Assembly (NCBI GenBank): GCA_028023455.1
Contig: JAQFVV010000003.1
Span: 19,220,001 to 19,284,000 of the forward strand
Direction of reading: 5' to 3'
Length of the DNA stretch: 64,000 nucleotides
From: Epiperipatus broadwayi
Lineage: Eukaryota; Animalia; Onychophora
The notes under the pieces are model-generated. The model searched no databases. It saw nothing but the letters and a program-made list of their open reading frames with translations, and was not told the DNA's origin. Made by a program: the position numbers and the translations under genes. The first letter of the stretch is position 1, and each line of letters opens with the position of its first letter. Positions 1-64,000 of the stretch are shown here, piece by piece.

Positions 1-481
1 TAGCATATCTGAGAATAAATGAAAGCTTTTTTTTTTTGCTAAAAGTGGAAATTATTGTTACATTATTATGTACAGAAGTAAATATTTTGTATTCTCAATT
101 CTTTAGTGGATTCATTAACTTTATAATATTGCCACAAATATTGTTTTTAACACATTTTTTTGCATCTAATGGTCATCAATTGATGAAATCTAATGAAATG
201 TAATCATTTTAGAAACTTCTTTCAAATAATAGTATTATCTCATACAAGCAAATAATTGTGAATAGAATTTTCATTCATTTAAAACTAAAATTTACTTACA
301 GAAGATTATTGAATGAGAAATGAATGATTCACTTTTATTTATTATACAGATCTAAATAATAATTTATTTATTTTATGTGGAATGCAATAAAAAAATTTGC
401 TGACAGATGTAAATATTTTCTGAATTCTTCTTTCTCTACAAAAGCTGGATTAGGGAATGAAAGAAAAAAAACTGACAATTA

Positions 482-3174
482 GTGAAGTTAGAAGAAAAGG
501 TGAAGAGATAATTGATTTAAAAAGTGGACATATACTCTATTATAAAGACACAAATATTGGAAATACAAGTGGAGTAGGATTCATTATAAATAAAAAGTGG
601 AAGAACAATATTGTGGATTGATGGTGTATCAGACAGAGTGCCAAGATTAGGTTTACAACTTAATAGCAGATACCAAATGCAGATAATTCAGGTTTATGCC
701 CCAACAAGTTCTCATAGTGATGAAGTAGTAGAAATTTTTATATGGATGTACAAAAGGCTTTTGATCAGAGTAAACAACATTTTAAATTTGTTATGGGAGA
801 CTTTAATGCTAGAATTGGTAAACAAATGAAAGATGAAAATGCTGTAGATAATAGAAATGAGAGAGGACATAGACTTGTGGAGTTTGCAGAAAAAGAAAAA
901 CTTTATATTATGAATTCTTTTTTTGAGAAAAATGTTAAAAGGAAATGGACATGGAAGCATCCAAATGAAGGTACAGCAGAATTGGATTATATTTTGACTA
1001 ACAGGAAATACATATTTCAAGATTGTAATGTTCTTAATAAATTTAACAAAGGAAGTGATCATCGATTAGTAAGATGTAAGATAAGTGTTAATGTAAAACT
1101 AGAGAGACAAAAATTATTAAGAAAAAACAATATTTACAGTTGATATTCCTAATCTTCAGAAACATTCTAATGAATTTAAATTAGAACTTACAAATCGGTT
1201 TCAAGTATTAGTAAATTTTGAACATGATTCAGATTTGAATGAAATTAATATGAAAAGAACTGATACACTTAAAAACTGCAACAAAGATAACGTAGAAATA
1301 AGCAGCAGTTGACAAAATTTCTACTGAGACTAGAAAATGTATGAAAAAAAGAAGGAATATGAAGATATACAAAAATGATGCATTAAAAAGGATTGAATAT
1401 CTCAAATTTTGTAAAATGGTGTGGAAAAGAGTTGAAAATGATAGAAGAAAGTATAACTGTGAACTAGCATGGAAAGCTGTAGAAGAAAATAAAAGTCTCA
1501 AGAATGTTAAACAACATTTTGGTATTAGTAGGAAATTTATATCTGCAATAAGAAAAAAAGATGGAATTATTACTAAAAAGAGAGATGACATCATGAAATT
1601 GGTAGAAGATTTTTATCAAGAATTATATAATAATAAAGAACAAGTACCTCCTATATCTATTACATCTCCCGAATTGTCCAGAATTTTAAATGAAGAAGTG
1701 AGACATACAATTAAATGTATGAAGAAAGGGAAGGCTCCTGGTAATGATGGAATTATAATTGATGTATTAAAAGAAGCAGGTGAAGAAATAGAATTTTTTT
1801 TAGCAAAGTTATATACCAAATGTCTAAATGATAAAGATGAACTGGATGATTGGAAGAATGCAGTAATAATACTAATATTTAAAAAAGGTGATAAAGAAGA
1901 TATTAGAAATTACAGACCTATCAGTCTTTTATCAGTTTTATATAAAAAAATTTACCAAGATAATTACAACTCGTCTACAGAGAACATTGGATTTCCACCA
2001 ACCAAGAGAACAAGCTGGATTTAAAAGTGGTTTTAGTATAGTAGATCATATCCAGATATTGAGAGAAGTTATAGAAAGGACAAATGAATATGAGTTGTCA
2101 TTATGTTTTGGATTTGTAGATTATGAAAAGGCATTTGATTCTATAAACATTTCTTCAGTGATTAAAGCATTGGATCATCAAGGTATAGATCCAGGATATT
2201 GTCATATTTTAAAGAATATTTATAAAAATGCAACAGCAATAAGTAGATTACATAATGATATTGGGAAAGTCAACATTGAAAAAGGTGTAAGACAAGGCGA
2301 CTCCATATCTCCAAAACTTTTTACAGCAGTGCTGCTGCAAAGTATTTTGTGGATTAAAATGGGAAACTACAGGAGTGAAAGTAAATGGAAATTATTTAAG
2401 TCATTTAGATTTCGCAGATGATGTAGTTGTTTTTGCAAATAATGCTTCAGAGCTTCAGGAAATGTTGCAGGAGTTATCAGATAAAAGTAGAACTAAAGAT
2501 AAATGTTAAAAAGACAAGTAATGTTTAATCGATTTGTTCAAAATATGAAAATAAAGATTGATTGTGATGAATTAGAAGAAGTTAATAATTACAAATACCT
2601 TGAGTCAGATTATTAATACAGATGGAAACATAATGGATGGAATTAAATTTTGTTGGAGTGCTTTTGGTAGAAATAACTTGATACTAAAAGGAAATATGCC
2701 TATGTGTTTGAAAAGGAAGGTTTTTAACAAATGTGTTTTACCAGTTCTTACTTATGGATATGAGACTTGGACACTTAATAGAAGAGCAATAGAGAGACTT
2801 CAGACCAGTCAAAGAAATATGGAGAGGTGTATGTTGGGAGGAACAAGAAGAGATCAAAAATGCAATGTATAGGTAAGAGAACAAACAGGTGTTACTGACC
2901 TCATTGAAAAAATTAAAAGATTGAAGTGGAGTTGGGTTGAACATATTGCTAGAAGAAATGATAATAGATGGACAATTGAAATTTTAATCTGGATTCCAAG
3001 AGATTGCAAAAGACCCAGAAAGAGATCACATGTAATATTAGTGGATGAAATAAGAAAGTGTGCAGGGGTGATGTGGAGAAGAGAAGCTAAAGATCAGAGA
3101 AGATGGATTAAACTTGGAGAGACCTTAATCCTGCAGTGGATTGATAATGGTTGATGATGATGATAATGGTGATG
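482..3174 (+). mobile_element. 5'-truncated, decayed RTE-clade LINE (APE-RT), copy 1
   Basis: ORF fragments 611-3154 carry APE motifs (QVYAPTS, GDFNARIG, LDYIL, SDHRLV) and RT motifs (YRPISLLS, QAGF, FVDYEKAFDSI, GVRQGDSISPKLF). Many frameshifts; (TGA)n-like tail at 3152-3174; roughly 90% similar by eye to 16100-18808. Confidence 0.95.
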
Positions 3175-3214
3175 AATTTTCTTTCCGTTCTACCTATCAC
3201 AACAATTTTATTTT

Positions 3215-3830
3215 ATGGATTGTTCTGTGATGATCGAAAAATTATTTAAACAAAAAATTTCTTGTTCCAGGACAAAAACAGAACAATTGTTAAAAAAAAT
3301 TATAGAACTATATTTAGTGGAATATCTCAAACTTGAATACTGGTTTGTGAGTTGCATTTCTATATTTTCCAATGTATCCATTCATAAGGATATAAACTTT
3401 TATCCTGCTTATTTGATGCTTTATGATTCAAAAGTGGAGTGAAGATAAAAATTCTTGACTTTGTGTTAGTAATAGGAAAAAACTGCTGAACTTATTTGTA
3501 GTTCGATTTTATAAATCCTTAAAGAATGTCATTAATCAGAAAAATTAATTGTATATTATTCAATTTTATTTACTAGTGCAAAGATTAAATGTGTTTAGTG
3601 TGTAAATCCAGTCTGTTTAAATTAATTGTATATTGTGTAAATAATTCTAATACAAATTTCAGGGTGTTGTACAAAAAATCTCAATAATATCTTTGCAAAA
3701 TTGAATAATAGCATAGATAAAAAAACCCATAGGAATTGAAAGTGTAAGATATAATCCACAATTCTTTTCAGACTGTGCCTTACCTTTTGCCTACAGATAT
3801 TGAAAATATAAATTTTAAAAACTTGTAGCC
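3215..3830 (+). pseudogene. Decayed hAT-like DNA transposase fragment
   Basis: Broken frames give KISCSRTKTEQLLKKII, SNVSIHKDINFYP, NSNTNF and IIHNSFQTVPYLLPTDIENI. These resemble hAT transposase segments of the type SCARTK..DASNHK..DNTNTNFG..HIIHN (recognised from memory, not searched). Confidence 0.55.
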
Positions 3831-4164
3831 ATTTTTTTTATATATACTGTGAAGCTGAAAATCTGCCCTGCAGATTTGCGCTTCACTTAGTGCCAATTAT
3901 ATAGTCACTAGAATGGGTTTGAATCCAAATTATATATATTTAATAGGGCAATAATATATATATATAGTGAGATATATGGATACACAAACATTTGGTTTGT
4001 TTGCCCATTTATCTCACACAAGGGTATGTGTGTATGAAAAGTAATATTTGAAAGTTAGTGGAATTTTATAATTTTATTTCAATGGCTTTCTAACCAATTT
4101 ATATTATATATAAAACAATTTATATTATATATATTTTGTAAATCTGCATGTAGTAATTTTATAA

Positions 4165-4350
4165 AAATAGAATGGTCAATTAAGAGATTAAACCATGGTA
4201 TTTTAAAGGTTTATTACCTCTAATTAATGTAGAAATACAATTGCCATTGAGAGACAAACCACGGTATTCTTAGAAGTTTTATTGCTTCTAATTTATGCAG
4301 AAATACAAATGTCATTTGGAAGACAAACCGCTCTAGCTGGGAAATTTTAT
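4165..4350. repeat. About 67-bp tandem repeat, about 2.5 copies
   Basis: The AAACC anchor recurs at 4190, 4256 and 4325 with similar intervening sequence (tttatt..ctaatt.atg.agaaatacaa). Confidence 0.75.
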
Positions 4351-7300
4351 TACTAGCGGTTTGTGAGTTTGAGTGATATTTAATAGTTAAGCAATACAAT
4401 TAGTTTTATTTTAAAAATTCGCGGACCTTTGTATCATTCTTAAAATACACACAAAGTCATAGATGTCAGGTTCTTAATTATTTTATCTGGTCGTTTTATT
4501 GCTCTGATCTTTTCATTCCTGCAGCGGCTGATTCTTTAATGTGTACTTGTATAAATAGTTAATATTTTATATTTTTTGGTCTAATTTTTTTGTTTCGTGT
4601 CCAGTCAAAGATACTTCACGCAAGTTTGCATTGTGCAGCAAAATCATGCAGGGGTGAAAAGAAATCGTCAGCCTCCTGCCTCTGGGAGGCTTATCTAGCT
4701 CACTGTGCCCAGTTAGAAACATCTAAACCTAATATGCGAATTGTCCAGAAAATGTGTGCTTAAAAGACTCTGCAATCTCTACAAATGCCTGTTTCAAACC
4801 CAAGCTAGCCCATGATCATGATCCACCGATTATCTACATCAATTATCTACATCGGCGTATCATCAAGTCCAAGGTAATATCTATCTTGCCGCCAGCTATG
4901 AACTCTGAATTAATAATTCTCCTAATTCTAAACTACATTGTACATCATTCCTTCTTTACTTAATGTTAAAGTTATCATATAAATACTAATAATGTCTGCG
5001 ATTTATTATAATATTTTGTTTTGATTATATTGTACGCCTTTCCTTCCTTCTTAATTTTAAAGCTGTTACATAACTGTAAATGCTAATAATGTCTGTGCGA
5101 TTTATTATAATGCTATATCAATTTTCTGTTTTAGTGCGGCAATTTAGAATTAATTGACTGTTTTATTTTATTATTCTAATTTATTTTGATATGCCAAAAA
5201 AGTATACAATCTAGCGAGTGAACTTACCCCCCTACAATAGTTTTCTCCTATTAAAAACTAAGGAGACTTAAATTTCCTTTAAAGTTTGGTTATAAACTCG
5301 CTCAGTTTTATACAAATTATTTTCAATAATGTTATTCTATAAATGACCAGAAGGTTTTGATATTTACATTAAATTATTACACCTAACTATAAAATTTAAT
5401 CCTCATCTCATTATTAACAGTTATCATTTTAACTAAGTACATCTCACCATCAGTGAATTTAATATGTAATTTCTAATTTTATTTTAATAATTGTAACGTG
5501 AAAGGCTGTTATTTTATAAGTAATCACAGTTATCTGTGCAATGACTGCTGGTAGAAATGTGGAGATATTTCTGAGGGGTGGGAGAGAGCAATTTATCCCT
5601 TTTAGTTTTAACTCTGACCCCTTTATGTGCGTTTATTGATCGTTAGTTAACTGCCCAGGATGATTTGCGTTTAAGCATTCCATTGCGCAGGAGAGCATCT
5701 TATAAGAGTCAGGTGTTTATTAATTTATCGTGGTCGTTAGTGGCACGAACTATTTATATGTTTTGGGGCGTTATAAGTGTATCATTGCAATCGTTATATA
5801 AATTTTCCTGCTTTGTCATTATTTTGGGATCTTCGGAATGACCAATCCCACTATTCATCATCCCTCTAAAAGTAGATGTATTTTCCTACTCGGGATCTTC
5901 TCCAGGCACCCCCAGTGAATCAGTGTATGGGAAACATACGGATGAACCGTCCCAACACCCATTTGTGCCATTACTCTTCTGAGATATGACCTTGGCCATT
6001 GTGCAGGCATACTCCTTTCGCACCAATATGACAAAGCCACTCAAGAGCGTCTTAAACGACCACCTCTCTAGATACGATTGTAAGTGATAACGTAATACCG
6101 CTTACTATTATTATTATTATTATTAAGTTTTCTATTCACCTGCAATGCTCTTTATTAGTCGTAATTGCATGTCATTCGCCATCCATTCGTTTAATTTTAA
6201 GTCAGATTATGTATTACAGCTTCTTTTAAGCTGAATAGTTTTGCTCCCACGCATCTGAGTAATCTCCAAAGTATCGCACATTTTTCAAATCACACAACTC
6301 AAATTCTTATTCATATATATCTAATGACCAATACAGCTTATTAATGTGAATATATAATATCTTAGATGAGGATTAAGTTCCAAGGTATTTGGTTACCTAA
6401 TTGACCTATTGATTCTTGGCATATTAACCGCACCACAATATCTGAGCAACCGCACGAATGATCCATTGTTCTAGATATGTAATAATTGCACCAACTAACT
6501 GTATGTAGTAACACTTTATGTATTTATATAAATTGTATGATTTATCGACTCATCTCTAAAGTGCGTGATTGCAAATTAAAGTTATAACTCCCATTGTCCA
6601 GACATTCTATACAGCTATTTTTGTTATTACCATATTTAATTGTTTAATAAATTTATATTATATTATTTTCTATATTCTCGCATTTGTTATTCATTGCCCG
6701 AATCTCTCTCGTATGACTGTTTAGGTTAAGTTAAATTATTTCAAATTCAATTAAAGATCTTATTGGTATTATTAATTAATTCATTTTATTTAAAGTTGCC
6801 TTGAGCGATATTAAGTATATAATTATTAATCTATTAAAGAATAGCCTACCCCGCACTTTAAGTAATATATTTTGTGATAATCATTGGCTAATTGTTTAAA
6901 TATTATCGATTTCCAAGTCTCTTTGCTCACCCTGATCTCATTGCTGGGACTGGAGGAAATGAAAGCTTACTAGTATCCTCAAAAGCGTTGTCCATATAGT
7001 CAGAGACCCTGGAGTACAGGCGAATAGGTTAGCGTTTAGTACTGTTCCAGACCTGTGTATCTCGCACATTGCTAGATTGCTATAGTTTGCTTGGATTCTA
7101 GGTCTTGTTGAATGAACACACGATTTTGACTGGTACAACTGTTAAGTAAAATCACTTCAAGCATTTTTATTTGGATGCAGATATAAAATATCACAAGATC
7201 TCAGATCAGAAAAACCAAATAGCTTTCTTTGATTCAAGCTAATGAAGGAATATTTTTATTGTATGCTTCCTTGAAAATATTTTCTTTCTACTGAGAAATA

Positions 7301-7639
7301 TTTCATCATTAGAGAATAATTCATTAAAGATTATTGTGGCTAAAAATTATGTACAGTCAGGCTTCTCTATCTCATAATATTATTAAAACATCAAAGAAAT
7401 TACAATTATGAAGTACAACAGAATAAATTAATTCATTAAAAAACAATACATGAAAATATTATAGGATGATTATGAACCAGTAATAATTAGAAATGATTAA
7501 CAAAACCTAGATAAAAATGCTAATGTTAATAAAATTGGTTTATATTATATATAGAAAATTGATCTGGTAACTGTCTCCAATATTTAGAATTGGGGTGGAT
7601 TGAAGTCAAAAAATCCAGTAAGTGAAATGATATAAAATA

Positions 7640-8245
7640 TATATTATAATGGTATGGAGAATAATGTGGAGATGGGACATCATTCCCACATTGACAGATA
7701 TAAAATACATATAGAATGAATATAGAATACAGTGAATAAGAACAAAGAATCAGCATGAACAAAACCATAAGGTGCATCTCCAGCATTACAGAAAAATAAT
7801 TAAATCAAAAATTCATTAGTAATCAACAATTAATAATAATCTGCAAAGAACAGTCAAAATCAACAGTCAACCTTGTGACTGGATTTAAACGAGATACACC
7901 AAAAAGGCTACCTATTTAGCCACTGCCAAACTCAGAGTAGAATGTAACAATTATGGTTGCACATACTTAGTGCTAATCCATCACTTATAAAAAATAATGC
8001 TGAGATACTGAAACATGCTGATTATCATCAATGTTCTAATCATATAGTACTATTAATGTACCAGCCATCTATAAACTAATTTTTTCATGAACAAGACAAG
8101 TTGCAGTGAATAGACATTAAAGGTGATATATTTGTACCATTCCGAGTTATTATCGGGATGTTCAAGCATAAACCTCATATGTTCTAATTAGCTCAGGGAG
8201 CAAGAACTGTTACTGTGAGCAAGAGATAAATAAATATAACAGCTT
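7640..8245 (+). repeat. Dispersed ~600-bp non-coding repeat (SINE-like or LINE 3' remnant), copy A
   Basis: Reverse-complement similarity to 14285-14850 and 20635-21250 (shared gaaacatgctgat, agcaagaac, gtgactggatt); ends in an AATAAA-rich tail. Confidence 0.7.
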
Positions 8246-8379
8246 ATCCTAATTTATTTTAAAATAACATTAGAATAACTTGAAAACAATCCATCAAACT
8301 CTAAACTGTTGAAATTAAGGCACACTGGCAATTCATAGAACAGGTAGTTGGGAGAATAACACTAGAACATTTTTAAAAC

Positions 8380-9081
8380 TGCTAAATATGTGTGTATATG
8401 CGTGTATATACAAAATACATTTAACTAGAAATAAAAATAAATGTAAAACTAACTGATTGCTAATATTGTATTGTAAATAATTAAAGGATATATTAACGCT
8501 AAACTGAAAGTAATTTATCAAGAAGGATTAGATAATGTAAACAAAGCCATTGCTTAAAATAGACAATGCTAAAGGCGTGGCATTATCTAATCAGGTATCG
8601 TATAGGAACTAGAGAGATGACCACCACGTGGACAGCGGATGGCCAATGAAGGGAGGCTACTCCAAAATCAAGGCATGACAAGTAATGGATCTAATGTTGA
8701 ACTGAGAGAGAACACTTGCTAAGTAAAGCTCTTGAAAGGTAGATGTGCCATTTCCTCGGGTGCTCCAGTCAGCTCCTTTGCTTCACCTAGCCTTGCGGAG
8801 AGGTTTACCTCCGGACGTGCCAAAGTAAACCTAGGGAACTATAACAGGTCATATCGATCTCTTTATTATTTTACTCTTCCTTCAGGCCCCTTATTTATAT
8901 ATAATAATAGCGTGTGTATATTAGTCACACTTTGTATATATTAATAGTGATTAACTCATATATAATCCTGTAAATAAATCTTCATTTTAAACCTACTTGC
9001 CGGGCTGCCTCATTAATTATCTTATATTGTGTTATTGATAGTTGCAATCCAGCGAGCAATAGAGTGCTGCTGGACACTGAA
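8380..9081 (+). repeat. 5' LTR
   Basis: Direct repeat of 13038-13731 (about 29 substitutions and 2 indels by manual count); begins TGCTAAAT and ends GGACACTGAA. Confidence 0.95.
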
Positions 9082-9082
9082 T

Positions 9083-9091
9083 TGGCGCAGT
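9083..9091 (+). promoter_or_regulatory. Primer-binding site TGGCGCAGT (probably tRNA-Ser)
   Basis: Lies immediately 3' of the 5' LTR and is complementary to a tRNA 3' end ...ACTGCGCCA. The Ser assignment is inference. Confidence 0.7.
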
Positions 9092-9286
9092 TACAGTTGA
9101 TTACGAACCACAATGGTGTAATTCTCAGTAATAACAATCAACGCATTGACAGCCTAATACGTTGGTGTCTAATTATTTGATTTCGTAAGGAGATAAAACT
9201 ACTAAGAAAAATATTTTTATATTTTGTTAAATTGACTAAGTTATCGTAATATTTTTATATTTTTGTTAAATTGACTAAATATCGTA

Positions 9287-10051
9287 ATGCAGCTGGCAAT
9301 ATCCGAATTTGACATCAGAGAGGCGAGTGAGTGGCCCCTGTACGTCCAACAAATTGAAAAACTGTTAATTATTAACAGAGTAAAAGACGATAAAAGCAAA
9401 ACAGCGACCTTATTGTGTTTCGACTATTTTAATCCTCGCGAGTCTAGACACATTGCCAGACTCCACTTTAGAAATCGCCGCCAAGGCAAGAATGAGCGGA
9501 CACAAGATTATGATACTGCCCTGCGGGAACTCGCAAAAAACTGCGTCTACGATTCATACCTGGAGGAAGCCCTGCTCGAACAATTTTTATGTAGAATGAG
9601 CAGTGACAGTCTGAGACAGCAATTATTGGCAGATACGGATATTAACTATAAAGTAGCTATCAAACGTGGTATAGCTCACGAACTTGTGTTGCAGCAATCC
9701 AAGGAATTTGTGGCCATGAAAATAGTGGACAACGATCCTTATGAAGTCCACAAAGTAGACAAACCAGGTAGAAGGGTGCCTGATCAAAGTGGAACAACAG
9801 ACATTAAGAAAAGTCAAATTAAGTGCTTTTGCTGCGGAAAACTAGGTCACATGGCACGTGACTGTTTTTATAAAGACCAACGCTGTAAACACGCAATAAA
9901 TTTGGTCACTGGGAAAAAATGTGTAGAAATAAAAAATTCAATAATTATACAAAGAATAACAGCCAAGAGAGCATTACGAGAAAACATAAACAAGAGGAAT
10001 TTTCAGCAATTAATAATGTGTCTTCGGACCAATCACATAAATTTGAAATAA
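9287..10051 (+). pseudogene. Gypsy gag with CCHC zinc knuckles
   Basis: W..Y..IE..L..N.V N-terminus and CFCCGKLGHMARDC knuckle. A second knuckle is broken by a 1-nt deletion near 9890, and there is an apparent in-frame deletion after ATLLCF. Confidence 0.85.
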
Positions 10052-12860
10052 CTGTCAAAATTTACGGAAAAACCCTATTGATGGAAATTGACAGCAGTAG
10101 TGGGATGTCTTTACTTTCCATTAAAGATTGGAAAACCATTGTGGCAGATATGAGACAGCCACCTAGACTGATGCATATGAATCTGAAGACTCGAGACATC
10201 AATGGTAATGCTATAAAAATTAAAGGAGTAATTCAGGCTCCAATTACTTCAAACAATGCGAAAAAATAGTTACATTGCCGTTATATATAGTACACGCCCC
10301 TATAAATCCGCTTATTGGCCGTGATTGGTTTCAGCAACTGGGAATAAAAATTGCTTGGGTCAAAAATATTGACATTGAAAAAAACATCAGACAGTGTTTT
10401 CCTAAACTTTTCGATGGAGAACCGGGAATGATAAAAACAAAACCAGTTTCATTAGAATTATCGCCCGAAGCAGTGCCTATAATTTGTAGACCACGAAAGA
10501 TTCCTTACGCTCAGAAAGAAAAAATAGTGGAGGAAATAAAGCAATTGGTTAAAGATGGCATGCTTGAAGCAACAGAAGAAGCCGAGTGGGCTACCCCACT
10601 GGTTGTAATAACCAAGCCAAATGGACAAATACGTTTGTGCGGCGATTACCGTGTATCAGTCAATAAAGCACTAAACAAACACGCATACCCCATTCCTAAC
10701 TCAAGAGAAATCATAGCGTCGCTCCAAAAGTCTAAATATTTTTCAAAATTAGATCTCAACTTGGCCTTCCACCAAATCCCGGTGACCAACAAAGCTGCGA
10801 ACATTCTAACACTTACTACACACATAGGTTTATTTAGATGCAAATGTCTACCATTCGGAATAGCTTCAGCACCAAGTATATTCCAAGCAAAAGTGGAGAC
10901 TCTTCTAAACGGACTCAAAGGCATCATCCCCTACTTTGACAATATATTGGTTACTGCTAATTCAGAAAATGAATTGAGCACTCGTATCTCAAAAGATTGC
11001 CAAAGACTGGAGGAATTTGGAGCAAAATTAAATGCGAAAAAATGTATTTGGAAGGCTACTGAAATAAAATTTCTGGGTCACATAGTGTCAAACTCAGGAA
11101 TAAGCCCTCCCCTGAAAAAGTCAAAGCAGTATCTGACGTCAGAAGACTGAATAACATAAAACAACTACAGGCCTTTTTGGGCCTGGTGAACTATTTTGAA
11201 AACTTCCTGAATGGCAAAGCACACATAGCGACACCGCTGTACGATTTATTAAAAAAAACCAGAAATGGAATTGGGAATCAGCACAAGAGCAAGCATTTCT
11301 CCACACCAAAGCCCTTCTCACATCAAATAAACTACTGGTCCATTATGACAGCGAGTGTGAGGTAACTGTGACAACTGATGCATCAGAAAATGACGTGGGG
11401 GCAGTGATATGCCATCTATCCCACTCCGGAGAATGTCCTATAGCATACGCATCATGCACCATGTCCAAGGCAGAAAAGAACTACAGCCAGCTAGACAAGG
11501 AAGCCCTCGCCATAGTGTTCGGAATTCGTAAATTCCACCAATATCTATATGGACGTCCTTTCCAATTAATAACTGACCATAAGCCACTCTTGGGAATTCT
11601 AGGCACAAAACAGATGCCTGAACATTTAAGCCCTCGTATGTTGAGATGGCTTAACATACTCGCAGGTTACAATTATAACCTCGAATACAAAAAGGCACGA
11701 AAATCGGTCATGCCGACGCGTTATCGCAAATGCCAGATCAGCTCGAGAAAGAAGTAAACGATGTAGAAATTAACTATATCAACGCACTAAACAGCCAGAC
11801 ACTTAACAGCACAAAGGTAGCCACATGGACCAGAGAAGATGCTGGCTACAGATGGATCATGGAAAAAATCAGCAAAGGTTGGCCAAAACAAAGACCATCT
11901 TTCTTGCACATAGAACTATGAAAAGCTCGAGAACAAATGTCCATTTGCAAAGACTGTATACTCAGAGGCGATCAAGTACTAATCCCCGTAAGCGGCAGAT
12001 CGCAAATACTTAATTTATTGCACGAAGGGTCATCCAGGCATTGTAAGAGCGAAAGCGTTAGCTCATAGTTATGTCTGGTGGCTGAAAATTAACAGTGACA
12101 TAGAACAATGCATAAAAAACTGCACAAACTGCCAGTCATGTGCAAATGCACCCTCAGCTAAATTCGAGTCCTGGCAAAAAGCAGACAAGCCATGGCAGAG
12201 AATTCATATAGATCACTGCGGTCCTATTCAAGGACAATTATTTCTAGTAGCAGTGGATACCTATTCAGGATGGGCCGAATATAAAATAGTTAAAAACACA
12301 GGTTCGGATGAAGCCATCGACAAACTGTTGGAAATGTTCGCATACCACGGTCTCCCAGAAACCCTAGTATCCAACAACGGCACTGGTTTTACATCAGAAA
12401 AGTTTGCTTACTCTATGCACGAATGGGGAATTAACCACATACTTACTCCACCTTACCACTCCCAATCAAATGGACTGGCTGAAAAAACTGTATAGAATTT
12501 TAAATCCGCCATCAATAAAATGGGAAAACAAAGTCTGCACGAAGCGGTCTTTAATGCGCTTCTTTATCAACACTCTATGCCTACAGCTGAGTCGGATAAA
12601 TCACCCGCAGAGAAATATCTAGGTCGTAGACTGCGAACAAAGCTTGACAAAATTATACCAACGAAGGACACCGAAGTACCTTCAGGCAGAAACTATAAAT
12701 TCTCACCACAAGACCGCGTATGGGTTAGAAATAATCAGGATAGATTCTGGATTAAAGCGGAAATTGTGTGACATTTAAGTAAGCAAGTGGTTGCTGTATG
12801 AATGGAGAATGGAAGAGAGTTACGCAAACACATAAATCAATTGCGTAAAGACGAAAGTAT
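10040..12860 (+). pseudogene. Gypsy pol (protease, RT, RNase H, integrase), frameshifted
   Basis: Protease MEIDSSSGMSLL; RT RLCGDYR, LDLNLAFHQI, LPFGIASAPSIFQ, YFDNIL (catalytic DD changed to DN); RNase H TDAS..EALAIVFG..TDHKPL; integrase HEGHPG..C..C, PWQRIHID, PYHSQSNGLAE. Confidence 0.92.
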
Positions 12861-13037
12861 ATAACAAACGCCGCAGCCATTTCCGTGAAAAGATGACGCT
12901 CCAGACGCGGAATTGGACATCCCCCAACGTTCTAAGAGGGAAAGTAAAATTCCCTCCCACCTCAGTGATTACATGCTAAGTTCAGAAAAAAAAAAAATCA
13001 ACAAACTAAAATGCTATCTCTGAACTTGGGGGAGGTG

Positions 13038-13731
13038 TGCTAAATATGTGTGTATATGCGTGTATATACAAAATACGTTTAACTAGAAATAAAAATAAAT
13101 GTAAAACTGATTGCTAATATTGTATTGTAAATAATTAAATGATATATTAATGCTAAACTAAAAGTAATTTATCAAGAAGGATTAGATAATGTAAACAAAG
13201 CCATTGCTTAAAAGAGACAATGCTAAAGGCGTGTCATTATCTAATCAGGTATCGTATAGGAACTAGAGAGATGACCATCACGTGGACAGCGGATGGCCAA
13301 TGAAAGGAGGCTACTCCAAATCAAGGTGTGACAAGTAATGGATCTAATATTGAATTGAGAGAGGACACTTGCTAAATGAAGCTCTTGAAAGGTAGATGTG
13401 CCATTTCCTCGGGTGCTCCAGTCAGCTCCTTTGCTTCACCTAGCCTTGCGGAGAGGTTTACCTCCAGACATGCCAAAGTAAACCTAGGGAACTATAACAG
13501 GTCGTATCGATCTCTTTATTATTTTACTCTGCCCTCGGGCCCCTTATTATATAATAATAGCATGTGTATATTAGTCATACTTTGTATATATTAATAGTGA
13601 TTAACTCATATATAATCCTGTAAATAAATCTTCGTTTTAAACCTACCTGCTGGGCTGCCTCATTAATTATTTTATATTTTGTTATTGATAGTTGCAATCC
13701 AGCAAGCAATAGAGTGCTGCTGGACACTGAA
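13038..13731 (+). repeat. 3' LTR, preceded by polypurine tract GGGGGAGG (13028-13035)
   Basis: Direct repeat of 8380-9081, with the PPT just upstream. Confidence 0.95.
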
Positions 13732-14284
13732 AAAACAATTGGTAATAAACTAACATTAATAAAAAAATGACATGATAATTCAAATTTATACATTCTTATC
13801 AAAAATATAATTGCATATCTCAAAAATTATTAACCATTTGATTTTCATTCATTAATTTGATTTTTGCTTTTTTAAAATTACTTTTCAAAAAGTAAGAATT
13901 GAAAAACAACATGTACTCAGGAAAAAGTGCATTTTAAATGAGCTTAATCCTTTGTAATTTTGGAGAGCAATAAATGAATAAGAAAAAAGGCAAATTTAAT
14001 AAAAAATTAAGTTACTTTAAAAAAAAAAAAACATTTTGAAAGGAAATCATGAATAAAATGTTTTATCAGAAAATGCTTTATTAAATTTATTCCTATAAAT
14101 TTTTTTTTTTATTTCTACACAATAGTATAATGTGCACATAAAGGAAAAAAACCTACCATTGTTTTAATTTTTTGGGAGTCCTTTGCATTTATAATTTTCA
14201 GTGTTTTCATGTAGGTTTTATTCTCAAAGGCTTCTCACTTCCAGGTTAATGCATACAGTTCTTTCTACTTGGCAATAGAAGATT

Positions 14285-14850
14285 TCAAGTTGCTTTATTT
14301 ATTTATCATTTGCTCACAGTAATAATTTATGGAGTTCTTGCTTCCTGAGCTAGAAACAGTTAGTTATATGGAATAAGGGTTTATGTTTAGGGTTATGGAC
14401 ATACAGGTGGTGACGATTCTGGTTGGCACAAAAGGAATGTCTTTTAAAGTCCATGCACTATATTTTTATTTATTATTTAAAAATTTAGTTTATAGCTGCA
14501 GTACATTACTGGTACTAAGTGGCCAAGGCATTGATGATCAGCATGTTTCTGTATTCCAACATTATTTTTTTAATTGTTATACTCTTATGGATTAACACCT
14601 GAGTATTTGCATTTAGATAATTATTGTTTGTATTCCTGCTCTAAGTTTTGCAGTGGCTAAATAATTAGCCTGGTCTACAGTGGACCACTTTCAAATCCAG
14701 TTATAAGATTGTTGATTTATATTTTTATTGTATCTCTCATGCTCATTCCTTTTATATTTAATTTATATTGTTTATTTGGGGATGATAATTGTTTCCCATC
14801 TCATAATTCAGCCCTAATGTAATTTATCTGTTACAAATTGTTGTCCAACT
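14285..14850 (-). repeat. Dispersed ~600-bp repeat, copy B
   Basis: Colinear with 20635-21250 (gagttcttgcttc.tgagctaga, ctggttggcacaaaagg, gatcagcatgtttctgtat). Confidence 0.75.
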
Positions 14851-15500
14851 TGTACCACTATTTTCTATTCAGTTATAATTGCCAATCCAACTGCGGGATA
14901 GATGATAATCATGTTCTGGCGGTCAGTTACTACATAAATTGAATCTCAGAAATGCACCAGAAAAAGAATTCTGTGTTTTGATGCAGGATTAATTTAAAAT
15001 ATTACTGTGAAATGTGACAAGAGTGTAGAGAATGATTGTTATAATTTGATTACAAATTATGAAATAAAACTATTAATGGTTATTTAAGGAGTTCACATTT
15101 AAAGTTGAGCAAGAAATCAAAGCATGATTTGGGAGATTCAATTGAGTTTTTGATTGTTGAAACTTCTTTAGATATACTTTCACTTTTGATGATGGGTGGA
15201 GTTTAATTGTTGACTTGAGGATGCAATGTTTTCACACAAGTCCTTGGAGTATTCTATCTCAGGCATTGCTCCAACTCACTTTTTTCATATTTACAATTAT
15301 TGATTATGGTTCAGTTTTAACATAGTCCTGCCTTGATCCCCAGCTTCTAAGTCTCCAAGAAAAAGAACAATGCATAATTCTGTATTTTCCACCCCCTAAA
15401 ATGCAAAGGAATAGAGCTTTGCAAATATTTTTTTGCATTATTTTTGAGTCATAGTAGCTGATAGTGTCTAAATTAAGGTAGACATTTGAGTGTTCATGAT

Positions 15501-15533
<33 letters not shown>

Positions 15534-15699
15534 GGCTGCAGAAAGGAGTTTGCTATTAACTGAAAGGAAACCCTTTGATTCCTCTTGGAGGCCTTAAAGG
15601 AACCGAGCAGGGCAAATTCCTAATGTCCACTCCATACGTTCTTGTCGTTGCAGCTGTTATTACCATATGTTTATTCATATAGTATACGAACATGGATGG
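15534..15699 (+). ncRNA. HDV-like (CPEB3-type) self-cleaving ribozyme at the RTE 5' end
   Basis: P1 GGCTGCA 15534-40 / TGCAGCT 15649-55 with a G1.U wobble; P3 ACG/CGT; L3 TTCTTGT; GT after P1; P4 hairpin 15658-86; J4/2 CGAA with candidate catalytic C15687; P2 (CCAC)TCCAT / ATGGA(TGG); J1/2 stem AGGAGTTTGC/GCAAATTCCT. Confidence 0.85.
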
Positions 15700-15825
15700 G
15701 CTGCTCACCAACATGCATTAGCCAGCGTGGTGAGTTTATTGGCTTTTTACCTCTGAGTTTAAGATCAAGAAACACCATGGTCTTTCTTCTCAGTGCCTGA
15801 TAAGGCAGAATGAATGTTTGTGTAA

Positions 15826-18799
15826 ATGATAAAGATTTTTCCCAATTATACAATTATGACAGACAAAAATAAAGCATGGCCCTTAATCCCAGGAGGCTGT
15901 AAAGTCACCAACCAAGGCAGCGGTTGGTGGCTGAAGGCGGAGGGTGCTAAGAATATCCTGGAGGTGGACCCAGGCTGCCATTTGATGATGACTTTTTATT
16001 TAGGTACTTACAACTGCAGATCACTTTCAAGTGAAGGAAGATTGCAAGAATTAGAAGAAGAACTCTCTTATATTAAATGGGATATTATTGGACTTTGTGA
16101 AGTTAGAAGAAAAGGTGAAGAGACAATTGATTTAAAAAGTGGACATATGCTCTATTATAAAGGCACAAATATTGGAAATACAAGTGGAGTAGGATTCATT
16201 ATAAATAAAAAGTGGAAGAACAATATTGTGGAGATTGATGGTGTATCAGACAGAGTGGCAAGATTAGTTATACAACTTAATAGCAGATATCAAATGCAGA
16301 TAATTCAGGTTTATGCCCCAACAAGTTCTCACAGTGATGAAGTAGTAGAAGATTTTTATATGGATGTACAAAAGGCTTTTGATCAGAGTAAACAACATTT
16401 TAAAATTGTTATGGGAGATTTTAATGCTAGAATTGGTAAACAAATGAAAGATGAAAGTGTTGTAGGTAATTTTGGTTATGGTAATAGAAATGAGAGAGGA
16501 CATAGACTTGTGGAGTTTGCAGAGAAGGAAAAACTTTATATTATGAATTCTTTTTTTGAGAAAAATGTTAGAAGGAAATGGAAGCATCCAAATGAAGGTA
16601 CAGCAGAATTGGATTATATTTTGACTAACAGGAAATACATATTTCAAGATTGTAATGTTCTTAATAAATTTAACACAGGAAGTGATCATCGATTAGTAAG
16701 GGGTAAGATACATGTTAATGTAAAACTAGAGAGACAAAAATTATTAAGAAAAACTATATTTACAGTTGATATTCCTAATCTTCAGAAACATTCTAATGAA
16801 TTTAAATTAGAACTTACAAATCGGTTTCAAGTATTAGTAGATTTTGAACATGATTCAGATTTGAATGAAATTAATATGAAAATAACTGATACACTTTTAA
16901 AAACTGCAACAAAGATAGCTGGTAGAAAAAAGCAGCAATTGACTAATAAAATTTCTACTGAGACTAGAGAACTTATGAAGAAAAGAAGGAATATGAAGAT
17001 ATGCAAGAATGATGCATTAAAAAGAATTGAATATCTCGAATTTTGTAAAATGGTGCGGAAAAGAGTTGAAAATGATATAAGAAAGTATAACTGTGAACTA
17101 GCAAGAAAAGCTGTAGAAGAAAATAAAAGTCTTAAGAATGTAAAACAACATTTTGGTATTGGTAGGAAATTTATATCTGCAATAAGGAAAAAAGATGGAA
17201 TTATTACTAAAAAGAGGGATGACATTATGAAATTGGTAGAAGATTTTTATCAAGAATTATATAGTAATAAAGAACAAGTACCTCCTATATCTATTACAGC
17301 TTCTGAATTGCCCAGAATTTTAAATGAAGAAGTGAGAAATGCAATTAAATGTATGAAAAAAGGAAAGGCTCCAGGTAATGATGGAATTATAATTGATATA
17401 TTAAAAGAAGCAGGTGAAGAAACAGAAAAAATATTAGCAAAGTTATATACCAAATGTCTAAATGATAAAGATGTACCGGATGATTGGAAGAATGCAGTAA
17501 TAATATTAATATTTAAAAAAGGTAATAAAGAAGATATTAGAAATTACAGACCTATCAGCCTTTTATCAGTTTTATATAAAATTTTTACCAAGATAATTAC
17601 AACTCGTCTACAGAGAACCTTGGATTTTCACCAACCAAGAGAACAAGCTGGATTTAAAAGTGGTTTTAGTACAGTAGATCATATTCAAGTATTGAGAGAA
17701 GTTATAGAAAGGACAAATGAATATGAGTTGTCATTATGTTTTGGATTTGTAGATTATGAAAAGGCATTTGATTCTATAAATATTTCTTCAGTGATTAAAG
17801 CATTGGATCATCAAGGTATAGATCCAGGATATTGTCATATTTTAAAGAATATTTATAAAAATGCAACAGCAACAATTAGATTACATAATGATACTGGGAA
17901 AGTCAACATTGAGAAAGGTGTAAGACAAGGTGACTCCATATCTCCAAAACTTTTTACAGCAGTGCTGCAAGAAGTATTTTGTGGATTAAAATGGGAAACT
18001 AAAGGAGTGAAAGTAAATGGAGATTATTTAAGTCATTTAGATTTCGCAGATGATGTAGTTGTTTTTGCAAATAATGCTTCCGAGCTGCAGGAAATGTTGC
18101 AGGAGTTATCAGATGAAAGTAGGACTAAAGATAAATGTTAAAAAGACTAAAGTAATGTTTAATCGATTTGCTCCAAATATGAAAATAAAGATTGATTATG
18201 ATGAATTAGAAGAAGTTAAGAGTTACAAATACCTTGGTCAGATTATTAATACAGATGGAAACATAATAGAGGAAATTAATCATAGAATTAAACTTGGTTG
18301 GAGTGCTTTTGGTAGAAATAACTTGATATTAAAAGGAAATATGCCTATGTGTTTGAAAAGAAAGGTTTTTAACAAATGTGTTTTACCAGTTCTTACTTAT
18401 GGATCTGAGACTTGGACACTTAATAGAAGATCAATACAGAGACTTCAGACCACTCAAAGAAGTATGGAGAGATGTATGTTGGGAGTAACAAGAAGAGATC
18501 GAAAACGCAATGTATGGGTAAGAGAACAAACAGGTGTTACTGACCTCATTGAAAAAATTAAAAGATTGAAGTGGAGTTGGGCTGGACATATTGCTAGAAG
18601 AGATGATAATAGATGGATAATTGAAATTTTAAACTGGATTCCAAGAGATTGTAAAAGACCCAGAAGGAGACCACATGTAAGATGGATGGATGAAATAAGA
18701 AAATGTGTAGGGGTGATGTGGAGAAGAGAAGCTAAAGATCGGAGAAGATGGATTAAACTTGGAGAGACCTTCATCCTGCAGTGGATTGATAATGGTTGA
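15826..18799 (+). pseudogene. RTE APE-endonuclease/reverse-transcriptase polyprotein, one frameshift at about 18116-18123
   Basis: The 771-aa ORF (TYNCR, GLCEVR, GDFN, SDH, RT up to DFADD) joins the 246-aa ORF (KVGLKIN, YKYLG, WAGHI, W..EI) if one 8-nt repeat unit is restored. Confidence 0.92.
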
Positions 18800-20634
18800 T
18801 AATGATGATATATATATAGTATAGTGACCATAATTTGTATCTATCACAGGATTGCAGATCATTATGCATTCTTTTGCTGTCAGATTCTTATCGATCTCTA
18901 AGAAAGTTTTATCAGATCTCTAAGAAAGGTTTTGATAAATGGTTCTTGACATGACCTTTTTGTACACATTGTGCTTATAATAAAAATGCAAGAGAAATGG
19001 AAATCAGCCACACACCCATGAACTGGATAGAATTGGAGAATAAAGCAAGGAAAGTAAATCATATAAAGCCAGTTATTGAGATAATAAGGTTAAAAGAAAG
19101 TCATATTAGGAATAATAATAATATAGTAGTAGTGTTATGTAAGGTGAAATATGATTGCATGGAAGAGGAGGTGATTTTAAGTTTACTTTATGAGATATCT
19201 TTAAAAGTTCATATTTGTATTTCTTATGTAAAAAATAATTTAAATTTTTCTTGAAGTCTAATAGAAACATCTGTGCTGACAAGAGGAAACATAAAAAATA
19301 TGGAAGAAGAATGTGAGCCAAAAGAAAATAATCAGCAACCAACAGAAAGGAAGCAGAGAATAGGGAATGCTTTCATGTTATCTCAATTATTAGAAATGTT
19401 TAAAGATAATAAAAAGACAAACAAAGAGAAGATAATAAACAAAGAGAAGAAGATAATAAGAAGATGGAACAACAAAGATAAGAAAATAAAAAGAGATCAA
19501 CAAAGAGAAGATAATAAGTGTCTGGTAAGAAATGGAGATTCCTAACTCAGCTGTCGAAACAAGCGCAATCAAGTCTTAATCCAGCTTCTGAAAAAGTCAG
19601 AAGAAATTATTTTTAATTTAGCGGTTGAAGAGAGAGCAGTCAAGTTTTAATCCAGATGATAAAGAAGCAGAAATATCTACCAAGCTATTGCCTAGAATAG
19701 CAGAAGTTTTAATCAAGCTCATAAAAATGATTTGCACAATGAGAATCATATGTTAAATTTAGCAAAAAGCTAGACATCTTCCTCCATGTAACCTGCTTTC
19801 ACTGGAATAAAAATGTAGAGGTTATCCCCGTAAAGTAATCTGAAATCTTGTCTTCAATCAATAGCATGAGTCTGTCTGCATTAGTCTCACCTGGGAAATT
19901 TATTAAAAGACAATGGACAAAATTTTGCTGTTGTTAATCTAAAAATGAAATACTGAGTACCAGAAAAAGTACAAATTAATCATGTTCATGCATAAGTCTT
20001 TAATATAAAAACTGGAAATTATAATTGGGAAGAACTCCACAGAAAAAACAAAAACAAAACATGGTTGAAGGTATTTTTTTTTGTGCACTCTATATTTTAT
20101 TAATAGACATTTTTTTTATATATATAAAAGTAATAATTTTTTGTAAGGATTGATCATTTTAAATATTTTCATTAAGTTAATGTTTTCAAATTGTGAACCA
20201 TATTTTTCTTAAAATCCAGTTAATTTTCTCTTCAAAACTATGAAAGTTTTTAGAAAATTTAATTTTTTTGAAACATGTTTTTCTCCTAAAACTTAACAAA
20301 AGATTAATTAAGCTAAATCAAATAAAGTTAATTTATGAATAGAAATCGATTGATTATAATTTTTATGAAAATATTTTTTTTGATGAAATGAATGTTTAAA
20401 ATTTCATACTATCATTGTCATGTTTTTTTGTTTATTGTTAGTCAATTAGTTATTAAAGAATGGTTTTAAAAATATATTTTTGTCTTAATTTCTTTATTTT
20501 ATCCGATCATTTTGTAGCATATGCGACTTTATTTCATGACAGCTTAATGTCCTAGGATTTTTTTTTAATGATCCCAATAAAACTATTTACTTATAATAGG
20601 ATAAATCTAGGAATTATTTGAAATGATTTATAAT

Positions 20635-21250
20635 AAGCTGCTTTATTTATTATTGCTCACAATAACAGTTCTTAGAGTTCTTGCTTCATGAGCTAGATTT
20701 ATGCATAACAGTTAATTATATGGAGTAGGGTTTTATGTTTAGTGTTATGGGTATCCAGATGATAATGATCCTGGTTGGCACAAAAGGGATAACCTTTAAA
20801 ATCCATGCACTACATTTCATTTTATTTCTTTAGAAATTTAGTTTATAGTTGGCCAGTACATTAATGGTACTAAGTTGCCAGGACATTGATCAGCATGTTT
20901 CTGTATCCCAGCATTATTTTTTAATTGTTATATTCTTGTGGATTAGCACCCGAGTATGTGTACCCAGATAATTATTGTTTGCATTCCTGCCCTAAGATTG
21001 GTAGTGGCTAAATAATTAGTCTGGTCTTTAGTGGATTACTTTCAAATTCAGTCACAAGATTGTCTGATGATTTATATTTTTATTGATCATTCATAATGAT
21101 TATTAATTTTGTGTAATGCTGCTAAACTTATAGTTCAGCACTGATCTCACATGCTCATTCCTTTTTTGTATTTTATTTGAGGATGATGATGGTTTCCCAT
21201 TTCCTCATAATTCAGCCCTAATGTGGTGTACTGTTACAAATGGCTACCCA
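20635..21250 (-). repeat. Dispersed ~600-bp repeat, copy C
   Basis: Colinear with 14285-14850. Confidence 0.75.
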
Positions 21251-23029
21251 ATTGTGGGAACTGCAGATTCTTTCTTATTAATCCCTAGTTTCTGAACTGT
21301 AACACTATCTATTGAATTAAAATACATTTTAATGAAAAGTATTTGCTAGAACAAAAACAGATGCAATCATTTGTAATATTTTTGATCTATAATATCTTAT
21401 CCTCAGTTAAAAATGATTTATATAAAATAAATTATATTTATTTGAATTTTTTTAATAATTGAAAGTAAAAGTTTTACATTTTAAGAAACTACCTAGAGAA
21501 AATTCTAATATATTAACAGCTTGCATTAAGTAATCACTAAACAAATATGAAATTACTGATAAATTACTCACTCTGTTATTACTAGAAAAAAAAAAAAATT
21601 TTTTTTTTTAATGCAAAATTTATGACAATAAACCACATTATACAACCACCTGATCAGATATAAAAATTGAAATAATTTTATGATGTAGATGTTCAATATA
21701 AAAAACTACTGGGTTACAATAAAATGTGATGAGTAATTCTTAGATATAAAATATTATATTAGATATTGAAAACTATTTATGGTGCTAAAATCATACATTT
21801 TAGCAACTGGAAAAATGTTACATGATTCCGATTTCTTTACAAAATAATATATTAACAGAACCATTATTAATTATTTACAGCCAAGTTTCAACAATATACA
21901 GGTGTATTTTGAAAATTGAATCACATGAAATTTTAATGTGTGAAGCTTCTATACATCTAAAAGAATTGATGCTAATTGAATGAAAGAAATCAGGGGATTT
22001 AAAAAAAACAATTTTACATTTAGAAAAAATGCAAAACATTGATGCCAACATTCTGTTCTGATTATTTAAATTATAGGGACTGCTCTTTCAAGGAAATGGA
22101 AGCATTTGAATGAATCTTACCATGAGAAATCCCTATATGAACAAAGATTGAGGAAAGAGTTTTGTTAGTGCGGTCACCAGAAGTAAAATATAAATGACAG
22201 TAAATTATTTAATGAAGTATTACATATTAAAAGTTATGATCATCAGTGAAAAGATCGAAGAATGGTGATAAAATGATGAGTCCTGCCAACATAGATGAGC
22301 CACTAAACACCACAAGATCACTATCTCTTATAATAGCACATAATTGTTATTAAACAAGGCAAAACTCTCCATACAGTGATGCACTCTGTGCTATATCCTG
22401 AATCTATTTCTCCCCACTGAACAAATATTTTCAATAATGAACAATATGTGCACCAGTGAAAAGATTCAATTAAAATTAAAACACTGAAAGCATACATTTA
22501 TACCAAATACAACTTTGATATGAATTGCTTACAGTTTAATGAATTTTTAAAACACAAACGTAATTTATTCAAAAAAGTTCATTTTGTATAAAGTATCAAA
22601 ATTATTATGCAATACATATATTTTAAAATAATGTAAATTTTTAAGTTTTAATGAAACAAATAAATGTAACCTGTTTTTTTTGTTATCACGAAACAATTGA
22701 TTTGCGTTTCTCAAAAAAAAAAAAAAGGTCGCCATAAGTATGCTGAATTTGTCCAAAACAATTGCAAAACCTCCCTTTCAAAAAAAAAAAAAAAGCCGTC
22801 CTATTGTTTTTATGACTATTATCAAAATACTTTTATTAACTTTATTCTTTCTATTAAACATATAAAATACTTTTTAAATTTAATGTGAATATTTTGAAAT
22901 ATAACTTCAATAAATATTTATATCTTAACGTCATATTTATATATGGTTGATTCACTTTTAACTAGTGTTGTTGCTTAAGAATAACCATATTATGTGTATT
23001 TATTATGGGCATTATCTGATATGGAAAAC

Positions 23030-24170
23030 AAAATGGAAGAAAATTGGATTTCTTTTGCATGATGATAAAATACTTTTTACATTATTCTATGCTGATCAAA
23101 TAATTTTATTCTCAGAGTCATGATTCGAAGTTAATAAACAGAATATAGAAAATGGAACTTAGGAGTAAATGTAACAAAAAATATATATTGGAGTAACACA
23201 ACAGGTTATGTTAAAAAATGAACAACAAATTGGTCAGTGTGAGGAATATAAGTAAGTGTCTAGGTATGAAGACCACAGAAATAGAACAGCTGAAATTATA
23301 ATAAAAGAAAATGTTCTGGATAGAAAAACTATAGTAATGATAAATGAGATATTTGTGGAACTCAAATACATTGAACAAATACAAGAAGATGTAATATTGG
23401 AAGGTGAACAACAAATTGGAAAAATGTGAAGAATACAAAAATCTAAGAATAAAATGGAAGAACTGATGAACTTAGAAATGTATTGGTAAAAAAGCTATAT
23501 CAATAATAAATGGTTTTGTTTGGTATCAGAATATATCATAAGTCAATAAATGATTAATATATGATACAGTAGTGACCCCCCCTCCGAGTTGTAGTAGGTA
23601 GAAAAGCTATAATGACAATGAATATGATATTGTGGGATCAGAATGTATTGTTGCAACAGAAGATGCATAGTGGAAAATGGATAAAAGATTGAAAGAACAA
23701 TATAGATAGAAAATCTATAGCAATAAGCAATGTAATGTTAGGATTAGAATGGACCCAAGTCAATAAATGACCAATATATGATATAAATGAAAAATATCAT
23801 TACATATAAAAATGAGATTTGGCAGCTGAGGAAAAGAACAGAAAGGAAATTTATGTTACAGAAAAGGACTTTTTGCAAAGATCTGCAAAAAAGTCAAGGA
23901 GGAATGAACCAATAAAAGAATATGAGAAATAATAAATATTGAAAACACTATACTAAATGAAGTCAGAACATGATAATGGGAATAGTATGAATATATAAAG
24001 AAAATTACTTAGTAAAGATTACCTAAACATTAAAATAGATACTAGGAAAGAGAAAAATGTGTCCAAAAAGGAGTTAGAAAGATGAAATTAAGAGAGGAAT
24101 TCAAAATTTACAGAAAGATTTATGAATGAATAGAAAAGCATGATGAATGAAAATCAGATTACATTATAGA
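23030..24170 (+). mobile_element. Highly decayed LINE RT/3' remnant
   Basis: Purine-rich strand; LFYADQIILFSES resembles LLFADD, with ITYKNEIW-like and W-rich 3' motifs; many stops. Confidence 0.45.
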
Positions 24171-24832
24171 CCAATAAAAAATGATTATTATAATTAATTT
24201 TCACTTAATATTTATAAACACATATTGTAGTTGTTCCTTTAGACAAAAGTGTAACTTTTTGGCTTTAGAGGAAAATTTGTAAGCTGAAAAAAAAAGCCAC
24301 GATTCCCAAGATAAATATGAAAAGTTACTAGCAGAATCATTTATAATAAATCATAATCTGGATTACCATAAGAAGGTTGAAAAACGGTACCAGAAATCAA
24401 TCACAAATATGAAATGTTTTTTAAGAAAAAATACTTGAAATTATAGCTGCGGGAGTTTTTATAATGTGCATGCAGTGTGTTGAAAACTGTAGGTGTAAAA
24501 GGATTTTGATAAATTAATAAAATGTATAGTTAAATATATTATCAAATCTACTGATCTTTCCCGTTTATAACTTCTTCAATACTTGTATCAACTCTTCTTT
24601 GAAATTAATTTTTTAATTTTTTTACGTTATTTTATTTTCGTTAAATTCTATAATTATTTAAATGTTTATTTAATTATTTTGTCTTTTTACATTCATCTTT
24701 TCCATTGTTTTTTTTTTTTTTTAATAATATCCACTTAATTTTTATTTTGTCTTTTCTTTTTTACTTTGCCATGCATTTCTTTTATGAGTATACTTTTTTC
24801 ATATGCATAGAACATGTATATAAAGATTATAG

Positions 24833-25346
24833 TAGTGTTTTCTAAAGTGTGTCATGTGACTTATGTTGTGAGAGTTCTTTGGGTGTGGCGGAAAAATATA
24901 AAAATTTATACTAAAAAATTAATACAAACTTACTAAAATTAAAAATACACAAAATCTAAAAAAATGCTGCCAAGCTACAATAATTATGAAAAATTTTATT
25001 GCTTTTCTCTACTTTGTATTTATGGGAACTGGCATATTTATCAATGACTGAAATTAAAAGAAAAAAAACATGAGACTAATTTCCATGGAACAATAACTCA
25101 GGTTCCTTATCTACATTTCGACCTAGAATAAAGAAATTATGTGAAGAATAACGAGTATAAGCATCACATTAGGATTAAAACTTTTTGATTTTTTAAAAAA
25201 AAATAAATGTAAATATTATATGTGATAAAATTTATTTATTTCTAGTAAATATAAAATATTTATTTTTTGTCCTAAAATTTCTGGGTGTTGCAAAAATTAA
25301 TTAACTTTGAAGTGAGTTGCTGGTATATAAAGTTTGAGAACTACTG
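24833..25346. mobile_element. hAT (Buster/Charlie-type) MITE
   Basis: Imperfect TIRs TAGTGTTTTCTAAAGTG / AAGTTTGAGAACTACTG; 8-bp TSD GATTATAG / GATTATAA with central TA. Confidence 0.8.
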
Positions 25347-25531
25347 GATTATAATATAAACAAAATTAAAAATAATAATAATATAGTTATTAATAATATG
25401 TTCACTGAAAGTATAAGAAAATGAACTTGCAATATTGTATTTTTTAAATAAAATATCTAACTTTCGCCACAATTAAATATCTAAACATCACATGATCACC
25501 ATTCTTTATGCATGCGTACACAAACTGTTTA

Positions 25532-26058
25532 CACAGAGGCTAAACCCTTCATACAGTAGTGCCACTCAATGCAAGTCAGAGTAATCAATGGATGCAAGAT
25601 GGTTTGTGCATAAAATCTCTATCTAGTGCCTATTCATTCAATATCCCCAGACTAGGTTAGTGGTTTAATACCAATCCTGCCCATTAGGATTATGGAGTCT
25701 CTGGTTATTAAAGAACCAATTACACCAACATGTATGGGTGCTGAACTGAGTTCAGATCTATACTATATAAACTGATGAGCTTGAATGGAAAACATGTTTT
25801 CATTTTTGACTCAAAGCTTTATAATTAGCTAATAAGGTAGAAGCTGGCTGCTGGAGGGTTGCATTAGATCCCAAGATTTAGGTGCAATGCTCTCAGATCC
25901 AAGGATCCTTACTAATGAAAGCCACAAGCTAGAAACTAGTCTGGGAATATTGGATGAGTAGGCACTAGATGGGGATTTATGCCTAAACCTTCTTGCATCT
26001 ATTGATGACTCTAGCTTGCACTGAGTGGCACTACTGTACGGAGAGTTTAGCCTCTGTG
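25532..26058. mobile_element. MITE with ~130-bp TIRs (CACAGAGG...CCTCTGTG)
   Basis: Long inverted arms, flanked by TA on both sides; same family as 60386-60657, with partial copies near 22355-22400 and 37990-38125. Confidence 0.8.
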
Positions 26059-28436
26059 TAATTAAATATCTACTGGGTAATATTCTTTTTTTTTGCAATA
26101 ACCTTTTTCTCTTGTAGAAATGTTATGATCTCTAATCATTTTAAAGTTTTTAAGTCAGTACTAACTTTGTCTTAAATTTTGTAAAATTTTTACATTATGC
26201 ATTTTATTATGTGAAATACTACATATTTGAAAAGAATAATAAAAAAAGAATAAAACATGTATGCTTTCAACTTAAAGAAATTTTATTAACTTTCATTAGA
26301 AATCAGTACAATGTTACATTATTGCATTATCTATCTCATTCTGTTCACGTATTTTGATGTTTGAATTGAAATTATTTAACAATATACAATGTAATCTTGT
26401 TTTTTATTTTCAGCACATGAAAATAATATTTAGCTATGGTTTATGAAATTTTATGTAAATGGCAGTTATGAGAAATTTGATTTTCCCTGGACTCTATCTA
26501 GCATCCCTTTACATTTCTCTCTCTACTTTGAAAGAGATAGTTATTATCTAATTTTTATCACTATTTTTTTTATTCATCATAATTAATAAATTATGTAATA
26601 TTTATAATTTTTTTAAAAAGTATTTCAATAAAAATAAGTTTCTATTTACTAATGCAGATTTTTAAGAATTTGTGATTTTTTTCACCCGGTCATTTCCTAT
26701 TTTATAATAAATTCTTTAATCTCACAAATGATTAGTTTTACAATATATATATATAATTTATAATTCCGTATTTCAATAAATAATAAATAAATAAAAACCA
26801 TCTTTTTATAGTGTAGATTTTGAAAAAAAAAAAAATCTTTTCTATTGTAGATAGCTTATCAGAAAATTCAAATATTTAGCTCTTATATTTATCATACTTT
26901 TTATATATTTTAGAAACTGTAATGGTAAGCTGAGAGTCTGCAGATATGGCCAACATTCATAGCCAGAGAGCACCCCTACATTTCCCATCTAGAATTTCTT
27001 AAATTAAATCGTCTTCATTGGGTATAAAATGTTAATATTTATCTAGGAAGATTATAATTTACTGGTGAGGCCATCTAACTATATATCTATATAAAGCCAT
27101 CAACCATTACCAGCAATTTAATTTATATCCCCTAGGTCATGAAGAACTAGAGATTCCTTGGAATATTCAGTTGACCGTAGCATATGATAAAAATGATAAC
27201 GACTGGTAAAAGAGACCCATTAAAATAAACAAATAACCAAAATTTATTATAAATTCATTAATTATATTATAAGTTACATAATAATTATTCTTAGCTATTG
27301 TATTTCATAATTAACTGATGTAATTCAACATCTATTTATATATAAGATTATCTCAATGGATCATAACTCTAAAATCTTAAGTCATGTATATACTTATATG
27401 ACATTTCTAATATCTTTCTGAACACCATCAGGATCAGATTGCAATATTAAATCAACAATATCAGTTATTTTATTTATAAATTAATTGGTTATGCTTGTTA
27501 AAGCTAATTCGTTACATGCATGCATATATATACACTTTGAAATTTTAATTAAAAGGCAATACTAGCATAGACTCCAATCAAGCACCATTATTCTAAAATA
27601 AGTGAGTTATAAATATTATAATATAGCACAACATTCTCAGCATTAATCAAATCAACAATCATCCTTTGTGACTGGAATTAAAAAAGTATCAGGTCTTTGA
27701 TTTCTTTTTTATTGTTATTTTTAATTAATAAATTTATCTACCATTATTTTAAGTTATTCCAGTGAAATTATTTAATACTAAAATAGATTTAAGTATTATA
27801 AATATTTTCTCTTGTTCACAATCATAGTCTTGCATAACAGTGTTTACAATATATATGTGAAGATATATGTTTGTGTTTGGGCATCAGATTATTTTCTGTC
27901 AAATGATTTGGATAGTGCAATGATAAAGATCATATTTAAAGTCCATTCACTTTAAGATAATTATTATTTATTGATGGCCAGTATGCTCAAAGTACCAGTT
28001 ATTCAAGAGCATTAATGTGCAGCATATCTTGATCTCGGCATATTTTTTATGTGTATTATTGTAACTTCAGCACTTAAATATGTGCATACAAATCTTTTAT
28101 ATTATGCCTTAAGTTTGGCATTGGTAAAAAAATAATTAGCCTAGATTTTTTAAAGTATCTTTTAATTCCAGTCACAAAGGATGACTGTTGATTTGAATAA
28201 TGCTGTAATACTATGCTATATTATTATGCTTATAACTGGTTTTGAATAATGCCAGTAATACTATGCTATATTGTTATGCATATAACTTGTTTATTATTTA
28301 TTTCCAACTATGAATGCTTATTCTCTGCTCACATTCATTTCATTTATTTTGGAAAGATGTTTTACCATCACCCCACATTCGTACCATTACAATACATATA
28401 TGATTAAAAACTTTTGATTTATATAAATATTTATTT

Positions 28437-29155
28437 AAATAAATCATTTTATATAGCGCGATGTTTATAAACTGTAATAATTAAACAACATTAAGCTGTT
28501 GCACATGCGCTTTGCAGATTTTAACTATAAATGACTGAATACTAACACTTCAAACATATGTTAAAGTCTTTGGGAAAAGATAGAGTGGCCACCTATCTTT
28601 TCGAACCCAAACGCTTTTGTATGGGCAAATCTTAAGTGCCTGAAAATGAAAGCGTGAAGATATTAAATAATCACTTTAAATTACTTTTACATGCTTGAAT
28701 GAATGACGCTGGTGAAAATTACTAGAATTTACGATATGTCATTCTTATTTGAAATTAAATGTATGTAAATAAATCAATTATTTTATATAGCGCGATGTTT
28801 ATAAACTGTAATAGTTAAACAGCATTAAGCTGTTGCACATGCGCTTTGCAGATTTTAACTATAAATGACTGAATACTAACACTTCAAACACATAATAAAG
28901 TCTTTGGGAAAAGATTGAGTGGCCATCTATCTTTTCGAACCCAAACGCTTTTGTATGGGCAAATCTTAAGTGTCTGAAAGTGACAGTGTAAAAATATTAA
29001 ATAATCACTTTAAATTCCTTTTACATGCTTGAATGAATGACGCTGGTGAAAATTACTAGAATTTACAATACATCATTCTTATTTGAAATTAAATGTATGT
29101 AAATAAATCAATTATTTTATATAGCGCTATGTTTATAAACTGTAATAGTTATATA
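28437..29155. repeat. 334-bp tandem repeat, about 2.1 copies
   Basis: ATATAGCGC recurs at 28451, 28785 and 29119; units are highly similar. Confidence 0.9.
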
Positions 29156-32100
29156 ACGTATTTCAATAAATAAATAAAAATGTTTCTTTTCTATAATAAT
29201 TTTCTTCATTATATCCATTGCTTATTATAAAATATTTTAAGTTTTTATAATGTATAAATGCAATATATATGACTCAAAGCATTCAATTCTTTTTTATATT
29301 TATTCACATTGTGTATTTTTTTAATTTACCATGTGGGTAAATAATCTAGAAATATAAGCTGAACAATTCCTTAAATTGCCCATTTATGCTTCCCTTCTTT
29401 ATAGGAAGTATGTAGATATTGTTAAGTCCATAAAAATAATTTTTTATAATTATTAGAACATTATAAATATATCTAATAGAAAAATTTGTTCTAATTTAAA
29501 CATTCCCAAGTTTGAACCCTTATAAATTTTTATAACATTTATTACAACTATTTTTATATCCATTACTTAATGCTAATATGAATTTACTATGTTTAAATAT
29601 ATTGCTCATATGCAACTTTTTTTTTTTCTGATATTTTGACAAATAATTTGTAGATGTTGAATTTTACTCTAAGATTCATAAAAACAATTATTTTTATAAA
29701 ATATTATAACATTATAAATAGTCTAATAAGAAAATAAATAAATTTTAGTTTGAGCAGTTCCAAGTTTGAACCGTTTACTTCTTTTATAGTTTTTTTTTAA
29801 TGATAAAATGTATTACTTCTAGAATTATTTTTATAAGGACTTTGAATACAAACATTATAAATTTCACAAAAACAATTGTATTATAACTTATTATAAATAT
29901 TGCTGAAAAAAAAAAATGCAATTATAAACATAATTTTGTTCAAAAATCAAATAACTTTTTCTTTCTTTCTTTGATATATACACAATAAAAATATTTTTTT
30001 AAAAATCCTAATTTAAGTCATTTATTTGAAAAAATATTAAACAAATGAAAATGTAATATGATTGTGTATTGAAAAATTTATTTACATTTTTTTAATGTGA
30101 TAGTGTACAGTGCTCAGAGATGGAAAAATGGCTGCTTGTACTTCATAAAATAGATTAAACACATTGGGGGGGGGGGGATATACAACTTAGTCCAGAGTTC
30201 ATTGCATTTTCCATATTGCTTTTATTTCTTCTGATATTCGTTTTTCTTTATCCAATTACTGTTTTATATTAAAGTTTGAACTTTTTCTTTCTTTGTAATT
30301 ATTTGATCATCTGAAATTTTCATCAAAAACTTCTGCGTGGAAATAGAGAAGTCACTATTAGCTATGTATAGAATTTTAAATATATGAAATGTTGCAGTTA
30401 TTGCTTGAGGTCTAAGTGATTGGTATTTATATAAAAGCAATTTTTAACTTTGAAATTTAATTAAATTGGTCTGCCATTTATTAAAAAAAATATAAATGGT
30501 ACAAAAAATCGATGTATTTGGGATATTATTACAGGAACAATACTGTGACTGTAAATCATGAATTAAGAAAAAAAGAAATAAATATATTAAAATATGATAG
30601 CACCAACTTGATTACTTCACACAGCATGTGTAAACTTTGTACAGAAATACCATATTCTCATATTTTACTGCAAAAAAAAAAAAAAAAAATCAAATAATCC
30701 ATGAGAATGTTTTGAATAGTGGCAAAAACATACATAGTTAAAAGTCTATTCAGAAAAAAAAAAAAAGAACTTAAACATCATTGATGATTTTCTTATTATA
30801 GTAAATAACTATTAGTCAGAGATACAAATTCATTTTAGATGTGTTATAAAAACATAAATATGAAAATATATTAAAATTCACACATAAAAAAATATACTAC
30901 TAAAAACGATATAAAATTCATAATTTATTATTTTTTTTCCTTGGTAACTTTCATTTTCCATATGTTATGTTTAAATTTATTATTGTAGTGAGATGTCTAA
31001 CAACAAAAAAAGAAAGATCACAGATGATTACAGCATTTTCATGTCCACTAATACCATCTAGTGGAACTTAGGCTGATAAATAAATTAAACTATTTATTCT
31101 CATTTACAGTGAAAAATAACAATAATCAGCAATTTGGCATAAAATTTATACAGCAACAAATTTAAGATAGTGAAATGAATTTAACTAGCAAAGATATTTT
31201 CAAAATGAGAATAAAAAGTTTTATCAAATGTTCATATATATATAAAAATATAACATATGTAAAATCACTAATAACATAAAAGTTTATATTCCACTATCTT
31301 TGTATACATGGAAAAAAAACAAAAACATAACTGACAATCAATCTTAGACTCGTACGATATTTCTATTCTTCTAAGCATTTTTGTTCTTAGTTATTATACA
31401 ATTCATCTTAAAATTGTATCGTAAATTTACGTTAGTGGTGTGCAGTGAGTTTAGAGAGGGGACACATATTGTTTTAAATGAAAGCACCACTTTTAGATAA
31501 TTGAATAATGTTTTGTATAAGCTTTAAATAAATTATTTCATTAACCTAATTGAATTTCATATGTTTTTCATTAAAAAAAGAAAAAGGTATGGCCAACATA
31601 ATTTGTTTCTTTACAGACTTTTAATCAACATATTGTATCATGATGGCCAGTATTGAAATATTGTATATAGATTTTAATTTTCATATTTAAATTTGCCCTT
31701 TTTGACTTTGATCTTTGTCTTTATTATTGTTTATTAATAAAGTTCAGATATCCAAATGATCTTATCAATAAGGAATCAATTATGCAATATTGATAGATTT
31801 TCTCGTTTTGAAATTAGTAATGGTTTTAATATATATTTTATAAGTATATATATATTATAAAACTTTACACAACATGAAGCAAAAAGAAAATTGAAATATT
31901 ATTCTTACTTTAGTGATGTATAATAATTTTAATAAAAATAGTTTTAATAGTATTCAGAACATAATACTTAACACTATGTAGACTATTACAAATAACTTTA
32001 ACTACTATCACAGCATGGGTAGCATAATTTTATACTATCACTTTGTAGATTAAGTTTAAAAATTGCCTCCACAGAGAAAAAAGTACCATGTAATATGGTC

Positions 32101-32646
32101 TATTACTAATATTTTTAAACTACTGTTTCACCACAAGGGCAAACAAAAGTGCATAGTTTTGATTCAAAAAAATGCTTCCATTCATGCATAAAGAAGAGAT
32201 AAGATAGATTCAGAAAACATTATCAGCACATTTTGGAAACAGAAATTACATAATATTCAATGACCAATCAGAATAACTATATACTTGATTTTATCATTTT
32301 TATGGAAAAAAAAATTAAAGAAAACTTATAAATATGAAAATATTATATATAAAAAATTATAATTACTAAGTGAAGTAATGCTTTCATTGTTTCCATAGGC
32401 TGCATGTTACTGATTTTAGTAGTTTACATATGATACAATTGTAATATAAAATAATATTACAAGATGAGACTTAGATAAGTAAAAATGCAGGTCTATGACT
32501 GATTGGTATATTTTTCATGTTAGTAGTGGAAGTTGGTATTACATCATTACATAGGTAAATAAATACTTTGTACTCTCAACTTTTAAATGAACTGATTCAC
32601 TTGTATATTATAGCCACCAGATCTGGCTAACTTGCAACATTTATTG

Positions 32647-33658
32647 TAAACCCCCAGTGAGTTATACACAAACTAATACAAATCCATCAATAATCGAAAA
32701 AACCCTCATACTTTAGTTTGGATTGTATTTAAGCATTCAATTTATTGACATGTTACAATGCAGTGTGAATTTTGTATATTAACATGATTTCAGTATAAAT
32801 CATAAGCCATCCCAAAATCATTATAAACAATCAGAATATAAAGGCTGTGCCTCATTTTTAACAACTCTGGATATTAAATGAAACTTCAGTTAATAAACGT
32901 AAATGATTGTTTATAGTAATTTAAGAATGGGTTATGGTTATACTTATATCACATTAACATATGTTTAAATATAATCTAAGCTAAAGTATAAATGAGTCCA
33001 CTCTCTATTTTGTGCTTTTCTGAAGGTTTGTAATGATGGTGTTTTAGTTGTATTTATTGTTTGGACTATTTCTATTATATAATATGAGTATTGAATGTCT
33101 TGAAAAAAATTTAACTTTATTTAAATATTCCAAATACATTTAACTGTTACTAATAGCACATCAAACAGGTTAATATATGCACATTTCAAGAGGTATTATT
33201 CTCCCCCTGTTCTTCAGGTCTTGCTGAATTGACCAGTGACAGTACTAACATGGGAATTGAACCTAAACCCTTAGATTCTTGAATATTGAATTTTAAGGTA
33301 ATGCACTAACCAAGTGAGTCATCCTGCAGTTAATTAGAGAGTTATTTTAAATTTCAATACTCAAGAATAAAAAAATCCAGGTTCAATTTTCATGCTAGTA
33401 CTGTCACTGATCAGGTCAGCAACATCTGAAGAGGGGAGAATAATACCTCTCGAAACATTGTGCATATACTAACCTGTTTGATGTGATATTACTAATAGTT
33501 GAAGGTATTTGGAATATTTAAATAAAGTTAAATTTTTTTAAAAACATTCAACACTCATATTAGATGATGGAAATAGTCCAAATAATAAATATAACACTCT
33601 CTACTTTATTTATTGATGAGTTTGTATTAGTTTATATATATCTCACTGGGGGTTTATA
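32647..33658. mobile_element. Head-to-head inverted pair of tRNA-headed SINE-like elements
   Basis: Minus copy 33327 to 32647 has A-box-like TGACTCACTTGG and B-box GGTTCAATTCC (33263-33253). Plus copy about 33345-33658 lacks about 350 bp internally. Both end CTCACTGGGGGTTTA. Confidence 0.7.
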
Positions 33659-33960
33659 GTACCTTTAGCTTTAATTTCATTTATAGTAAACTATTATTAT
33701 TCTTTACATTAACATTTATTTTTGTGTCACCGATTGATGAAATTAAACTCTTTTCTGAAATTTTCAAAGGGAATTATCGCCACATACCAGAAAATAAATA
33801 TGAATTAAGTTTTAATTGACTTAAGGCTGAAATTTACTTGCAGAAGATCACTGAATAAGAAGTGAATGTCACTTTTATTTATATACACATCCAAATAATA
33901 TTTCTTACTTGGAATCTTACAATTTTTATATAATATATATATATTTTTTTTAAGTGTCAT

Positions 33961-34044
33961 AGCACCGGCTGGGATGCGAACCCACAAGCCGGGCAACGGC
34001 CTGCAAGTGCAAGGCAGTCACGCTGACCTCTCGACCACCAATGC
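33961..34044 (-). ncRNA. tRNA-like sequence (tRNA-Gly-like 5' end): short SINE or tRNA pseudogene
   Basis: Acceptor stem GCATTGG/CCGGTGC, A-box TGGTCGAGAGG, T-arm TGGG-TTCGCAT-CCCA and an extra stem GCCG/CGGC. The anticodon loop is irregular; followed by ATGACACTT and an A-run. Confidence 0.65.
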
Positions 34045-37000
34045 ATATTGTTTTTGAACCTCTTTAATTAATATGTAATAAATTTTGCATATGTATGTTG
34101 ATATGCTTTACAAAGTATATAATAAATTCTTTCTTTGAAGTTTTTGGTTTTCAGTTCAGCCAAAAGCATTGTAGAAAGAATAAATGCAGATTTCATAAAA
34201 CATACCATATATATGCAAAATTTAATATATTCTTGCTTTTCATAGCTGTTATTCTTTTATTTGTCAATAATGATATCACACTGTCCATTTGTCAGGCAAA
34301 CATATATATTTGTTGACAATTTCCTTTTTTTCATGTTTCTCTGTCACTTGATAATTTGAAGTGAAATTAAACATTAAGATTAAAATTTACAGCATCTAAA
34401 ATTTTCTATGGCTGATTAATACTGCAATGACAAATTTTTGTCAAATGATAGACTGTTCACAAAGAAATATTGCATATAAAAGCATTAAACGAGTTTATAA
34501 GTACTGATGTATGCTGCATAAGATTCAGTGTTGCAATTAAAAAAGTTTGAATTGTTACAGCACCACATTAAAAGGTTCAAATTGAGTAAAGTTTGTCTCG
34601 GATAGCTCAAAATTCTTTTTCACATACCAATCCAATCCTATTAAATATCTAAAATTGTTTGGGTATATGTAGCTAATCTTATTTAAAAGATAAAAATTTC
34701 TAAATCATCAAAATTGCTATTATTAAAAAAAATATCTGATACAATAATCACCATTGGTGGAAGAGGTTTTTTAATTCTCCTCAGGTATTATTTTTACTTC
34801 TAAATTTGTGATGCTACATAAAACGCTTTTAAGTAGTATTCATTTTATTACTGCCATCACTTTGATAGTTTTCACATAGTATATGTTGTTATCATGTGAA
34901 TTCCTCTTCTTATCTCCAAAAAAAAAAAAAAAAAATTAAATGGAAACTTAAATAAATTTAACATTTCATATTTGAAAAGTTTTGGAAATATAGAAGATGC
35001 AAGATAACAATAAAGATAAAAAAAAATAATATAGCTTTTAAAATTTTGGTTTATATTAGTTTCAATATCACAAAATATGCATTTATTACACACACATATA
35101 TATACACACGTGTCACATCCTGACTAATTACTGCTTTTATTATACTGAAAAAAAATAATATAGTAATGAGTTTTGAAAACATCTAAATTAGTAAATTTCT
35201 CTAGAACAATACTTAAGTATTGCAACATGTGCGTAATTTATACTTGGTTAAAATGAGACTGCCAAAAATACAATGGGTAAAACCATACCATTCTAATGAT
35301 ATTCGACTGTCTTAGTAAATATCTGTTGCAAATATAGCAAAAATTTAATTCCTACTCAATTCTTGGATTAAAATTAAATTTACATTTTTTTTTTTTATTT
35401 CTTATATTTTTACTTACTTTTTATATTAGTTATGATGCAAAATGGAATTACCAACCTATTTTTACAAGACACATTGTATGTCAAATAGATACCTATAGTT
35501 TACAAACTGCAATCTGGCTATTACTGGTCTAGTTTTTTAAAAGATCTCTAAATTTTACACATTTACATTATCATAAATTGCCTTTTCTTATTCTTTGATC
35601 AAAATTATATTCAAGATACCTGTAGTAACAATAATGATATATTCTAGAGTCATCTAAATAAGGAGTAATAATAGTCTCAGATGTTTGATCTAGATGAATG
35701 ACTGAGGTGGGATTCTGATAAAATAACGTGCTATAACAATAAGCACCCAGTTAAATGAGAAAAACTTCAGTATCTGTAACAATACAAACCTCTGGTATGG
35801 AAAAATTCCCACATTTATCATTTGTACTTTTAAGAGATAACAATTTGTGAAAGGTGGTTGAATGGAGGAATGAAAGTGTTTGTATTCATTTTCTATCTCA
35901 TCATTATCTGTAGATGTTGAACTTCCGACTACCAAATTTCTTCACAATATAAGAATAACTTTTAATATGAACTATATACGCAAAAATAGACAAGAGTCTT
36001 GAGAAAGAGTTTTCAATAGCAACCAATTTAAAATGAACACTAAATATTCTGGTATGTGTTTATTAATTTTTTCCACCTTAAATGAAAAAAAAAAATTTAC
36101 ATTTTTAAGTTTTTGTTATTCTTTTTATTTATTTTTTAATTATTATTCTTATTTTTCACCTTTACAAGAAATATAAATATGAGCGAGAATATGCTTCTTA
36201 ATATAGCAAATAAAATGACTATTTTTTTTTTTTTAAAAAGTATAATAAAATTTTGTTTAAAAAAAATTATATATATACATATAACTTAAGACTGAAAAAA
36301 AAAATCTGTGAAATGAAAAAAAAAATTAAATGTGTATTAAAAGAGAAAAAATATATCACCGAGATCAAACATAAAAAGCTCTGACAGTAAAATGATATCT
36401 AAACAGGCGTTGCACCAAAAATTCTACAAATGTTTGAATTCTAACTCAAAATTGGAAGAAAAGTATAAAGTAATTTGCTGTAACAGTATCGACAACACAG
36501 TACATATATATATATTTTCTGTGAAAAAAAAAAAAAAATCAGATATATATTTAAACCACTCACTTTATAAAATTCATAGAAAATTATTTAATTTGTTTTA
36601 AGTTTAGGGTACTAATAAAGCTAAATGTTTAGTTAAAAAAAGATCGTTAAATTTAAATGTAAACTTTATAAAAAAAATGTGTTAACATGATATGCAATGC
36701 CAAATTATTATCATTATTATCACTTGGTAATTGTATTTACCTGTCTCTAAATAAATAATCTTACACACATTACTTAAAGTTAATTCAAATCCCACGATAT
36801 AAATAAGTGATCTTTTGGAAAGTAAGTTTTTCAATTCCAAAAAAATCTCACGCAAAGAACTTTTGGATAAAAATACTAGGCAATTTTCAGTGGTATCTTA
36901 AACAAGGCCTACAAACTCTTGGCAAAAAGTATCATAGCCATTAAATATTACGTTGCTATTACCATTAATCAAATGTCTATTACACGTTAGATATTATCAA

Positions 37001-38227
37001 ACTAATGTAAGTAGTAGAGGTTGCAGAATCAGGAGCTAAAGTTCCTAAATCAATTCTCAGTTAATTTACTTTTTAAAAATAGTTTTAATCACATCAATGA
37101 AATCATTATGCTCAACCGTTATTTGGGCAGTAGAATGTTAAATTACTTCTTGATAAACTAACCAAAGTAAAACAATAATCAAATGGCTTCTCTCCATTAC
37201 ATAGCAGTAGCTCATAACATTATGCAATCTTTGACCACTGGATACCAGACTTGCGGTGAAATCATGTGCAGGCTATCAAACTGGATTCCCTGCAGTAGCA
37301 TCAAGTGTCCAGTAATAGGACTGTAGCAATGCTGAGTAACTGAAATATTACATATTTTAACTTTATGTACATTCTTAGAAATTAGAAAGAGGACCTCAAC
37401 TCTTTTCTATAAAAATTAATTATTCCCTGAGTCAAAAGCTAAAGGATTCCTGGATCAAAACTCAAACTGTCACTTCCAGTATTCAAATATCACAGGACCT
37501 CCTTAGTAACTAATCATTTAATTATTTTATATGACAGATTTTGTTTTATATAAAAATATAATCTTAAGCCAAATAAAATACAACAAATATATAGCCTCAG
37601 CTAAATATAATTGAAATAACTTAAATCATTGACTGCTGTAGTTGAGTGAGAACTGACATCAATGGTAGTTTGCCATTGCTTTCTATCCCTTAATATAATT
37701 TATTATAGCTAACTCATATATATTAATTATTAATGTTCTCATATCTACAGTAATTAATGCATCTACCTAATCTAGGTGAAATTAAATTTTTTTTTTTTCA
37801 AATTGCCAAAGCATAGGATTTTTCTTTCACATAGTTATCCTATCAGCCAACAAAATTATTGGGTAGTAAAAATGCTTATCTGTACTATTTATTAGATATG
37901 GATAACACATGGGAAGAAAACTACTAAAATCATCATTGCCTAGCAGTTGACTATCCTAGTGAGTATTCCTTCACTATTACTCTGTAGAAAAATCTGGAGA
38001 GATTTTTGTTCTGCAGTCTATTTTATTTATTTATATGTAAACAATAAAAATAGGCAAAACTCTCCATATATGCCACTCTATACAACCCAAAGCAATCAAT
38101 GGATGCAATAAAGTTTGATGGGAATCATGTGATGTTTAATGGTTTAACAATAAAAAAATAATATATATAATAATGATAATTATTATACACAGTCTTTCAA
38201 TCCACACAAGTATTTTCAGTTAATTAC

Positions 38228-38992
38228 TTAACCCTCTTCAACTGCCATTAAATTAAAAAAACAGAATGCAAGCAACGTCATCAAGTCAAATCCCTCGATT
38301 CTCAAATTTTAATGTTAGTGGTTTGTCTATTAATTGCATTCATTTTATTTTTATTTATGAAAATTGCCTCTTTAATTTTTCTTTTAAAAAGAAATATAAT
38401 GATTTAAAAGAGTTGAAGATTGATAATAAAAAATGGATATCTTCATATATTTCAAATGCTCAAGTGAATTTTCTTAAAGATATATATAAAGATGTGTTAA
38501 ATGTTTCATTTTGTGTTACAAATAAAGTTAATAAATTAGTGAATAATTTTAAAAGTGTCACACCTGTCAAGAAAAAAAGTAATGTTGTTTATCAGTTTTT
38601 TTGTGGATGTATGTTATCATATATAGATGAATCGAGATACAGTATAGAGAAAAGATTAATTAAAGGAGCATGAATTGTTATACAAGAGTGTAAAAAGTAA
38701 AAATAATAATGATTTAATGACTGTTTCAGTTTTCTTGGATCATGAAAGAACATGTAAATATAAATTTAAGATTGATCTTGAAAATGTTAAGATTCTTCAT
38801 GAGAGAAAAACCACAATAAAAGAAAAATTAAGGAGGCAATTTTCATAAATAGAAATAAAATGAATATAATTAATAGACAAGATGCTAATATTAAAATTTG
38901 GGAATCTTGGGATTTGAGTTGATGATGTTTGCTTTCATTATGTTTATTGAATTTAATGGCAGTTGAAGAGAGTTAACCAAAAATACTTCTGC
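38228..38992 (+). mobile_element. 5'-truncated Penelope-like element (GIY-YIG end) with an inverted 5' copy of its 3' end
   Basis: NVVYQFFCGCMLSYIDESRYSIEKR and later HERTC..KVKIL..KIKEAI..NRQDANIKI match the C-terminus of the 56661-59012 protein. Segment 38228-38383 is the reverse complement of 38820-38976. Confidence 0.85.
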
Positions 38993-40489
38993 GAATGTAT
39001 AATAATTAATCACCATTATATTTATTAATTTTACAATATTTTTTAATTAATGGACTTTTTTTTTTTGTATTATATAAAGTTACAATTTTCATGAGTAAAA
39101 GATATAAACATATATTTTGGATTTGCCTGAATCTTGATGACAAGCCTTTCAGGCAATTAAGAATATCCAGCAACTCTGCAATATCCCTGAATAGTCTCTA
39201 TTATCCAGAAGATTACTGGTGGAATTCAGTCAAAATATTGGTAGAGTAGTAATATTAACAATAGGCAGATAGATGCACACACAGATAAATCTAAGACACA
39301 TGCTCACATATGTATTTAATTGATGATGACCAATAAGTACAGTCAAAACATTTCTATGCAAACTAAAAAACAAATGTATGTAGAAGAGTTGGAAGTTACT
39401 TATGGCAGAATATTTTGAAAAAAAAAAACAAAAAAAACAGGTGAAAATACATTATTAAAATTGTATTGACTTGAAAAAAATTTTAAGCAAAGAAGTTTAT
39501 TTTGTGCAACGAACACAACTAGGTAAAAAAGATTGAAGTATAGTTTTCTTGCATCAATAATCATCAAAAAGTTGGATTTTTAAGATTTATAAAAAAATGG
39601 AAAAGACAAGCTTAATGATTAAATGCTGTGATCTATTGGACAACTCCAAAACCAGAATATAAAAACATCATATACACCAAAACTCTAGATGGCACCAGTG
39701 TCAGACTTTAAAGTACAATACTGAATAGATAAGAATAGATATGTCAGTTTGTCAGATTTTAATGCTTAATGTTGAATATATAAGATCAAAAATATAGAAA
39801 TACTCTATATTGTGTATGTTTTTCAAGTAGACTAACCAAAGATATATAATAAAAAAAACATACAGGATTAGAGAAAGGGGGGGAAAAGATGAATATTTAA
39901 AAATGTTGAGATGTTCTGAGTCATATTACATGTAATGACTTGATATTGCTATGACGTTACATAAAATATTATGATATAAATCACACATTGTCAAATTTAT
40001 TATTATTTTTGCATACAATTATAAAGAATTATGAATGTTTAAATAAGAGATTTTTGAGGATGATGTACGTGAAATTTCTTTCAGCAAAAAAATTAATGAT
40101 GGCAAATAAATAAAATAACAAAGCTGTCTAATTTTATAATCAGAGCAATAAAATCCATAATAATTAACATTATACTTTTGACACTAATACAATAATTGTG
40201 TGTATTCTACATCAAAACAATATCACATAAATCGCATATCAATCCTTTTTTAGCATCAATAGATGATATCTACTATCTATTAAAGCTTTTTTAGGAATAT
40301 TGTAACAAAGCAAAGCAAACAGTTTAACAACATTAGTCAAACTGAATAAGGCATTCTGCAATTGTTGTTCTACCAAATATTTTCTTCCTAAATAGGAAAA
40401 AACTGGCCAGTCAGAGAATCAATGGATATGAGATATGAATAGAAATGTCAACTTGTAATTTCTAAGCTTCTAATGTCATACAAATAAGG

Positions 40490-40560
40490 GCTCATGGCAT
40501 AGTGATTATAATATCTGCTTGCTATGCCCATGACCTGGATTTGAATCTGGCATGTGTAGA
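40490..40560 (+). mobile_element. Degenerate tRNA-derived SINE head
   Basis: TGGCATAGTG (A-box-like) and GATTTGAATC (B-box-like); a related reverse copy lies near 43855-43915. Confidence 0.4.
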
Positions 40561-43500
40561 ATTATATTTTCCAAATTCCAAGTGGGCTTGCATTTTTTTT
40601 ATTTCAGATAGATGGCTACATACATTCCTGCAAGACATTTTTAATTAGGCAAAAAATGGACATCCTAGGATAGAAAACCTAAAAAAGCTTACTATTCTGC
40701 AATTGGTAAAACTACCTTCTTGTTCAGTTTAGCATACAAATTTAGCCATATTGTTATTGCAATGAAAACCAGTTTTTTTTAAATAAAGAAAATTACAAAT
40801 AATATAAATATCCATTTATTTAATAAATAAGTTCGTTTGAAGTGTAAAGCCTAAACAAATCAAAGAAATGTCTAAATGTTCAATTTAATGCATAGAAAAA
40901 TATCTCCTCAAACAGTTATAATCTTAGATTCTTTGACAAGAGATTTTCAAAATTTATTAGAAAACTTATTAAACATTTAAATATGTGGATGTCCACAACA
41001 CACACACACATTGTTATTTACCTCATCAGTAGAATTATCTTAAGCAAGATACTTATTTCCATACATGTGTAAATTAATTATCATATATGAAGGAATAGTA
41101 AGCCAGTAACTATGTCAACTGAGTTCAAATCTTTGATATCTAATAATCCTCACATTATCAAAATCTCATAAATTTTACTTTATAATTCTTCATTGTAAAT
41201 CATTTGAAATAATATTCAGTTTTTTATATATATCTGACAATAAATAGTGAAAGTTCTATTTATTGTTTTCAGTAATGTTAATTTTTGAACAAATGTTGTA
41301 TTAAGTAAATCTAATGCTACTACTTAGAACTACATTAGAGTTGTGTTGTTCCAAAGATCAATATTAGATTTGTTTAGTATATTAATTTTAAGATTCAGTA
41401 TTATTGAAAACAATAAATAAAATTTCGATTATTATTACACATCAATATATTTATAAATATTAAGTATAACCAAAGACTCACTTTCTGTAGGAATGCAACA
41501 CCTGGTAAAAACCACATCATGTTAGCTATCTGATTAGATACCTAACAGGTGGCTATATTAGCCACTATACCTTGAGAGAGTTCATATGTATATATATACA
41601 TTTTTATTAGTTGTATTACTATAACCATTAAATTATCAAATTAATTTCAATCTCTTTTCTTAATATTGTCAATCATTTCTCCCTGATCCCAATACTTCCG
41701 TAATTCTAATTTTCAATTTATTTCTAATTTTCTAAAAAGTCTTTACTGAATGAAATGTCTTCAAATATTTTAAAGACTTCCATAAGTAAATAAATTATCA
41801 AATGGTTTATTGCTCAGGAGTTCCCAAGAAGTCTGAGTACTGGAAGTGAGAGGTGGAATTGTGATTCATAAATTACAGGCTCCAAACATTGCTACTTGAT
41901 TATTACACTAAACCAAACAGGGCAAACCCCCTTATAACGCCTCACTCAAATGAAATTCAATAACCTAAATTACCCTTTTTTTTTAAAAAAAAAAAAACAA
42001 CCTATTTAATTGGGGATATATTTAGAAAGTTTTTGACAATTAGTACAATAACACCACACACACATATATGCAATATAATTTTTAGTTAGAAATCCAATCA
42101 CGATCTTACGAAGAAAGCAACCAATCAAGATTAGCTTTCTGTGGTTGAGGAAGAGAATACCCATCAGCACTAAGGTACAATCAAAAGATTCAGAAAACTA
42201 CTCTTATTAAATATTTCCATGCATGCATTTACATGTATATAAACTTTAATGGGTACTTTAGTATTGTTGTCATGAACAATATTTATCATCTTTTTAAACT
42301 AATAATTGTTTCTAATATTTATAATTAAATTAATAACATAATTTTCCGTTTTTTTTAAAACTTACTGTGCTCAATCATTTAGGTTAGTACAAGGTCTGAT
42401 CATCATTGATTGGGCAATCCTCTTCACTAACTATGATAGTGGGATTATGTGCCATCTTTCAATTACATACACTTTGATTTTTAATTTTTCGCCTTTTTTT
42501 TGGTTATTTTTTTTCTTCTGGAATTAGAATGTCCATAAACAATGCTAACTTAAATGGCTGTGAATTAAATTTATTTTTTCATAGTTATCAATTTTGTAAC
42601 AAATTAAACAATTAAAAAACTAAATGAATTAACAATTATCTTATAAAACCATTATTTATTAATATCCTTTAAACATAATTGCAAATATTTATACATATAT
42701 GAAATAATTTCCTCTCTATAGCAATAAATGGCAAACATAACCAACTATATATTATGCTGTAATGTAATCTTAAATAGTTCAATCCTTAGGCAAGGATCCA
42801 AAGACATTTAAACACTTGATTATTGAATGCTGGTTACTAAGTGATTTTATATTTTCCTTTCTTATCTTATATTCATAGTAACAACATATAGTTATCCATT
42901 TTCCAATCAATACGTGGAAAACCAGGTGGAATGATTTCAAACTTGCTAACTCAAAAAGTTTCCACACTTCTTCCAGATGCAAAACTCACATCATAAACAG
43001 AACATATAACACCTTTACAATATATATATATAACTATAGATATATATATACACACACACAAATGTTTTAGTTGCTTAGACATTTATAAAAAATTTAAAAT
43101 CATTTCTAGTTAATATATATATTTGCTAAGTTTTCTGTTCAAAAAACCAATTAATATTTTTGACTATTATTAGCAGTAATTTGATAATTATTGTCACTGT
43201 TATTTATGTATAAATGATAAGAATTTATGATTTATGGAAACTTGTCTCAATGCTATCTGTTCAATGCTGATAGTATGTAAAGATAAACGTTAAATTAATG
43301 CTTATAAATGCATATAAACAATCCAATTAATTACAATAATTAAAATTACTATAAAAGAAAAGCTCCAGAATTCTCATATTTATGATTCTGAGCATCAAAG
43401 TACTTTTTATAGAACTAAACATAAACTATGAAGTTTATGTAATAAAATAATCGTATGATTAAAGAAGCATAGTTAAGGATTAATCCATTAGACTTGAGCT

Positions 43501-46500
43501 CTTTGTAAAGTACATCATTCAAGAGATAAGACATTTACATGATATATAATTACTAAAAAGTCAACTGTGAAGAGATCATTTTAATGCTAAAAATATCATA
43601 AATATTAAAAACTGAAGAAACATTTATAATAAATAATCCACTGCAGGGCAAAAATATCTCTAAAAGCCCATCATACAGGAAGTGTGAAGGAGAAGGCAGT
43701 ATTCATCAGCATACCATGGTTTTCTATCCTTGTTTTACACTCTAGGTAAGGACAATTAAATAACCATTTATCATTCAATGTTAGATATCTATTGACCAAT
43801 TATCTGAGAAAAAAATCCCAAATCCCTTTAAAAAAAAAAATCATTTAGTTTGAATTTTAATCCCAGGTCATAGGCATGGCAGATGAACATGTGACTTCTG
43901 CACCGTCAAGACCTCATATACAGCATATAAAGCACATTATTTTATATGTATAATAATAGAAAATAAAGCAATAGATTATTGATAAATGATAAGCTTAATA
44001 TATATATTTTTAAAATGATCACTTAACCGTGAAACCCAAAGCATAGTAAAACAGCCATTTTAGATCTTCTAAGAATATATCTTTTATTGATTAATGATAT
44101 TAACTAAACACAGATACCCAAACAAGTAATAATATTGTTCAATGAGGCAGCTATATAATATTGGAGATTAAAGGCTCAAATCTTCATCTCTTCTATAATC
44201 CATTTTGTTGTGCAATATATTAGTATATATCAATTTACAAAGTGATTTATAAATTTTAGAAAAAAAAAAAATTGCACTTGAAATCTTGGACTTCCCTTAA
44301 TGTGAATTCCTTATTTCAGTTTTATATAATTAGTTTTATAAATGCTACATCTACTTCTCTCAGAAGAAAAAAAAATAGTTATATATATACACAGTACTTT
44401 TTCTTATAGATACAGATTATCTTCCTCATTACTAAAACTATACAGTATTTATTTTTGTATATATTAACTAATTTTTTTTTTAAAAAAAAGATATCTAACA
44501 ATATCCTACAAAATCTCTTAAAAATAAATGAAACACATATTCTAAAGTTGAAGTATTGTTTTATTATTAACACAGTTTAATTTTCGACTAGAATAATAAA
44601 AACAAACAAAAGTTTAATAAAATGGTATCACAGATACAAATTCTTATAGTAAGGTAGCTTAGCTAATAAGTCCGCTCACCCACAACATTTTTTTTTGAGA
44701 TGTGTTTCTAATAAATTTATGTATCTTTTTTAAAAAAATTTTTTTTAGAGCCCTTTATTCCTGAGGGCTGCATGTGTGGAGGTCTTGTAGTTCTATTATT
44801 CTATAACATTGAATTCATAGTTGAATACTATATATTCAACCATTTGTAACACTAACACTCTATACTTCTAAAACTAATGTACATAAAAAATACTACATGA
44901 AAAAATTTGAAAATATTTTACATTTGGAAAAAGATAAAAACCAACAAACATTTAATAAATATTTTTTTAAAATATATTTAAACAATTCTTAGATTGTAAA
45001 TAATAATAATTTCTATTATAGTATAAAGTGAGTGATAATTTATATCTGAAATAATAAAATTATATATATATATTAATTGCTTTTTTTTTTTTTATATATC
45101 ACTTTTTTTCTCTCTTTTTCTTCTTCTTTTTTAATAGAGATTTATATTATTTTATATAACATGTAATAAAAATATATTTTCTACAACCTGTAACGTGCAA
45201 GCTAAACAATTCTGTACATGGTTCACAAATAAAATAGTTATAAAAAAAGTAAAATAAATTATAAAGCCATGCAATTGATTACAAATAAACAAACAAAAAG
45301 TGTAAAATGCTTTTTATGATGCTCTTGGACCAACCTATAATTTTTGCCTGCTTGCCTTCGGTTTGAATTTCTAGAATAAACAATAACAATTTTTAGTCTT
45401 AATCAATTTATACCACATAAGTAAAACTTGAATATTTTAAAATATGAAGTCTAACATTAACGATAAGCATCATTTTTTCCTATTTTAGTCATTTCTTTTG
45501 TACCAGTTTCAATTTTTGCAATAAATAATAACATAAAAAAAAACAGCTTCAGTTCCGCAAGGCACCACCATAATGGCATAATCAAAGGAAGGCATTTGGT
45601 GATACATCTTGATATTTTTTTAAATATCTTTATAATTTTTACACCAAATTTTTATTATGTAGATGTTATCCTTGAACAAATTACTTTTCTATAGATGGCA
45701 GTAAAGTAGTTAAAACTTTTTATGCTTTAAATTCTTTAAACTGATGTAGTAAATTCTTAAAATAATCACTAGAAGAACTTTTGCTACTAAATCATTGATG
45801 TCGTTTTAACTTCTAAAAATCGGTGTTTGAAATCAAAAATTTTTCTTTAAAAATTTTTCTTCTATATATAAAACAACACATTCTTAAGATGTTTTCAAAC
45901 AATCCAGATTTTGAAGATAGAAATTTGAAGTTTTTTATGATAAAAATAAATTATCTCCATGTGCTTGAAATCTTTGTTCCATTTCCATTTTTAAATACAT
46001 TTTTCAATAAAATACAATCAATGAGATTCTTTAAAAAATTTGAAAGTGGCTCTATCTAGTGACTGTTTTGAAGATAAATAACGCAGACAATGAGATTCTA
46101 TAGCCACCTAAAAAAAAAAAATGCATATTACAATGGTTATTATTGTGTTTGAGTCTTAAAAAACTAATTATACAAAAAAAAAAAAAAACTACAACATTAA
46201 CTTAATAACCAATACCATAAATTATTATATATTTACTACACAACTAGGGATATACATAATTGGTTAATCTTAGTTTTAAATGATTATTTTTAGTACCAAC
46301 AACAAATATCACACAACTTTCTCACTTAAAAATGACAAATATTATTGTAAATATGATAAATATAACATAAGAAAACATTAAGTGCAAACACGAATTCACT
46401 ATTAATGGCAGCTGACAGTTAACCTAAATAGGAAATATGTATTTAAAAAAATGTAATTACCCCAACAGTTATCCAATTTTTCTTGAATTGCATTTAATTT

Positions 46501-47279
46501 AAAGTTTATTTAATTTCTAAGAAGGAAGGTGATGAGATACTAAAAGGATAGATTGCAGTAATTCTATTCTGCTAAATACCATCTAGAATATTGGTTTCCA
46601 AATTACAACCAGTGAACATATTTTTCAATTCCTTTTTTTTGAAAAGTTTAACTTTTCTATACAATATCATTATGTTGATAAATTTAAAAATATTAACAGT
46701 ATTGTTTTGTAGCATCAGTAGCAAACAAAAAGTTAATTCCTTTGAAATTTGAATGTATTTATCTTCCATTTTATATTACTTCCAATAATGATAAAATAGT
46801 TTAAAATTTGACTATTGAGAATTTTTCCTAAAGAAGTTATGAGGACAAAACAAGTTATATGTCCCATCAATCATTTTATTATCCAGATGTGGTTTGCTTC
46901 TCACAAAGCTATGATAATTGGTCTAAAAATATCATTTTTCTTACGACTGAAAGAGATTAAAAGTGTAAACTTGATTAAAAATAAAGCAGCCAAGATATTA
47001 CTTACTGATCTCTACAATACTGTTTATTGAGAATACAATTATCCAAGTTTATCAAAGATAAAGTAAAATGATAGTGCCTAAAACGCTTCAATGATTTCAA
47101 TGTCTGATCACATGATAGGAATCTATAAAAAAGTCAAATGAATATCATCATAGGTCATGTAATTCAAAATCTTTTGATATTGTCTTTGTTTAGTAGATTT
47201 GAAAACAATAAGGACATTTTAAATATCATACAAAATGGCTTTTCATTAAGGTTTCTTTGCATAAAAGCTATATGCCTAC

Positions 47280-48159
47280 TGCTAAATGTGTGTGTATACA
47301 CAAAATAAGTATTATTAGTTAAATGATATTATAATTGTAAAATTAAATATATTGCTAAATGTGTGTATATATTTATATATACACAAAATAAGTATTATTA
47401 GTTAAATGATATTATAACTGTAAAACTAGATGTATGTGCATGGATGCCAATGGCATTCACAATATTTTATAAAAGCAATTAGTCTAATTAAATAGTTGAA
47501 TTAATGGAAAAACTATAAACTAACTTATCAATAAAGTTAGATGAATTCGAGAAAAGCATTAAGATAAAGTAAACAAAGCCATAGCAACCCTTAATGTTTA
47601 GTTTCTGATCAGATTTAATGATAATAGGAACATTGCTTAAAATAGACAATTCTACGATAATTGCGTTATTTGATCAGGAATCGAATATGGTAACTCTAGA
47701 GATGACCACCATGTGGGCAGCAGATGGCCAATCAAGGGAGTCAACCCTAAAAACAATGAGAGTAGAAAAAGATCTAGAACAGAACTGAGAGTGGACACTT
47801 GCTAAGTGAAGCTTCTGAAAGGCACATATGCCATTTCGTCAGGTGTCCCAGTCAGCTCCCTCCTTCACTTTAGCATTGCGGAGTTTATCTCTGGACGTGT
47901 AAAAGTAAACTTAAGGACAGTATAACAGGTCGTATTGATCTTATTATTATTTTGGTATGCCTTTGGGCCCTTATTGTATTTATATAGCATGTATATAATT
48001 GTCATATATATATATATTAAACTAAATTGATTATCTCCATATAACTCTGTAAAAGAAACTCATTTTAAATTACTTGCAGAGTCACCACATTAATTAGTAA
48101 TTATTTGTGTTATTTATATTTGCAATCCAGCAGGCAGTAGAGTGCCACTGGACACAGAA
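47280..48159 (+). mobile_element. Solo LTR of a subfamily related to the 8380-13731 Gypsy
   Basis: Colinear with the LTRs (tagagatgaccacc, ggacacttgctaagt, tataacaggtc, tgcaatccag); near-TSD CCTAC/TCTAC; about 73-bp duplication at the 5' end. Confidence 0.88.
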
Positions 48160-48654
48160 TCTACAAATTCTGCTGGGATGCAGTAAAACATAGTTTCTCC
48201 TTTTATCAAAGTCAAGAATCTCTGAATCAATAAATATAAAAAAACTTGTTAGCTATTATATTTCTCTTAATCATTTTTAAACCTATGCAGCTGCTAAATT
48301 TGGTTTATTTTATTTTTTATTCCTTTCCATAATATTATTTTTGTCATATTCATATCATTATTCAACTAGATTATAAAACACCAAAACCTACTTTTTTTTT
48401 TATAATTATTTCATTTATATTTATTTTTTCCATAAATTTATTATTTTATCCTTTCAAATTATTAAGTGAATATATTCTAGCAAAAAGTGATTAATATTTT
48501 TTAACATTTTCTTTATATAGTTTACAAAACAAATTCCCCAAATTATTCTATTTGTAAATATATTCTTCTGTTGCCAATATTCAAACTTTAACGACTATCT
48601 TACTTTTATTATTATTATTATTATCAAAAAATATCTTGAACCTTATAATCTACT

Positions 48655-50400
48655 TATTTACCATCATCACCATTTTCAATGATTATAAATAATTGCAGGA
48701 TGAATGACTCTTCCAAGTTTCATCCAGAGTCTCCAATCTACACCAGCTAACTTCCTTTTTCAACCGACCATCACACATGATCTCTTTCTAGGTTTTTTTA
48801 TAATCTCTTGAGATCCCATTTAAGACTTCAACTGTCCATCTATTACCACCTCTTCAAGCAAGACATCCATCCCAGATCCATTTCAATCTCTTTAATTCGT
48901 TCAATGTGTCAATAATACCTGTTTGTTCTCTCACCCATGCATTTAATTTTTGATCCCTTCTTATTACTTGTAACATAGATTTCTCACACTTCATTGAGTG
49001 ATGTGAAGTCTCTGTATTGTTTTTGTTACGTGTTAAAAGTCTTCAAACATATAGGCATATTTATTTGTTACGTGTTAGAAGTCTTCAAACATATAGGCAT
49101 ATTTATTTTTAATATTAAATTATTTCTATCAAAAACACTCCATCTAAGTTTAATTCTATGATTAATTTCATCCATTATGTTTACTTCTTTTAAATCATCA
49201 ATTTTAATTTTTTTCCTTCGAGAAAATCCATTGACCATTACTTGTCATTTTAACAATTATCTTTTAATTCTATTTTCTTACTTTTATCTAAAAAATCTTG
49301 CAACATTTCCTGAAACATTATTTGCTAAAACAATCAGATCATCTGAAAATCTAGATGACTTAAATAATCTTCATTTACTTTGCTGTAATAAGTTTTGGAG
49401 ACATGCGAACACTTTGTCATATACACTTCTCAATGTTAATCTTCGTAGTATCACTATGTAGTCTAATAACTGATGTTGGATTTTGATATTCTTCAGAATA
49501 TAGCAATATCCTGAGTCTATATCTTGATAATCCAATGTTTTAATCAGTAGAGAAATGCATATAGAATCAAATGCCTTTTCATAATCTACGAATTCAAAGC
49601 ATAATGGTTACTCATATTTATTAATTTCTCTATAACTTCAGTCAATAATTGGATGTGATTCACTATTTTAAAATCACTTTTAAATCCAGCTTGTACTTTG
49701 GTTTAGCTAAAATCCAAAATTTGCTGGAGACAAGTTGTAATTATCTTGGTAAAAAAAAATTGTAAAGAACTGATAAAAGAGAATAGGTCAGCAATTTCTA
49801 ATATCTCCTTTAGCACCTGTCATAAATATCAATATTACAATTGCATTTTTCCTATCATCTGACACATCTTTATCATTCAGATATTTAGTATATAACCTTT
49901 GCCAACAATTTTTCTATTTCTCCATCTGCTTTTAAGATATCAATTATAATTCCATCATTTCCTGAAGCTTTCCCTTTTTACATAAATTTACTTGCATGTT
50001 TACTCCATTTAAAATGCTGGGTGATTCAGAAGGTGAAATAACTATAGAAGAAATTTTGTTTTATTGTTCTTTATTACTAAATAATTCTTTATAGAACTCT
50101 TCAAACATTTTATGACATTATCTCTCTTCTTAATAATAGTTCTATTTTTTCTTTTTTGCAGTAATAAGTTTCCTATCAATATCAAGATGATGTTTTACTC
50201 TTAAGACTTTAATTCTCTTCTGTAGCTTTCCTTGCAAATTTAAAATTATATTTTCTTGTATCGTTAACTCTTTTGTGTATCATTTTGCAGAAGTATAGAT
50301 ATTCAATTCATCTTTATGGATTTTTATATATTTTCATTTCTTTTTTTCTTTATACATTGTCATTTCATTAGGTAGTTTATTTATTCCAGTTATTATTCGT
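48655..50400 (-). mobile_element. Older decayed RTE-clade LINE, copy 3
   Basis: Reverse complement aligns with the RT and 3' half of copy 2, including the TGA-type tail at about 48660. Confidence 0.85.
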
Positions 50401-50406
50401 CTATCA

Positions 50407-50690
50407 CAAGAGTTCTCAAAGTGGTCGATATCGACCCCCTGGGGTCAAAAGTTTTAAATAAAGAAATTTGGGAGTCAACAGCAGCAAAAATAGACACCCT
50501 TACTATTGCTATTTGTTTGTTACTTCAAAATATCTATGATTCCAGTAGGTATCTAATTAAGAAGTAAAAGAATTTAAAAAAAAAACCCACTTCTTTGATA
50601 AAAACACATTACATACCAAACTTGCAAACAAAAAGGTAAAAGGTGTCATTAAAAGAGTCGCACATAGATGGCGCCAACTGGCTACAAGAA
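50407..50690. mobile_element. Left end of a hAT (Buster-type) MITE, truncated by the adjacent LINE
   Basis: CAAGAGTTCTCAAAGTG TIR-like start, flank GTCTATCA with central TA, internal palindrome GTCGATATCGAC; no right TIR found. Confidence 0.55.
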
Positions 50691-50699
50691 AATATCATG

Positions 50700-53349
50700 A
50701 GGTAGAGAGAATCTTAAATAGATACGTAATGGATATAGAAAAGTTGTTAGATGTGAAGGAAGTAGTGATAGAAAACATGAAAGCAGTTAGTAATGGGAAT
50801 ATTAGGTTCACAAAAAATGAATTGAATGAGGCAGGGAAGATATTGAAAAGAGGAAAGGCGAGAGGTTTAGATGGATGGGCAGCAGAGATGGTAATGAATT
50901 TAGGGCATAGAGCAAAAGCAAAGTTATTATCATGTTTTAATAAGATGGCACAGAAGACAGTTTTTCCGGTTAGTTGGAGTAATACAAGAATAAGATTAAT
51001 ATTTAAATGAAAGGGTAAGGATCATAGAAAGTTAAATAATTATAGACCGATAGCGGTGACATCAGTTTTATATAAAGTTTTCTCATATATGGTAGCTGAA
51101 AGAGTTGTAAAATGGATGGAGAGAATAATGTAGTGGGGGAAATACAAGGAGGTTTTAGGTCAGATAGGCATATAGGAGATAGTTTGTTTGTAGTTACACA
51201 ACTTATGGAGATGAGTAGAAATTCAGGTAGATCATTATATATGAGTTTTATAGATATAGAGAAAGCATATGATAGAGTAAATAGAAATAGATTATGGGTA
51301 AGGTTAGCCAATTTGGGAATGGATGAAGCTTTAGTAAATATTACTAAGAAATTATATGAATATAATTATTATACTTACCAGTTAGGGGATATAGAATCAG
51401 TTAAAGTTAAAAATGGGGTGGGATTAAGGCAAGGATGCCCTATGTCACCTATTTTGTTTTTGTTGTTTTTGAGTGAAATGGAGAAAGCAATAGAAAGACT
51501 AGGAAGAGGGATAGAGATACCATTAATAGGTGGCAAGGGAGTATATATTTTGTCGGGTCTTTTTTTTTTTTGCAGATGATATCTTTTTGTGTGCAGAAAG
51601 AAGAGAAGATATGGAAATTATGTTGAGGACATGTGCAAGGGTGGGTAAAGAGATGGGGTTTAAATTTAGTGAAGAAAAATCAAATATAATGATGGTTAAT
51701 ACTGGGGAAAGAGAAGATGTAGAATTTTTATTGGGAGATATAAAGTTAAGTGTGGTGGATAGATATAGGTATTTGGGAATCATCTTATGTAATCAGGAAA
51801 AGTGTTTGGATGAATGGGAGAAAAAATTGGTAAATGAAGCAAAGAAAAGAAAGGGTCTGGTAAAGAAACTAACAGTATTTTCATATAATAAATATGATGT
51901 AGCTAGAATTGTATGGAAGGGAGTTGCAGTAGCAGGGTTAACATATGGTAATGATGCATTATGTGTTAGTAAAAGGTTTTAGATTATTTAGAGAAAGTAC
52001 AAAGGGAAGTAGGAAGACATGCATTAGATGCAGAAATGTAGACAGCAAAGGAGACAATTCAAGGAGAAATGGGATGGTCAAGATTTTATATGAGAGATGC
52101 AAAAAGTAAAATGAAAATGTTTGGTAGGTTGCAGCTTATAGATAGTAAAAGAGTAGCAAAAATAGTGTTCAATTGGGTTACGAGTAAAGGGCAGGAAACA
52201 AGATGGGTGAGAAAGGTAATGCGGTATGCAAAAGATTTGAATAAAGAATTTATATCAGTATACTTGTATAAAAGGTGGGATGATTGTGTTAGGAGGATTG
52301 TTGAGTGTTATAGTGGTAAGGAATGGGATAAAAGAATAGAAGCATTAATAAAAAATAGGGAGTTGGAGAACTAGTATGGAGGGTAAGAAGAGTTTAAATA
52401 TATATAGAAGTAAACGGAATATTGGATGCGAGTTAATTTATGATAATGGTAAGGAAAGTAGTTTATTATTTAAGGCTCGAACGGGATCTTTAGCAACAAG
52501 TGAATATACATGTAAATAGAAAACTATGGATGATTTAGTGTGCAAATTGTGTAAGGAAGGTATAGAAAATATTAGGCATCTGTTGATTGAATGTAAATGT
52601 TTGAAAGCACAAAGGGTACAGATAATGAAGTTATGGGAGAATAGACATGAACAAAGTGACTATACAGAAAGTGAGTTATTAGTTTTTATGTTGGGTTGCG
52701 AAGAGATAAGGGGGATTTAGACATAAAGGCCATAGAGTTGACAAAGATTATGTTGTGGAAATGAGATGGGGCAGAATATGGGAAGACTTAAGAGTGGGGA
52801 ATGGAAAATAAAGTGGCTAACAGGTTTATCTGGGCATAATTGCTGAGATATTCTTGACTTCGTTTAAGGAGAAGCCGTAGTACATCACATCACATACAGA
52901 TTTATCTGGGCATAATTTCTGAGATATTCTTGACTTCGTTTAAGGAGAAGCCAAAATACATCACATCACATAAATGGAAAAATATGGGTGATTTATTTTG
53001 TAAATTATGTAAGGAAGGAATAGAAAATATTAGGCATTTGTTAATTGAATGTAAATGCTTGAAAACAGAAAGGGTACATATAATGAAGTTATGGAATAAT
53101 AAATATGAAAAAAGTGATTATACAGAAAGTGAATTATTGGTTTTTATGCTGGGTTTGGGAAAAAATAAAGATTTAGATATAAAGGCTATAGAGTTGACAA
53201 AGATTATGTTGTGGAAATGGGATGGAGCAGAATATGGAAAATTTAGAGTGGGGAATGGAAAATAAAGTGGCTAACAGGTTTATCTGGGCATAATTGCTGA
53301 GATATTCTTGACTTCGTTTAAGGAGAAGCCACAATACATCACATCACAC
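50700..53349 (+). mobile_element. 5'-truncated decayed non-LTR retrotransposon (RT plus C-terminal CCHC finger; clade uncertain, RTEX/L2-like) with three stacked 3' ends
   Basis: KARGLDG, YRPIAV, QGGFR, FIDIEKAYDRV, GLRQGCPMSPILF, FADDI, YRYLG, GEMGW, CKLCKEGIENIRHLLIEC; (ACATC)n tails end at 52897, 52971 and 53349. Confidence 0.88.
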
Positions 53350-56300
53350 CGGACTGCTATAAAATTCTAAATTATATTATTGTTACTAAATTTTTTTTCC
53401 AATCTGAGTCGGGGTAGTCTTAAGGTAAGCTCTTTCTCTGTGTTTATTTAATTAAACGTTCAAATGAGCAGTAAAGATGATTTGCTGGAACAGCAAATTC
53501 TTAGATCCAAACCAATCTCAAAATCGCAGTGATTCTAACGTTAGACAAGCCTTTTCAAGCTCTCAGATAGAACAAGAGCGCTTCCAGTAATTTTAATTCA
53601 ACTAATATTGACCAAGATGATTTTATTAATTTTAAAAAACTTACCAAAGATATACAAAAACAAAAAGAATCCTAATCTGTTAGTAAACAAAAAATCGCTG
53701 TGATCGCAAACACTGGACAGAAAGCTGCTGTGATCAATCCGATCCAAATTTAAAAAAAAGTGTGGAAAAAAATAATTCTAGGAAAAATCTAAGCAAAACC
53801 TATTCTTCTGATGAAAAAATAAATGATAATACTCAAAATCAAAGTTACAATTTTAAAAAGTTTCAATCTCAAACAGAAAACACATCAAAAGTTATGCCAC
53901 GAAATTTTAAAAACATAGGCGGTGCTTTACCGGAACCTGCCGATCTTTGCTGTAATAACACTTTCTCCGGTCAAAAAAACAGAGTTAGAATCATTTCCCA
54001 AACACAACAATGGAGATTTAAATACAAAAGCACCTTCCCAACTCTATCATGATACCGAAGTAATTACACAACAATTTTCTGATCAAAACTCAGCCTCTGA
54101 AAACAACAGCGATAATGGCAAAATAATTCGCAATGTTTCACAAAGCACAAACAATCGCAAAAAACGAGTGTTGAACAAGTCCTTTACAACTCACATTTCC
54201 CCAGTCTAAACACCAAAAACACACAGGTCACCAACAAAGCAGTGGCTTCCCAATACCAAACTCAAACCAAAATAAAAAATTCTAACACTACAAATAACGA
54301 AAGTTACGCTACAGTTCTAGGTAACAACAGTCATTAAAACAAAATCTCAGTACAGATTATCAAACAAATCAATATAGCATCCTAGATTTCATTGAGGATG
54401 AAACCCCCACAATTAATTTAGAGGAAAATAACTGTCAGCAACATCATCAAAACTCACAATCTCTCTTAAAAAACTATCAAGCAGTAAGTCAGGAATTCAA
54501 CGCTAGAATTCCCCAAGTACTCTTTAATTCCTTTCTGAACTATCACAGTGAGAACACTCTAATACTCACTACCACTAACGACAACTGTAATCTTTTCACC
54601 TTTCCTACAGATGAATTATTTGAACTGCTTAAAAATCTAAACCTGGGAGAAGCAATCAAAAGAATCTACCACCATCCCAACAGGAGATACTTTATAATAG
54701 AGTTCCACAATTTAATTCAAAAAGAACTCTTCAAAAGATAGCAACTCTACCTGAACCAACGTTACCTAATTAAAATTGACATGGACCGGCCTAAAATAGC
54801 ATATGGTTTAGCACACAACCGCTATAGAAACTTCGCAAAAATGGACCTTCAAAGGCTGCTGTCCAAATATGGTGCGGTGAAGAAACCAACTTTAAATACC
54901 TCACAGAAAGAAGAGCAGACTTTGAACTACCTTCAAACAACACGGCCTTCTCACTCAAACTCCACAAGGGCTACTCTCTACTTGACATTCCATCAACACT
55001 AGAAGAAAATAAGTGCCCTATCTTTATTGCCATTCGAGGTGTTCAGCCTCAATGCTTTCACTGTGATGAACGGACACACCTTGTCCAAACTTGTTTCATG
55101 AGAATTTGTGACTTCTGCAATATCAAGAAAACTAAATACCACAAATGCAATCTAACACCTTCAAATCTACCTTCTACCCTGCAATACCACACCTCTAATG
55201 ATGTAGGGCAGAATAAAACTCAAACACATAAACCATACTGGGAAGCACCACAGTTAAAAAACAGAAATAAGTGCTGGAAATAAAACTAACACAGATGAAG
55301 CAATCACCTCCTTACAGCAACTCCAATCACAATTGCCTTTTCAACTGTCACAAGAAGCTCTAAATGCAACCAAACCAAAAGACACATCTCAACAGCAAAG
55401 TATCACAAGCAAGAAAAACACAATTATAACACTGCACACAATGCAAGCCAGACAAAAAGAACAAGTAGCTACACATAAAAGAAAAACACAGGATTCATCG
55501 AGGTCCCAACATGAAGATTTAACCAATTCCACCGCTGACTTAGACATGGAACTAAATGGGCTATATCAAAACACTAACAAATTGCAAAATCAACGAAGGA
55601 AAAAGGAGACTAAAAGAACCAGATTAGCTGAATCACAAGACATGCAAGACAGTACCTTCCTGGAAGCAACACCTTCCAACTATAGTCACAATGAAGGCAC
55701 TCTCAATTCAAATCAAATCACATCATCTAAAATCCCAGTGCTCGCTAAATTACATATGATAGAAAAAGCCATGCAAAAAGATACTCAGCAAGCTTCCAAT
55801 TGTGATGAACAATTAGTCTTAATGGATGAACTCGTTACTGGAAAATAGTTGTATACTTAGTCCAAGTCCGGCAAAAACCCTACTATGTAAAAATAGGTGG
55901 CATTAATGTAAGGGGCCTTAATTCCCTTGAACGCATTTACGCTGTTAAAAGATGGATTGATAAAATCAATATCCACATAGCATGCCTTTCTGAAACAAAT
56001 CTACACACTCAATCAGACTACAGAATAGACCAGCTATTCCAACAATACAGGCTCTTTCAATACATGCATTCCAACACTGCATCATCTGGGGGCACCTTTC
56101 TCATTCACAAAAGCCTGCCATATACCAAACTCAGGACACTTCACCTAGACAAAGAAGTACTGCTGCTAAATTTAACCTTCAGAAGATATTCACTCAATAT
56201 AATCTATTTGTACTTAAGGAACACTGCTGACTCAGTGCATGCAGCAATCAACAAAATCAATTCCATTCTGTCATCTAACACTTTACCAACAATCTGCTTT

Positions 56301-56446
56301 GGTGACTTCAATACAAGTTACCACAACTTCAACACTAAGTATTTACACCTCTTCAACAGAGTCTTATTGTGTGGAGAAGGCTTTTTCCTCCTGGTGCCCC
56401 TCCTTCTATACACTGCAAAAAGATCTCTAATAGATCTGCTCTACTA
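53350..56446 (+). mobile_element. 5' half of an L1/Tx1-like LINE (decayed ORF1 plus truncated APE of ORF2)
   Basis: C/A-rich strand; ORF1 pieces with LSKYGAV and knuckle CFHCDERTHLVQTC (about 55050-55095). The ORF2 frame gives INVRGLNS, ACLSET, GDFN, SLIDL. No RT or 3' half is present downstream. Confidence 0.8.
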
Positions 56447-56660
56447 TTCTATTAAATTGGTATATATTTGTTTAAAATATTGTTACTGTATTAATTATTG
56501 TATTGTTTTGAATAATTATATATATTTTATTATAATTGGAATACAGACATTGATTAATAATTTACATATAATACGGTTATGTATTGAGTTACTTTTACTT
56601 TGGAATATAATACGGTTATTTATTGATTTACGTTTAATTTGGAATATTAAAATTTTTAAT

Positions 56661-59012
56661 ATGGATAATCAAATTTGGATTTTACAAGAATGGAAGCGAG
56701 TGTCAATGAGAATAATACGTCTAAAAGGTAGATTGCAATTTTTATATAATTGTAAAATGAGTCATATTTTCCCAAACTGTTGCAACGTTAAAATAAATAA
56801 GGAATGTAATTTGCAAGATACTAAAATACAAGATATTAAAATGATTATTTTACGGAATATAATTTGTCAATGCAAATGTTTTTTGTTTAATCAGCGTAAA
56901 TATTTAAAGTGTTTAAATTATTTTATTAATCTTCATGATGTTGATGAATGGTTTAATTATAAAAGTCGATGTCAATATTATTTGAATAACTACTATATAA
57001 AAATTTATAAAAAATTTAATCGTAAAATTACGTTTCTATATAATAAAAATGTAAATAGGAGAAAAAATAGTAACTATGTCAATTTATCTAACATGGATAT
57101 TGATTTTCAACAAGAATATATTTTGAATTATGGTTCTAAATACGTTGGTGGTATGTGGGTGGATAGTAATTTAGAGTTAAAAGCTGCTGTTGAACATTCT
57201 TTTAGTGTAATTAAATGTTCTCCTGAAATATCAAAGGAATTAATACAAAAAGTGAATGTTAAGAAATTTAAAAATAGAACTAATTGCAATTCGCATATAT
57301 TTAGATTTAAAAACTTTATTCATGATAACGATCTTGTTTGTTTAAAAGAAGATAAGGGGTTAAGGTTATGTCTTATGTCAAAACTTGATTACTACGATAA
57401 AGTTTTAATTCAAATGGAAAAGCTTAAATTTAAACAAGTTGGAAAAATAAACATTGAAAATTTACGTGTAAAGTTTATTGATGATATTTTAAAAAAAGCT
57501 AAAAAGAATAAATATATAGATGCTCATACGTATTATCGTCTTTATCCATCTGCTGCAATTTGTCCTAGAATTTTTTCGAATATTAAACTACATAAACAAG
57601 ATAAACCTTTAAGATTAATGATTGACTTTGGCGGATCATTTTACTATGAAACTTGTAGATTTATAGAAACATTATTAAAAGATGTTCTTGGATTTGGAAA
57701 ATATACTATTAATTCATCGTTTGATTTTGTAAAGAAAATTCAAAATATTAATATTAATAATAATGATAGTATTTGTACATTTGATATATGTGAGATGTAC
57801 GGTTCAATAGATAGATTAAAATCTATAAAAATTATATTAGATGCTTTAATGTTAAAAAAAGTTGATGTTAAAAAAGTAAAATTTGTAAATGATGTATTAT
57901 ATTTTATTGATAAAAATATATATGCTATATTTAATGAAAATTATTATAAAATGGATTACGGATGGCCTATGGGACTTCCTGTAGTTTCACAAATATGTAG
58001 TTTTGTGGTATCAAGATATGAAGATATAATTCTTAATACTAATATATATTGCCAAGGTATTAAAATTTATTACAGGTATGTTGATGATGTTTTCGTTTGT
58101 GGAAGTTTAGATATTATAAATGTATTATTCAATGAATTAAATAGTTTAGAAGGTTTAAAATGGAGTAAATCTTTTGAAGAAAAAAAGTCAATTCAGTATT
58201 TAGATATTAAAGTTACACGTAATAAAAATAAATTAGATTATTGTATGGTAATAAAAGATATTGAAAAAAGAGGATATATTCCTTTGTATTCAAATGTGCC
58301 AATAGCACATAAATTATCCGGTTTAAAATCATTTTTATTTAGGAATAATAAATTATGTAAATATAGTTCTGATAAAATAAGTAACATAAATGTATTTATT
58401 ATGGATTTGTTAAATGTTGGATATGATCATAAATTAATTTATAATATTGTTACTAAGTTTAATAATAATAGAAATATTTTAGATGCTATAGATATTGATA
58501 AAATAAAATATACTTGGATATCAATACCATTTATTTGTAATGAACAGGTTAAATTTATAAAACAGATATATAAAAATATATGTCGAGTTGCATTTTATAC
58601 TACTCCTAATTTAAATAGATTAATAAATAATTCAAAAAATAGGTGTAGTATTTTAAATCAAAGTTGTGCAATATATAAATGGCTATGTGTTTGTGGAAAG
58701 GCATATATTGGGGAATCTCAATGTACATTGGAGAAAAGATCAAGGGAGCATTTGTTATTATATAAACGAGTGCAAAAATCAAGACAAGAGAATGTTAGAA
58801 ATGATGATGTATCACCATCAGTATTTTTTGATCATAATGTAACATGTAATTATGGTTTTGATTTTGATTTTAATAAAGTTAAAATTCTGTGTATTGAAAG
58901 AAATAATAATAAACGCAAAATTAAAGAAGCTATGTTAATAAAAAGTGAAAAGCAACAGTTGATAAATAGACAGGCAGCCAATATAAAAATTAATGAATTG
59001 TGGGAAAATTGA
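56661..59012 (+). CDS. Penelope-like RT/GIY-YIG endonuclease protein (783 aa from the presumed native ATG)
   Basis: IKLHKQDKPLRL, TFDI, GWPMG, YYRYVDDVF, QYLDI and C-terminal AIYKWLCVCGKAYIGES..REH..H..KVKIL..KRKIKEA. Confidence 0.9.
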   Translation: MDNQIWILQEWKRVSMRIIRLKGRLQFLYNCKMSHIFPNCCNVKINKECNLQDTKIQDIKMIILRNIICQCKCFLFNQRKYLKCLNYFINLHDVDEWFNYKSRCQYYLNNYYIKIYKKFNRKITFLYNKNVNRRKNSNYVNLSNMDIDFQQEYILNYGSKYVGGMWVDSNLELKAAVEHSFSVIKCSPEISKELIQKVNVKKFKNRTNCNSHIFRFKNFIHDNDLVCLKEDKGLRLCLMSKLDYYDKVLIQMEKLKFKQVGKINIENLRVKFIDDILKKAKKNKYIDAHTYYRLYPSAAICPRIFSNIKLHKQDKPLRLMIDFGGSFYYETCRFIETLLKDVLGFGKYTINSSFDFVKKIQNININNNDSICTFDICEMYGSIDRLKSIKIILDALMLKKVDVKKVKFVNDVLYFIDKNIYAIFNENYYKMDYGWPMGLPVVSQICSFVVSRYEDIILNTNIYCQGIKIYYRYVDDVFVCGSLDIINVLFNELNSLEGLKWSKSFEEKKSIQYLDIKVTRNKNKLDYCMVIKDIEKRGYIPLYSNVPIAHKLSGLKSFLFRNNKLCKYSSDKISNINVFIMDLLNVGYDHKLIYNIVTKFNNNRNILDAIDIDKIKYTWISIPFICNEQVKFIKQIYKNICRVAFYTTPNLNRLINNSKNRCSILNQSCAIYKWLCVCGKAYIGESQCTLEKRSREHLLLYKRVQKSRQENVRNDDVSPSVFFDHNVTCNYGFDFDFNKVKILCIERNNNKRKIKEAMLIKSEKQQLINRQAANIKINELWEN

Positions 59013-59071
59013 TGTATGACGTATTACTTTTGTTTACATTTGTAACGGTTTTTTCTAATACAATTTGAGTC

Positions 59072-59111
59072 TAGTTGACAACGACTACATAGATAGTTGA
59101 AAGTACTTCTA
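59072..59111 (+). ncRNA. Variant type-I hammerhead ribozyme in the PLE pseudo-LTR
   Basis: Stem I TAG/CTA; core TTGACAA (U3, A8) plus one extra C; stem II GACTA/TAGTT; GAAA; palindromic stem III AGTACT; predicted cut 59108/59109. Confidence 0.7.
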
Positions 59112-59948
59112 TTAAATTGGTATATATTTGTTTAAAATATTGTTACTGTATTAATTATTGTATTGTTTTGAATAATTATATATATTTTATTATAATTGGA
59201 ATACAGACATTGATTAATAATTTATATATATATAAAACTTTTTAACTTTTTAAATTTGCTTTCATCTCTCTAACTTTTATTAATAATAATATTTTTCTAT
59301 CCCACCCTTTATTACTATATTAATTAACAATCTCTATAACATATTCATCCCATTTTTTTATATGATAAATCAACATAAAAACTTTGTCTGATTCTTTAAG
59401 CATATTCTATTACCTATCTAATCCATCTTATTGCTGGTTTTTTACTTAGGGTCTAATCAACAATTAATTTATATCATGAAATTAGTCTACTTTTAATTTT
59501 TTCCAAATAATTGAATTATTATTCATTTGAGATTAAAATTTACCATTAATTGTCATGAAGATGGAAAAGAAAGTAATTAAAGGGCTGATTTATTGTTTAT
59601 TTGTTTTGTTTTTTTCAAAGATTGTTTTGAAATTCAAATAAATATTTATTTTAAATGTATTTGCTATTTCAAATGTCTAATTTGCAATTCTCACTAAAAT
59701 TCTTAAAATACTGAACATCATATCTGTTTTATTTATGAAATTTTTATTTGTAACAAATATGCCATGGTAAAAGATAATCAAATTGTTACCATTAATAATC
59801 ACACATAGTTTTATTAAAGTTAAGTTTTTAATACATAAATAAAGTGTTACTCTGCCAAATATTTAAGCATTTTGCCAATGAGACATTTTCATGAACACAC
59901 ACATACCTCTTAAAGCTACTTATTATTACGTACTTTGTTGGCTAGCTG

Positions 59949-60289
59949 TTAGGATTTTAACTGACTGTTTGTGTCTCCACTTGTTATTACTACGCTGCTG
60001 ATACTTGATGATGCAGTAGTTACTGTTAGCTGGGTATTATAGTCAACAGTTTCCATTCTTAAAATATATGGTATTACGCTATCGATTTGAACATTTCCAA
60101 TCAGTCCTGCAAAAAATAATTCTTCCATTATGCTAGAATTCAAAGCTCTCAGTACTGGTAATCGTAACAACAATTTTGCTAATCGATCTGTTTTTTCTGG
60201 ATAAGTCTGGCTTACATAATGCTGCAGTTCCTGGTGAGCTTTTTCTTGAAATTTCTCAGCCTGCCGAGCTCCAGGAAGCCCTGGTTGAT
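59949..60289 (-). CDS. Hr78: Last coding exon of an NR2C (TR2/TR4-like) nuclear hormone receptor, ligand-binding-domain C-terminus
   Basis: After an AG acceptor: (D)QPGLPGARQAEKFQEKAHQELQHYVSQTYPEKTDRLAKLLLRLPVLRALNSSIMEELFFAGLIGNVQIDSVIPYILRME..stop, closely matching the TR2/TR4 C-terminus. I found no upstream exons in the window. Confidence 0.9.
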
Positions 60290-60385
60290 CTTTTATTACA
60301 AAAAATAAATTAAAAAAATACAGATTAGTAAAAGCAATTAATAAATATTGCTATTAATATCCATAGTGTAATATTAATAATTTTT

Positions 60386-60657
60386 CACAGAGGCAAAATT
60401 CTCCATACAGTAGCACTACTCAGTGCAAGCCAGAGTAATCAATGGATGCAGGAAGGTTTGTGCATAATATCCCTATCTAGTGCCTACTCGTCCAATATCC
60501 CCAGACTAATTTCTAGTTTGTGGCTTTCATCAGTGAAGAGCCTTGGATCTGAGATCACTGCACTAGATAGGGATTTTATGCACAAACCTTCCTGCATTTA
60601 TTGATTACTCTGGTTTGCACTGAATGGCGCTTCTATATGGAGAGTTTTACCTCTGCG
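60386..60657. mobile_element. Short near-palindromic MITE of the CACAGAGG family, in the last Hr78 intron
   Basis: Arms of about 100 bp are reverse complements of each other and match the 25532-26058 TIRs. Confidence 0.85.
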
Positions 60658-62539
60658 AAAAACAGTGTGTGTAAGCATAAAGAATGGTGATCAAGTGATG
60701 TTTGAATATTAATAATTATAATATTAATGTAATAGATGTAAAATAATGACAATAATATGTCTAAATTCAAACTCAAAAAAAAAAAATGAAGCTTTCAATA
60801 AACAAAGATGCTTCACCTATTCTTCAATCTAAAAATTTGTCTATCATGAATTCTTTGTTATATAAAATATTTTAATAGTTAGAACTTAGTTTGTTTTTTT
60901 TAAAAAAAAAGATATTTAAAACAATTTAATCATTTTTCTGTGCTTTTTATATTTATTGTTTATATTAAAAATTTTCTTTCTTTTCTGATTTTGAAAATGT
61001 GTATATAGTAGTTTTCTTGCATTTGCAAAATCATCATTTGCAGTTTGAAAATTAAATTCATACATATGAACTCATACATTTCACATGGGCCACCTGCATG
61101 AACAAGATCATTAATCATCTCTATGTCAATCTTTTTTTTTTTATTATCTTGGGCACTCAATTTAGTGATGTTGCTTTTTCCCCCTCTCTTGATTCATTAC
61201 GTTACTGTTTCTGGGACAAAAATTCCTAGGAATTTTTTTTTTTTCCTTGTTTCAAATTCTGGGAAAATTTTACACGACCCATTTCTTTTTCAAAACTAAA
61301 TAGGCAAATATAAACCAATAATATGGGGTAATGATGTTTTTTTTATTATTTAACCAGTATTTCTTTCAAATGTGATATACAACACTCTCACATAATTTTA
61401 ATCTATTCAGTCAGAGCAGCAACATAACATAGATTTCATATTAGTACATTTACCTTTTATGAATTTACAACTGATCATATTCAAAGAATACAAATCTATT
61501 TTAGGATAATATAGACAAGTTTTCTTCAAATAAGAGTATTACATAATTAGGGTAAATTCATTAACAGAAAAACATTAAATAACCACAAATCTTTTAATAA
61601 TATCAGAAAGCTAAAAAAATCCTTTTCAATGTCAAAAATTTTTTGCTACCGAAATACGAAATAAATTGACAGATAAAGCAATAAATGTTTTAAAACATGA
61701 GTCAAAATTAAATTTTTTATATACTAATGTGTACTTTTTTTTATATAATAAATAAATCGTTTTTCATATTACACCTATATGTATTAGTATTTTGAAATTC
61801 ATTCCTTATCCTGGTTTCTTCTGATAAGTTGGTTTTATTTCAATTTAAAAGATACTCTTTATTTTAATCTTTATCTAATTCAAAATTTATTACTTTCTAA
61901 TTGTAATTCAGCACCTATGATGATCATTGAATACTGATGTCTGGATGGAACATATGTAGTCTTATTTACTGGTATTACATAGATAGTACATTTCACTTTT
62001 TCTCTGAAATCCTAAGAATTGCTGATAATTTTGAGGAACAAAAAAAAAAAAAAAAGATAAGTTGCATCTTTTTATCTGATAACAAATTCACACTAATTGT
62101 AAAAAAAATAATTTGAAGGGGATTGGTGTTCAAATACAATACGTTATTAAATACAATCATTTGTAAATTTCTAAAAGAAAAATGCACTGATTTTCAATCT
62201 GTTACATTGTTTCTATGACCGAATAGATTAAAAATATATAATAGTGTTCTATACCGTATATAAAATAAACACCGAATAAAATAAAAAACATCATACTGTT
62301 TTATTATTTATTTGATATTTAGTTTTGAAAAAGTACTAATAGTGTTTAAAAAAAGTACTAAGTCCTTGATTGAAAACATTTCTATCAAAAGCAGTGCACA
62401 TAAATTTAATCCATGATTAATTCATTACATTTTCATCTATAATAATAACCTAATTAAAGTATTTGTAGTTGATTACTTTTTCTACTACTTCATTGCTATC
62501 AGTCTTTATTTTTTATATTTTCTGAAAAATCATTAAACA

Positions 62540-62960
62540 TTACTTGAGCTTTTTTAGTATTTATTTTAGGTCTACTTTGTTGCCTTCAACTGATAATAGT
62601 TGTAATATATTTCCTGAAGGGCCAGGACATTATTTGCAAAAATAATCTCATCATTTGCATAATCTAAATGATTTAAGTAGTTATCATTTATTTTCATTAT
62701 CTTAGTTTTCCACTTTCATCCACAAAATATTTCCCTTCTATAACACAGTTGATAAAAGTATTGGAAATAAAAAATTACCCTGTTAAATACCAATAATAAT
62801 GTTAATCTTCTTAGTGTTACCATGTAACCCAATCAATTACATTTTGATAAATCTTCAAAATTTGATATTATTCTGGGTCTATGTCTTGATATTCTGAAGC
62901 TTTAACCACCAAAAGAATGCTTATAAAATTTAATGCTTTTATTTAATCTGTAAATCCAAT
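62540..62960 (-). mobile_element. Old RTE RT remnant, copy 4
   Basis: The minus strand gives NDNYLNHLDYANDEIIFANN, matching NGDYLSHLDFADDVVVFANN of copy 2. Confidence 0.65.
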
Positions 62961-64000
62961 GCAAAATGGTGACAACCTATTCTGTTGTATTTTTCTTTTT
63001 TTTTTTAAAGTTTTTTTTTTTTAAAATCAGAAAGCACTAATTTGTTTCTATCAATGTAATACCACTTGATTCTTTCAGCTTATTAAAGCAATAGCAGTTT
63101 TTCTTTCTCTGCCAGCTATTATATATTTGAGTGGTCGGTGTTTTGCAGATAATAGTGTAATTTATTCTCCATTCCCAAACTAGTTTCTGGATTTTACCTT
63201 CATCAATTAGAATTTGCGATTCAGAGCTGGAACTAATAATAAAAAAGGAATTAAAGGTCACTGCCAGATACATAACTGCATTGATTCCAGTTATGAGTCC
63301 TAAAGATTATTGATAGATACATGACCCGGATCCTTATCAGGGAGTTTTACTGCTCCCTGATTGAATTTTAATAGTTTACCCAATCCAGTGCATTTAATAA
63401 ATTTAACTCATAATAATGTAATATATTAGCTGACAACAATTATTAAAGTAATTTTACATTTTACAGACATATATACACATAAGTCCAAAATAATAATAAA
63501 GATCATTCTGATCTGTTTAGTTCCTAGCTTGCTTTCTTATGTCCAGAGGCAAGCTCTCCGCTCTAGAAGTTACTAGGCAAAGAATGATATTCAGCACCCA
63601 AATTTTAAGTCCATTTCCCTCTTGAGCACTTCACTGACTTCCTTCCTTATTCTCCTCCAACTTGCATGTCTTCTTCCATTGTTTTCTTCCTATAGCTGAT
63701 GGACTGGCATTCCCACTCATCAGGTAAAGTAGTTATTTCTCTAAGTGCACACATGTTGGATTCCAGAATGTTTTACCTTTTGTTAACTTTAATTACTGAG
63801 TTATTATGAGATTCAAATTCTTATCAATGACAGAAATCTGACTCTCATTCCTTTAATTATCTCGTTATCACTAATATTATTTTTTCGTTATAATTAAAAT
63901 ATAATCTTTTTTTTCTAATCTTATAACTTCTAATTATTTTTTAGTTCCATATTTAAAAGATAAAATCTTTTAATTCTACAATTATTTTTAATTTTTTTAC

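Follow-up and report, generated by a model that had tools for sequence, protein, structure and literature searches.

The Penelope-like element and its surroundings

The window, i.e. the whole 64-kb stretch of DNA that was analysed, contains at 56447-59230 a copy of a Penelope-like element (PLE), which is 2784 nt long and corresponds to 1.05 units. The features of this copy and of its immediate flanks are the following:

56064-56446 (+): fragment of a LINE apurinic-type endonuclease in the 5' flank, broken at the PLE junction (weak Pfam match to Exo_endo_phos_2)
56447-56570 (+): 5' terminal repeat (pseudo-LTR) of 124 nt, equal to the stretch that follows the predicted ribozyme cut and devoid of the catalytic part of the ribozyme
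56566-56643 (+): two tandem 39-nt units in the 5' UTR (direct repeat, 90% identical)
56661-59012 (+): intact ORF of 783 codons for a Penelope-type reverse transcriptase with a C-terminal GIY-YIG endonuclease (ORF list, phmmer and alignment)
59107-59230 (+): 3' terminal repeat, the "tail" from the predicted cut to the 3' end of the family (direct-repeat analysis)
59231-59240 (+): TA-rich target DNA at the 3' junction (sequence, and TA-rich loose ends of other copies)

The two terminal repeats, 56447-56570 and 59107-59230, exhibit 99% identity over 124 nt and are spaced by 2660 nt. The 39-nt units begin where the terminal repeat stops, which is also the point at which the family has its 3' end. 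Their position makes them possible candidates for an element that initiates reverse transcription or binds the reverse transcriptase.

With regard to the encoded protein, an exhaustive phmmer search returned 5313 relatives, the best of which is 27% identical. The exact 783-residue protein has no record in the databases searched, and a search with its C-terminal 160 residues was also blank. Pfam gave no match in the window protein; its relatives carry RVT_1 and a weak GIY-YIG match (relative P0003). In an alignment with six relatives, the motifs DKG, K.HK..RP, PMG and RYVDD are invariant. The C-terminal endonuclease columns of this alignment read Y..C.C...Y.G...R..(EH)...E...R..KE, and the window sequence IYKWLCVCGKAYIGES...R..EH...E...KRKIKE aligns with the domain of the relatives. 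The structural marks of PLEs are also present, namely a partial tandem arrangement with pseudo-LTRs, 5'-truncated copies and an AT-rich target. On these sequence features, the element is assigned to the endonuclease-bearing PLEs, as a divergent lineage.

Membership of the Hydra clade was considered and rejected. PLEs of this clade exhibit DKT in place of DKG, and their N-terminal GxKF/Y motif is not conserved (Craig et al. 2021), whereas the window protein retains DKG (within EDKGLRL) and comprises GSKYV. The likeness to the Hydra clade lies in the element size of less than 3 kb and in the TA-rich target.

On the 5' side, the frame of the PLE ORF is free of stop codons through 56447-56660, upstream of the ATG at 56661, and continues into the LINE fragment as an in-frame fusion, resulting in an ORF of 982 codons from 56064. 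The flanking LINE (53700-56446, +) is represented by its 5' part, comprising an ORF1-like ORF (55333-55848) and half of the endonuclease domain, and ends exactly at the PLE 5' junction. No reverse-transcriptase ORF that would be the remainder of this LINE was found downstream of the PLE, and no second copy of the flanking LINE was found in the window. The junction may stem from template switching at the 5' end of the PLE RNA, with a chimeric cDNA as the result, or from a deletion at insertion.

Several other features were observed in the window. A broken LINE reverse-transcriptase region in several ORF pieces lies at 50729-53265 (+), and its C-terminal cysteine-rich segment is duplicated (52526-52720 and 52930-53265). 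An inverted-repeat element at 60381-60662, with 103-nt arms that are 88% complementary and 76 nt apart, looks like a MITE-type foldback repeat, and related copies are located at about 25.5-26.1 kb (25471-26061). A sub-threshold Rfam match to MIR5380 at 33236-33407 (-), with 51.8 bits against a gathering score of 150 and E=1.3e-7, is probably a repeat and not a microRNA gene.

A hammerhead motif downstream of the ORF

The 3' UTR of the PLE contains a motif at 59072-59111 (+) that reads TAG TTGACAA C GACTA CATAGA TAGTT GAAA GTAC T T / CTA, where the slash marks the predicted hammerhead cut, between 59108 and 59109. The portion that precedes the cut (59072-59108) is located 60-96 nt past the stop codon. 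Its parts were assigned as follows:

59061-59074 (+): 5' strand of helix I, with a distal part (59061-59068), a 3-nt bulge (59069-59071) and the proximal TAG (59072-59074) (ViennaRNA MFE folds and descriptor)
59075-59082 (+): core box UUGACAA (U3 U4 G5 A6 C7 A8 A9) and an unpaired C between A9 and G10.1 (sequence, descriptor and comparison with relatives)
59083-59098 (+): helix II, GACUA/UAGUU, 5 bp with G.U as its first pair, and a 6-nt loop CAUAGA (descriptor, folding and table of relatives)
59099-59108 (+): G12 A13 A14, A15.1-GUAC-U16.1 and U17, with the cut predicted after 59108 (sequence and descriptor)
59109-59119 (+): 3' strand of helix I, inside the 3' terminal repeat

Compared with the consensus C3 U4 G5 A6 N7 G8 A9, the 5' core box keeps U4, G5, A6 and A9 and exhibits U in place of C3 and A in place of G8. 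The strict 5' consensus is thus unmatched, and the 3-8 Watson-Crick pair is retained as U-A. The 3' core box is present, with GAAA at 59099-59102, U16.1 at 59107 and U17 at 59108, a residue H17 other than G. The extra base between A9 and 10.1 is C59082, and the closing pair of helix II is a G.U wobble instead of the usual G10.1-C11.1. The palindrome at helix III is 8 nt long, AAGTACTT (59101-59108), and in it GUAC lies within AGUACU; this self-complementary insert can pair only between two copies of the motif. In the predicted folds, helix I comprises UAG/CUA, the 3-nt bulge and then 8 further base pairs (59061-59068 with 59112-59119). The sequence-only reading of this DNA had the sequence, the coordinates, the U3-A8 core, the extra base and a palindromic helix III too short to fold alone, all of which hold. 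It is amended in three respects: the palindrome is 8 nt long, helix I extends 8 bp past the bulge, and the first pair of helix II is G.U.

The motif was compared with chance expectation by means of a descriptor that allowed any Watson-Crick 3-8 pair in NUGANNA and at most one extra base, and that required a minimum of 4 bp in helix II and of 3 bp in helix I, GAAA, U16.1, H17 other than G and a palindromic insert whose length is 0, 2 or 4 nt. This descriptor, which was composed after the candidate was known and with terms drawn from PMC4209133, matched once on the two strands of the 64-kb window, at 59072-59111, and in none of 150 windows simulated with a first-order Markov model. A laxer version (wobble 3-8 pair, up to 2 extra bases, one helix II mismatch, 2-bp helix I) again had 59072-59111 as its sole match in the window.

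The Rfam hammerhead models, run over the window and the locus, gave no match at the gathering score or at E<=10. At E<=10 they likewise miss the canonical-core hammerheads of the relatives described below, so the absence of an Rfam match says little about the window motif. It had been proposed that standard searches would miss this motif on account of its core. Rfam does miss it; however, as relatives with a canonical core are missed as well, the cause is the minimal build and not specifically the change in the core.

With regard to folding, the monomer forms no helix III, and its stability is no better than that of shuffled sequences (z = -1.0), as is expected for a minimal hammerhead of the dimer type. 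When two copies are cofolded, an intermolecular AAGUACUU helix is predicted, at -30.0 kcal/mol against 2 x -11.7 for the monomers. The MFE fold pairs the extra C with G12, and the same pairing is possible for the extra C of two relatives, L007 and L012. Together with the G.U pair at 10.1-11.1, this possible C-G12 pairing is a modelled weak point that would weaken the core.

Four PLE relatives (L007, L011, L012 and L013), with 21-27% protein identity, have hammerheads of the same build with a canonical C3-G8 pair. They were compared in a hand-registered table; MAFFT set the columns of helix III and of the helix I 3' strand out of register. In these hammerheads, helix I has 3-4 bp, and CUGANGA is followed, at the same place as C59082, by a single extra base (C, U, C and A), then by a helix II of 5-9 bp and GAAA. 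Their helix III inserts are palindromic (UA, CG, CG and CAUG) and are followed by U, H and the helix I partner. The helices vary in sequence among the elements, and the pairing is maintained. In L007, the motif is located about 70 nt past the stop codon; a short tail and then (TA)n come after it, in a layout that matches that of the window element. A fifth relative, L006, which is cut off by the end of its contig, has CUGAUGA with an extra A, and the closing pair of its helix II is the same G.U wobble as in the window motif.

Further hammerhead-like sequences were noted in L011 and in the window. L011 contains tandem UTR repeats of about 30 nt (1-300 and 2968-3057), each with a CTGATGA half-core and without the GAAA box, and a complete hammerhead at 311-351 that overlaps the ORF start. 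In the window, a second related PLE family is represented by a 3' fragment (38398-38975, +; also delimited as 38398-38913) that is decayed and frameshifted, with 40-62% amino-acid identity over the endonuclease region. Behind its stop codon lies a remnant that reads CAG TTGAAGA GAGTTAACC AAAAA TACTT CTG, also given as CAG TTGAAGA ... AAAAATACTT CTG. AGTTGA...TACTTCT is common to this remnant and the main motif; positions 3 and 8 of the remnant are T and G, and its helix I exhibits covariation (CAG/CTG versus TAG/CTA). By its sequence, it looks homologous to the main motif. As a comparison hammerhead it was rejected, being too broken, without G12 and without helix II.

The motif could in principle be an accidental likeness in AT-rich DNA that has been forced onto a repeat boundary. 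Two core positions are off consensus, the fold stability is unremarkable and Rfam matches nothing at any threshold, as such a likeness would predict. Nevertheless, the single match in the real window contrasts with 0 of 150 simulated windows, and the same build occurs at the same place in four relatives that Rfam misses too; a U3-A8 variant has, moreover, already been published (PMC4209133). The simulated windows and the motifs of the relatives effectively refute an accidental resemblance, to which we attach a very small probability. The sequence at 59072-59111 is very probably a true hammerhead homologue. A 21-mer from the motif was also searched in metagenome, prokaryote-genome and viral collections; the five loci obtained match only over 21-22 nt and were rejected as chance matches.

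Copies of the family and the origin of the 5' end

Data on the copies of the family were obtained from Logan contigs of four public runs, mapped on 56200-59500. The single-copy 3' flank has a summed depth of about 50-75 in the DNA run. Within the element, this depth amounts to about 6,000-16,000 along the 5' third and rises to about 800,000 at most, near 58864-58974. This gradient of about 100-fold, rising from 5' to 3', is the 5'-truncation pattern of a retroelement with a very high copy number. After about 59230, the depth drops from about 4.7e5 to about 70, and 33 contigs enter unlike, TA-rich sequence past 59234. The collapse in depth and the TA-rich contig ends place the 3' end of the family at a fixed position, about 122-126 nt downstream of the predicted cut. 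Nearly all copies therefore include an uncut junction between hammerhead and tail.

In an independent run, probably of RNA, a contig covering 59070-59172 bridges the cut site with zero differences at a depth of 23, and in another small run a contig covering 58980-59133 exhibits one difference at a depth of 67.5. Among the best-supported variant letters and loose ends listed, none corresponds to 59027-59230 or to 56447, which carries no weight either way. Given the intact ORF, the 99% identity of the repeats and the multi-copy contigs, U3-A8 is probably the common form of the family and not a private decay of the window copy. Judged by its ORF and repeats, the window copy is young, intact and recently inserted. 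A contig of single-copy depth in the DNA run joins 59113 back to about 59017, which points to a tandem duplication, somewhere in the genome, of a 3' UTR segment of about 97 nt with the hammerhead; two ribozymes would there be near enough to dimerise.

The 5' end of the window copy lies close to the predicted cut. Repeat identity begins at 56447, none of the 7 preceding bases matches those before 59107, and the position equivalent to the cut in the 5' repeat is 56448/56449, so that the 5' end of the copy is 0-2 nt away from it. The earlier proposal that the predicted cut maps onto the start of the 5' repeat is thus confirmed, with identity from 56447 and the cut-equivalent position at 56449. 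The accompanying proposal of a 2660-nt cut-to-cut RNA as template is contradicted by the insertion itself, which is 2784 nt long and passes through the uncut hammerhead to the family 3' end at about 59230-59234. An insertion of this length across an uncut site indicates a template that comprised more than one unit and whose 3'-proximal site had not been cut. If truncation were random, about 0.2% of 5' ends would be expected to lie no more than 2 nt from one given site in a 2660-nt unit; as this is one selectively reported copy in a genome that seemingly contains hundreds of full-length ones, a single chance match is not very unlikely.

The reading that we favour, with moderate confidence, is that of a dimer-type type I hammerhead, with C3-G8 replaced by U3-A8, in a recently inserted PLE whose 5' end would have been left by the cut of an upstream hammerhead. 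According to this model, a transcript of more than one unit, either multi-unit or resulting from read-through, would be cut by the hammerhead of the upstream unit, which probably acts as a dimer and is probably assisted by protein, while the 3'-proximal hammerhead of the same transcript would remain uncut. On nicked TA-rich DNA, reverse transcription would start inside the next unit, near its position +122-126. The cDNA synthesis would then run back to the cut 5' end, which would result in a copy comprising the cut site, the unit, the uncut hammerhead and a 122-nt tail. Since every inserted copy needs an uncut 3'-proximal site, a weak and dimer-dependent ribozyme would suit such an element.

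The individual parts of this model differ in strength. The chances that the motif cleaves in vivo appear evenly balanced. That cleavage produced the 5' end of the window copy is slightly more doubtful than that. Thousands of copies read through the site, which implies that most templates were uncut there, and the bridging contig of the probable RNA run also speaks against cleavage. That full-length copies of the window family, and of the other hammerhead families of this genome, start as a rule at the cut site is less likely than not. The contigs of the PLE relatives contain repeat sequence upstream of their cut, which indicates that PLEs do not generally begin there.

Two other explanations of the 5' end have to be weighed against cleavage by the upstream hammerhead. 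The motif could descend from a hammerhead that no longer cuts, or never usefully did, and its retention in the 3' UTR could be due to a structural or protein-binding function; the 5' end would then reflect chance or a reverse transcriptase that dissociated from its template at the base of the duplex formed by helix III. This agrees with the uncut junction in nearly all copies of the family, with two features that would weaken the core (the 10.1-11.1 wobble and a possible pairing of the extra C with G12), and with published work, in which minimal PLE hammerheads are weakly active (PMC4209133) and hammerhead mutants of a Poseidon element insert normally, transcript ends at the cut being absent (PMC11167929). 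The 5'-end match is, in addition, a single case with a 2-nt offset. However, the 3-8 pair is still a Watson-Crick pair and not a broken one, and the remainder of the core, the palindrome and the NUH site are all intact in a young, high-copy family. A match within 2 nt has a probability of about 0.2% per copy by chance, and helices of 6-8 bp are normally read through by reverse transcriptases. On balance, we regard this explanation as rather unlikely.

The template could also have been a 2660-nt circle, cut at both ends and ligated in the manner of retrozymes, from which rolling-circle reverse transcription would proceed from an internal start. Such a model has been proposed for PLEs (PMC4209133), and it accounts for copies longer than one unit and for the terminal repeat. 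Nevertheless, an endless template gives the cDNA no reason to stop at the cut, which is precisely the feature in need of an explanation, and a circular template is accordingly considered very improbable. Cleavage by the upstream hammerhead of a longer transcript remains the reading that we prefer. If full-length copies of the window family and of the other hammerhead families did start at the cut as a rule, this would be a genomic footprint of in vivo cleavage by a minimal U3-A8 hammerhead, and the first direct sign that PLE templates are processed at the 5' end by their own ribozyme and then copied from an internal start in the next unit.

Comparison with known hammerhead systems

Minimal hammerheads in the flanking repeats of PLEs were described by Cervera & de la Peña 2014 (PMC4209133), who also reported a natural U3-A8 covariation in Cercyon of Schistosoma mansoni, with about 1,300 genomic matches (PMC4209133). 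The window motif shares with these metazoan PLE hammerheads the type I layout, a short helix I, an unpaired base between A9 and 10.1, and a helix III in which A15.1-U16.1 encloses a palindromic insert, a build that implies a dimer as the acting form. It also shares their location in an untranslated or repeat region and their presence in very many copies and, with Cercyon, the U3-A8 pair. The published minimal hammerheads of PLEs cleave poorly in vitro (PMC4209133). In contrast, the window element has a different host and a very divergent protein, with 27% identity to its best relative. Its wobble G10.1.U11.1 replaces a highly conserved G-C pair, and its helix II comprises 5 bp against 7-8. Moreover, the published motifs are present in both flanking repeats, whereas the upstream repeat of the window element starts at the cut and lacks the ribozyme.

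The sequence-only reading had attributed an unusual core to this lineage, and this does not stand, as PMC4209133 already contains U3-A8, the base between 9 and 10.1, a short palindromic helix III and a model of dimeric action. The same publication agrees with the statement that PLE hammerheads with a short palindromic stem III act as dimers, in that a dimer model is published there. That the C3-G8 pair tolerates compensatory swaps agrees with the partial restoration of cleavage in a C3G/G8C double mutant (PMC11167929). None of the non-canonical traits of the motif is new; the U3-A8 core adds a natural example of covariation at the catalytic 3-8 pair, a point already published. The sole fresh lead is the insertion that starts at the predicted cut. 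The role of hammerheads in PLEs is debated: the original proposal was the trimming of precursor RNAs, and the sole biochemical study found cleavage to be dispensable. The window family would be a good test system for this role: its young copies number thousands, one that is intact resembles a master copy, the 3' start is defined, and one insertion begins at the predicted cut.

That biochemical study concerns the Poseidon element PAc of Anolis carolinensis (Frangieh et al. 2024, PMC11167929). The single mutations C3G and G8C abolish cleavage of its hammerhead, cleavage requires the protein of the element and is dispensable for insertion in vitro, and no RNA-seq reads begin or end at the cut site (PMC11167929). 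Its reverse transcription starts internally, which accounts for the PLE "tail" (PMC11167929), and by analogy the fixed 3' end of the window copy matches this published start. PAc and the window element are both PLEs with a hammerhead near the junction of repeat and ORF, a fixed tail end and an AT-rich target, and a swapped 3-8 pair in PAc keeps partial cleavage. However, the PAc motif overlaps the start codon, whereas the window motif is located 60-96 nt after the stop codon, and PAc lacks transcript ends at the cut, whereas one window insertion begins at the predicted cut.

The non-LTR retrozymes are animal hammerhead repeats that give circular RNAs (PMC7229834; bioRxiv 10.64898/2026.07.22.740005) and are thought to be mobilised by the PLE machinery (same sources). 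They share with the window motif the dimer-type type I hammerhead and the palindromic helix III. In contrast to these short, non-coding tandem repeats, the window element is autonomous, with an intact ORF and a single complete ribozyme.
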